In this document: in pieces, positions 1 to 64,000 of the stretch
Layout of the letters: every line of letters begins with the position of its first letter
Position numbering within the stretch: position 1 is the stretch's first letter
DNA from: Blasia pusilla
Lineage: Eukaryota
Assembly: GCA_050084515.1 (NCBI GenBank)
Contig: CM114271.1
Span: forward strand, 19,964,001-20,028,000
Reading direction: 5' to 3'
Length of the DNA stretch: 64,000 nucleotides
Notes under the pieces: generated by a model
Told to the model about the DNA's origin: nothing
Databases searched by the model: none
What the model saw: the letters and a program-made list of their open reading frames with translations, nothing else
Position numbers and translations under genes: made by a program

Positions 1-2761
1 TCTTAGGGAGGATACCGTAAGGCCATGCCACATAGACGTGCACCTTCATATGTGGCTCAACAACAGCCGCCTACTATTACTTGTTGGTTATTTGGTAGAG
101 CCCATCATCAGCGCGATTGCACTCGTCAAGATCATGGACGTGTGCCTCAGCATGGAGGAGGAGATGGTGCTGCACCAGGAGGTTATCAGTGTGACTATTG
201 TCAGAGGTATGGTCATACACGCTCTAGGTGTTTCAATTTACATCCTGAGTTACGTCCGGACCAAGGGCAGAGAGGGCACTAGAGCGAGTAGCCGGCTCGG
301 GTGGGCCTAGAGATCATGCACCGGGTGGTTCCGTTGGGGGACGAGGAGTTGGAGTTGCCCAACATGGTGGTGAAGCTGCCCGTGGAGGAGGTAGAGTACC
401 ACCACCTAGACGCGGCGAGGGAGACGTTGGACATGAGGCTGGGATGGCTGCTCAGATACAGCAGTTACAAGAGCAGATTGTTGCAATAGCATTGAGGTTT
501 CCCGATGCCGGATTCATGGCATCGACATCATATGGAGCAGCCAGAGATATGGAGGATCCTGGTTGGATGTGCGGGGTTGCCCAGATGGAGGCCGCCGCAG
601 TTGTGACGCGTGGAGCAGCGGTAGAGTTGGATCCACATCGAGGGGAAGCTAGAAAAAATAGGCTAGGCTTCCTTAGTTTTCACGTTGTCCGAAGCGATGA
701 GGACCCCATCGATGGGTCCTCATCAAAGTTCCTGGAGAGTTGGTGATGTTGTTGGTGTGTAGGCACGGAGGGCAATGGGAGAAGCGAGTGGGACGACTCC
801 TATTGTTGATGCTCATGAGGGGCATGTGTCGAGCACGTTGTTGGGGGCGACCACCATTGTGTACCGCACTCCTTTATTTTCTGCTTCCGATGTTATGACG
901 TTGGGGGGTATGCTTGCCAAGGCTTTTTGGCTAGCTGCTTCACTATGTGAGCGCCGAGTTGGAGTTCCTACATCACGTTCAGAGGTGATTGCAGAGGAGG
1001 TGATGGACCTGCCCTTGGAGCGGATGCTCGGGCCATCCACGTCAGATTCATGGCAGGTTGCGGCTGTTAGGATGGTGGAGATGCCCGCTAGACGCGCGAT
1101 AGGGCTTGCCATGGCTTCTCCTGATGTTGTGTTGCTGGATAACCGAGGAGAGGTCTTCCAATTGGTGAGTCTTAGAGATAGAGCTTTTAGTCTGCAACAC
1201 GTCTTGTTGGATTTAGGAGCGCAACCCCTGATGTTGGGGAAAGCGTCATTGAGAGGATTGGGCTTGACGAGAGCCGATGTGGAGCGTTGTCCATTCTGGA
1301 TACAGACATGCTTGGGTGGAGCGAGTACCACACAGTATATCACCCGGCAGGAGGTTGTGGTGAGGATTCTCCGGGATATCCTACAGATGAGTCCGTGGTG
1401 CGAGCCAAGGCGATAGTGACTGATGTAGAGTCCTACGACGTCTTGGTTGGTGGAGTAGTGTTATACTCGATGGGGTTTGCCCTGGGTTATTGGGAGGAGT
1501 AAGCGTCCTACAGACCAGGATGGCAGTTAGGTGATGGGCGCCTTAGCTCATTACCTGTTCGATTCACAAGTGTAATAATCGAGCAACGGCCACGAGAGGT
1601 GGCGACCTTAGCAGCACTTAGCAGTGCCATCACTTGGCCTAGTGATTTGATTGAGGGATATGTCCATGCAGAGGATACTCCCATTCCTGATATTACTATG
1701 GAGAGGAGTGTTATGGTAGCCGCATCATTCCGTGGAGGAGAGGTGCAATTGTGGGGCTCGATTGAGGAGCTTCGACGATTGGTAGATGAGCACGTGCAGA
1801 CCGTGTGAAGCAAGGCGTTTTCACCGGAGCGTGATGGGGCTGAGGAACTCGAGATAGCAGGGAGTGCTACGATGACACCCTTGGATACCACACCCATTGT
1901 GTGGTGTATCCGGGAGGAGAGTATTTGAGTGTTAGATCTCTTTGGAGGGATTAGCACCGGGTTAGCTGCTCTTATGCAGGCAAGAGTGCAAGTGCAGCAG
2001 TTGTTGTATGTGGAGAGTGATGATGTTGTGAGGCGCGTCTCACTACAACATGTGGCGCAGTTAAGCCTATGTTTTCCCGACTTATGGTCTACGACCACGG
2101 TACCGGGGTACTAGAGTTCCCTACCGAGGGATATTTCGTTGTTGGGGACGCAGGTGTTAGAGCGGGTAGGGACCATTGATTTGGTCATTGCCGGTAGGCC
2201 ATGGCAAGGCCAATCGAGTGCTGGACGAGGCAACGGGTTGGCTGACACTCGGTCCAGGTTGTTTTGGGAGATGTTGAGGGTCTTACGGCAGTTGGAGGAG
2301 CATCAGTCTCATTCTCCAGCCTAAATTCTAGAGGATGTGCCAATCTTATGAGACTCCACGTCATGGGTGGTAACGAGTGCTCATCACATGCGTGCCTGGA
2401 TCGGCCCAACAGTGTTCTTGGATGCAACGAGTGTAGGTTCTAGAGCCCATCGTCCGCGTCTTTGGTGGACCAACTTGGTGCCCCATGCGGTGTTACGGAA
2501 GGCGTATGCGAGAGTGGAATGCCCCTCCTATTTGTTAGTGGATTCCATTCTGGATCCAGCTCGTCGATCATAGGCAGTGAGGCACGATGATCGACCACCG
2601 TTGACTGTGGTCAATAGGGTAGGAAGGCCGCGGGCAGCCTTGCCCACGGCCTGCCTACTTTATTTTTCTCACTTCCTATGCATACAAGGTGGTCGGTCCT
2701 GGCTTGGTTTGGGATGACGAGGTTCAACGGTTGATGGAGCCCAATGCCGACAAGAGAGAGT
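1..2761 (+). mobile_element. Ty3/gypsy LTR retrotransposon fragment A (Gag C-terminus, protease, N-terminal part of C5 DNA methyltransferase), decayed
   Basis: Zinc knuckle CDYCQRYGHTRSRC (~190-230). Retropepsin motif VLLDLGAQPLMLG (~1200-1240). MTase motif I VLDLFGGISTG (1929), IV DLVIAGRPWQG (~2178), VI ILEDV (~2325), VIII GSRAHRPRLWWTNL (~2437). Many stops and frameshifts. Ends abruptly at EPNADKRE. Confidence 0.9.
1920..2761 (+). pseudogene. Retrotransposon-borne DNMT3-like cytosine-5 methyltransferase domain (copy A, truncated in motif IX)
   Basis: Motifs I, IV, VI and VIII in canonical order, plus GLADTRSRLFWEMLRVL, similar to the DNMT3 segment after motif IV. Catalytic PC changed to PW. 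Confidence 0.88.
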
Positions 2762-3045
2762 TGTCGTGCGAATCCACATCGTCATGCAACATACATCGCT
2801 GACATACCATACTCACATACATACATAACATAACATAAACAAGAGCATACACAAACACAAGTGTACCACAACTCGCCCCCCTAACTGGCGGTTAGGTCCC
2901 TCTAACTCCTAGGTAGCCCTATACATCTACTACATGTTATACACGTTCGTGGATGCACGAATCAGAAGGCCAGATGCTCGGTTGCCCCATCGTAAGTTGC
3001 ACATCTGTAATCCATATCATGCAAAGATCAAGTCATCTACCTCTC

Positions 3046-3200
3046 CTAAGTACATCGAGGAAAAACCCACCTTTCAGTAGGAACAACATCCATACGTGGA
3101 GTAAAACACATCATGTGCCAACCCCTAGAATACCGATCACACACCAACATACGGGTTGCGGTACTAGCAGACCCACACAACATGCACCTCAAGCTAGCGT
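3046..3200 (-). pseudogene. PHD finger at the integrase C-terminus (copy B)
   Basis: CMLC-x11-CDRY-x3-WH-x2-C...WVFPRC*. C4HC3 spacing with two decayed ligands, both intact in copy C. Confidence 0.8.
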
Positions 3201-6200
3201 GTATCATGGCTAAGCTTGGGTCAACATTACCATCCACATTTGGAAGATGACATGGCGCACAATTACGCACATGGTCCTTCCAAACAACTCCATCACGACC
3301 CTCCAACATGAGAACTCCAGAAGCTAACCTCTTGCACTCGTAAAATAGTGCGGCCTGCCGTCACATCCAACGTTGTCGGTTCAATCTGTTGCAAATAGAC
3401 ATAGTCCCCCATATGGAACCTACGAATCGATGGTTGATAACCTCCATCCCAAATGGTTGTATACCGCAACGTATCCCTATGTTGAGCAATGGCAAGATTC
3501 TCAAAGGCTGTTGGCATAACTCTCCGAAAGAGCTCTGCCCGCTGAGAAAACACTCTCATCCACATATTTAGGTCATCAAGGTTCACCACCTCACTAGACT
3601 CTTGACGAATTGCTACTGACAAGTCTGGATCTTGGCCGTATAACAGAAAATAAGGTGAGAAGGAAGCCAAGGATACTTGGCAACTGAACCTATACCCCAT
3701 GGCTAACCATGGCAACTAAATATCCTAGTCTCCAAGATGCCCCTTCTGTAGGCTATACTTGCGCAAGGCCCTCTTCACCGTGTGAACCACACGCTCACCC
3801 AAACCATCCGCCTCTGGATGATCTCGAGACGTGGTCCGATGATCAATCAACGCCTTGTCACACAAGACCTGAAACTCTGTATCCTGGTCGGTCAGCACTT
3901 CAGCTCGTGCACCAATATGACTAAGCACTCTATCAAGAAACGTATACGCCGTTCCCTCACTTGTCTTGTCATGTAATGCCAACAACTCAATCTACTTTGA
4001 GGAGTGCTCCACCATCACCAACACATATCGATGATGTCGTACAGTCAACGGTAACGGTCCCGTAAAGTCCACACTCCAACGGTAACCCAACCCCATAATA
4101 GGCAAGGGGTGTAACTATGGTGTAGGGGCATTGAATGATGCCCTCACCCGGTCACAAACCATACAACGTGACACCAACTGCTGCAATTGAGTATGCATGC
4201 CACGCCACCAATACTGACCAAGGAGTAAGCTATAACATACGTTTTATCCCAAAATGTCCCAACTCCTCATGGGCATGTAACACAATGCACTCTCTCTGAG
4301 CCAAATGCCACACTACTCGTACTCTACCATCCTCCCACATACGGAGAATATGTGTTCCCTCCAATCGATACCTCTTAGCTCGTTGAAGAACACGATCTCG
4401 CTCCTTGGCACTCACTATGCGTGGCACCCTACTGGTCCGTATGAACTCCAACACCAACGCATCATCATGAATATCACGTTGATCCGTACCACCATCTCCA
4501 ACCTTAGGATCTGAAGGCTGGCCATCTACCCTCTAACTAGAGTAAGATGTCATGTGGTCCCCCATACTAGAGTCCACCCCTAACCAACATAAAAAGGCGG
4601 ATGCATGCCAACCTGGCACCATCTCCTCATCAACCTCGCCATGCCATCTAGCCTAGTTGCATCCTCTTGGCTAGTACATGGGTTCCTACTCAACCCATCA
4701 GCATCAAGGTTGGCAACTCCAGGTCTATGTACCACCTGGAAGTCATACTCCTGTAAGATAACAGCCCACCGTGCAAGCTTCCCTATAAGCTTGTCAGACT
4801 CCATCAACCACTTGAGCGGCTGGTGATCATTAACAAGGGTAAATTGTGTGCCAAACAAGTAACACCTAAAGTGTGCCACAACCCACACTACTGCCAAGCA
4901 CTCTCCCTCATATGAACTGAAGCGCAACTCCGTTGCATTATTCGAATGACTTGCATAGGCCACCACAAACTCCATGTGCTCATCATCATGTTGTGTCAAC
5001 AACGCTCTAAGTCCCAACCTACTCCAATCAGTGTGTAACTGAAATGGGCACCCTCTGATAGGTCTCCTCAAGATAGGCGCCGTCACCAACTGGGCCTTGA
5101 GCTCCACAAAAGCTCTCTCTTGATCATCTCCCCAGTGCCACTCCTGATATGATTTCATCAATTGGTTCAAAGGCTTTGCCATAATACTAAATCCCTTCAC
5201 ATATCTTCGATAGTAGTTGCCAATCCCATGAATGCCCAAACTCTATTCACATCTACCGGATGAGGAATAAGTGCAATAGCCTCCACCTTTGCTTGCTGAA
5301 CTCCCAAACCACCTGGATATATCACATGACCCAAGTACTCAACATCCTCATGGAAGAACTTACACTTTCTTGGATGCAAACGTAGACCATGAGCTTTCAA
5401 CCGCTCAAACACAATCTGCAAATGTATCTGATGCTCCTCCACGGTATTACTGAACACCAAGATATCATCAATGTAACACCGAACAAAATCCAACCCTACT
5501 AGGATCCTGTCCATCACTCTCTGAAACTTGGTAGGTGCATTCTTCAACCCAAAGGATAAGAATTTCCACAAGTACAAACAATCCTTGCCATGAGAGTTGA
5601 CACCCCAAATGCTGTCTTGGCCTTGTCACTCTCTCGAATTGGCAACTGATGGTATCCTGCCCGAAGAACCAAAGTACTCAAAATCTTTGCTTGTCCCACC
5701 ACATCAAAGATCTCCTCAGGTGTAGGCATGGCATACCTATTGGCCTTAGTCTGCCGATTGATAGGACGGTAATCTCCACACATCCGCGTATCCGTGAAGT
5801 TGTCCTGCACATCCTTTTAAGCAGGCATGATAGTGGCTGATGCATACTCTCCATGCGACAACTCCACTAATCTAGCCTTCAAAAGGTCCAACGTCCTACT
5901 CTGAATCAGGTCCTTCTCCATATCACTATATCGGTAGGGATGACGGAAGATTGGCGAATCACTAGCCAAATCAATCCGTATACCGCGTCCAACCAAAGCA
6001 TCCAACTCCTTCATGCTAAAGGCAAAACAACTCCTATAAACACGTAGGAATTGTGTCAAGCGTCGTTTCTCACCTCCCGTAAGTTTGGGCCCAAGTAATG
6101 GCTCACAAGTCTCCTCCACTGACACACTAGAGGGAGAGGACGATGCCATTGGCTGCTACGCAATCCCCTCACAAGATGGTACACTCTTAGCTACATCATC

Positions 6201-6399
6201 ATCTGAGCAAATAACTCCTCCACCATCATGAGCAACCAACTCCACATGCCCAGCCATTACATCCCATTTACTCCAAGGATGCAAAATACTACTCTCCTCG
6301 CCCCCAGCCAATGCCTCTAGCGTCCCGGTAGCCATCGAGCTCATCACAAGGGGTGGAAGACCCACAGACATTGTCCGAAGTCGACGTTGCTCGGCCATA

Positions 6400-7340
6400 C
6401 CAAGACTCAAAATTCAAGTCAAAAAATTAAGGTCCATGGCCTGACCCAACACATGACGTCGTGAAGCCTCAGAAATGGAAGCAACCGTTGTCACACCAGT
6501 AGCAAATCCCATCGCACGCTCTCTCTCAACAACGTTAGGCTCCACCAACTGTCGCACATGAGAATCCCATACAAGCGCGAGACCACCTTCCCTGTAGGCA
6601 TGTGACGAGGGAAAACTCATAAATGTGGGTAGTGCCATCCTAGGCTGCCCCACACGGTTCACCACTGCCATGGGTGACCGATCAATAACCCTCATCACCT
6701 GAGAAAGTCGCCCTGTATCCAAGATACTATCCCTTTGTAAAGGCAAGGATCCCGCCAGACCTTTGCATCATATGCTTGACGTAGAACCTCCCTAGGCAAC
6801 AAGTTTATCCACCACAAGCGTGGACGATGTGCACGCGAGCCAACTCACAACACCGCTGGTCCAATCCAAGACTGCACCTCATGAACACTCGCCATCATCC
6901 GGGTCCGAGTATCACCCAACAATGGAACATTCTTCGGAATGTAAGTTGGAGCACGTGCCTGATGAACCTAAAGATATCGTAACACCCGTAACATCTCCCA
7001 AAACAATCGAGATGTAGGGTCGTGTAATCCCTCACCACGACCAACACGTGTATGACCCTGACATGGCCATCCAACAATCACCAAATCCTCGGGACCAACC
7101 CTCTCAAGGCCTTGCGCCCCCAACAATGCAATGTGTGACGGCAAAGCACGTTGGTACCCACAAATAGCTGATGGCGGAAATAACTCAAGATATCTCCGCA
7201 TCAATTGACCAATATGTCGGGATGAGACTCTCTGGACCGTCTCATCTCGCTCCATATACACGCACAGGAATACCGGCCTGCAACACTGCAGCCAAACCAG
7301 TGCTAATCCCACCAAAGAGATCTAACACACAAATGCCCTC
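6400..7340 (-). pseudogene. Retrotransposon-borne DNMT3-like cytosine-5 methyltransferase domain (copy B, full motif set I-X)
   Basis: I VLDLFGGISTGLAAVLQAG; IV DLVIVGWPCQG (catalytic PC intact); GLHDPTSRLFWEMLRVL; degenerate VI YIPKNV; VIII SRAHRPRLWWINL; IX/X ERERAMGFATGVT...SRRHVLGQAMDLN. Frameshifted. Confidence 0.9.
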
Positions 7341-9469
7341 CGGCGGATACTGCAATACAATGGGTGTAGTATCCAAAGGGAATAACCCAACTGGACGAGA
7401 AGTAGGAGTCCGCCGTGGGGCCTCCTCTTCCTCGTGAGGTATAACAGCCTCACACCAAGCCTCCTGCACTAGGCGATCAGCCTCTTGCCATAGTGCACCG
7501 CCTGAACTCCAAAGTGGCACATCCAACGATGAGGACGCCACTGCTGCAAAACTAGGGACCTCCTCATGCACGGGAGAATCCATAGTAGAAACATTACCCT
7601 CCAAAAAGTCTCCTGGCCAAGTGACTTCTCCACTAAAACCAGCCATAGATGCTAACACCGTTGGGGAAGACCCTCTTGATCGAGCGCCATAAATAAATCT
7701 CACAGGAACCTGGCTCATACGTCCATCCCCGGACTGCCAACTAGGTCTATAAGACGTTGTCTCAATCTAGTAGTCCATCTGAAAACCCATCGGGTACAAT
7801 ACTGCTCCTCCAACTAGTATATCATACGACTCGGATGATGTGACCACTCCAGGGACTCCCAACCGGGAGCTATCAGTCGCATGATCTGGTCTCAACTGTA
7901 CATACAACTTCTCTCGTGTCATGAATTGAGACCTATCATTGGCTCCTCCAAGTGATATTTGATTCTGGAATGGGCAAGGCTCAAGCTCTGACCTTCGAAT
8001 ATCCAAACCAATACATGTCGCCTTTCCCAACATCAAAGGTTGGGCACCAGAGTCTAACAAGACTCTACCTGGTCCATACACTTGTCCTGTAGGACTCACC
8101 AATCGGAATATCCCACTCCGGTTGTCCAACATACATACACCAGGTGTAAGCCTCTCACGATCAATGGATGGCCGGGCTGGTAATGCATCCATCTTCGCCG
8201 CTGCTGCCTGCCAAGTAGCACTGGTACTCAATGCTACACCTGACATAGAGGGTCGCTCCATTGCAACACCCTCATCCACCTCAGCACGTGTAGCAGTAAC
8301 ACCTCCACGTTCACACAACGTGACTGCTAGCTGAAATACATGAGCTAAGTCAACTCCTAAAGCCATCAGCTCCGTGGCCGAAACCAATTGGGATCCCAAC
8401 AATGAAGTTGCCATCCGCAATATTGCATTGGATGCTGCATCCGTGTCTACTACACGCGATGTAGATGCCTCAGTCCCCACTGTAGGCTCAATAGGCTGCG
8501 TAGGAACCATGGATGGAGTCCTAAGCACCTCGACAACAAGATTGATTGGGGAAGCCTAGCCTGCCTCCCAGCCCTCACCCCTCTGTGGATCCAACTCCAC
8601 AGTAGCACCACGTGGCTCTGACGCTCGAGTGGCTCCTCTTGTAACTGCAGCTGATGCCTCAACCTCTGTTGCACTCGCCATATAAGAGAGATCATCCCCT
8701 CCATAAGAGGTGGAAGCCCCTACTCCCAAACCTGATCTATGCTGGGTACCAGCAATAGTAGCAAACTTCTGCTCCAACTGCTCAATCATGGCAGCCATAG
8801 CTGACTTTGTCGTAGTGGTAGGGGTAGCCACCGTAGGCTCTCCAACCACTGGTCCACCTCTACCGCCCCTACCACCTCGGCCCCTCGGAGCTACTCCACC
8901 ACGGCCGCGGCCTAATCTCAACTCTGGATGAAGATCAAAGCAACGCTCTCGAGGATGACCTGGTCTCCCGCAATGATCACACTGAGTTGGGGCCGACTAA
9001 GGCCCATCCTCCAAAGTCCATCTCCCATCCTCTTGGGGATAAAACCTCCTAACATGATCAGCTCCACATGTCCAACATGACTGTCCTTGCTACGGGGCAG
9101 CAAATGAAGGCAATGGTCTCTACGCAAGTGTCCCTCTAGGACCTAACTGAGGTCGTGTGTATCCCCACGACTCCCACTACTACTACCACCACCACTACTA
9201 CAAGACTGTGAGGTGGACTACTGAACACGAGAAGTAGTAGTTGTATCCCTACTGAATGCGGATGTCACCACCCATGAGCTTGGCCCCTTCTTGGAGTAAC
9301 CATGAAGGTAAAAATAAGTTTTACTTCTTGTCAAAAAAGAAATGAAATTGTTAAGTATCTCTTCAGAAGGAGTTGAATGGTTGAATAAAAAATCAATTTC
9401 ATTACATAAATAAACCTTGTAAGAAGACATGGAAAGTTACAAGGGTTTTACCTCCTTCCCTTCTAAGAA

Positions 9470-10790
9470 GGGAAGGAGGTAAAAAATGTTTTAAAAAAAA
9501 GACAAAATGCCAACACTAAAAACAACACGACAAGTTGCGCGATTAATCATTTGAAATAAATACGACATACACACTAGTGGTTGGAAAGATGTGAATGGAT
9601 AATGAGAGGTGTGGCCACACACCATTTGGGATCAACGTATTAGCGCCAATACTTTTGCACGTTATAATGTCATCATGATACATTATAGATAATAAGTACT
9701 AACAACGAAAAGAGAAGACTACAGGAAGAGCCAGTTGATGATTATGGAGGGAGTGGCGAGTACATGTTTTCACAAATATATGAAAAAACATATGCATTTG
9801 GCCAAATAAATTTCACTTCAAAAATGATAAAGTCATTGATTGCAAGTCTCACCACATAAGTTGACTCCTCAATTCTTGCTACTATATTGACCATGAAACC
9901 TTTAGTGTGTATAACTTGACACAACAAGTTAGAATTATAGGATAAAAAACCATGGTACCATTCAATAGTCGGAAGCCACTCAAGACATGAGTAAATCAAC
10001 TTGTTGACGAGATGTTGGTTGTGTAATAGAAGGTAGGATAAGTAGTTTTGAATTCTCTTGCCCAACAATGCACTATTAAATATGACCCTCTAATGCTCTA
10101 ATCACATAATGGGTTCTCGGTTTGTTCCCCATCACGTGCACACCAAAGAAGTTGCAAAGAATACTAGAAAAGTTGATTTTGTGAGAATTCTTGTAGATAA
10201 GCTTTTGAATTCAATCTAGAACTTTTGTAATGAACAGAATGAAAAACAATACATATAATTGTTTACGTAGCAAGAGGAAGAAGTGCTTGGGCAGATCTTA
10301 ACTATTTTTTTAACAACCGATCACTCCTTGATATGGGCTTCATTATCTGTCAAATTTCCTTTAGATACATTATAGTCAATATTTGCACAACCAAAGCCCA
10401 ACTTCTTAAAAAGTTATTCGTTACCTTGGAGCAAGGAAAATCCCTTGCCTCCAAAATAAATGGACAAGATACTTTATTACGAAGAAAGAAATCATTGTCT
10501 CTATCAAAAGTATTAGGACCAAGAATTATACTAAACGTTGTCATAATAGAAGTGTTGCAAGAAGCCAACCAATATGAGAACTCTTAGGTTAAATGAAAAT
10601 GCATCTAGAGAGGGTAGGAAGGATGTAAAAAAAAGTGTATCGATAAAGAAACCCATAAGCCACTTAGGAGCTCCCTAAATGATTAACATAAGAAACCATT
10701 CTATATCTTTCAAAATGGCCTCCTCTAAGATCTTGAATATTTAATCTATGAAGCCAATTTTTTCCCTCAATTTCATAACCAAACTCGCAC
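9470..10790 (-). mobile_element. Highly degenerate 3' part of the CRE-type non-LTR retrotransposon
   Basis: Colinear nucleotide similarity to 21430-22950, e.g. 10006 gacgagatgttggttgtgtaatagaaggtagga vs 21976 gacgagaggttgcttgtgtggttgaaggtagga, and 10694 aaccattctatatctttcaaaa vs 22888 agccattccacgtctttcaaaa. Confidence 0.75.
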
Positions 10791-12671
10791 CAATACAAAA
10801 TATCAAAGCTCTAGTGGGCTAACAATAAAATAGAAACACCTCGCGGCTTGAAGAGTGAGACATGAGTTATGGAAGCGAGATGCAAGCTTTAACAATTGTC
10901 TCAAAGGTTGATGGTCGTGACCTAGAAGAGCATGATATAATGCAAGTTGGAACTTGAGAAGAACTAAAGTCTTAGAAGAGCTCGACTTCAATGAGTATGA
11001 AACCTAGCTAGGATCCTAAGTAAGTTTTTGGTGGCTTTCATATTTGAGGTCACAATACATTGGCCCACGATGCGTTTGGGATAAAGAAGGCGACGTTGGA
11101 AGGCTTGTGAGAAGTCAATTCAAACGCACAAAAGATATTGAAAAAACACATATAAAAGTTCTTAAATGGGCCTACAACTGTCAAAATGAGAGTTTGGGTG
11201 AACGGCCAAAAGAAGTAGCCCAAGAAGAATTCCTTAGACAAAGGAAGGAGGGAAATTTCATCTTGAATAGCTAAGTCTACAACACCCACACCAGTGGAGA
11301 TGCGGGAAGTGAGTTAAAATTTAGGGTCCAAGGAGGAAAACCTTGGTGTGACCCACCAAAGTCGAAACCTAGGCTAGCTAGTTGTGAGACTAGGTGGGCG
11401 AGATGCCACAAGACTAGTCATGAAACGTGAAGGGTGGCAAGAAAACCTTATATGATATATCAATTTGCGAGTTGGCATGGGCACTAGCCATAGGACACAT
11501 GAGTCCAAGCTCCAAGATATGTTTGGGGATCAAAGAGTTTTATAATTTGGGCAAAGCCTCCACCAAACCATCTTGAAGTATAACTAATTAAACATTGGTC
11601 TACGAGTTGCGCACCACATTTGGGTTTAGGGGTTGAGGGCCAAAATTCAAGGTTTGACGGGGAAAATGGGGAAGGTGGGTTACCTATGAGAACCCCAATA
11701 GTACCTATAGGTGGGACACTCTCCATCGCTACCCGCTCAAGTCTTTGAACTAGGAACTATATAACTATGATGAATGTTTGGTTGCATGTGTTCACGCTTG
11801 AGCTAGGGGATACACCTTGAGGAATTAACCAACACGCTTTGGTAAAGATGAGTGACTTGGGGAGATTGGTGAAGGCTTGGAGAAGATATTTCCAAGGGAG
11901 ACAATGCGTACTTGGGGAGACTCGAACCGATTAGCCCTTGGCGGCTTTTCGCCTATCTATGGAAAGTACAATCGGTTAAGTCTTTGGGACTCAATCTAAG
12001 TCTTCAGCTTGCAAAGCTTAAGGTCAAGAGTGCTTTGGGGCATGCATAGAGCTTGCACAAAGATGGCCGGGTATAATAGAAAGTCACACAAACAAAGCTG
12101 AATAGAAAAATATGCTTCGTAACAAATGAAGTAGAGATCAGAATCTATGAAGAATTTCTCTCTAATTATATGTAAGGAGGAGAGTCTTTATAGGAGTCTG
12201 GAACCTGAATCCCAACTTGGAAACCACGAGGATTAAACCAAGGAAATCAAATGGTTTGATAAGTTAGTATTTGGGTTTTGAAACCAAACTTAATCCACAT
12301 GGTATAGGTTTAGAGCTCAACCTCAAACCCTAATCCAAATCTTGAATATTGAGTTCCGACTAAAGTCTCGTTTGAGGTCCTTTGGAGAGTTGGGACTACC
12401 ATGCGCACCAGCGTTGATTAAGGTCCTTAGACTCTTAAGGAAATCTATCCCAAGTGGAGAATGACTTGATATGTTTGGGAGTGAGGGATTAAGTCAACAT
12501 CTTCTGTGTCTAGATGTGTTGAGCTTGAGGGTCGTCCCAAGATTCAATCTCAGAAGGATAAATGATGATTGACCCAAGCCATGGTTAATATTAGTGTGTA
12601 TGGGTACAAATCAATAATAAGGGAAGAAGGTAGGAAACAAGTCAAAAAATTTATGGGATAGAATTTGATAA

Positions 12672-12839
12672 GCTCTTTGAAGATTTCGTAGATAGATTAA
12701 CATATGAAACCATTCTATATGTCGTGTGCATACACATCACAACACAAAATACATCGCTCTTTGGAGATTTCGTAGATAAGGTAACATATGAAACCATTCT
12801 ATATGTCGTGTGCATACACATCACTACATAACATACATC
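12672..12839. repeat. 84-bp tandem duplication spanning a LINE-fragment/LTR junction
   Basis: 12672-12755 and 12756-12839 are near-identical (gctctttg.agatttcgtagata...aaaccattctatatgtcgtgtgcatacacatc). Confidence 0.85.
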
Positions 12840-13444
12840 GCTGTTACCAAACACACACACAAATATCCACGATCCCATGCTAACTCATGGCATCCAAACA
12901 AGGAGACAAGAAGTACCAAAATATCTCCAATAAAGTAAGATCCAATCTCTCTCTACACCATCTCACACCATAGCTCTCAAAGGTGTGCACTCTCTCTTAT
13001 GTCAAACCAAACCCACTCTCCTAATGAGAGGCTTGGGTTACACTCACAAGGCAAGGGACCATAGCGACGCCGCCTTATGCCAAGAGGTTCAACAAAGAGA
13101 GAATGAGCTCCCAAACTTTCTCTCCTTGAGATATACCCCTCCCCTCTCCCAAGCTCTCTCCATGGTAACCTATGCTCACAAGTCATCTCCTTGGCTCTTG
13201 ACCTGATGAATGAGGTTAAGGGCCAATTAACAAAAATAGGAAGTCGAGCACATACTCAAAATGGTACTTACCTAGAATAGTAAGTTCCTAAATATGGCTC
13301 CAAATGAGCCGAAATGAAGGAAAAACCTACTCTCTCAAGTTTCTCGGGGCCTCAATAGGTATTCCTTGACCTTCTGAGCCTGTCCTCCACTACTCACAAA
13401 GGTGCTCTACTAGATCTTACCGATCTATTCTAAGAGACGTGACA
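12804..13444 (-). repeat. LTR (~640 bp) of the DNMT-carrying gypsy family
   Basis: Bounded by tgtc...gaca inverted termini (12804 tgtcgtg; gacgtgaca ending 13444). Lies distal to the integrase-PHD and G-tract of copy C. Confidence 0.7.
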
Positions 13445-16400
13445 ACTGTCATGCGCATACACATCGCTATACAACATACATCGCTGTCACCGAACACACA
13501 CACAAACATGCACGATCCCATGCTAACTCACGGCATCCAAACAATGAGACAAGAAGTACCAAAATATCTCAAATCGCCCCCCTAGCTGGTGGTTAGGTCC
13601 CTCTAACTCCAGATCGTCATCTATCCCTACCTACCATAACATACATCTCTAGGACGCTAAAAGCAGAAAGACCGGGTGCTCATGTGGCCCCATCGTTAGT
13701 CGCCTTATTGTCATCCATATCACAAACACAAGTTGAAATGTAGAACTACCTACTCTATGTACATCTGGGACACATCCATCATCCCGGAGGAACCTTAATG
13801 AGAGGTGACGTCAAACATGCCATGTGCCATCCTCTCGAACACCCATCACAGACTAGCATAGTGGCTCCACCACGGACGGAACCACACAACATACACCGCA
13901 AGCCTACATGAACTGTTGCTAAGCTCGGATCAACTGTACCATCAATGTTAGGAAGGTGACATGGCGCACATGGTCCTTCCATACCATACCATCGCATCCC
14001 TCCAGCAAGAGAACACCAGATGGCAAAAAGTCATGCACTCTCAGGATAGTGTGCCCTGCAGTCACATCCAACGTCATTGGTGTCGTCTGTTGAAAGTAGA
14101 CATAATCTCCCTGATGAAATCTCCGGATAGTTGGTCGATAACCACCACCCCAAATAGTCGCATACCTCAAGGTATCCTGATGTTGCGCAATCGCCAAGTT
14201 CTCGAACGCCATGGGCATCACTCTCCGAAACAACTCAGCCCTCTGAGAACATGCTCGCATCCATACATCTGGGTCATCAAGGTCCAACATCTCACCAGCA
14301 TCCCGACGAATGGCCGTAGGTAAATGTGGCTCCCGGCCATAAAGTAGCAAGTACGGTGAAAAAGATGCTAAGGATGCCTGTTTGATGAATCTGTATCCCA
14401 ATGCCAACCATGGAAATTGGAGGTCCCAATATCCCAGGTGACCTCTCTACAAGCCATACTTGCGTAAACCCCTCTTCACCGTATGCATAACTCTCTCCAT
14501 TAATCCATTCATCTCGGGATGATCTCGCGAAGTCATGCGGTGGTTGTTTAGTGTCTGATCACATAAGGCATGGAACTCACCACAAAACTCGGTACCCTGG
14601 TCTCTCAACACCTTAGCCGATGCGCCGTAATAACTCAACACTCAATCTAGGAAGGCATACGCTATTCCCTCACTCGCTTTGTCAGGCAATGCAACCAACT
14701 CCATCAACTTCGAGAAGTGCTCAACCATCACCAACACATAACGACTGTGACGCTCCGTCAAAGGCAATGGTCCTGCAAGATCCAAATTCCATCTATACCC
14801 TAAGCCCATGATCGGCAGTGGATGCAATTGTGGAGTCTGAGCATTGAACGATGCTCGGATCCGATCACACACCATGAACCTGACAACAAACTGTTGAACG
14901 TCAATCTACATGCCTCGCCAACAATACTGAATCTAGAGCAAGCTGTACGTCCGCTTCACCCCAAAGTGACCCTACTCCTCGTGAGCATGCTGCACTAGTC
15001 GTGCTTTCTGCAAAGGATGTGGTACTACGTGTACTCCACCATCCTCCCAAACCCTCAAAATATGTGTCCCCTCCCAACGGAACCGTCTGGCCCGCTGTAG
15101 GATCCGATCCCGCTCTCTAGCATCCAAGGTGCTCGCAACGCTGCCAATACGAAGGTACTCTAAGACTACTCCATCATCATGAATATCTCGGCCACCTGTC
15201 AACTCCTCACTGGCCTCGGGATCCAAGGACTCTCCACTCGACCTCGCCATCGACGTCTCCAAACTCTGGCTCTCCATAGCCAACATGCCTAAATAGGCTG
15301 ACGCGTGCCATCCTGGCACTAACTCCTCATCACTCTATCCATGCCATCGAGCTCCAGTCACATCTTGCTGACTCGGGCATGGGTTACGACTCAACCCATC
15401 TACATCTTGGTTGAGCATCTCAGGTCTATGTACCACCTGAAAATCATACTCCTGCAACAAGAGAGCCCATCTCGCAAGCTTCCCTGTAAGCTTGTCGAAC
15501 TGCATCAACCACTTTAGTGCTTGATGATCAGTGATGATGGTAAAGGGGTTGCTGAATAAGTAACACTTGAAATGCGCGACATCCCACATTGCCGCCAAGC
15601 ACTCACCCTCATACAAGTTGTACTTCGCCTCTACAACGTTGTTCAAGCGGCTAGCATAAGCCACCACAAACTCTCTACCCTCATCATCATGCTGGGAGAG
15701 CACCGCTCCAAGCCCCAACATGCTCCAATGTGTGTGCAAGTGGAAAGGACGCCCCCTGATCGGTCTCCTCAAGATGGGCGTGGACGTCAACGTGTCCTTG
15801 AGCAACTGAAATGCTCGCTCCTGCTCATCCCCCCCAGTGCCACTCGTGATCCACCTTGGACCACAAGGTTAGCGGCTTTGCAATCGAACCGAATCCCTTC
15901 ACGTACCGCCGGTAGAAGTTTGCCAATCCCATGAATGCGCGAACACGGCTCACATCTGTAGGGCGTGGAATGCATGAGATAGCCTCTACCTTCGTCTCTT
16001 GAACACCAAGGCCCCTTGGGTATATCGTATGACCCAAGTACTTAATCTTGTTGTAGAAGAACTTGCACTTGCCTCGATGTAGCTTCAGCCCATGTAATTG
16101 CAATTGTCGAAACACCTCCTCTAGATGTCGCTCATGCACCTCAACCGTGGCGCTAAAGACTACGATGTCATCAATATAGCACTTGGAAAAATCCAGACAA
16201 GCCAAGATCCTATCCATAACCCTCTGAAACTTAGTCGCGGCATTTTTTAACCCAAACGGTAAGAACCGCCATTGGTACAAACAATCCTTCCTGTGAGGAT
16301 CGATGCCCCAAAATGCCCTCTTCTGCCTATCCTCCAATCTAATAGGCAGCTGATGGTATCCAGCTCGCAAATCCAACAAACTGAAGACCTTTGCGTGACC

Positions 16401-17311
16401 AATCGCATCAAAGATCTCCTCAAGGGTGGGCATGGCATACCTATCGGACTTCGTCTGTCGATTGATAGGTCGGTAATCCCCACACATCCGACTATCCGTC
16501 CAGTTGCCATGCATATCCTTCTTGGCGGGTATGATAATGGCAGATGCATACTCCCCATGCGACATCTCCACTAGTCCTGCTCCGACCAAGTTCTGGCTCC
16601 TACTTTGAATCAACGCCCTCTCCATATCACTATACCTATAAGGTCGTCGGAAGATCGGCGGATCACTCGACAACTCAATGCGGATCCCCAGTCCCTTCAA
16701 CGTACTAAACCGGATACATAAGTTCCTCAGGAGTTCTAAGAGTTGCATGCTAAACGCAAAGCAGCTCCTATAACTCCTGAGGAACTGATGTATCTAGCGT
16801 CGCTCTCCTCCTGTCAACTTAGGGCCCATATATGGCTCCCAAGTCTCCATCGTGACTACGATAGGACTCTCCGGCGCGGGTATCGGTGGTTGCTATGATG
16901 CAACCCCGTCTCAAACAACAACACTTGCCCGCTCCCTAGCAACCAAGTGCAAACTCTTATCTCCTCACGTGCAGTGCATGGAACCACGCTCGATGTTGTG
17001 GCTATCATCTCCTGGCGTACCTGCAAAACATCCCAAGAAGTCCAAGGGTGTCTCTCCTAATCTCCCCTTGTGTGGAGATCTCCTCGGGTCTCGCCCCCAG
17101 CCACTGCCTCCACCATCTTGGTAGGCATGGGGCTCACCAACGCAATCAATGTGATATGTCGAGATCTCATATGGCGTTGCTCAGCCACTTCCAAGTTGAG
17201 GATCCATGTCAAGCAATTCAAGTCCATTGCTTGACCCAAGACATGACGTCGTGATGCCTCTAACACTGACGATACTGCCGTCACTCTTGTGGGAAATCCC
17301 ATCGGTCGCTC
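12804..17311 (-). mobile_element. Ty3/gypsy LTR retrotransposon fragment C (DNMT motifs IX-X, RT, RNaseH, INT, PHD, PPT, LTR), decayed
   Basis: ERPMGFPTRVT..SRRHVLGQAMDLN (17190-17311). RT ORF 15825-16748 with YIDDI. RNaseH 15335-15805. Integrase 13950-15000. PHD CMLC..CDGC..WH..C..WMCPRC (13755-13905). G-tract at 13577-13584. Confidence 0.93.
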
Positions 17312-19907
17312 TATCATGACCATACGGATTATGTCGTAGAGTATAGTGTGCTAGTAGAGGCCATAACTTATGTAGGGCCGTAGTGTCTAGGTAGAGATGC
17401 GGTTTCATACATAGGGTTGGGGGTTACTCAGTTGAGGGTGACTTTTCCAGTAGGGCCCGCTCTTAGGTTGGAGGATATAGTGTGGAGTGCACTCAAAGAA
17501 CAGTTAGTTCTTTGAGTTGAGCCTGTTGCGTTGGGAGTTAGCCTTGGTAGTGAGTAGAGCTATTGGCTATGGTGGTTCCCGCAAGCTTCGACCTGGATTC
17601 TCCCATCGTATAGTGGGTTTGGCTCGATTGTAGGTGATTCTATACGTGTTTTATGAAAGTAGGTCTTTCACGGATTTCACTCAAAGAACTAGAGTAGATC
17701 AATGGTAGCTTCGATTGTGGATCACTAGGATCTGGTTAGGGTTGATTGTGTATTCAGCCGTGGATATTCGTGGCTTGTGGCCTATGTTGGATGTGGGAAT
17801 CTAGTGCATGGTTGGTTGGAAAAGAAGCGCCTTGCTGAGAGCTTTCCAACGCGGTTTAGATCACCGGATTTCGTCAAGGGAGTTGGAAGTTATCAAGGAT
17901 TGAAGATTCTGGTTCGTGTCCGACGATTTTCTTATGTGGAGAGCTTGGAGTGCGGAAGCTCTGTTGAAGTTCATCCAGATTGGATGAGAGGTTCTTGTTG
18001 CTACTTGTATTGTGATCTCATATGAAGCTATATGCTTGAGTGTGTGGAGCGTTGCGGATTTCTACGTCCATGAATCTAGGCGAAAGCGCTGTCGGATTTG
18101 CGATTATGGAGGTGTATGGACAACAAGTTTGTCTGATTTTTAGCTCAAAGTACACAGCTCGGTTGTAGCTGATTTTTTGTGGAGAGATAGGTATGGTGGT
18201 CAATTGAATTCTGGTTGAAACAGATTCAATTGTTTTTATCAGAGGGGCTGGTTGGTTGGTGATTCGTCTGTTGTTGGAGACGCCTATCCCATTGGGGGCG
18301 CCCTAGTTGGGCCTCTGTCCATAGCGAAGAATGGCAAACGGGGCATATCTCAAGCATTTATCGGCGTTTTGAGGCTTCGAGGCAGCTTGTGGCAGCTCGG
18401 GGCGAGTGGGCGTGAGAGGCGGAGTAAGGAGCAAGGAGCAAGGAGCAAGCAAGCAATTTTTGCAGGATTTGTGATTTGAGTGTTGCATAACTGGTCACCC
18501 ATCTTTGGGCTATTCTGCCTAGAAGACGCTTAACTATTGAGTTCTTAACTATGCCAGTGTATACACTGGTGTAGCTCATTTGGTGTTGTTCAGAGATGTG
18601 TTAGGCGCTTTATGCATCTCAGGTTTTTGGTTGATGGACCTCTAGCGCATAGTATGGTGTAGCCTCTCCATGGAGGTGATATTTTCAGACTAGCACGTCA
18701 TCGACCCGCGGCGGAGTAGCTATTGCGTTAGAATTGTGTGGTGGGTTCTATGGATTCAGGGGGCGCCACGTTTGGTGGATTGTGTTACCTTGATTTACAT
18801 TTGCGATTTGAGGGTTATCGTTGGACTTCCTATGTTTGGATCCCCTCCATCGTTGCTTCTTGCTTGCGCGCCCATTGTTAGGGTTGACGTTGATTTCCAG
18901 AGTAGTGTTACTCATGTGTGCTACCGGTAGTGAGATTGGAGTGATGACCAGTAGACCGTGGGAGGCTTCTTGTGGTGATGATAGGTTAGGTTGCCTACAC
19001 CTATAGCTAGTAGAGCTAGAATAGTACAGTGACATCGACGTCACTTGGTTACTTAGTGGTGGTAATTTGGTGGTGGTGCGGCATCGACGTTGGTCATCAC
19101 GGAGTTTTCTGGTGGTCTGGTTGGGGACCGTGGTGCGGACAGTGGTGGTTTTACACGGAGTGGATTGAGGTATCGGCTACCTTTCCACTTCTGACGGTTA
19201 ATGAAGAGGAGGACGAGGATGTTCCAAACACCGAGTCTTCTATGTTGTTATTGAGTGTTGCAGCTCCATTGATTTGGGACATGGACGGGATATATGGGGT
19301 CATGAAGGGCCCACGACGATACTCGGATGCAGTGGGCACCCTTGAGTTGGAGGACTTCATGCAGGAGTTTGATACGTGGTGTGATACGCAGATGTTGCGG
19401 AATGCCACGTTGTTTACACCCTTCTTGGCTTTGAAGGGGTTGTTTCAGCATTTGGAGGGACCACCCATGGATGATTACCATGAGTTTAGGAAGGACCATG
19501 TTGCTAAGATTGAGGCGTGGAGACAATATTGGTCTCCAGGCTATGTGTCTATTATCCATGGTGGTATTGGTAGTAGTGCTCCTACTATGCCAGCCGGCCC
19601 GACGTTGAGTGGAGGTACCCATGGGGGTACTAGTGGAGGTACTAGTGCCCCACCATCGTTCAACCCGATTGCAAAGTTCTTCAAGAGGTTGAAGAAGAAC
19701 TATCAGGGAGTGAAGATAGAGAAGTTGAGGAGTCTTCAGGAATTTGAGCGAAAGACTGGTGAGAGTCTTCGTGAGGCATACATTCGTATGCCACGCTTGA
19801 TTTCAGTTACCCATGGTGGGATTGAGGCTCAGGCAGTCCAGTTTTGGTATGGGATCTTGGATAGAGAGTTGCGCCGCAGGGTACGTGATACTACTCTTTT
19901 GAGTTAG
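17312..19907 (+). mobile_element. Ty3/gypsy fragment D: 5' terminus/leader and Gag N-terminal half
   Basis: Begins tatcatgacc (decayed TGTCA terminus) directly against copy C. ORF 19029-19907 has a retrotransposon-gag-like segment (FFKRLKKNYQG..LQEFERKTGESLREAYIRMPRL..AVQFWYGILDRELRRRV) and stops abruptly before an A-run. Confidence 0.75.
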
Positions 19908-20249
19908 CCAAAAAAAAAATGTGCGCAAAGAAGATTCAAGTATTTAGCTTTATCACAATATTGTTCTTTAGATCGTTCAGTTTTCATATCTTCGTTTAAA
20001 TATTTCTAACTAGATGCTTTTCATCCTTTCTTGCAAGCAACCTTCTTCATTCGCAATGATTATCACCTTACCACCACTACCATGACAATCACTACATATG
20101 GTTGATTTACAATTGCTTTGCTCACATGTTATTATAAACATCCAATGTGCCAATTTTGTTCTTTTTAGATTGAAGAGATTCTCCATTGCATACTTTTCAA
20201 TACAATTTCATTGCACTTATGATGATCAATATCAATTCTCAAGATTTTC

Positions 20250-21031
20250 AAAGCTCTTGTCCACACTCTGATAACAACTTTTTTTCCTACTATTTACGTA
20301 TACTTTACAATGATATGTTCTTCATTGCAACACTCAACAATCACTGTGTTTCTTCACACTATCCATAATATCTACCGTTTGTCCTGTCAGTCCTTATTGT
20401 TTCATGCCCTTTACTCCTTTATTCCATACTAAATGTTCATTTTGAGTATACTCTTGCAGATTAGAATAAGGGTTCCCTATCGTCATCCTCCCTTCAATCA
20501 ACATGGAGATGAAGAAACACAACTGCAAGGTAGTAGCACTGCCAATGGTAATCCAAAAGTCCTTCCATCTTCTCAAGACTCACATGTTCCACTTCACGTC
20601 TACACCACACTCCTTGAGAACCTGGACAAACTTCAGGACTAGAACACTGCTCGGAGTTCAAGTGTCAATGCACTATCTTCCAAGATTCGGAAGTTGTAGT
20701 GGCATCCATTTAGTATGGAGTAAAGGAGTAAAGGAAGCATGAAATGGAACAACAAGGACTGACAGGACAAACGGTAGATAAGATGGATAGTATGAAGAAA
20801 CAATGTGATTGTTGAGTGTTGCAATGAAGAACATGTCATTGTAAAGTATATGTTAATAGTAGAAAAAATTTGGAAATTTGTTATCATAGTGTGGACAAGA
20901 GCTTTTGTGTCCAATGTGTCTTTGATGAAGTCCTTGAAGGACTCAAAAGCATTACCAGATTTGTGTTGTAAGTGTCCACTGTTGATTTGACTGTTAACTG
21001 CCACTACAACTTCCCGAATCTTGGAAGATAG
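20250..21031. repeat. Overlapping inverted repeats (foldback)
   Basis: Arms 20250-20435 and 20707-20905 are reverse complements. A second pair is at 20673-20704 and 20999-21031. Confidence 0.85.
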
Positions 21032-21429
21032 ACTACTTTGCTTTGTAAGTGTCTACTATTTTTTACATCTACTTCTTTGCACACACATTTCTTACCTCTA
21101 TACAATCGCTTGCTGAATCAAGCCAATCAACCCTTTCGGCACTCTAAATACATGTTATTGGTTCACCAAAATCTCCTTTCAATATATAGTAGCCATTTCT
21201 CCAAGTTTTTTTCCGTGTGTTTTATGTATTTACTTCAGTTTTTTACAAGTATAATTTACTTCCTACTATATGAATTCATCATATATTACATTGTATTAAT
21301 CATTCATCTCCTTCTTGGTTTTTCTTGCTTCTCTCATATTTCCATGATTGCCATGAAATAGTAATATATCCACTTTATTATAAAATAAACTTCGAAAGAG
21401 GACAAAGAAAGGTAATAATATCTCAAAAG

Positions 21430-24400
21430 AGGAGTAAAAAATGCATAAAATAATGCAAAAAGAAAATGGCAACAAGCCAACGCAAACACCGGCTCAATGA
21501 GCTACACGATTGATAGCTTGAAACAAATCTCACAAGAACATGAGTGGTTGGTCAGACGTGAATGGACGACGAGGCGAGCGACCCCCCACCACCTCCGCAC
21601 GACGTATCAATGCCAAGGCTTGTGCACGTTGTAAGGCCACTGAGATGCATTGCCAAAAATAAGTAGTAACTACCGAGAGAGAAAGACTACGGGAAGGGGC
21701 AAGGTGATGATTCTCGAGGGAGTGGTGAGCACATGTTTTCAGGAAAGTATCAAAAGACATATGTAAATGATCGAATACTTCCACTGCAACAGGAATAAAT
21801 CCATCAGTCGTATGTCTCACAGCATAACTTAACTCCTTGATTCTTGCTGCAGCTTCGGCCGCCAAACCTTTGGTATGTGCGGCTCGACACACCAAATCAG
21901 AACGTGTTGGATCAGCAATCCCTACATCATCTAGTGTCCAAAATCCACCTCGAGACATAACAAGATCCATTCTCCGACGAGAGGTTGCTTGTGTGGTTGA
22001 AGGTAGGACATGGAGTTACTCTTGCCCAACGGTGTATCCTGCAGTACGAGCCACCGATGCTACCGCCTCTCTAATGACATCATGTGTGGCCATTTTTTCT
22101 CCACCATGTGCACATCGGAGAATATGGATACCCTTGGCATCAATGGGATCCCCGCATACACAATTCGGCACACCTAAGAGAGAAGGATGGGGAAGTCCAA
22201 GATGTAACCGCAAAGCTGTCGAGAATATACTTTGAGGAAGACGAAATGGAAGAATAAGAGGATTTGCAGTAAGCCACGCCCCCTCCGGTATCCGCACATG
22301 AACGCAGACGAGCTCGATTAGCGTCGGAGGATGCCTCGGAGAGAATGTTGGAAAAGTTGATTTGATGCAAATTCTCGGAGATATGCTCTTGAAGTCGATC
22401 AAGCCCTTTCGTAATCAGTTGACTGAAAGGGGGTAGAATTGCTTGTGTAGCAAGAGGAAGAAGAGCTCGTGCAGATCTTAGTTGTTGTTGAAATAACAAG
22501 TCCCCCTCCTCTACATGGGCGATACGATCCATCAAGATAGGTGTATCTCCTTGGAGAAACCTTGAAGCCATAATTAGTGCTACCAACTCCCAACTCCCCA
22601 AAAAGGTTGCGGGAGCAGATGCGACTGTAGAGGACAGTCCCACCCCTCCAAAAGAAATAGGCAAGATAGCTTGTCGAGAAGCAAAGATACCATCCTCTCC
22701 CTCAAAGGTATTTGGGCCAAGAAGTTGACCAAAAGTTGCCAAGATAGAAGCATCAAAAGAGGCCAACCGATGTAAGAACCTTGAAGTGGGAGGACAAGTG
22801 CGAAGAAGGTAGGAAGGACGTCGTAGAAAACATTGGGAGAGAATCCCATAAGCCACTTGGGGATCCCCAAGATGAGGTAACAAATGAAGCCATTCCACGT
22901 CTTTCAAAAGGGCCTGATCCAAGAACTTTAAGACATAGTCCATGAAGCCAATTGGGACCCCAAGAACTCTAACCCCTTCAATGTAGATGGGAAAATCAGG
23001 AGTAGGTGGGGTGAATATTGAGGGAAGGCATGAAGGAGACCATACTCCATATTTACTAGGTTGGACTTTAAGGTTCAAGAAAGAGAGTTGCTCCACGAAA
23101 TGGGTCTAAGCAGGAACCACTTCAGAAGGAGGACTTTTAATGTGAGTGTCATCAACAATAGAAGGGAAAAGGCAAGATGGAAATGCTTGCGCTGATGCTC
23201 GAAGGGCACGAAAATGGGCAATGGCAAAGAGTGGGCCCCCATGGGATCACCTTGACGTGTGCCACAAGCTGATTGTAGAATACTATATTCCCCAGAAGTA
23301 GCATGATGGGAATAGATAATGGGCGTATCATAGGCAGAGAAGGAGCGAACAAATGGAATGAGGCTTGCAAGTTGTCCTCATGCACAACGTAACTCCTCAA
23401 AGATGGTCGCACGAGAAACTGAATTGAATGCGTTAGCCACATCGACTTGAATTGCTATCCAATCTGGATGAATATCAAGAGTGGAGCGAATCCCATGCAC
23501 CACAGCCTCACAACCTCCAGGAGTTGCCACTCCAAATTGATGAGGAAATAAGTGGGCACTAAAGTGAGGACGAAATTGCAAGCATAGGGATTGACTAACC
23601 AAGCAATATAAAACCTCTCCAATAGCCAAAGGGCGCACACCTGAAGGAGGCTTATCCATAGCCAACAAACGACAAGCCCCTAAGAGCCTAGAGATAGAGA
23701 ATGGGAGACGACCTGCCGCCATATGTGCACACACCTTATATAGAGAGACAAAGCCACTTGCTGAATCTGCTGGGATAAAGCAATCGCGAAGATGCTAAAA
23801 AACCATGCCTGATAGTCCGCTTGCTGATAAGCGAGGAGTATGCAGAAAAGCCCTCGTGAAAACCTCCAAGTCAAGCTCGAAGTCAAGGTCAGTTGTATAG
23901 TCTTCCACAAAAGATGGAGCACCGTCACTTGAAGGAGGATGAAGAGCTTCTCAGAGAGCCAATGTTTCCGCACTTGGAACCGCCGGAGAAAGAGGACCCA
24001 ATGCTCAAGCTGCACGTGAAAACTCACCAACCTGCCCCAAAAGTAGACTTTATCGAAGGCGTTGTTGCATTGACGGCCTCCCATGATTGGCATGTTGAGT
24101 GGGATGAGCGCGACTAAGGCCCTGCTTTCAAGTACATGCTCATTCTGAAGATTCTCCCAATCCCCAGACATAAAGCGTTGAATACGTGTGGAGGTTCCAT
24201 GATGACCCGTTGCACCACCCCTTGGAGGGAGGACTAAAACCCATTGTGGGAAGAGTAATAGGAGTTACCAAGCATTTATATCTGTGGGGTCACGCGCTAA
24301 CCTTTCTAATGGGAAAAGTAAAGCTTGTTGGATGATGGGGCGAAGAGCAATAGGAATGCGAGTGTATAGTCTAGGACGAGGAAGACCTGGATAGAAAGAG

Positions 24401-25500
24401 CGATGGAGATCAATTTGGCTTAACCAAGTCCAAGCAGTTGTTGTGGGGAGTGCAGTAAGAGGTGGTATCGGGTTAGGGATTGAAGGCCCATGCATGGATC
24501 GACAGTACCGCTGATGTCTTTTGATCCCATTAGGAGCAAACTCCTTACCACAAGGTATGCGACGAACCTTTGGTACAAATGGAGAAATAGAAGGGTTACA
24601 AGGAGAGGAGGTGGGAGGTGCAAGAGGTGGTGATGGCCGACGATGAGGGGGTAAGTAGGTTGGGGAAGGAGGAGGAGGAAGAGGGGAGATTCGGGTAGAA
24701 TAGATGGGAGTTGGAAGCAAGGGCATAGATGAGATGTGTGGGGATGGCAAAGTAGAAGGATTCGGTAATAATGGATCAAGATTAGGCTCAATAGGACAAG
24801 GCGAAGAAGGGAGAAGAGGAGAATCCGGAAGAAAAGTAGCGAGTGTAATGGGTGTATTAGCATCTGGAGGAAAATGGCGAGATCTATGATGAGGTGGTGA
24901 ACCAGGGGGAGAGGTTACAGTTGTAGGAGGGCGTGTAAAACCAGATAAGCGAGTAGATGGAGAATCCAACTCCATCTCTGATGACATAGAAGTAAAGGTA
25001 GGCAAGTCTTCGAAGACAAGAAAAGACATATGAAACGTGGTTTGGAGAAAGCATGAGGATAAGGAGCAAAGCAAAAGTAGTAGAATCCGTCCAAAAGAAA
25101 TTTAGATGGAGAGATGAAGATTAGGCAATACCGAATTTATGATTGAAAGTTACTATAAGAAAAATATAAAAAACAATTGAAAAGGAAAAGTGATGTATAT
25201 GGCATCGGAAGAGATGGCTCAAGAATATGAATTTCTAATGTCCTTAAGGAGATGGCAAACGTATGTAGGGGCGAAACAGTAAGGTAAGGAGTTGAAAGAG
25301 CAAGTAAGACATTTGGGAGGAATTGACCTAAAACAAACCCGTACACAAAAATAGGCGCCTACAGAGAAGGAAGAAAAACTAGAAAACCTACTTGATATCA
25401 AAAGAACGAGCTCGTCAAGACGATCGAAACAGGCCCAAACACGTCCAAAACCGACATTCCAGAAGAAAGTTATGAAAGAAATTAGAAACACAAAAAAAGG
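21430..25500 (-). mobile_element. CRE-type non-LTR retrotransposon with restriction-like endonuclease (near full-length, frameshifted)
   Basis: Pro-rich N-terminus and zinc finger CGKEFAPNGIKRHQRYC (~24500). RT motifs GVRPLAIGE, QFGVATPGG, DVANAFNSVSR, RQGDP, IVDD. CCHC knuckle CVCG..HILRC..H (~22080-22165). REL motif RRMDLV..DVGIADP..K..Y..FIPVAVEVF..ISVALQRAQA (21600-21980). Confidence 0.88.
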
Positions 25501-26827
25501 ATGTGAGGAGTAAGTGAGCCACCCACCAATGACCGCTATGAGGGAATGAGTTCGTAATGTTGGGCCCAGCCCGTATCAAAAGATCCAGAAAAGCAAAAGG
25601 AATCCCTTAAACCGGTGGTAACCTGGTATCACTCTAAAAGGAGAGCGCTATGTTTGAAATTGCGTGTAGGAATCTATGAGCACATTTAGGAGAGAAGGAG
25701 GTCCAAAGATCCCAAGAACTTTGGAAAACTCAATCTTAAGTGGAAAAAAGAAGAACCCAAAGTTCAAACTTGAGAAGATGAACACATTGGGCCTTAGATT
25801 GAAAAGATTGGATCACCATGGAAATAGTTAGAAGCAAAATTCTAGACGTCCCTCCATCTCCTCCTCCATGTCTCCTCCCCCATGTATTCATCAAGAATCT
25901 ACCAACTCATAAAATTCATATAGTCACACACAAGTTTTATTGCATTTACCTCCATTGCACTCTACTTTCTTTAAGCATACCTTTTATAACTAATTAAAAA
26001 AAAACCAATTATGGCCACACAAATAACCCACAACACTCTATACATGATGGTGCTTTAGCCCGGTTTCTTTTCAATCCCCAATATTCATATACTCCAAGAG
26101 TATACCTACACAATACAAATAATTCTTCTCCATAGCTTTCATAATTTAAAAATATTATTGTACCAACTCTCACTAAAGTGTAACAACCCATCTCTCAAAT
26201 TCACCCAAGTCACTTTTACCACCTAAATGTTTCTTTTTTCTCCAACACCTTTCCTAGATCTCTCCATATTATTTTAATAATTCAAAAAAATACCAAACTT
26301 TTATGACTCTAGTGGCCCACACTTGTTTTTACCAATGCCAAATTCTTTAAGTTTTTCCCGATGGAGATTCTCTAGTACTATCATCACTATCATGTAAGAT
26401 ATATTTTTAGTTGATTTAAAAAGAATATAAAACTTTCCCAACATAACTAATTATCCATGTGACATGTGTCGAACTTAGACTCGCTCCACCAATCAAGAGC
26501 TTATCCGCTCTTAGTAGCAGTGGAGATTATCTCTCCGCCGATATTAAGGACCCGGCCCGAGATATGAAGAGGTCGCCCGGTCCGCCGGAGCCGGGGGTTT
26601 ATCACCTAGGCGACTCCGTTAGGAGAGAGGTGGCCTGACTGACGTACTCCGTCAGTCGGGCCCCATCTGCATCCATACGGAGACGGCGTGAGCGGATGGA
26701 TGTGAATTGCTCAAGTGTATCCGGAACGGAACGAAGCGGAGGAGCACACTGCACAGGATAGAGGCAGAGGTGTGATTTTGGGACAGGGGTTTGGGATTTT
26801 GAGAGTTGAGTTGAGGAGGAATTTCTC

Positions 26828-29800
26828 ATGTCCGCGGCCATGGTGCCTGCGCATGGAGTGTTTCCGGGAGTGGCGAGCACTGCCGCGCGGCCCTTGCTGC
26901 TGCCGTTGTCGGGGCTCACTGCCGAGCGCAGGTTGAAGGCGTTTGGTCCGAGGGTTTTTGTGAGGGAAGGCAGGAGAGGAAGACGCGGAGGGCACCGAAT
27001 TGTGTGCTATGCGACGGAGGGGGAGCTTTCTCAAAAGTCGGAGAAGCCACGAGGCAGCGTGTTTGGAGTGGAGCAGGACCTGCCGATTCCCCATAGCTTG
27101 GTGAAGGATCTGCCTGCGGCCTCGAGATATGTGGCTTGTACGGTTATTGTGGCGGGAGCTCTCGCTGCAGGATACGCCCTGGGACGCTCGAAAGGCACCA
27201 CCACGGCGAGCGTCGGTGGAACTCTGGCCCTTGGTGCTGTAGGGGGAGTCACGGCTTTTGCTGTTAATGCCTCGGCCCCGCATGTTGCAGCCGTGCAGCT
27301 ACATAATGCTCTCGTCAATCACCCCGATCCCAAGTCTCTGAGGAGGGAAGAGGTTGACTCAATTTGTGAAAAGTAAGCCTTTCTTAGTACTATTCTCTCA
27401 TTTACGCACCTGTTGCTCCCAGTTTGAAGGAAGGACTCGAGTAACGTGCTGTTGCCAGCTGCATGTTTCTTCCTCCTTGTGTTTCCTATGTGGCTTGTGG
27501 TGTTTGGAAAGCATTAAGGGTTTATCACGTGTTTTACAGTCGGGAATGAGTCAGCTGCCTAATGTTGAAACCTATGGCCTGTTACTATAATGTGATTTGG
27601 GAAGAATATTTCGATGTGCATGATTCTCCTCATACACGGCAAGCCATAGGCTCTCATGCTTTACCTACTTGTAATCTTTTCCTGCTTAGGTCTACCCGTT
27701 TGTGGTTTGTTTTTTTTTGTTACCATGTTGAAAGCGATTATGTGAATATCACATGAAACCTACGGAAGAGGATTTACAAGCCACTTTCTAGTCAGGAATT
27801 CATCTTCTACTCATTTGTTGTTTGTTTTCTTCGGCACGTACATTTTCTTAATAGCACTTTACAGGTATAATTGAGGGTATCTCGAAAGTTTTAACAGGAG
27901 ACCAGTTATTAGATCGTTAATGTTCCTAGAAACAGCACTAGTTAAGATAAGAAAACATACATTATGAGATACTTTCTAATCAATAAATTGTCAGGAGCTT
28001 TTGCCAAGGTTACACTGATTTTGAGCTATCAAAGGTCCGATTATCAACTAGAAATTCCACCTATCGACTAGGTTTGATCACCTTGATAGTTATGGGGAGT
28101 TTAGATCACTCTTAGTAAGGCATTCTGCACCCTGTCATCCAAGCTCCACTTGAAGCAGAGGATATCTCTATGCTGGCCAGGCTTCTTTAAGTATCACCAT
28201 CACCATGAGCGGGTAGTACACGTCTGTTCTGAATGCTTCTGTCTGGAGAAGCATTTTTGTCTACGTGATTTGACTTGGCCATTAAAAATTACGAACTCCT
28301 TACTGTTCGGTAGGAGTCTTTGGTTCCTCCTTTTGATTTTTTAACTTGTTTTTTAGCTGCCTCAGCAAGGCTTGTCTGTGCATACCATGCTAATGCACGA
28401 AAAGCACAAGATCTCCTGCCATCAGTCTACTGGATTTTATCTTTGGTGTGGAAGGCTATGACAGTAATGTTGGGCTTTTTCTAAGTTTCTGATTTGTCCT
28501 TTCAGAAACAGTGTGGTGGCGGGGAAGCGAGTTTTATTCAGTGTGCGAAGGGTTGATTTCACTTCGTCTTGTGGAACAGAATTTGATTAGCACATATGTT
28601 TGCAAAGTTTTTGTGAGGTCTGATGCCTGGGTGGTGCCTCAATTCCCAGGTTTGGAGTAAGCAGAAGTGATGACCGCTTTATATCCGAGCTACGAGATCT
28701 ATATGACCGGTGGGTATCCTAAACAAAGCACTTGTAGTTTCCTTCAAGAAGAACGGTTGTAAAATCTGTGTTGGAAATCTTGAGGCTGACAATGTACATG
28801 ACATTACAGCTTTGCCTGCATTTCTGATTATGTCCCTTGGCTGTGGCAGATTCATCACAGATATAATCCCCCCTGGCAATGAGGATCTACAGGGAGATGA
28901 GGCGCATGAAATTATTAAGTTCAAAAATGCTTTGGGTCTTGAAGACCCCGAAGCAGCCTCTGTACATATTGAGGTAACATTTTTTTATTCTCTGAAATCA
29001 AAATTCCAGCTATCTTTTTTAAACTCACATGAGCAATATCAGATCTTTATTTTTCAGTGGAAAATTTAATGTTTATTTGCGTGGTAAGGCTGATAGGGTT
29101 TACCTCATGACTTTTCTGTCCTCTTCCTTTGTGGACAGATTGGGAGACGCATTTTTAGGCAGCGGATGGAGACAGGAGATAGAGAACAAGCTGTTGAAGA
29201 GAGAAGAGTAGGTCACTGTTGTCTGTGAAAGCTGTAGTGGACTGAGGCCACTTGCTGTGAAGAATTTGGTGGTGAACAGGATATGCCCAGTCCTATCTAT
29301 TCAGATGAGCTTCTAGTGGTGGAACATTTGCTATTGTTTCTTAAGTCTGAGTTTTTTGGGATTGACTCTTGACTTAGCCTGCAAAGATAAAATCTTGTGA
29401 TTATACTGAGTAATATGGGTGGATTTGACGCTGAGTATTTGTGATCTTGTAATGCAGACGTTTCAAAAGCTGGTATATGTATCCACTCTTGTGTTTGGAG
29501 AGGCATCTAAGTTTCTTTTGCCATGGAAGCGGGTGTTCAAAGTCACAGATTCACAGGTATATTGTCTGAAATTTCAATAATGAAAGGTATCCTATGTATC
29601 ATGCCAGTTTGACAGTACCTGCTCCTAAAAGTTGATACCCACTTTGTGAAGTACAGTTATGGTAGACATTGGTTGAGTAATGAGGCCACAGTGCATTAAA
29701 TTCAAATGGTACATGAAGTTTACTGGGCAAGCTTTTCTAAACTTGTTCTTGCAGGTTGAGGTGGCTATACGGGATAATGCACAACGTCTTTTTCAGGAGA

Positions 29801-32800
29801 AGTTGAAAGCCTTTGGTTCTTGTAGGTTTTTCCTTCAATGGTCCTTCATAACTTATGAAAGAGTTGGTCCTGTATCTTGTGTGGAACTTTGTATATGGCA
29901 TTTGATTAACATATTATAGTGTGTGCAGCTGTGCATGTTTAGATTTCTACCAGCAGGTCCTACACTACTGTCACTTCGTTTCTCACTCTAAACCTTTACA
30001 GTTCATTTATAGATGGAGTCTGAGTCTAGTGGCTACTTTATATTTGCTTCAGATCTTTAGAGTCGATGTGTACTTTAAAGTGTGCTATGTGATGTTTAAA
30101 GTTTGACTATATGGAGTGCCTTCTTTCAGGTGTGGATGTGGAGAGATTTGCTGAGCTAAGAACGGCACAGCTCAAGGTCAAGCTTATTGATGATGTAAGA
30201 ACTCATGTTTCCGCTTACCTTGATGTAGGCACCTTTCATGCCTTCTGGCAATGGTTATGCTATGGTGACATATGTTGTAATTATTATTTTTGTTTTTGCA
30301 CTGGGTTAACATTAAGCTGTAGGTTGCCCTTAGTATCTGTACCCTGAGAATATTATGGATGGCCACGGTTGTCTACATTTTGTGCAAATTTGTGTTTTGA
30401 CACTTGACCGCTATTTCCGTTACAGGTTGCTTATGATCTTTTCAGAGAGCACGCCCGAAAGAACGTAGAGGGCTACATTAGTGAAGCTTTGGAGGTTTTG
30501 AAGTCTCGATCACGGGTCAAGTATGGTTCCAGCTGGCCTTAATGCTAGATTTTGCTTACAGTGGCACTAGGTTTTTGATTTCTTAGGAGCATGTAAGGTT
30601 GTAAATTCATAATGTTAACATGTGACAACCATCTTAATCCCTTTTTATTTGTACTGTTTCTAATACAGGCTTTCTTGAATAGATTGCCAAAGTAACTTCT
30701 CAGTCTTTTTAACATGGGAGGCTTGCTTGCAGGGACACTGGCAAGATTGTGAAGGTCCTTGATGATATGCTTGCATACAATGCGGCACTGACTAAAGTCA
30801 GTTCCCAGAGCGATACATCTCATTTGATTCCAGGCGTAGGACCTGCCTCTATTCTAGGTATGTGAATGCTGCCATGATGATTTTTGTTTTGGTGAGCTCA
30901 TGCAGTATGTGAAGTGGTGTGTTAGATTGGCTAGATGTTTCTAAACCAATGTATTTACAATATGAAAGTGGTAAGGTGGATGTGTTGAAACAAGACTGTG
31001 GATGTGCAGGAGGACAGTTTGAAACAGATAGGCTAATGGATGATCTCAAACAGCTTTACCGGACCTATCTGACAGAGGCCTTCAAGGATGGTACCTTAGC
31101 ACCAGAAAAGGTTAGTATTGCTATAGATTTTACTGGGTTCTTTGGAGTGGACACACCTTGTGCAATTGCTGCTAAATTTAAAAACTGGCTCACTTGCCAT
31201 GTTTTCTTATTGGATACCTTGATGCACACAATTTCTTGGAAGTGGACTTTTTTGGGTTTGCTTTGTCGAGTCTACTCTCTTGGCTAATGTGTAGATCCTA
31301 TGTCTCCAGCTCTCATGTGTTTCAGCTATTCTGATCAACTTCCGAAGTCCTGCAGGTTGAAGCTCTGGGACATTTAAAGAATGTGTTTGGAATGGGTAAT
31401 CGTCAATCAGAGGAAATATTGATGGAGGTGACCATAAAGGTATACCGACGCAAGCTTGCACAAGCAGTGAGCGGTGGTGAGTTGGATGCAGCGACAAGCA
31501 AGGCAGCCTTCCTTCAAAAGCTTTGTAATGAGCTGCAATTTGATCCTAGGAAAGCTGGTGAAGTTCATGAAGGTATGTCTCATAATGCAAGTCCTCTCAC
31601 AAAAGTGTGAGCGGTTTATGTTTCCTTTAATAGTTGACTCAGTGTTGAGCTTGTGTTCAAGATTTGATTTTCTTTACACTTTTCTCCTCTAAGTTTGTCA
31701 CCCGAGGTTCATATCAAACAGTTAACATGTAATAGTTGGATATTCAAAGATTAGTGTTGAATTCTGACATGAAGTTTGTGTTTGATCAGAAATATACAGG
31801 CAAAAGTTGGAACAGTGTGTGGCAGATGGATCTCTAAGTGATGCAGATGTTGCAGCGCTTCTACGTCTGCGTGTGCTCTTATGCATTCAACAGGAGACAG
31901 TAGATGCTGCACATGAAAGCATATGTGGACGCATATTTGCTAAGGTCCCTTGCTTTATTACCAGAGTGTACTCATTACGTTGTGCCTGTTGGAGTCTTGT
32001 GACTGTAGAACCTGTTCCCTGGTTGGATGGTGGTGCTAGAGACTGGGATGGGTATAGAGAGAGGAAGAAGTGAATAAGGTACTATATGAGAGGAGGGAGA
32101 CACTCTCATCTTGTGCGAGTGCTGACCATACAAAGTGTTTGTGCGAAGTGTCCAAGTGTCAACCAGGAAGCTCCTTCATTATCTACTTTACTCTATTGGG
32201 ATCCCGAATACACATTACTTACCAGTGCAGTGAACCTAGGCTGCTGAATGTGTAGATCAGTTTAGCTGAGAGTTTTGGGGTTTGGGATAGCCAAAAGTGA
32301 ATTCAACAGTGTATTGGTTAAAGTTTCTATTGAGTTTCTGTTAGTGGATAGGGGCATCAAGGCATTGCCCTGTGACCATGTCTGATTTCATCTATGGTGA
32401 TTGCATATTGTCCTTCTGTTGACCAACTTGATGGCTGTGCAGATAGTAGATGACGCCATAGGAGCAGGTGTGGATGGTTATGATGCAGACATGAAGGCTG
32501 CTGTGCAAAATGGAGTCACTGGTTTACGCCTCACGCAAGAGTCTGCTATGGCCATTGCCAGCAAAGCGGTACTGTGACTGTTAACTCATGCATGCTAACT
32601 TTTCTTCCTTTCTGAAGTATCAAACAAATACAAATGTTGCTTCAGGTCGGCTGCATGGGATATCGTCTCACAGGGATTTGGTAGTTATTTATGATCAATA
32701 ACACTCTGCTTGATGTGTGTTCCAGAAATGGAAACACAGGTCAAGAGGTTTGTAATTAGATCTTGCTAATAGTGGTTATTGCTTCTTTTTGGTCCAGATT

Positions 32801-34188
32801 CGTGCCGTGTTTAAAACCTACGTGAAGCGGTCAAAGACAGCTGGAAACCGTGTGGAGCAAGCAAGGGAGCTGAAGAAAATGGTAATTTTCAGCAACCTTG
32901 TTGTCACTGAATTGTTGGCAGATATCAAAGGAGATGTCCCAGCTGCAGTGGAGGAGGCACCGAAGGAAGAACCAGCACCTAAACCAGAGGAAGATTTGGA
33001 GGATGAATTGGAGATGCTTCAAACACTAAGGAAGACCAGACCAGGTGCAGACCTAGAGGCAAGGATGGGTAGCAAGTCTCAAAGTGATATCACTTTGAAG
33101 GATGACTTAGAACTAAGGGAAAGAACTGATCTATATCGCACATATTTGCTCTACTGTCTATCGGGAGAGTCAACAGGTATGCCCATGGGTACGCAGATTA
33201 TCACACAACGAGACAGCAGCGAATTTGTCAGACTTGGCCAGCTAGGAACCATACTGGGGCTTTCTTCGATGGAAGTGGCAGAAGTGCACAAAGGTCTGGC
33301 AGAGCAAGCCTTTAAGCAACAAGCACAGGTTATTTTAGCTGATGGTCAACTATCTAAGGCACGGATGGAGCAGCTCACAGAATTGCAGAAACAACTAGGA
33401 TTGCCTGCAGAGTCTGCACAGAAGGTTATCAAAGCCATTACAAGCACTCGAATGGCAGGGGCCATTGAATCTGCTGTCAATCAAGGTAGACTGACAGTGG
33501 AGGAAGTAAAGGAGCTTAAAGAAGCGGGAGTTGATGTGGACAACATGATTTCAAAGGATGTTCGGGAGAAGCTATTTAAGAAGATTGTGGATGGTGTGTT
33601 TTCTGCCGGTACTGGAGATTTCACAGAATCAGATATTTACGAGAAATTCCCGGCAGAATTAAACTTGGATACAGAGCGTGCGAAAAAAATTGTACAAACT
33701 TTAGCGAGGGAACGCCTTTCAAATTCCCTAATTCAGGCAGTGTCATTGCTTCGACAGAAAAACCCATCTGGCGCGGTAAGTTTTGTGTCCTTAAAAATTG
33801 GATGTGTAGATTTTGACGATGTGGCAAGAATTTCAGCGCGCCTTATGAAGACTGTTGTGGTCATTGCGAATGTGGTTTGTGTAGTTATACAGGTTTAGGG
33901 AGAAGATGACATGAGCTTATTCATGGATTTCGTGTGCAGGTTGCATCATTAAACAACCTTCTGGCATGTGACAAGGCTGTACCATCAGAACCTTTGGCTT
34001 GGTCTGTCCGTGAAGAACTCCTTGATCTGTTTTGTCTGTATGTAAGAGGTACTCCAGCCCAGGAGAAAATGACACGCCTTCAAGAACTTCTTGGCATTGA
34101 TGATGTGACTGCCCAAAAGCTACAGGAGGAGGTTAATTCAGGTGGTTTTTCATCATTTGGTGTAGAGGAGGAGGAGTTTGCCTTCTGA
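26828..34188 (+). CDS. TIC110: Chloroplast inner-envelope translocon component TIC110 (15 exons, ~1024 aa)
   Basis: GT-AG exons 26828-27372, 28650-28709, 28850-28973, 29139-29207, 29458-29556, 29755-29821, 30130-30194, 30426-30520, 30733-30857, 31010-31110, 31356-31572, 31790-31944, 32443-32568, 32798-33775, 33940-34188 join in frame (3075 nt). Transit-peptide-like N-terminus and two TM helices. Motifs FQKLVYVSTLVFGEASKFLLPWKRVFKVTDSQVEVAIRDNA and LAEQAFKQQAQVILADGQL; C-terminus EEEEFAF. Confidence 0.96.
31970..32255 (+). repeat. Short dispersed repeat in TIC110 intron 12
   Basis: 31982-32170 matches 42374-42560. 32195-32253 matches 53946-54015. The start motif recurs at ~35541-35569. Confidence 0.8.
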
Positions 34189-37036
34189 GGATTTTGCCGT
34201 TAAGTATCTTAGAGTAGAGAGCATTCTTTCAAATAATATGTCACATCGATTTTGGCCTTCATATGTGGTTTGGTAGATGGTTGAAATTCATCTACAGCTT
34301 TAGGAATTGCACATTCTGTTATGGAGATGGTCTTTTTGATCAACAGTAACTAGTTAAAAGCTCTATATCACTGGAGGTTCATAGAATGCAATAGAGTTTT
34401 CTTGTGAACCTGCCATTTTCTACAGCATGAGAATGGAGTCCTTAGAAGGCCACAGGTGTAAAAGAGATTGAAGCTGAGGAGGCTTGTGTTGTAAAATTTA
34501 TGGAGGAAACGTCATGAGCGGGAGCTGAGAGTTGCCTGGACCATTCTGACTGTAGTCACATGTCAGGTAGCTCTGACAATGGATGCGTATGGTCCATATA
34601 TGCAGTAAAGAGTTCAGGTTCAGGTTCAGAATTCAATTACCGTTTGAAATTCCCATGATTTGGTTGATGAGCTAGAACACATCAGTCATCCACTGGATGG
34701 CACCCAGCAACTTGTTCAGGTTGTGAGGATGAAAACTCGTACATGGTGGGTCTTATTCTCCCAGCACTGAACCAGTGCTGCCAGGGTGGCCAAATCTCCT
34801 GCCTTCTGTTAATTTGGTGGACGAGATATTGAAGATATCATGGAGATTGATAGGCGAAGCTACTCACGTCAACCTCTAGAATGTTGAGTTATTAGTTGAA
34901 TCAGAAGGAGAGGTCCATGGATATGAATTTAGGATGAGTGATCGTCGGTCATATTTGACTTGTACTCAAATTTCCAACTGAAATGATGAAAGTAGATGGA
35001 GTTGGCAAGTAGAGTAAACTTTTGTCTCTATTACTCGCCAAGTATTTAGTGAGTGGGCTTGTGGCGACGGAGTAATTTGTGTATAGTAATGTATGACTGA
35101 CGCAAAGTATTAGCATTGAGTTATTGTCTCGGACTCTTTGAAGGATAGAAGAATGTGTCATTGGGATGGTCGAGCATGTGTCCAAGCGAAAGAAATAAAA
35201 AGTACGACTTGAATTTAAAGGACCGGTAAGTGACATGAACGTTGTGAACTTGAGTGGCCAGGGTTGGAATTGATGACAAAGAAGTAGGTTTGCAGTTCTG
35301 AGTATTTTAATTGAAAACAGGCAAGAGGAGCACTCAGGTGTGACTCCGAAATCTAAGTAGATTCAAGGTTTGTGTGATGTTCACATGAAACGAGTCCTAT
35401 TTGACAGGTAATCATTGCCTACTTTATTGGAGTTTTCCCTCGTGAGAATAAAGTGAAGATCTCTTGCTTCTTACCGTTCTTTAGCAAGAGTTGTAGACTT
35501 CTCAAGTCGTGATGACATTACTAGTTTAGGTGGGGATTGTACTCATGATGTGCCTGTAGTAGCCTTGCGTTATCAAGTTAAGTTGTGATGACGCTATTAC
35601 GAGGATGACATTCATAAGCTTTTTTCTTTTCTGGGATATGGATTTGTTCAGATGCTTAGTAAAAACAACGTTTTTGATCCCCATGAGGCCAGTTTGCACG
35701 AAGTTTAGAGACCATGTGGAGAGTGCATGCTCCTAGGCTCCACATGTGATGTATCATGAGATCACTTGTCCTCATGGATGACATAAAGATCAATAATGAT
35801 CTAACATGTGTCTCATCAAACATGCTCAAGATAGACTCATATTACACCTTCAAATATTGGGTTACATGAAGTTGACCTTGGCTCTTTTCTTGAAGATGTA
35901 ACCTAGGATCATAAATACTAAGGACTATGTATACAACAAATTTGTCAAATTTGTCTATTCTCCCTTCCAACATGCATCATATCTCAAGGGGTTAATTAAA
36001 CAAAGTGTGGGCAGTGAACAAGAGAGTGGGTTCTCTCAAATACTACATTTGGTGTATTTTCTGATCATCCCATTAATCGTCACTGATTGCTGACCCTCTA
36101 CAAGAAGTATTCTAATTGGGGGAAGAGGCCAAAAATTGACAGTTTTGAGGTTGTATAGGAGTGCCATTACACCACTACCTCTGAATGAGATTGCCTTCCC
36201 ACTCAAATTTCTCACTCAAACTTTGTCGAATGTTGGAGGGAGATATCCCCAAGCAATATTAACTACTTCCTTGTACCCAAAAGTGGCAACATTGACTAAG
36301 AGGGCCAAATTTGTTGAGGCTGATTTATCAACGGTATGAAAATATACATCATGAGGAAATTTTTAGATGTATATGGATGTACTTGTGTGTTGGGAAGATC
36401 AGTGAAGTTTTGTTGTGTAGATGTGACCAATGTGATGTGCAGTGTGTAGCGACTTGTATGAGTGTGATAATTAGAATATTGAGTTTGATGCAATTCTTCT
36501 CCAAAGTCTTACATGCATGAGTTTTTATCGGAGATCACTTTTAAGTAGTGAAGGAAATAAAGAAATGATCTTGAAACATTTTAGCGTCACACTTATTATG
36601 TTTGCCCACATCTGCATACAAACGTCATAAAACAGAAAGTAGTTTGTCATGGTTCTAAATTGTCTCCTTGACTTTATCTACATTGCATTTGTGATATCTT
36701 ATACTACATGAATTGATGGTTATGAATTATACATGAAAGTGGTAATGATAATAAGCAAATTGCAAGAAGTGAGAGTTGAAGATGAATGAGAAAATATACA
36801 TGTTAGTTAAGCAAAAATCTGAAAATATAATTAGTAATTATTTCATAACTTGAAATCTAATTATGTGACGTAAAAACTTTGCTCACATAGCAATCCTTTT
36901 GTAATAGCTTAGTGTAAGACACATACACTAGCAAGGACTCGATACTCAGCTCATAATTATGGATCAAAGCACAATGAGACTTTAAAGTCACTATCAAGAA
37001 GGAACCTAGATTTAACTAGTCACAAGACTAGGAAAG

Positions 37037-37087
37037 GGCAAGAACCATAAGGTTGTGAGGTGGTGGTTAAACCTTATGGTTCTTGCC
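37037..37087. repeat. Perfect 18-bp inverted repeat, 15-nt loop
   Basis: ggcaagaaccataaggtt (37037-37054) / aaccttatggttcttgcc (37070-37087). Confidence 0.9.
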
Positions 37088-37209
37088 AGATCCAACTGAG
37101 AGATCTGTGGAGACCAATGTTATGGTTGAGGGTTGCAACTAGTCGATTGAGGATCGGGTAACATACGAGCAAGGGACATTAGACAAACCTAGAAGTATTT
37201 ATTAGAGGG

Positions 37210-37211
<2 letters not shown>

Positions 37212-37249
<38 letters not shown>
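37212..37249. repeat. (CT)19 microsatellite
   Basis: Direct reading. Confidence 0.95.
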
Positions 37250-37252
<3 letters not shown>

Positions 37253-38558
37253 ATTTGAAGTGATCACATTTTCATGTTTGGATTGTTTCAAGTATATGAT
37301 AGAAGATTGTTTAGGGAGAATTTAGGGGGATTTTCTAATTTGGGTCGACAAGGATGGATGATCTAGGAAGATAAGCCAAACTTTAGGAGAAGGATTTACT
37401 GAAGGAATCAAGTTAGGCAACAAGAGAGTGCTACATTATTGAACGTTGTTGTCCAACTTTATCCACTTAACCTCGTAAGATGTCCAAATCCTTATACGTT
37501 GAAGACCACCCCAAATCTTTCAATCATAAGGCTTAGGTAGAAGTCCCTATACTTATCAATGAAGAGAATAGGGATGATAACTCCATGATGCAATTAGGTA
37601 AGATCCAATAAAATTGGTTTGTAGCAAAACTTGGTTAGATTTTTAAGACTCTAAGTAAAACATTTCTATGTTTGTTGCTAGAAAAGTTAGTTAAGGTCAA
37701 TTCTTGTGGACAAGTTCAATGGAATAAATGAGGGGAACTCATGGAAAAAATAGATGTATGATTGTGTTTAACAAAAGAAGGTAAGAGTTCAATTTACAAT
37801 AAGTATGGGGTTGATGCTTATTAGAGGCAACCCTTTCAAACTTATGACGTAGAAACTTATGAGGTGACATGATATGATGGACATAAATATGAAGAAAATT
37901 TGTTGAAGAGGAAATGTAAAATATGAAGAGAGAACATAACAATTATAAATTTGCAAGATTTTGGATGAATTTAATCTCATTACACATGAATGAAGGAGTT
38001 CTAATATTCACAATAGTAATGAATGGATTAAATTTATAAATGGAAGTGATATAATGCATAAGCATATATCGAGAAAGCATATATAATCTTGCTTAGCTAA
38101 GAAAATAGAACAAAAATCCCAATAATGAGAACGCTTTTATAATAGGATCTTACCCATATACAAAAATTACAATGTAGTTCTTATATATAGCAAAGAAAAC
38201 GATATGAAATTTTCTTCACACATGAAGAGAAGAAGATTTAAGGGTATTAAATAAGATCTTGGGCGTAGAGAAAAGTAAAAAATTTCATTTCTACAAATAT
38301 ACTCAAACCCATATAATCCCCTATGTAACTTTGTGGAAGGTGAACCAATGAGGAGGTACATGAGGTTGAGAGATATACCCTTGATCGATAGTGTTTATTG
38401 CCTCTACGCAATAAATGTTACGTGCACTTGAAGGTTGAAGGGGGATTGGAGGATTTCAGTTAATGAATTGAATCAAGATCATTTCTAAAACATAATGGAA
38501 GGTATGGAAAGATGGCTAGTTGAGACTGTACGAGTCGAGGCGATATGAAATGAAGCCC

Positions 38559-38637
38559 GCGGAGGAGGAATCGCATAATGGTTTCCATAAATTTTAGCGG
38601 AGGAGGAATCGCATAATGGTTTCCATAAATTTTAGCG
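38559..38637. repeat. Perfect 38-bp tandem duplication upstream of LFY
   Basis: gcggaggaggaatcgcataatggtttccataaatttta x2. Confidence 0.92.
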
Positions 38638-39074
38638 AGAACCAATCCTAAACTGAAATTTCTGCACTTCCCAAGAGAAAAAAAGGATATTTGGAAGAAC
38701 AAGAAATGAAGTCGGGTTTAGGACTTTCCCCCTCCCTTAGATATAACCCTCGGGTATGGGGAAAAAAGTGTAATAATAAATAGAAAATAGGATGGGAAAC
38801 CCATCGGGATGCAAATAAGAAGCATAGAGAGAAAAAAATAAAATTGCTTGCAACATGCTATAACAATTATAAAAGTAGGTGGCAGTTTTTGATTGATCCA
38901 TATTTGGATAACTTCTATTATTAGTGATTGGTAGTACCAATCTGGGCGGTACAATAGGATCCATTTAGAATTATTCGGGACAATTAAAGACAGTTTTAAT
39001 TATCCCGCGTAAAAAATATATAACCTTATTGTTGACTCGGACTAGGCCTGTCCTAGGGGTAGATGTTTCGGGGA

Positions 39075-39560
39075 ATAAACACGTGTCCGACATGTAAGTG
39101 GTCCAAACCCAACCCAAACCAGGATACCGTGGAGGAGTTGGCAAGGTCGGACCCGTGATGATCACGGGTGCACGTGGCGTCTTCGGTTGGATCGCCACGG
39201 CATCTGCAACGGGACGCGCAGACGCGCGGGAACTGCCCTCTCTCCCCCGCCCACCTCTTCCGTCTCTTCCCCAGACGGGATCTCCCGTCGCCGCCGCTTT
39301 CGCTCCCGTACTCCTCCCTCTCTTTCCTGCCCCACTGCCCTTCCTCCCTCCCTCCCTCCCTGCCCGCCTGGCCTCTCCTGCGCTGCCCTGCCCGCCTGCC
39401 TCCGGTCACGCTCCCTCTCTCTCGCTCTCTATCTATAGAGCGCAAAAACAAATCACCGGCGGGTTTCCCGATTTTGCAAGTACGAAGAAGACGAAGCACT
39501 CACTACAGGAGCTGCAGGCGCACGGAGGAGGAGAGAGAGAGAGAGAAAGAGAGCACTCTT
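39075..39560 (+). promoter_or_regulatory. Probable LFY core promoter region (GC/CpG-rich, pyrimidine patch, G-box/ABRE motifs)
   Basis: Abrupt AT-to-GC transition. acacgtgtc (~39079) and gcacgtggc (~39170). CT-rich tract 39300-39432 and GA repeat 39529-39552. TSS not determinable from sequence. Confidence 0.5.
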
Positions 39561-40193
39561 CTCGCCAAACATCACAGTTTTGTTATCTGTCATAATCTTT
39601 GTCTGCGTTCGTTGTCATTGTTGAAGCCGTTGTCCGTTCGCTGCGCATTTCGGGACTCGGCAGTACCGCAGAGCGATTTCTTTTCAGCACTCTCTCTCTC
39701 TCTCGCTCCCTCGCCAGCCCGCTAGCGTGAGGACGCCGTTCGTGGTAGGCGCTCGCTGTCCGACGCCGACGCACGTTCTTCAGTGCGCGGAGAAGAGCTC
39801 GAGCAATTGAAGGTACCGCAGAATTCCGGTCAAAGAAGAGCATAGCGAGTCTGTGACAGGTGCAAGAAGAACGACGAACGAACTGGCGAAGGGGAGAGGA
39901 ACGGGAAAACCCTAATTCGGTGACAGGAAGGAGGGGAGAGTGTGCTCTACGGTGTGGGGAAGGGTTTTGGGAGCTTGATGGGAAGGACGGGTGGAGCACG
40001 GCGGAGCAATTGAGGAGGGAAGGCAGGAGGGCGAGGAAATTTTGCAGCGTGAGGTTTTCTTTAGGGTTTTGGAGAGAGGTGTTGCGGTGGGGTTTTGGTT
40101 CTGGCGTGAGAAGTGTCGTGAGGAGGAGAGGAGGAGCAGAATTGTTTTGCATGTTGAGAATCAGGGAGGCTGGATTTCTTCTGGGACTCGCGG

Positions 40194-40328
40194 ATGGATC
40201 CGAGACTGGATCATTCGAGGATGGACCCGAGGATGGATCCACGGATGGATCCGCGGATGGAGGCGAGGATGGACCCGCGGATGGATGCGAGAATGGACCC
40301 GCGAATAGATACGAGAATGGACACGAGG
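40194..40328 (+). repeat. 12-bp coding tandem repeat encoding (MDPR)-like units
   Basis: [45 protein letters not shown]. Confidence 0.92.
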
Positions 40329-43300
40329 CTTTTGCAGCCACCGACCGATAACCGGTCTTTTGAGTTTGGATTTACCACAACGGGGGGGCGGAGAGAGGTG
40401 CGCACCCTGGAAGATTTATTCCACGGCTATGGAGTCAGAATAGCGACTTTGGCCAAGATGACCGAGATGGGGTTCACGGTGAGCACGCTTGTGAATATGA
40501 CGGAAGCGGAGCTCGATGATGTCATACAAACAATTTCTGATATCCTTCAGATGGAGCTCTTGGTCGGAGAGCGGTATGGGATTAAGTCAGCGGTTAGAGC
40601 AGAGAAAAAGCATCTTGACGAGGAGTTGGAGCGGCAACGCTTGGAGCTTTTGACGAAGAGTGAGCGCAAGCGTAAGTTTGATGAGGTGACCGCGCTCGGA
40701 GCGGCTAAGGAAGGTATGCCACTACTGGTCGCAGAGGTCATGGGTACTTATTTACATTAACAAGAGTACAAGGCCAGGAAAGGGGTCAAGCCTATGAGTT
40801 GCTTCAACTGCCATGGAAATTTACTATTCTCGGAAGAGGTGAAAAAATTCCAACTCGCTGGGTGGATTGGAATATAGTTTACGTTGGTTGGGCACGCGAA
40901 CCGTTACACGTACGCAATCGTGTCGAGCCTCCTTCAAGAACCTTTTTCGTTTCGGGAATTGCATTCGTAACTGAGAGAAAGTGGCCGTATTCTCGAAAGA
41001 CCCCCTGCAAGGGTTGCTTCTTCTCGTCCCTGTGGAATTTTGAATTGCTTTGCTACGTGCACCCGGCCTGAAACATCTTGTCCGATGGGAACCTATAATT
41101 GCGACTCCAAGATATACGTGCAGGTATGCGAACGGCACTAGTGACGGGTATAATTTGGTTTCATTTCTTGCTTGTGATAAGTCTTATTGTGAGCGGGAAA
41201 AATTATCTGTGTCCCCCAAAGGTTGTCCGAAATATGGCTCATCCTACAGCTGAAGCCGCTTTATGCCCATAGATAAACTGCGCTTTTCTCACTGAATTAC
41301 GGTGCCTTGACCAAGGAGCGAACTGCCTTTGTTCGGACAGCTCTTGCTTGCCCCCAGTGGAGCTATAATATATGGTACCACTATCAAATGAGCGTCGATG
41401 TCCTACATTGACTGGGCGAGTCTAAGACTGGTTTGGACCTTGGGCACGGGGTCACATGGAGGCAAGGAAAACCATATGTAGATGGGACGAATTGGGCCTC
41501 TTCTCGGAAACGTCCTAGGCCAAAATGTTTTGCAAGCATCCAGTATGTGTGTGGCTAGAAGGATAGGTTGCCATCAGATTGCGGACTGGAAAACTTCCTG
41601 TGCCCCTCTAGAATCTTGGCATCTTTGATTTATGTGCACAAGATTACAATGCAGAAGAAGAAGGCCTTGTAACTGGGAATTCCCCCCGTTGGTCTTGAAG
41701 GATGGATTTCAAAGTTGAGTTTCTCCTCCAGTTTTGTGCGGACCAAATTAATTCAACAGTGGAATGCAAACTTTTATTGACATTAGATTGCGGGGATAGG
41801 CTTTTCTAACTTGTGTACATTGGCCATCCCACGCTGTCAAGGACTGTTAGCAATTGTTACCAATGTAGAGTACTTTCCAGGGTTCACAAAGAATGTATAT
41901 AGCCCAATCATTCATGTAGACAGTGTTGGTCTTGGTGTTGCGCAATTGAATTTGGTGAGAACTACAAATTGACTTTGGGAACTGTTTCTTCGTGGACTCC
42001 TACAGCAGGCAACAAAGTGGTTGATGCCCAACTAGTCTTATGGTTCAATCCACCAGTTCATGTTTGCTTGTGTAATCAGCTGGCCAAGAGGTCTGGTTGG
42101 GAAGAGTTAAAGAAGAATCTCTTCCCTTCTTTCACCATTGTTCTTCTAAGTGTTCTGTAACCTGTTAATTTCAGGCTCCTTTCTAAATTTGCACATAAGG
42201 TTAATCCTGATTTGGGCTTTTCACTTTTCGGATCTGAGACCAATAATAAACCATTGTGATAACCTTTTAGGGTTAAGTTCCAACCCTTGGACATTTTCCT
42301 TCCAAAACTTGGAACCATGTTCGAAAGCTACAGGTTTCTCCTTTGATAACGATGAGACTCTGCTCATAAAGTAGTGCCTGTCGTAGCCTTGCGACCATAG
42401 ATCCCATGCCCTGGTTGGATGATGCTTGAGACTGGGATGGGTGTAGAGAGAGGAAGAAGGGAAGAAGGTACTAGATGAGAGGATGGAGACACTCTCATAT
42501 AGTGTGAGTGCTGACCAAACAATGTGTTCGTGCGGAGCTTCCAAGTGTCAACCAAGAAACGATGAGAGTTTGACCTTGAGAAGACATGATATAGAGTGTA
42601 GAACTGCTGCACAAGCTACCTTCTCCTGATTGTGGAGAAGCTCTTTGGGTTATCTGGAAACTCCTGCTCTATCGACTGCCAATCCAAAATCACAAGCTTT
42701 CCTTCTTCTGGTGTACTCATGTTCGGATATGTATTAATCTACAAATCTATAAATGCCAAGCATTGGTTTGCCATTTACTCATCCAACTTTACCTGCTCGT
42801 CTTCATTCTTTCCTGAACGCAGATTGTTGTGCAAATGTGGATGCCTGGTCCCAATCCTGTCAATGAGACCTCTTTGAAATTGTGCAGATTGGGTCCCGGG
42901 AGTCTCTTTTCTTGTGTACTCCTGATCTTCAAGAATGTGATGCATCTGTATTTAGGATGGGGAGATGTTATTCTGTGACCATTGCGGCTACATGCAGTTT
43001 TTCTCCCATCTCAATTGAGTCTTGACAACTTTTGTGCTGATTGGATTTCCACTCCCATTGGTCACCTAGTACTTGTCTTCCTCTACCTGCGCAACCTCAT
43101 GTATGGCGTGGCTCACGAGCATAGCGAGTACCATTTTTTGAGAGTTTTCACTTTGCATATACAGATGATCCTGTCAGGAATGTTGGGAATAGGAAATGGA
43201 CTACATCACAGAATTGCAGGTGGAGCTGACCTTAAAGAACTTAAACAAAAATGTTCACTCTGTTAGTTCTCTCCTTGTAGGTCCAAGTAATATCATAAAC

Positions 43301-46300
43301 TCGCCATTATTGCAACCATCTGGTGACGGTTGCAGCTGTAAACCAGTGGCTTTCTCCTAAGATATTTTGTTTCTTACACGTTTTCAGTACATCCTCATAA
43401 TGCAGATCCTATATCATGAAAACTAGTCATTAACTGACCTTCCAGGTTAGCACACGTTTCAGTTATAATTGGAGGTTTCTATCTCTGCTGTATAGTCAAC
43501 ACATAAAGTTTCTTAGTGTCATGTAAATTTCATCCAATTGCTTGCACTCTGGACACAGAGATAGATGATTTCCTCTGAATCCTTGTTTTCCTCGTCTCAA
43601 GCTTGGCAGCCCTCAGTGGTGTGCCTATAAAGCATTCCCTGCTCTCTACTTGGATTTTTACATGGTGGTATCTTAGGCAATGATGCTGTAATGGCAAATT
43701 GGGGTGTTGACTTAGAAGGTGCACAGCCTCTTTCCTACTTTTGTGGTGGAAGGAAGGCCCTTAATGAGCATCGTATCTTAAATGGGAAAGCAGGTAGAAA
43801 AAACTTTTCTTGGAGTGCAAACTGATACCCTAGAATCAAAAGTCTTGTTTTTGGTTTCGCTTCCTGTAGTTTAACAGGAGGACATACACTATCCTTTTAA
43901 TGAGCCCTCAGCAAGACAAACCAAATAGGAGATAATCATTTGTGTTCATGCATCCAGCGCATGCAGACCCAAGTATTCAAATTTTACCAATGAGTGCATG
44001 TGCTGAAAATCATAGAAATAAATATCCAACTGTCTCGCATATTCTAGTTCTCAGTGGTAACCAAAAAAATTATTGGAGCAGTTTCACTCTCTGGCACTGA
44101 CAGTTTGCTTCTGAATTTGTATTGTTTTACTGCTTCCGATAAGTGGTTCACTTTTGAAACCCTAGTTTCTTAGTTGTTTGTTGTCTCTAGGTCTTACTGT
44201 CTCTTCTTCGTCTGTTCTTTGCTGAGTCTCTTTCCTGGTTCCACTTGGTTTGAGACCAGCCATAAGTGACACCCTGTTTCCATGTTGTGCAGTAGCTTGG
44301 CTTTCTGTTCACTGAGGTCACTTGCCTTAGAATAGTGTTTTATAAAAAAAACTAGCGTACAGCCTGTGCCATGGACGGACCTCATAGTCATCCTGCCCCC
44401 CAAAAATGTTTTCATGCTGCCCGAAGTAGGAAAATATTTTCTTGCTGTCCCAGTGCCATGTGTCAAGCAAAGAGGTTCTTGAAATCAAGAAGCTATCCTC
44501 CCTTAATAAGATACCTTCCAATTTTGAAAATTTTGTATTGCTTCTCGCTTCGCCCTGTCGTTCCTGGTTTCTCCTGGTCTCTAGTTGGAGCACATTGGGT
44601 TTCCTCATTTTAGCTTTTGATTTGGTTTCTTTTGAATAGGAATATCTGGGTTAAAGTAACGTGTCAATTTAAATTCATGGCTCTTTACTGGGCTCACAAG
44701 GATTGCAGTTGGATTTCAACGTTGTCCCACTCACCCTGGTTTTAATATTTCATTCTTGGTGTCGCCTTCTCCAATTTGGCTCATATGGTTGAAGCGTGGA
44801 TGTCGGGGGCAATGTGGCTCTGCAAGGTCTCTTAACCCTGTTTGGTTGGGATCTTTTCCTTTCCTTGTTGTCCTCTCTTGGTTGGCATTTGCTGAAATGG
44901 AACATCTGTAATTTCTTTTTCCCCCCTCCTGGTCTTTTTTCTCCGGATTTGTACAGATAGAACAGGTTTTCCAATCTTTCCTTTGGCCGCTCCAGTAGGT
45001 CCTGCAACAACTGAACGATTCTCTGTTGACAAAACATATCATCATTTCCACACCATTCTGGCTTCCTCCACTGATGGTTTCTCCCTTATCATTCACTTCA
45101 CTACCAGTTCAGTGCTGGTTATGATGATTTGACTCTCCTGGTCATGAGTCTTTGAAGTTTTGTTTCCATCCGCTCGCAAGTGGGTTACATTTTGAATGTC
45201 TTCAAGGAAGGTACAGTGCAGAAGTGGTAAGGATGGAAGCATCACATGGGAGGTGGCTGTTAGTGGTTGATGACTTCACAATGGCTGAATTCTCAAGGTC
45301 ATTCAAGAGGGGCTAGTGGGTTTAAGGTTCTGGGATAGATCTGACTGTTTGCTAGGTTAGTGAAACTGTGTAAAGTGTATGGACACACATGCAAAGTAAG
45401 GTCATAGTCTGAAGCGATTGTGATGGTTGTACCTATCTGGTGGTTTATTGATCCCTTGAAGGTGTTTGTGAGTCTAGCCTACTTTCAAACAGTGAATGTG
45501 TGTTGCTCTCTGTTGCTCCCCGCTTGCCTTCCCAGGGGTCTCGTGCATTTGCCAGTGGATCTTTAAGCCTTGGACTAGGAATGGATACATGGATGGATGG
45601 CTACATAATTCATGTAATTCGTCCTCTGAATTTTCTGTCATGAATTGCAGGTAGTGCAAGTGAACAGAGGAGGGAAAATGCTATGATGATACCAGACTCT
45701 ATACCTCCAGTTAATGCCCTGAATCTTAACAGTAAGGAACCACCACTACTTATGGGAGCAGGTCACAGCTCTCTTACTCCAGGGCTGCTAGCCCTTGCTG
45801 AGCACAGCAGTGATAGTGAAGACAAGCGCTTAGGAAAGAAGAAGCAGAAGCGAAGGCGGCCAAAAGAACATGGTGAAGATGGAGAGGATAGACCCAGGGA
45901 ACATCCTTTCATCGTCACAGAACCTGGTGAAGCAGCCAGGGGAAAGAAAAATGGATTGGACTACCTATTCGACTTATACGAACAATGTGGCAAGTTCTTG
46001 GAGCAAGTCCAACAACTTGCAAGAGAGAAAGGAGAGAAGTGCCCAACCAAGGTAAGTCCATACCACAGATTTACATACTGCTGCGTTTTGTTTCTAGATT
46101 TCTTGACAGTTTTCATTTTAGGGATTTTTTCATGAGAAACTGGTGGGTTCCTCGGGAAGTATGATATTATTGAATGTAATCACTATCCCTAGAGGACCTA
46201 TCCTCCTTTTTGACAACAAAACTTGTAAACGTTTCTTTTTGAGGATAGGAATTATTGATGGTGAATGGTGTTTGTTTGTTTTCACCTGGATGCTGTCTGT

Positions 46301-46770
46301 TTTTGTCACTGTTAAGTTTCTTCTTTAATTCAAGCAACATTTGATCAATTACTGTGATGATGGAGAAAGTTCATAATAGCAGGGTCATCCGATCCAGTGA
46401 TTGTTTAGCTTATGGCTAACCTAAATATGGAATGAGGTATGTGCAGGTGACCAATCAGGTGTTTCGTCATGCCAAACACACAGGAGCAGGTTACATCAAC
46501 AAGCCAAAAATGCGGCATTATGTGCACTGCTATGCGCTACACTGTTTAGATATTGACCAGTCTAATGCTCTTCGGAAACTGTTCAAAGAAAGAGGTGAGA
46601 ATGTTGGAGCCTGGCGTGGTGCATGCTATTACCCTTTAGTGACCATGGCCCGTGACAATGGCTGGGATATTGAAGGTCTTTTTAACAGGAATGAGAAGTT
46701 ACGAATATGGTATGTTCCAACAAAACTCCGGCAGCTTTGTCATGTAGAGAAGGTTAAATATGGCGAGTAG
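40194..46770 (+). CDS. LFY: LEAFY/FLORICAULA transcription factor (3 exons, ~414 aa)
   Basis: Exons 40194-40713, 45651-46051, 46447-46770 (GT-AG, 1245 nt, canonical LFY intron positions). SAM domain [41 protein letters not shown]-binding domain [67 protein letters not shown]. Confidence 0.98.
42362..42560 (+). repeat. Short dispersed repeat in LFY intron 1
   Basis: Colinear match to 31970-32170 (ccctggttggat..gagactgggatggg..agagagaggaagaag..gagacactctcat..gagtgctgacca..tccaagtgtcaacca). Confidence 0.82.
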
Positions 46771-49700
46771 GAAAGTGCAACGATTTTTGGGCAGTTAGCT
46801 GCAGCAGGTTATGTAGATGGTGGACAATGCCTTCTTGAGGAACAGGAGGCATGGCTTGTTATGTCCACAAATGGTAGGATCTATAGACTCAATTTTGTGC
46901 CATAGTTTGTACCTTTGAGTGTAACTTACAATGTGTGACAATCATCTTGGCTTGGGAAAGTCCATACCAATGTTTTGTGAAATTCAAGAGATGAAGAGAA
47001 GCATTCTCTTTGGCCAAGACTCCTTTAGAGTACACGAGTTCTGTCTGTAGATAAGATCTGAGTCTACATGTAACTCCTGCATCAACTGCTAGTAGCAGCA
47101 AGTTGGCAGTAGTTGAGATATGTGACACAGAGAGGTGGAAACTCAATTTTCATGTAAAGCTGAAACAAATTGAGCTTCAGGGGCAGTCCAGAAGAACTTT
47201 CTGCTCGGTCTGGATAGAGCCACTCAAATTTTCAAGGTCCATTTGAGAATGAGTTGGTAGTTTCGAAGATTGATAGATGGTACTGTATTCAATTTTGCTT
47301 CACAACCTACACGCACACATCAGCTGAGTCTTTACCCTGTCATGTAAATGAGGTACTTCTCTTTGTAGCTAAAGATACTATCAACCTCAAGAAATTGGTT
47401 TTTAGTGTCTTAGAGCGGCATTGCCTCAATAACCATGTGCTGCAATGGTTTACTTGTTGATTTGTACTTGTACCTTGTGCCTGACCATGTGCACTGATGG
47501 TCTGCTTGTTGTACATTGTGTATGCGAGCCTGCCTTCATGTCTTGGGAGTTTTTTTCCTCTTAACAGTGGTTGCCTAGTTGCGTATCATCCATCTTTTCA
47601 TAGTTATTTTCATCTGTAGAGATTTGACTGAATTGCAAGTGGTTACCTCTTCCGGCCTCTGCCAATGGTCATGACATGAAATGATGTGAGCATGTTTCCT
47701 GGATTATGTGATTTTTACATTAAGTTTCTCTCCCAAGTTCCAAGAAGGAGCTTACAAAGATTCGAGAGGCTTCAGTTCAATGTAAGGTCTGTGATGTTGG
47801 GTTGGAACAACATGAATGAAAGCAGTTTTTCCTGGTGATATCTCGTAGTGAGATTTTCTATGAGACTCATTTATGGGGCAAGTTACATCGATATGCTGTA
47901 TTGTTTTCCCTTTTTGGCCAACAACTTATCTCAAAGATCTGGGTTGGTTGTCTGTGGAGTTTTGGCTAGGTTGTACAACATTCACCTTTCCTGTCGTGGT
48001 TGAACTTAAATGATCTGGTACAGATGCTCTACTCCTCTCTCAGAGAATAGTTCCTCATCTTGTTTGCCCTTTATAGTCCATAGTCCATATGATGCTATCT
48101 TGGATTTCTGAAGGACTGACCATGCTTTATTTTTCTTTCAGCAAGTGTGAGAATTCAGATGATTTTCTATCCACCCACTATCGCATCTTGTCTTAGTTGC
48201 TCACCAGCGGACACTGATGTCTGATCCATGTCTTTATAGCATGTAGCTCTGACCAACAACCTGGGGCACACTGGTATTGGGAAGCCAGGTCTTAGGATCA
48301 TCCTTTTCAGAAGATAGGAATGCAGAAGTCCTATGTTCGAAACAGATTTTGTATGAAATGCTGTATAACTGTTGCATGAACGTGTTTGAATGGTTGGTAC
48401 TAGTGTGTGTTGGGATTTTTCTTTCGTCTTGGTGCGCCAGGGGTTTCCTCTTCTTGTCTATCCAACTTGAGGGCTAACTGCTATCTGATGTCAAATCTGG
48501 GCCCCACGGCCTATTGTTAGCATCATGATTGTTAACACTTTATGGCTGACGATCATTTTGGCATCGGAGTCAACAACTGGATCGATCATATCATCGAATG
48601 CAGACTCGCAATTGAAGGTTTAGAAATACTTGATGGACGAGGAGGTATGTCCAAGGGAGAATCAAGACCACTGTCAATATGTGGTTGATTATTATGTGGA
48701 ATTTTGCAGGTTTCCGGGAATGTCTAGTTGGACTTATTGTCTTGACTGAGATCTTGGCATGCACCTTGCCCAATGAGCACTGAGCAGATTATCGCAGTTT
48801 TTATAGACTTAACGTAAATTAAACTAAGGACCTGAGGACAACAGGAACTTTATTTCCATGTGAAGACGGCAGGTCACGGTAGGGAAAGGTGGCCTACCAG
48901 ATGGGGAAGACAGTCCAGATGGACAGACGTGATTATTTCCAACCGTCCATCTGCATCCCTGTACTGCTCTGCCTTAGCCTTGGCTCTACTTCCAAGGTAT
49001 TTTTGATAGATAATTTGCTACTCTAGTAAGCCCTTGCATTAATTGCCATGGCTGGGACAAGGAATGAGTCAATGGCTTAAATGTCTCGAGATACGAAATT
49101 TGCGCAGGGATAAGTAAGTATTGGGGAAGTGTATTGTTTGAATATAGGTGATCATCCGAGGGGTTCGCAACACATCAATTTGAGTTTCAGTTCACCTTGG
49201 GAGGTTGCAATTATCCTTGTAAATTCGTTCTGTGTAGGGACCATTATGTAGCTGGACTATCCTTCCCTATTTAACGGATTTAGAGCAAGGGGCTCGATGA
49301 TCCAACACGGTAATATTACTCTTAGAGTAATGAACAACTCTAAGAAAATGAAATTGGGTTCATAAAGTCTGAAGTGAGAGCGTAAACTCGCCAGTTCATT
49401 ACATGGCTCGTTGGGTCCATGGCATGGCTTCTTCAGGGTCTTCGGAAAGTACACATCTCCATCTTTTCAATCCAAAGATTCAGATTTTATCTTCTAATTC
49501 TCACTCCAGAGAGTGTCTAAGAGGAAACAGGAGATGGCGGCTGCTTCTGGTAAGAAAGGCAAAGTATATTGAAGCACGTTGTCAGAAAATGGATCACTCC
49601 AACATGTTTAGAAAGTGAAGAACAATGCCCTTAGGAATTCTGATCACTGTTATTTTCTTATCCCTGAACGTAACGAATCTGTCATCTCTTTGGAGCCCTC

Positions 49701-52700
49701 TTTCATACATACTCTCCCAGTCTCATCAAAGCTTGCGAGGAGACAAGGGATCCTATGGCATATTATCTATCACTCAAACGTCCACCATTGCAGATCAGAC
49801 CGTGTTCTCTGGATCATTGGGTGACTTTCTCCAATGCGATACCCTCCTATGAATGGGCTTCTCTACTCCGACTTCAAAGGCCACTCTTGAGGAAAGCCTT
49901 TCCGAGTTTCTGAAGTCTAGCGCCTTCCAAACAATGAGTGCATTGGGCTTCTCGGGGGCCCTTGCGGCACTTCTCTTCATGGAGTTGGACACATCAACTA
50001 ATGAACGAGTGCGGCCACTCCCTTCCCTCGGCCCATCTTTTCAAGGCCTTTGCTGTCTGGACCCATTCCAATTGCCATCTTTCCCCTCTGCCCCCCCCCC
50101 CCCCCCACCCCCCCCATACTGGCAGCCATTCCTACGGATGAACAATACTAAAATCCACCTTGATAATCCATTCAAAGTTTGAGGCAACAGTAGGAATACT
50201 GAAAGCCTCGTCCCTTCTCATTGTGGGTTATAGCACAAAATTGTAACCCTTAGAAGGAATATTAGGTCATGACCAACATCCGTCAAGGCTCGCGTCTCAC
50301 TTGTAATTTATGTATAGAAAATTTTCCGCGCTTCAATCCAAGTATGAATCCATTGGAATTCTGATGTTCCACATCGGCACACGTTTGGCTATTACGGTCG
50401 CGACAAACAACATCACTATGTGCATAACATTGGCTCTAACTTTGCAAAATAAGAGGATGCTCTCTAAGATCAAGTAGTGTAACCCCAAGCCAAACAAGGT
50501 ACTAGAGCAACTCCATTTTTTCTTAAAGCATTAATTATGAGGACTTTATGACCATAAAATTATTGACCATAATATCCACATGAATATTTTATTTGGAACT
50601 TTTCAAGAATAAATACACAGAAAATATTTTGTGGTTAGAAAGATGAAAATTTTATAATTCTATCTTGTTTTGATAACTATGGTGGATATAATAAAACAAC
50701 CATCATTGTGGCAATCTTACTAAGAGATAAAAAACCTATGGTTATGGCCATTGGAATTCCAAACAAGCCACCTCATGAAGTATCTTACTTAACCTATGTT
50801 AGAAAAGAATTGGTCCAAGGATCAAGTCCCATGACACACTATCCTTAGAAGAGTCCTCGAAATCTTCATAAATTTGCGTCATGATAACCATGACTCATAT
50901 TTCATATGGATCATGATGTTGGGTTCTTCGGATTTAGACTTGGAACATTCCCCTTTTTCATGTGGGATCAAGTAGTAGAACCCAAGGACTAGTTTGAGTT
51001 GCCCAACTAAGTTAAGCTTTAGTGTTAGCCACACTACGTACCGCTAGTGGACTACTATGTAGTATATAACGGTAAAAGAAGTCCATTGTAAAAGTAATGA
51101 AAAACAATAAAAGTGGTTGTGACTTGCAATGATATCCCATAAACCCATGATAAGTTTCTAATGTGATATATGATTTCCAATTTTAAGAATAATTTTCATA
51201 TTCTTTTATTTTAATAAATATTCCTATCTTTACTAAAGGCAAGAGATAACTTATTATTTGTCTCTTCAAGCCATTAAATATTATGGAGGTCATAAATAAC
51301 CTCCTTTGTTTCAAATGTAATTTAAATCCTTTTTTAATATGACATATGATATTATCTTTTTTTAAACTCTTATTTTAATATTACTTCACAATTGTAACCC
51401 CTCATACAATTCATATTCGTAATCCATACTATAAGGGAAGACAATTTCTCTACTTGCTTACACCCCCTTGTAAAATTCATTCTCATAATCCATACTATTA
51501 AATGAAGACGGCTTCTTACTTCCATATACCTCTTCAATTAACGTTATGCGATTGTAATGCGAAGACAAGAATCCAATAAGGACCTCTGAAATCCACTTTA
51601 TTGGATTTGGTTCAAATTTCGAATCCTACCTCCGTTTCTATAGCAAGATTATTGATCTAGTGCATTACACAAGTTGTGCACTAGTATAAGATTGTAGCGA
51701 AGTCATATCATATTTGTATGTTTATATTACTAGAAAGGACCTATAAGGGATCGTGCAATATAAATATTCCCGTTTAAAAATGTCGTGTTCCAATGTGACC
51801 CAATTAACATGATAGCACTCCCAATTAGCATGACCAAAGGTAATTTTGAAAGACCTATGTCAAACTCAAGAGCTCTAAGCAAAATGACATCATGCAATTA
51901 GCATCTATATGATTAAAAGAGGACGGGATTAGAGAAACCTTCCACCGATGTTGACACCTATCCTTTCATCCCTCCTCTAGCATTAACACATGGCATATCT
52001 AAGAGAATAGCTAAATTAGCATGCCTTTCTCTTCGCCACACTGGAAAGGATGTTTTTCCCCTCACCACATTAGAATGGTCGATAAGAAATCTTCATTCGT
52101 GCATGGCATAGTCGTTCCGTACATTATAAGAAAATTGTCTTTTAATACAATCCGATAAAAAATACTTTTTAACTAAAAATTTTTTTTTAATGTATATGAA
52201 ACATGATTAAATTCCAATTCATAATCTATATATTATTATGGGAGAACGCCTTACGAAGTACGGAAATTTTTTTTTGATCTATGAGTAACATCATTAATAT
52301 TTATTTATATTATGAGAAAAAAATATTTTTAATTTATGTAGAACATTGGAATTTAAGACAGCAGATAAGGAATTAATTCTTCAAACATTTTTTTTTTATT
52401 TCTTACTCGTTTTTGAAATGATAATAATATTGGTCTACGGAAGTATCATAAATGACCCCAATAACCCCAAAATGTGGGCGTTTGAAATTCGCACGGAAGT
52501 TAATGCATTCGGGAGTTACGAACGCAAAAGGGAATTAAGAAAGTGAAAAGAACGCGAGAGTTAGTTAACAAGAGTAGAAGGAACGCGAGAGTTGACAAGA
52601 AGCTTTCGAAACTTGTCACCTCTTGCGCCTCGAGAGCTGAGGTCGCGACGATTTCCGGGATCAGCGGAGGGAGTACGAATACACGAGTTCCCATCGAGAC

Positions 52701-54750
52701 TCGCGTCCGAACGCATCATCCGAGGGACGAAAGGAGAAGATCGATCGATCGAAGAGATGGAAGATGGGAGATCGAGGAGACGGAAAGCTGCGAGAAAGCT
52801 GCTGCACGGGATCGCTTGTCGCCATAGCTCCCGAGTAGCACGCCGAAGTCGACGCCGATCTGTCAGTCGGAATGCTGCCTTCGCAAGCAACGAACGCGCG
52901 GACAATTGCTTCTGGATTCCTGGGGATTCCACTGACCAACCAGAAGGAGAAAAAGCCCGAGTCCGAGTCCTCCCTGCTTCCCCGACCTATCTTCTGAGGA
53001 GCTAGGTTTCGGGGTGCGCGCCGTCCATCCCGTGCGATTGGGATCGCGTGCATCGCTCTGAGCGAAAATGCAATCAGTGCGACCCCGATTCCATCCGATC
53101 CCAGCGAGGAGCACGACGATGAGAAAGTCGTGTGCAGGGCTCTACTCTACTCTACTCTGCTCTACGGAACGAGGGAGGGGAGAAGTGGCTAGCGCTCGCG
53201 GCGGTGACAGTGCGAATTCCTGAGCGGTGGTGGGGTCTTGAACTCACTCGACCACGGCTGAGGGAACAGGAGGATGAAGAGGCGCAAACTTTTACTGCAC
53301 TGCCACGACCGCTGAAGATCGGGATCCACTCGAGGGCCTGTCGGTTAATGAGACACGAGTGGCTCGGCCGATTCGATGTGGCGACTCCGGGATTGCTCGC
53401 ACTGGAAAGGAAAGGGCGAGAGGGCGAGCAATAATGATGGCTTAGTAGTGCTTGCCACGGGAAATCTCACCGTCTCTTGCAACGATCGAGCGCACTACTC
53501 TGAGCGGCAATCAAATCCTACTGAATGTAATGGCGAGGTGAGATGTGATTGTGACTCCGGGGGGGTCCATCTGTCGAGGAGAATTAGGGCCGGGAAATTG
53601 AACCCCTCGAGTGTTTCCCGGACCTTCGACGGATGGAGAGGCTTAAGAGGGTTTAGGTGTCACTATGATCTGCGGACAATTTGGAGGCCATGATTAGCGA
53701 CGCACACCCGATTCCACACGAGAGATTGCACTTAACCGAGAATTGATCTCCGGCGCTCACATGTGCACTCCGCAAAACGGCTAAACAAGTGGGATTGAAA
53801 CCATCACTGGGGAGTTTGCTCTTCTAGTATCTTGGAGAAAGGAAAAGGCGAACAAAACATTACTTGCTTGGAGATCATCAGGCATTCCCCGACGGAGCAC
53901 TGCAATGGATGCTATGTCCATTTCACCTTACACTCCCCTTACCTGATTGGGATCCCTAATACACATTACTTACCAGTCCATCAGCATTGCCCTGAATCTA
54001 GGCTACTGAATTGTGTTGAACAACTCTGGTGTTAGCAAGAAGGAGAGAGAGAGAGAGAGAGAGTGAAGCGACTTACTATCCACGGGACATCAAAGCACAA
54101 CAGAAGAAGAAATGGACCTACGAGGTCCTCTGTTCCTGGTGACCCTCTCTTTCTCACACACGTACCACTCCGAATCTGCTCCTCCCTAGCCAAGCAATCA
54201 CCGGCCTCCACTGCAGAGCCTAACCTACCAACCTGAATCTGCTTCTTGCCCGCCATCCAATCTGTGACCGTGAGTGCGGAACCTGATCTACGAAAATCCG
54301 CTTCCTGCTGTCCATCCGTCACCGCAATCGCAGAAGCTCGGAAGAGCTCACAGACCTCTGCAATTGCGATTGAACATGCCACTAAAGAGAGCCACATCCA
54401 CCATTTTCACCGCTGCCAGCTTTTCTATCCGCAGGCACTAGTAATACTCGCGGCCATCACATCTCCAACGCTTTTCCTCGCTCCGCTCACCGCTCCCCTC
54501 TCCTCCCCTCTGCTCTGCTCTGCTCCACTGCATTCCATTGCGCGACTGGGGACTGCAACGCATCCTGCGCAGACACTCGTTTAGCGACTCTTCTGTTCCG
54601 TTCAACGACCGACCCCACCAATGGCGACAAAGCGACTTCGCGCTTTTGACCGCTGGACACGCCATAAATGGACGGAAAGGGTCCACTTACGCCACCGTGA
54701 TGGACGGAGAAAGGAAGGCACTCCGTTCTTCACTATCTCCGAGTAGTTAA

Positions 54751-55007
54751 TCTATATTACTAGCTGGCAGGGAATTGACTAGTCATTTCAAACACAAACT
54801 TTATATTTTATTGTTGCCCTTAAAAAAACAACATTTTCTTGTTGGCTGTTCCATGTTAAGTAAAAGATATGTTTTAAAAAAAAACACTCTCTAATAATAT
54901 TATAAATTATTGTTGGGAACGGTCTAACATTAACCTCTTTTGAAACCCGAATCTTTGTCTTATCGGGCTAATTTTCTTTCATCTGCGTAGAGCACGGGAC
55001 CGGCTAG
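54751..55007 (+). mobile_element. Small non-autonomous Helitron-like element (257 bp)
   Basis: A|TCTATATTAC 5' end. 3' end ctgcgt-aga-gcacgg (CpG-decayed ccgcgc/gcgcgg hairpin) followed by CTAG|T. Confidence 0.55.
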
Positions 55008-55735
55008 TAAATCTATATCGACATCTTGCGTTCGTCGATAAAATGCAACATTAGTAGAATATAAGGGTATACTTAGGTACAAAAGAGAGATTTCAAGAGT
55101 CATCCATTAAAGTTCATATTGATCCAAAGGAGCCCTAAAATCAACTTCCATAAGGTGACTTCTAGCAATCCCAATGCCTTGAAAGTCCATCACACAAATG
55201 TGTAGATACACGCCCTATGATGTTCTTAAAATTTTATTTATTGCCTCCACAATTGGGTTTTTTTCTCTCACCATATAGGTTATCCATACGTGTTTATTCA
55301 TTACTTTCTCTCCCACCCCTCTCAAAAAGTTGAAAAGTGGTTTGCCTTCATGATCTCATGGAAACATATATGAAAGTAGGAAAGGCATTCCATATTCACA
55401 AGTGCATACCCAAGTTTAATTATTCATTCTCAATGAGTAATTTTATAGGTAGTAATAAAATTTCTCTAGTTTTCTATATATTTAAAAAATAATTTATTCC
55501 ACTTTCAATCAAATATATATGTGCACATCAAGAGGTGTTATTCCAAAAAATATAAAAATTTAAGATGCCTATTATATGGAGTATAAACTACCAATTTGAA
55601 TGAAAATGTGCTAATCAAAGTGTATAGAATTCTTTTTTTGGGTCATTTGTCATGCAATTTTTAATTACAATTAAGTTATCTATTTTACCACACTAGTGGA
55701 TGCATATACGATGCACGGTTTAATGATTGGTAGTT

Positions 55736-56985
55736 TAAATTATCTATCTAAATTATCATCATTAACGTAAAAGTATAAAAAATTGTGTGGGTAAGGAAGA
55801 AAATGCAAGTTTGGAACTGGATGAAGTTCCAATCACTAAGGAAATCTCAAAGGTGGGCCTACCACTCTCATTCCATGATTCACGACCCTATGTGCCTTTT
55901 CACGGAGGTCTGGTGCCACCTCCTTCGTGATCTGCTCATTCTCTCATGATAAGGGATATATTCCTCACTTTGTCTCTTGCCAGCTACGCCATCATGTCCT
56001 CATCTTCCGCATCTAGCTCCTCATGTATTCCGAAACTAAGTAGTCTTCCTCATGCTTGTTCGTCTTAGTGAGTCGCTGAATTTGACGCTCCTCCTTTTGA
56101 TATGCTCCCATTCTCGCTATCTGCTTCCTTCTGTATTCCGAAACCGAGTAGTCGTCCTCATGCTTGCTCGTCTTAGTGAGACGCTGAATATCACCGTCCT
56201 CCTTTTGCTATCTTCCAATCGTAGCTATTTGTTTTCCTTCCTGTACTCCGAAACAAAGTAGTAGTGAATCGCTCAATATCACCCTCCTCCTTTTGCTATG
56301 CTCCGATCCTCGCTATCCACTTCCTTCCTGTCTTCCGAAACAAAGTATCCGTCTTCCTATTCTTATCCTCGTGGTTGATTGGGTGGGGTGCCCTCTCTTT
56401 CTCTTTTAGTTCCGATTCCTCTGTTTCTCGTGTTTGGTTCCGATGCCACTGTTTGAATGCTCTCATTCGGAGTAAACTCCAACTCTGAGCACTCTTTCTA
56501 GAAGTCTTCTTCTCCAAATCGGTGCACCGAACCGTGTTCTTCTAAATTTCCCTTCGCGTTGAGTTGGAAAATAGTTTCTCAATTTAATTAGAAACGTGTC
56601 ATATCTGTGACCAGACTCGGAGCACGAGAGGAGAGAGAAGAGTTTGTCGAATATTTCCTCCCTCCCAAATGAAGACCTTAATCAAAGGAGAATAATGTAA
56701 GAATGATTACAAAATTATTTCTTACTTTCAAGAGTGCGGAGTCATGTCCAACCAAATCTCTAACGTTCGGGTCCCATCAAATATTTTTGAGGACTTTCCA
56801 ATACTCTATCGGAGATAGTTTCTATGGAAGTCCCTGCATACACTCAACACACGTTTTCGTCTCCAGCCAGGATCCAACGGTCATGTCCACCCAGAAATCA
56901 GCTAACAGTATATAAATTATCTATCTAAATTATCATCATTAACGTAAAAGTATAAAAAATTGTGTGGGTAAGGAAGAAAATGCAA
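55736..56985. repeat. Identical 73-bp direct repeats (55736-55808, 56913-56985) enclosing ~1.1 kb with ~108-bp tandem units
   Basis: taaattatctatctaaattatcatc...gtaaggaagaaaatgcaa occurs twice. Internal units start gtattccgaaac/gtactccgaaac/gtcttccgaaac at ~56025, 56134, 56243 and 56330. Confidence 0.88.
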
Positions 56986-59900
56986 TGATTCAACTAATTG
57001 GTAGGTGATCTCTTAAATCAGATCGAATGATCCTATTGGTTGACAAGGCCATGTTTCAAGAGGAGAGGTGGTAAAAAATCAAGAAGACATTCTCCAATGA
57101 TAATATAGATGTCATACAACCAAATTGTTGAAAAGTACAAATCAATCTCTAATTATAGTATACATATAAGAAATATAAATCGTACATCCATAATTCCATA
57201 TTACTCATTGTACCCACATGGAATTATAAATACATAGTTTTAACTTTTTTGGAAATTTCAAATAGAGAAATTATTTTCTTAATTTATATAAAATCTATTT
57301 TAAATATACTTTCTATAATTTGAATATCTGTATGTTATTGAAAATAATGACATTTGAAGATATATTTAATTTTTTGGGAATTTATGATACTAAGAAAATA
57401 TATTATTATTGTAGATAAGAATTCATGCATAGATAAAGAGAGCATAAAAATCATATCTTAACATATTTCTATCTTGATGTGTATGTAAGATATATCGTTA
57501 CCAACGTCCATGTGACACAAACTAGCGAATTATAGGCAAACTCAATGTAGGATTCCACAACATCACTCATATTGCGGATATACATATTGGCACTTCTTCC
57601 ATCCCAAAATTTGGTAACCAAAGTGTAAGTGAAACTAAAAAATGCAAGGCATAAAATGTGAGTTTTCTATTAAGCTAGTTAGGAGTGAAGTATGGTTGTA
57701 CAAAAATGACTATCATGACCAAAAAAAGTAAAAAAATTTAAGTTGAATGTATCGTGAATTTCTAGAGATGGGCGAGACTACACCAAGGTATGGAGTGTTC
57801 CCTAATTTCTAGTCCCTATTTTTTAAGTTCATGGTGACCTGCTACCTTGGAGGTGTTCTATACATATAGGCATTATTTCCTTACATGACTGGCACTCTTT
57901 TGAGGCATCGCCACTTACCATGTGTCATGCAATACATCATGTTACTGAATAGATGGTGATACCACTTGTGCCATTGAGGCATAGTGAGGTGTGTCACTAG
58001 AGAGGATGTCTTCTTTTGTAAGGCCTTTCCTTCCTATATGTGCATATCCACTCAATTCTTAGGTAGAGGAACTTATTTCATGGTATATGAGATTCAATAT
58101 ATCGTGAATTCCTTGTCCTTTAGGACATGTTATAGATGAGTAATATGTGCACACATATTACTATGGACTTTTCAAGAGAGATTATTCTCCTTATGAAGCC
58201 CGATATGGAGCTCACCCTTTAGATATTAGGCCGAGAGGTAGGCCGACTTCGTAATAAAGCCCATGATTGTTGATGTATTGGACCCATATTCTCCTGGGTA
58301 AGGGTGGGCTAGGGTTGAAATACAGGTCACACATTTATCTTTGTTATGTGTACTTTGTTATGTGTGATTAAGATATCTTTGTTGTAAGCATGGTGTGTAT
58401 GTTGAATTTATGTAAGTGATATTAGGAGTGAATGCTGAACTAGAACAATGGAAGGTATTTCCCTTCACAAAATTGATAGTTAGAGATTGGAACATTAGAT
58501 TCTTATCACAATTAGAGATTTATATTTAAAAGAGGAGGCACGTCATTAGGGTTTAGTTGATTTTTTTCACTTGGAAATATTTTTAAATTTTCAATCATAA
58601 TTTTAGAAAAATAATAATTTATATCTATTAGAATTTAATGGCCTTTCTTTCATTCTAAACTTTCTCCTTTTTAAAAAAAATTTTAGAAGTAATATTTTTA
58701 ATTTAAATTTATGTTAGAAAATGTGGATTTTAAAATAATGTAAAATTATTTTAAAATTTAGGAGAAAATAAACCAAAATTTTGATGAGAGAAAATGGACA
58801 TAAGAATATCCGGTGACAAAAAAGGACAATGAATATCCCGGAGGAAACAAATTGGGGAAATATTAGAACTCGACATCAACTAAAATCTGGTGGGACGAAA
58901 ATTGAAGTAAACTATGACCATTTCTACACTGTGCATCCACATTTATAGTCTTTGTAGTTATCTAGAAATATTGGTCTTCCCCTACTTGTTAATGTGTGTA
59001 GACAAGGATTTTTTTTCTACTATGAACCAACTTCTTAAAAAAAACAAAAATGAACATCCATGGATTTCCCTTCTCTAAATGAAATATTTACAATTTATAC
59101 TAGCTCTAATCGTAACCCATTGTCGCATCAACTTTGATGCCTTCAAGGACCCGATCCCATGCTACCGAGGTCGCCGGGACCCGGCCCAAGGATTCCGGAT
59201 CACCAAGATCTAACATATGGGACACACATACATTAATGGAACCCTCAATTAATGGAACCCTCACACTGCCAAGCCTATGCCACTTTGCCACCACCCATTT
59301 CCATGCATATTTTAATCAGCTAGGGGACCTGTTCTCCTATACATTAATTCATATACTTCATTTGCTTTGGTCTTTATGAAAGAATGTATCAAAGTGACCA
59401 AACTTGAGAATAAAATTAAATTAAAAAGTTATAGACCTCGACTTTTCATAAGTCAAATAATATCACCATTTCTTTCCAAAGAAGAAATTGGAGAAAGGGT
59501 AACATACCTTCAACGTTGACTTCTGGTAGTCCTCATTTATTGTTCTGGTCGTACAAGAGTAACGTCTACAAGAGATAACGATCATGGACACGTACGCTTG
59601 TCGTATGTAGTTCTTGTACGAGACGTTCTTAAACGTGGCGCACTGCCAAGCTCTGACTGTTCCCGGCGTTGACTAAGGAAATTCACGGCATTACTCGACT
59701 GTCCTCGTCATCGCGTCCTGAAGACGTGGCAGCGGGTCCGTTACCCACGTGGGAAACCATTCATTCCCCGGTTCCTATACCGTCTGGGCACCTCCGTCTC
59801 GCGACGGATTCCGTCCAAAGAGAAAGAAATAGAAATCGCGTTTTACATCCGGGTGGGTCCCATCAACGGTGTCAACTCATGGAAGCAGTCAACGGGATAC

Positions 59901-62900
59901 AGAACAACAGAAAGAAGCAGTATTTATGATGTCATTACAACATAAAATAAAAATACACATTACAATAAAATAATAATGATGATAATACTATTATCGGGAT
60001 AAGTGTAGAAAGCTAGGTGGTTTCACATATCTTCTTTGCATTCAGAATTTTTAATTAAATATTAATTTCGTTAAATATTTTCACTATAAAATTAGTTTTA
60101 CAATCTACTGCCCATTAGTTATTGTATTTATGGATCAGACTTAAATTATTATTTAATTAATTTTGAATGAAAAAATCATGTCTAGTTCAAACTCATAATT
60201 AGAGGAAAAGGGAATTTGAAGCAATTCATATGCGATGTCTAATTGCGTCTTAATTTATGCGGTGGGATTCGAGTGGTGATTTCAAATTTTTTACAAGAAA
60301 TCTGCACTCGAATGGTCCATTTTTAGGAATCTCTTGAGAGCATCTTTTGATTATCGGATTGAAGGTGTTGAATGAGGAGGAGTTTCAATTGGGTCGATGA
60401 TCCCATTTAGAAACTAGTTTTCATCACCCTTATGGAACATGACTCTTAGCAGATATTCAAGGAATTCCCAAGTTATTTCGTGAATCTCTTGTTTTTTCTT
60501 TCATGCGGTTGGGGAAATTATTTCGGCTTTACTCATGAAAGTAGCTAAGAGACTTTAATGTTGTAGGGCTCAATATGATGAGACATATTTTTTGCTAGAG
60601 AATGTGAATTCAAGGAACGATATCAATTGTGCAGAATAACACCAAACTCTACTTGCGATTTCATGTCTCCTACATATTCACAACAAGAAAGTTTGGTAGG
60701 TGCTTCCAAGTATGTTTTGCATATCTTCGGGTTGCGGGGCTGGAGAGCACGGGGGGAGATGTGGAGGGACTAGTCATTGGGGGTGAGGTGTGGGCATGGG
60801 CACACATACATGCCATAGGATCAAGTTAGTAGGGTTGCATGAAGTGGCTAGGGTTGAGTGCGGAATGTGGAAAAAATTTCCTCAATGGGAATTTTTTTCT
60901 CTAGGATTGAGAGAAGTTTACGCGTAATCTTGTTTTAGATCTAAGAGCACTTATAATAAGGGCTCTCTAAACCCACTCATAAAGTCCATGTTCGCAGATT
61001 TATGTCCTTCCCTAGGACAAGCATGTTAATGCGGGCTTGGATTCCCATGGCCTGCCGCGCCCGCAACATAAACTTGGGTTTGGCTAACTTGCATATGAGT
61101 CCAACGACCCATCGCCAGTTCTTGCCACCCATTTGCTAGACTACATCCATCCTGCATGGCCTGTATTAAGCCCATACTAGACCGCATAGGGCATGTGTCG
61201 TGTGGTCCTTGTCGTGCGCCCTTAATCCAAGCCCGAACCCGGGAGACAGACCCGTTTGGCATGTCTATGCACATGTTTGGACTGGTTTGGACGAGTCCAT
61301 TTTTGTACAACCTTGCTAAAACCCCCTTGCTATTTGTCATGACCACATTTTCCCATCCTCCCAATGGGGCCCCATCCCCTTAACACATTAGTTATTTTAT
61401 TAATACAAAAGTTATGATAATCACATTAATATTGTGAACTTAAGAATAGAAAATATTTTTTTATAAAAAAATACAAAAGAAATCAAAATACGAACACTAC
61501 CCAAAGAAAATCAAAGAAGGGAAACATGAGAGTAGACATGAGTTATAGCCTCACATGAGCCCAAATTTTTCCACTAGTGTGCATGGCTATTTAATACTCA
61601 TAATAAGTCTTGATTCAATTTTTTGCAACATAGTGAAAACTCTCCACTTTCTATATGAAAAAGAACAAAAAATTATATACTTACTCCCAATGGATAAAGT
61701 AAAACTATGGAGACCCCAAAAAAATTGTCTCGCTACACAACACCTAAATCAAAATTTAAAAAGATGTACGAATATATTTTTAATGAAAAATAAAACTACA
61801 TGCATGGACAAACGCGCCATTTAGGGTCATATATTCTTCTTGTGACATACTATTATAAGGCTACAAATAGATTTTATCAATGTAAATAAAATATAGAATG
61901 TAATGATTAAAGATATTGGAGTTGGAGCAACCTTTTAGCTTATATGCTTTAAGGTGGAACCTTTGATTGGTTTTCGGGGAATGTGCATTGCAACCCCAAC
62001 CTTTTTGTCACCATAAGTGCTTATATATGAGAATTTTCTACTTATGCCACCAAATAACAAGGATTTAGGGTTTAGGGTTTAGTGCCGTCTTTGTCCACAT
62101 GGCGCTTCAAATAACAAGCGCTTAAAACTCATAAGTCACTAGCCCCTTTTATGAATAGTTGGAGACTTGCAAAGGGAAATAGACAAATCACTTGTTTATT
62201 TATTAGTTTCGTGATGAGTTTCAACATTGGTAATGATGAGCTCTCTTCGAGAAGCCAAAGTGTTGGATGAATTCTTTGGTCCTTTTGGGATATTACTTTG
62301 CATTGGAAAGGGTGATAAAACCCCAATCCTGGCCATGTGGACAAGGATGAATTCTCTCATGCACTCAATCAACTAAGGCCTTTTCGCGTCTAAACGCATA
62401 ACCACAAAAGAAGTTACTCATTTACCTTATGATCGATGAATGAATTGTTTGTTTATGCATTTTTCAAAGGAAACTTGATTCGCTTCAATTTCCATGGCAA
62501 TCTAGAGCACTCGTTGATCAAAGAGGCCTTTTTCTGGTTGAAAAAATGTGAATTTTTTTCGATTCCTCAAAACTTGGAAAAAAAAAATAGTGACTAATGT
62601 CATAAATTAAAAAATTTGAATCATTCAAATCAAAGGGAGAATCATTGTATTCAACATTGTAAGAAAATGATCACATGAAAGGGGCCTTGTTCTTCCACAT
62701 TGCAACATTCTATGAAAGATTTCCATTTGAGTCATAAGGAAGCCCTTTGAGTAGTGCTAACATGATTACTTAAAGTCTTGGATTCTCAATTCCTATGAAA
62801 AAGGATAATAAAAATGTCTTATACTACCAAATAAGTACCTACTCAGGAATTTAGGCTTCTTATTAGTAATTTGGGATTATTGCAAAAAGTCTTCATCGTT

Positions 62901-64000
62901 AAGAGAAGATTTTGCCCTCTTTCACTTGACATAAAGTTTTACCATTCGAATTTGATCTCAACATACGTCTTTATTGATTTTAATTGGTTGAAATTCTAGA
63001 GCATTTTTTGTGAAACCTTATGTCTTAAATGGATGATTTCTTATTGATTGAGATTTTTCAATGAAAGTTATTTTAGAGAGATTGCATGTTTATTCTACAT
63101 TTTTCCATATATATATATGAAATGTCATCTATAAAGGAAAGAAGAAAAGAGAAGATAGAAAAAAGGAAAAAAACCAAATTGAATTTAGTCTACTTAATTC
63201 AAATTGAAAACTAGTGAAACCTCTTCGAGCTATGGAATTGACATCTAGAAATGTACCGGACGAAAATACTCATGATTGATTGTCAATAAATTGATTGGCT
63301 TTTCAATACTTTTACTTATATAACATTGCTACAACTACTTGTTGCAATGCCATATATACACGGGATAATAGCACACGACTGTTAGATTTTGGATAAAAGA
63401 AAGAAAGAAAGAAAGAAATATTATTATATTATATGTAAAGACAAAGGTTTCACATATGACAATCATTCATTTTTTTAACTTAGCAAAATATCCAAATGGA
63501 AACATTTAAGGAAAAATTTCCGTCATCACAATTGTCTCACCAAAAATATCCAACCATAATTTTTTTTCACATAAATCACTATTTTTGAAAATCTCCTTAA
63601 TTTGAAAAGAATAAGAGTAGAGTTTCTTCGCCCAGAAGTTTTTCCTAGAAAAAAAATCTTTCCTATACACTTACTAGGACTTTTCTCCAAACACATTGAC
63701 TGAAAAATGAAATGAAAAATATTTGGAGACTGAAAACTGGTCTCCAAATATTTTTCATTTCATATTCATGGGTCTTTTTATTTCATTATCATTTTTGTAA
63801 CTTCATCCCTTAGACCAATTGTTTTCCAGCAAGTGTGGGATATATTGATATTCCAATCCATGGCATCCCATTTTAATTACTCCCATGATGTGCACCACTA
63901 GTAAAAGAGATTGAAAACACAAAATACCGAACCAAAATACAAGACATAGAAATAAACAAAAGAAATTGAAAACACAAATTGACGCATAGAAATCGGGACC

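What the first reader, a model, noticed from the sequence alone, without database searches (positions are those of the whole stretch)
6400..7340. Gypsy retrotransposon family encoding its own DNMT3-like cytosine methyltransferase inside Pol, in a land plant
Seen: between the protease and RT of element B is a complete C5-MTase motif series: I LDLFGGISTG, IV GWPCQG, GLHDPTSRLFWEMLRVL, VI (ILEDV in copy A), VIII AHRPRLWW.NL, IX-X ERAMGF...RRHVLGQAMD. The same domain sits at the same position in diverged copies at 1920-2761 and 17190-17311, so it is a family-level feature, not a one-off capture. Known: the motif wording resembles DNMT3 (LSLFDGIATG, GRLFFEFYRLL, AHRARYFWGNL, ERVFGFP..RQRLLG) and the order is not the permuted DRM order. 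DNMT-bearing retrotransposons have been described in dinoflagellates and the charophyte Klebsormidium (de Mendoza et al. 2018); I do not know of a characterised embryophyte family. Inference: the MTase would be processed from the polyprotein and could methylate the element's cDNA or integration site. All copies here are decayed.
Basis: partly seen in the sequence, partly recalled or inferred. Interest (0 to 1): 0.92.

Follow-up and report, generated by a model that had tools for sequence, protein, structure and literature searches.

The report
Liverwort gypsy retrotransposon carrying its own DNMT3-like methyltransferase
Dead copies of a jumping gene in a liverwort genome carry a DNMT3-like DNA-methylating enzyme inside their replication protein, extending a family known from a freshwater alga into land plants, including the lab model Marchantia.

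Summary
The motifs are real. On the minus strand, 7340-6414 holds a C5 cytosine methyltransferase domain between protease and RT of a Ty3/gypsy element (copy B). A second copy lies at 1920-2761. Its last motifs are at 17314-17180, because an inversion split that copy, so the window holds two DNMT copies, not three. Both are dead.

Pfam PF00145 passes its cut-off. A family profile hits DNMT3A at 8.6e-29, against DRM at 3e-17. A predicted structure of a relative matches DNMT3 catalytic domains.

The host is a Marchantiopsida liverwort. Relatives with the same PR-DNMT-RT order occur in Marchantia polymorpha, Calypogeia, Sphagnum, Closterium, Mesostigma and Klebsormidium nitens, the host of the published KnitGypsy-Dnmt3. 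A sister class from chlorophytes and environmental contigs has the order RT-RH-DNMT-INT-PHD. The window copies also carry a PHD finger after integrase.

dN/dS of the DNMT segment is 0.15, the same as for RT.

Verdict: a new land-plant member of a known kind. No paper I could search describes it in embryophytes. What the enzyme does is inferred, not shown.

The parts
1..2761 (+). Copy A+C, 5' half, cut by the window edge. Gag C-terminal part to about 760; protease region 763-1500; linker 1503-1915; DNMT motifs I-VIII and the start of IX at 1920-2761. Decayed.
   Evidence: tblastn of P0004 residues 291-1157; three-frame reading; PF00145 at 28.5 bits on P0001; 7 stops in 405 codons; PW in place of PC.
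6414..7340 (-). Copy B, DNMT3-like C5 methyltransferase domain: the finding itself. Motifs I, IV, VIII, IX and X are readable. Motif VI is decayed (IPKNV). There are 2 frameshifts, 2 in-frame stops and a 4-residue deletion.
   Evidence: PF00145 at 21.5 bits on one piece; P0004 residues 892-1258; 74% identical to Calypogeia P0003 over 319 columns.
7341..9158 (-). Copy B upstream part. PR-DNMT linker 7766-7341; protease region 8555-7767; gag C-terminal part with a CCHC knuckle 9158-8556. The gag N-terminus is missing.
   Evidence: tblastn of P0004 residues 275-907 onto 9158-7254; ORFs (CDHCGRPGHPRERC read directly). Pfam gives no hit on the protease or gag pieces. The protease assignment rests on homology to relatives whose protease is hit by Pfam.
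2762..6413 (-). Copy B downstream part. DNMT-RT linker 6413-6156; RT 6155-5200; RNase H 5242-4580; integrase 4579-3361; PHD finger 3360-3046; 3' non-coding stretch 3045-2762, ending at the inversion breakpoint.
   Evidence: tblastn of P0009 and P0021; RT_RNaseH PF17917 at 4.2e-31; PHD PF00628 at 1e-5; B and C align over 2762-5990 / 13447-16694 at 70%.
13447..17314 (-). Copy A+C, 3' half. DNMT motifs IX-X 17314-17180; RT 16793-15825; RNase H 15868-15335; integrase about 15334-14031; PHD finger 14030-13779; 3' stretch to 13447.
   Evidence: PF00078 at 7e-29 and PHD at 2.1e-7; tblastn P0004 1157-1243 and P0009 657-1190; alignment row win_C.
2762..17314 (.). Inverted segment. Its two ends separate the halves of copy A+C and detach copy B's 3' end from 17315 onward.
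   Evidence: A and C abut at P0004 residue 1157. Joint 2761/2762<->17314 on opposite strands in 3 RNA runs and in DNA contigs. Loose ends at 17314 carry the reverse complement of 2763-2772. Whether this is a real inversion or an assembly error is not settled.
19281..19904 (+). Gag N-terminal fragment of a further copy of the same family (copy D). No DNMT is retained.
   Evidence: tblastn of P0004 residues 1-216 at 69% identity.

Best explanation
The window, from a Marchantiopsida liverwort, holds two decayed copies and one gag fragment of a Ty3/gypsy LTR-retrotransposon lineage. Its polyprotein reads gag - protease - DNMT3-like C5 cytosine methyltransferase - RT - RNase H - integrase - PHD finger. 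The methyltransferase is an ancestral, selected part of Pol in this lineage, not a local capture. The same PR-DNMT-RT order is found in Marchantia polymorpha, Calypogeia, Sphagnum, Closterium, Mesostigma and Klebsormidium nitens, so the window's family is the land-plant branch of the lineage published as KnitGypsy-Dnmt3.

Shown here: domain identity, order, DNMT3 likeness in sequence and predicted fold, conservation of catalytic residues across the family, purifying selection equal to that on RT, and RNA from 95-99% similar copies in the same organism label.

Inferred, with my odds:
- The domain is an active de novo DNA methyltransferase in intact copies (about 0.6).
- It acts in cis on the element's own cDNA or fresh insertion, so that the new copy enters the genome already methylated. 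This would either pass it off as resident heterochromatin or damp its own expression (about 0.35).
- The PHD finger on integrase tethers integration to a histone-tail state, as chromodomains do in chromoviruses (about 0.4).

The two window copies can do none of this. Both are broken and have lost a catalytic residue.
For: Domain identity:
- PF00145 at 28.5 bits against a cut-off of 22 on copy A, and 35-51 bits on relatives.
- The family profile A1 hits DNMT3A at 8.6e-29, DNMT3C/3B at about 1e-26, tobacco DRM at 3e-17, DRM2 at 3e-14, M.HhaI at 1e-10 and DNMT2 at 8e-10.
- AlphaFold model of Calypogeia P0003: residues about 300-645 have pLDDT 89-98. All Foldseek rows listed (down to rank 49) are DNMT3A/B/C, best E 2.2e-17, TM 0.79-0.84 on the target.
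- In the 51-row alignment the catalytic Cys and Gln (PCQ or ECQ) and the two Arg of motif VIII are at least 90% conserved, and the ENV Glu is invariant.

Family level:
- 20 of 20 long hits carry the domain region. Of 73 hits, 19 are named Marchantia polymorpha, 2 Calypogeia fissa, 3 Sphagnum, 1 Klebsormidium nitens and 48 are unnamed.
- There are 1120 cluster representatives at E<=1e-3.
- Among the 177 proteins examined, domain order falls into two classes with no conflicting order.
- K. nitens GAQ93235.1 has protease before DNMT and is 34% identical over 422 residues to the Calypogeia protein, E 7e-58.
- Uninterrupted Pol ORFs with the domain exist: P0039, 2188 aa, CCHC-PR-DNMT-RT-RH-INT; and L003, a 2027-codon ORF.

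Selection:
- A vs B, DNMT: 227 codons, pN 0.265, pS 0.706, dN/dS 0.15. Protease 0.15, linker 0.31.
- B vs C: RT 0.15, RNase H 0.14, integrase 0.07, PHD 0.18, 3' non-coding 0.54.

Host: Tic110 exon 88% identical to M. polymorpha, 82% Riccia, 80% Calypogeia, 71% Physcomitrium.

RNA: 1374, 1203 and 1451 reads of three RNA runs lie on 1-20000, mostly on copy B, with the first mate on the + strand.
Against: - No enzyme activity, processing site or methylation target was tested.
- No tree with host DNMT3, DRM, CMT or MET1 could be built, so 'DNMT3-like' rests on score ranking and fold, not on phylogeny.
- Motif IV is PCQ/ECQ, as in bacterial and DNMT1 enzymes, whereas in the DNMT3A chain aligned the matching stretch reads PCN.
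- No PWWP or ADD domain accompanies the methyltransferase.
- No LTR pair was found in the window, so the LTR-element status of these copies rests on the Pol domains and on relatives.
- About 98% of the RNA reads are only 95-99% alike. They therefore come from other copies or another strain, and depth is lowest over the DNMT bin (2-5x, against 20-47x over RT-INT).
- The Marchantia proteins are gene models and may skip breaks.
- The two bryophyte-clade metagenome loci I could read (L001, L002) are also interrupted.
- Synonymous sites are saturated (pS about 0.7), so the dN/dS values are rough.
Confidence: 0.85

Rival explanations
1. The domain is kept but is not a DNA methyltransferase in the element's life cycle. 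It could methylate RNA, as DNMT2 does and as de Mendoza et al. suggest for SymbioLINE-DNMT, or it could serve as a DNA-binding or structural module of Pol.
For: DNMT2 chains are hit by the family profile at 8e-10. The SymbioLINE DNMT failed to methylate DNA in yeast (PMC5890265, Discussion section read). Purifying selection does not say which substrate is used.
Against: DNMT3A scores 19 orders of magnitude better than DNMT2. All Foldseek rows listed down to rank 49 are DNMT3 catalytic domains. The residues conserved across the family, the Cys, the ENV Glu and the two motif VIII Arg, are, from my own knowledge, the catalytic set of DNA C5 methyltransferases.
Confidence: 0.12
2. A one-off event: a host DNMT3 pseudogene or a foreign insertion that happens to lie inside these particular gypsy copies, or an assembly chimera.
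For: The window does contain a rearrangement (the inversion of 2762-17314) and nested TE fragments. All local copies are broken.
Against: The same order in the same frame context is seen in 27 PR-DNMT-RT-class rows from at least six named genera. The domain sits inside uninterrupted Pol ORFs. Copies A and B are 65% identical in DNA, yet the DNMT is their best conserved segment.
Confidence: 0.02
3. The liverwort sequences are domesticated host genes derived from the element, not parts of a mobile family.
For: NCBI and UniRef list the Marchantia copies as ordinary proteins, some auto-named DNA (cytosine-5-)-methyltransferase.
Against: There are many paralogues per genome, with gag, protease, RT, RNase H and integrase attached. 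Near-identical Marchantia copies have DNMT branch lengths of 0.002-0.08, typical of recent transposition. The window copies are decaying, not conserved at a fixed locus.
Confidence: 0.03

Closest known systems
KnitGypsy-Dnmt3 of Klebsormidium nitens (de Mendoza et al. 2018, Nat Commun 9:1341; passages of section 9 and the whole Discussion read)
   Same: A gypsy-type Pol with an unrearranged DNMT3-related domain inside the polyprotein ORF, intronless, under purifying selection (they report Ka/Ks < 0.2; here 0.15). A K. nitens protein (GAQ93235.1) has protease before DNMT, like the window copies, and is 34% identical over 422 residues to the liverwort-clade protein.
   Different: The host is an embryophyte (a liverwort), with relatives in other liverworts and in Sphagnum. 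The bryophyte sequences form their own fully supported clade of 14 rows, apart from the K. nitens row. A PHD finger follows integrase; that paper's text has no occurrence of 'PHD'. I could not confirm that GAQ93235.1 is one of their annotated copies, because figures and supplements were not available. They describe DIRS-like repeats; no terminal repeats could be defined here.
SymbioDIRS-Dnmt3 and SymbioLINE-DNMT of Symbiodinium (same paper)
   Same: Retrotransposon-encoded C5 methyltransferases. SymbioDIRS-Dnmt3 methylated CG in yeast according to the Discussion.
   Different: Different retroelement classes (DIRS, LINE), a different host kingdom, and an independent acquisition according to the authors.
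Cellular DNMT3A/3B/3C (solved structures) and plant DRM
   Same: Nearest solved relatives by profile (8.6e-29) and by predicted fold (TM 0.79-0.84). The motif order I-IV-VI-VIII-IX-X is collinear.
   Different: About 23% identity. Motif IV is PCQ/ECQ, where the DNMT3A chain aligned and 38 reads PCN. There is no PWWP or ADD domain. The domain is embedded in a retroelement Pol. DRM is circularly permuted and matches only over motifs I-IV.
Chromoviruses (Ty3/gypsy with a chromodomain after integrase; REXdb paper PMC6317226, passages read)
   Same: A histone-reader module fused to the C-terminus of integrase.
   Different: The passages searched in that paper have no occurrence of 'methyltransferase', 'PHD' or 'Marchantia'.
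DAM-LTR and EpiLTR retrotransposons (bioRxiv 10.64898/2026.05.21.726589; passages read)
   Same: Ty3/gypsy-like elements that carry DNA methyltransferase modules, in some clades placed between RT and integrase.
   Different: Those carry adenine methyltransferases, or a DNMT4-related C5 enzyme. The authors report DAM-LTRs as absent from Streptophyta and cite 'streptophytes (Gypsy-DNMT3)' only as prior work.

Membership tests
C5 cytosine methyltransferase (Pfam PF00145) | Profile match above the curated cut-off | tested here: met
   28.5 bits against a cut-off of 22 on copy A read with X at its stops; 34.9-51.3 bits on seven relatives. One ORF piece of copy B alone gives 21.5 bits, just below the cut-off.
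C5 cytosine methyltransferase (Pfam PF00145) | Catalytic residues: Cys of motif IV, Glu of ENV, Arg-x-Arg of motif VIII | tested here: met
   Family: Cys and Gln at least 90% conserved, Glu invariant, both Arg at least 90% conserved in 51 rows. Window copies: B keeps PCQ but has Lys for the Glu; A keeps the Glu but has Trp for the Cys. So the feature is met for the family and lost in each local copy.
DNMT3 class | Closest to DNMT3 among solved methyltransferases, by sequence and by fold | tested here: met
   Profile: DNMT3A 8.6e-29, against DRM 3e-17, HhaI 1e-10 and DNMT2 8e-10; no DNMT1 chain at E<=0.01. Foldseek: every row listed, down to rank 49, is DNMT3A/B/C.
DNMT3 class | Unpermuted motif order, unlike DRM | tested here: met
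   Collinear alignment to the DNMT3A chain, residues 9-199 and 238-270. DRM chains match only their C-terminal half over motifs I-IV.
DNMT3 class | Placement inside the DNMT3 clade in a tree with DNMT1/MET1, CMT, DRM, DNMT2, DNMT5 and bacterial enzymes | not tested
   No host DNMT sequences could be obtained. The tree holds only element-type sequences and is unrooted.
DNMT3 class | PWWP and/or ADD reader domains next to the catalytic domain (animal DNMT3) | tested here: not met
   Pfam finds none in the polyproteins. PMC12344493 states that protist and algal DNMT3s lack companion domains (passage read), so this is not defining outside animals. A PHD finger sits far downstream, after integrase.
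Ty3/gypsy LTR retrotransposon | Pol domain order protease - RT - RNase H - integrase | tested here: met
   Window copy B by tblastn and Pfam. Relatives: P0039 reads CCHC-PR-DNMT-RT-RH-INT.
Ty3/gypsy LTR retrotransposon | Long terminal repeats, primer binding site and target-site duplication | tested here: inconclusive
   No repeat pair flanks any copy in the window. Copies are truncated by the window edge, by the inversion and by other insertions. L003 shows no direct repeat of 80 nt or more.
KnitGypsy-Dnmt3 lineage (de Mendoza 2018) | DNMT3-related domain inside the Pol ORF of a gypsy-type element, homologous to the K. nitens copies | tested here: met
   K. nitens GAQ93235.1: protease at 604-697, DNMT at 825-1148; 34% identity, E 7e-58 to the liverwort-clade protein. 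A second K. nitens hit is P0357.
KnitGypsy-Dnmt3 lineage (de Mendoza 2018) | Bryophyte and K. nitens elements share one origin of the PR-DNMT-RT arrangement | tested here: inconclusive
   All 65 RH-DNMT-INT rows sit in one clade with 100% support, and all 27 PR-DNMT-RT rows lie outside it. However, the backbone among the PR-DNMT-RT lineages has support of only 43-84 (quick search, LG+G4, SH-aLRT only).

The most novel reading that the evidence does not exclude
A very old Ty3/gypsy lineage, at least streptophyte-wide and with a rearranged sister class in chlorophytes, carries its own chromatin 'writer plus reader' kit: a DNMT3-like methyltransferase in Pol and a PHD finger on integrase. It has persisted into land plants and is recently active in the model liverwort Marchantia polymorpha. 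The enzyme would be catalytically active and would methylate the element's own new copies. If so, the open question of what transposon-encoded DNMTs are for becomes testable by genetics and methylomics in a tractable land plant. Part of the de novo methylation seen on liverwort and Sphagnum repeats would then be transposon-made rather than host-made.
Probability: 0.3. Interest if true: 0.8.

Novelty: new member of a known kind. Interest (0 to 1): 0.6.

Why it matters
Cytosine methylation is the main way plants silence transposons, so a transposon that brings its own de novo methyltransferase inverts the usual picture.

In what I could read, the only streptophyte case named is an alga, Klebsormidium, where no activity test is reported. 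Finding the same lineage in liverworts and Sphagnum, with near-identical copies in Marchantia polymorpha, matters for two reasons:
1. The arrangement has been kept through the move to land.
2. It can be studied in an organism that, as far as I know, has transformation, gene editing, DNMT mutants and published methylomes.

The PHD finger on integrase and the second architecture (DNMT moved between RNase H and integrase) add two points. The module is mobile within Pol, and it travels with a histone reader. This bears on how these elements choose or mark their insertion sites.

A practical point also follows. Pfam-based counts of 'DNMT genes' in bryophyte proteomes will be inflated by these copies, some of which UniRef already auto-names as DNA (cytosine-5-)-methyltransferase.

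Tried and rejected
- Whole genome of the window: none is held. No genome-wide copy census or LTR dating was possible.
- LTR search in the window: only inter-copy matches and a 128-nt repeat (12804-12931 / 13447-13574) were found, with no flanking pair. Copy C's downstream flank and 17315-19300 share no detectable similarity.
- First metagenome scan, with the Calypogeia protein: 41 pattern matches, none confirmed.
- Second metagenome scan, with the alignment: 80 loci kept. I read only 3 of the 80 (L001-L003). The two bryophyte-clade loci are interrupted, so no intact land-plant copy was seen as DNA.
- Sequencing runs: no RNA holder was listed by the index.
- Names for environmental relatives: of 30 representatives looked up, 6 carried an organism name. 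These were 3 Closterium, 1 Scenedesmus, 1 Mesostigma and 1 Klebsormidium.
- Literature. Nine full-text searches, and passages of ten papers, found no description of a DNMT-bearing retrotransposon in an embryophyte. Two later papers speak only of 'streptophytes'. Supplements and figures were closed, and could hold bryophyte rows, especially the supplementary trees of PMC12344493 and the supplementary data of PMC5890265.
- Rejected readings: a host DNMT3 pseudogene, a one-off capture, and a DRM-type permuted enzyme.
Full report
**Observation.** On the minus strand, motif I (VLDLFGGISTG) lies at about 7329-7297. Motif IV (GWPCQG) and the following GLHDPTSRLFWEMLRVL lie at about 7075-6975. AHRPRLWW lies near 6835, and ERERAMGF...RRHVLGQAMD at about 6530-6430. 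The stretch sits between a protease region (8555-7767) and RT (6155-5200) of a gypsy-type element, copy B.

It is not a chance resemblance. Copy A (plus strand, 1503-2717) read with X at its seven stops scores 28.5 bits on Pfam PF00145 against a cut-off of 22. Its best solved relatives are DNMT3A chains, aligned collinearly from motif I to motif VIII.

Both local domains are dead. B needs three frames, has two in-frame stops and a four-residue deletion, and has Lys in place of the ENV glutamate. A has Trp in place of the catalytic Cys.

**Anatomy of the window.**
- Copy A ends at residue 1157 of the Marchantia protein P0004 (...EPNADKRE at 2761).
- Copy C, on the other strand, begins at residue 1157 (ERPMGF at 17314). 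Both breaks fall inside motif IX.
- Reads of three RNA runs and DNA contigs of the same organism label show a joint between 2761/2762 and 17314 on opposite strands. Loose ends at 17314 carry the reverse complement of 2763-2772.

The simplest reading is an inversion of 2762-17314, real or an assembly error. It split copy A+C and detached B's 3' end from the sequence now at 17315 onward.

Copy B runs 9158-2762: gag C-terminal part, protease, DNMT, RT, RNase H (PF17917, 4.2e-31), integrase, then a PHD finger at 3360-3046 (PF00628, 1e-5). Copy C has the same PHD finger at 14030-13779 (2.1e-7). A gag N-terminal fragment of a further copy lies at 19281-19904. No LTR pair could be found.

**Host.** A Tic110 exon at 32840-33820 is 88% identical to Marchantia polymorpha, 82% to Riccia sorocarpa, 80% to Calypogeia fissa and 71% to Physcomitrium. 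The window also holds a LEAFY gene. The host is a complex thalloid liverwort other than M. polymorpha, so 'land plant' is right.

**Family.** A search with copy A for longer proteins gave 20 hits: 15 Marchantia polymorpha hypothetical proteins, one Calypogeia, one Sphagnum fallax and three unnamed. Among them were a 1278-residue gag-protease-DNMT model and a 1190-residue protease-DNMT-RT-RNase H model.

A search with the Calypogeia domain gave 73 hits: 19 named Marchantia, 2 Calypogeia, 3 Sphagnum (three species), 1 Klebsormidium and 48 unnamed. No vascular plant appeared among the named ones. The search is word-based, so this absence is weak evidence.

The exhaustive HMMER search found 1120 cluster representatives at E<=1e-3 and 369 at E<=1e-10. 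Of 30 representatives looked up, six had organism names: three Closterium, one Scenedesmus ('pol'), one Mesostigma viride, and Klebsormidium nitens GAQ93235.1.

I located protease, DNMT, RT, RNase H, integrase and PHD in the 177 proteins then held. Two architectures appear and no conflicting order:
- PR-DNMT-RT-RH-INT, in the bryophytes, Closterium, Mesostigma and Klebsormidium.
- RT-RH-DNMT-INT-PHD, in Scenedesmus and many environmental contigs.

I built a tree of 130 DNMT segments. Rows with under 240 matched residues and seven near-duplicate cluster members were left out. The search was quick, with LG+G4 and SH-aLRT only, and the tree is unrooted.
- All 65 RH-DNMT-INT rows fall in one clade with 100% support. 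All 27 PR-DNMT-RT rows lie outside it.
- The two window copies sit in a 14-row clade with 100% support, together with Marchantia, Calypogeia and four environmental rows.
- Copy B is 74% identical to the Calypogeia protein.
- The Marchantia rows have end branches of 0.002-0.085, that is, near-identical copies.

The K. nitens protein is 34% identical over 422 residues to the Calypogeia protein, E 7e-58.

Uninterrupted Pol ORFs that include the domain exist in relatives: P0039, 2188 residues, and locus L003, 2027 codons with RT-RH-DNMT-INT-PHD, preceded in frame by a gag ORF that ends in a single stop.

**Class of the enzyme.** A profile of 51 family members hits DNMT3A at 8.6e-29, DNMT3C/3B near 1e-26, tobacco DRM at 3e-17, Arabidopsis DRM2 at 3e-14, M.HhaI at 1e-10 and DNMT2 at 8e-10.

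An AlphaFold model of the Calypogeia protein has pLDDT 89-98 over residues about 300-645. Every Foldseek row listed, down to rank 49, is a DNMT3A, 3B or 3C catalytic domain, best E 2.2e-17, TM 0.79-0.84 normalised to the target.

The motif order is unpermuted. Across the family the catalytic Cys and the following Gln, and both Arg of motif VIII, are at least 90% conserved, and the ENV Glu is invariant.

There are two differences from the solved DNMT3 chains. Motif IV reads PCQ or ECQ, where the DNMT3A chain aligned and 38 reads PCN, and no PWWP or ADD domain is present. I could not build a tree with host enzymes, so 'DNMT3-like' is a ranking, not a phylogenetic placement.

**Selection.** Values are Nei-Gojobori estimates from my own script, on codons paired through tblastn. 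Synonymous sites are saturated, so the ratios are rough.

| Comparison | Segment | dN/dS | Note |
|---|---|---|---|
| A vs B | DNMT | 0.15 | 227 codons, pN 0.265, pS 0.706 |
| A vs B | protease | 0.15 | |
| A vs B | PR-DNMT linker | 0.31 | |
| A vs B | gag | not defined | pN/pS 0.69 |
| B vs C | RT | 0.15 | |
| B vs C | RNase H | 0.14 | |
| B vs C | integrase | 0.07 | |
| B vs C | PHD region | 0.18 | |
| B vs C | DNMT tail | 0.12 | 35 codons |
| B vs C | 3' non-coding | 0.54 | |

The domain has been kept as strictly as RT along the lineages that separate the copies. The neutral-evolution refutation therefore fails.

**Expression.** Three RNA-seq runs of the same organism label lay 1374, 1203 and 1451 reads on 1-20000. 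Only 24, 28 and 27 of these are 99% alike or better, so the reads come from related copies or another strain.

Depth is 20-47x over B's RT-to-integrase bins, 7-14x over protease, and 2-5x over the DNMT bin, almost all with the first mate on the plus strand. This shows that members of the family are transcribed. It says nothing firm about the DNMT part.

**What is known.** De Mendoza et al. 2018 describe KnitGypsy-Dnmt3 in Klebsormidium: unrearranged, intronless, inside Pol, with Ka/Ks < 0.2. They mention bryophytes only for the host-type Dnmt3. Two later papers from the field refer to TE DNMT3s 'in streptophytes' without naming land plants. In the terms I searched, the REXdb classification paper, a Marchantia methylome paper and a liverwort genome comparison do not mention a methyltransferase-bearing element. 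Nine full-text searches found no embryophyte report. Supplements and figures were closed and may hold one.

**Mechanism.** Identity, order, conservation and transcription of the family are shown. The following are inferred:
- Intact copies make an active de novo DNA methyltransferase (about 0.6).
- It acts on the element's own cDNA or fresh insertion (about 0.35). This is the idea de Mendoza et al. put forward for DIRS elements.
- The PHD finger tethers integrase to a histone state, by analogy with chromovirus chromodomains (about 0.4).

Whether the domain is cleaved from RT is unknown.

**Verdict.** This is a real and correctly read feature. It is a land-plant member of a published kind of element, with two additions: the PHD finger, and the second architecture with the DNMT moved within Pol. 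It also has a useful foothold in Marchantia. The local copies themselves are relics.

Noticed in passing
window 2762-17314: A 14.5-kb segment is inverted relative to the order implied by the two halves of copy A+C. Reads show the un-inverted joint (2761/2762 with 17314, opposite strands) in RNA and DNA runs. It is either a real inversion or an assembly error.
   Followed up: partly
window 3046-3360 (-) and 13779-14030 (-): A PHD finger follows integrase in both copies. The same PHD is found after integrase in the RT-RH-DNMT-INT-PHD relatives. It takes the place that the chromodomain holds in chromoviruses.
   Followed up: partly
proteins P0030, P0044 and others; locus L003:1400-7483: A sister class of elements has the DNMT between RNase H and integrase instead of between protease and RT. 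All 65 such rows form one clade in the DNMT tree, so the module seems to have moved once within Pol. L003 has gag and pol in one frame, separated by a single stop codon.
   Followed up: partly
window about 40390-46770 (+): A LEAFY/FLORICAULA gene. The SAM domain is at about 40395-40630, and the DNA-binding domain is split over 45869-46060 and 46444-46755, with an intron of about 5 kb. Upstream, in frame with the SAM domain, is a run of RMDP-type peptide repeats (40158-40300).
   Followed up: partly
window 26810-33898 (+): A Tic110 gene (chloroplast inner-envelope translocon). The last large exon at 32756-33898 is 88% identical to Marchantia polymorpha. The ORF at 26810-27376 looks like its transit-peptide exon; I did not check this.
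   Followed up: partly
window 9493-10759 and 21460-25100 (-): Two diverged copies (67-68% identical) of another retroelement. It has a weak RT match (PF00078 at 24.2 bits, below the cut-off) and a proline-rich ORF. It looks like a non-LTR (LINE-type) element. One copy abuts the 5' truncation of copy B.
   Followed up: no
window 12672-13574: An 84-nt tandem repeat (12672-12845) and a 128-nt direct repeat (12804-12931 / 13447-13574, 91% identical) lie just downstream of copy C. The DNA word depth in bin 12674-13340 is the highest of the 20 kb laid. This may be a high-copy LTR or solo-LTR piece.
   Followed up: no
UniRef/NCBI records behind P0006, P0311, P0333: Some copies of this element are auto-named 'DNA (cytosine-5-)-methyltransferase' in UniRef. 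Domain-based counts of DNMT genes in bryophyte proteomes will include transposon copies.
   Followed up: no
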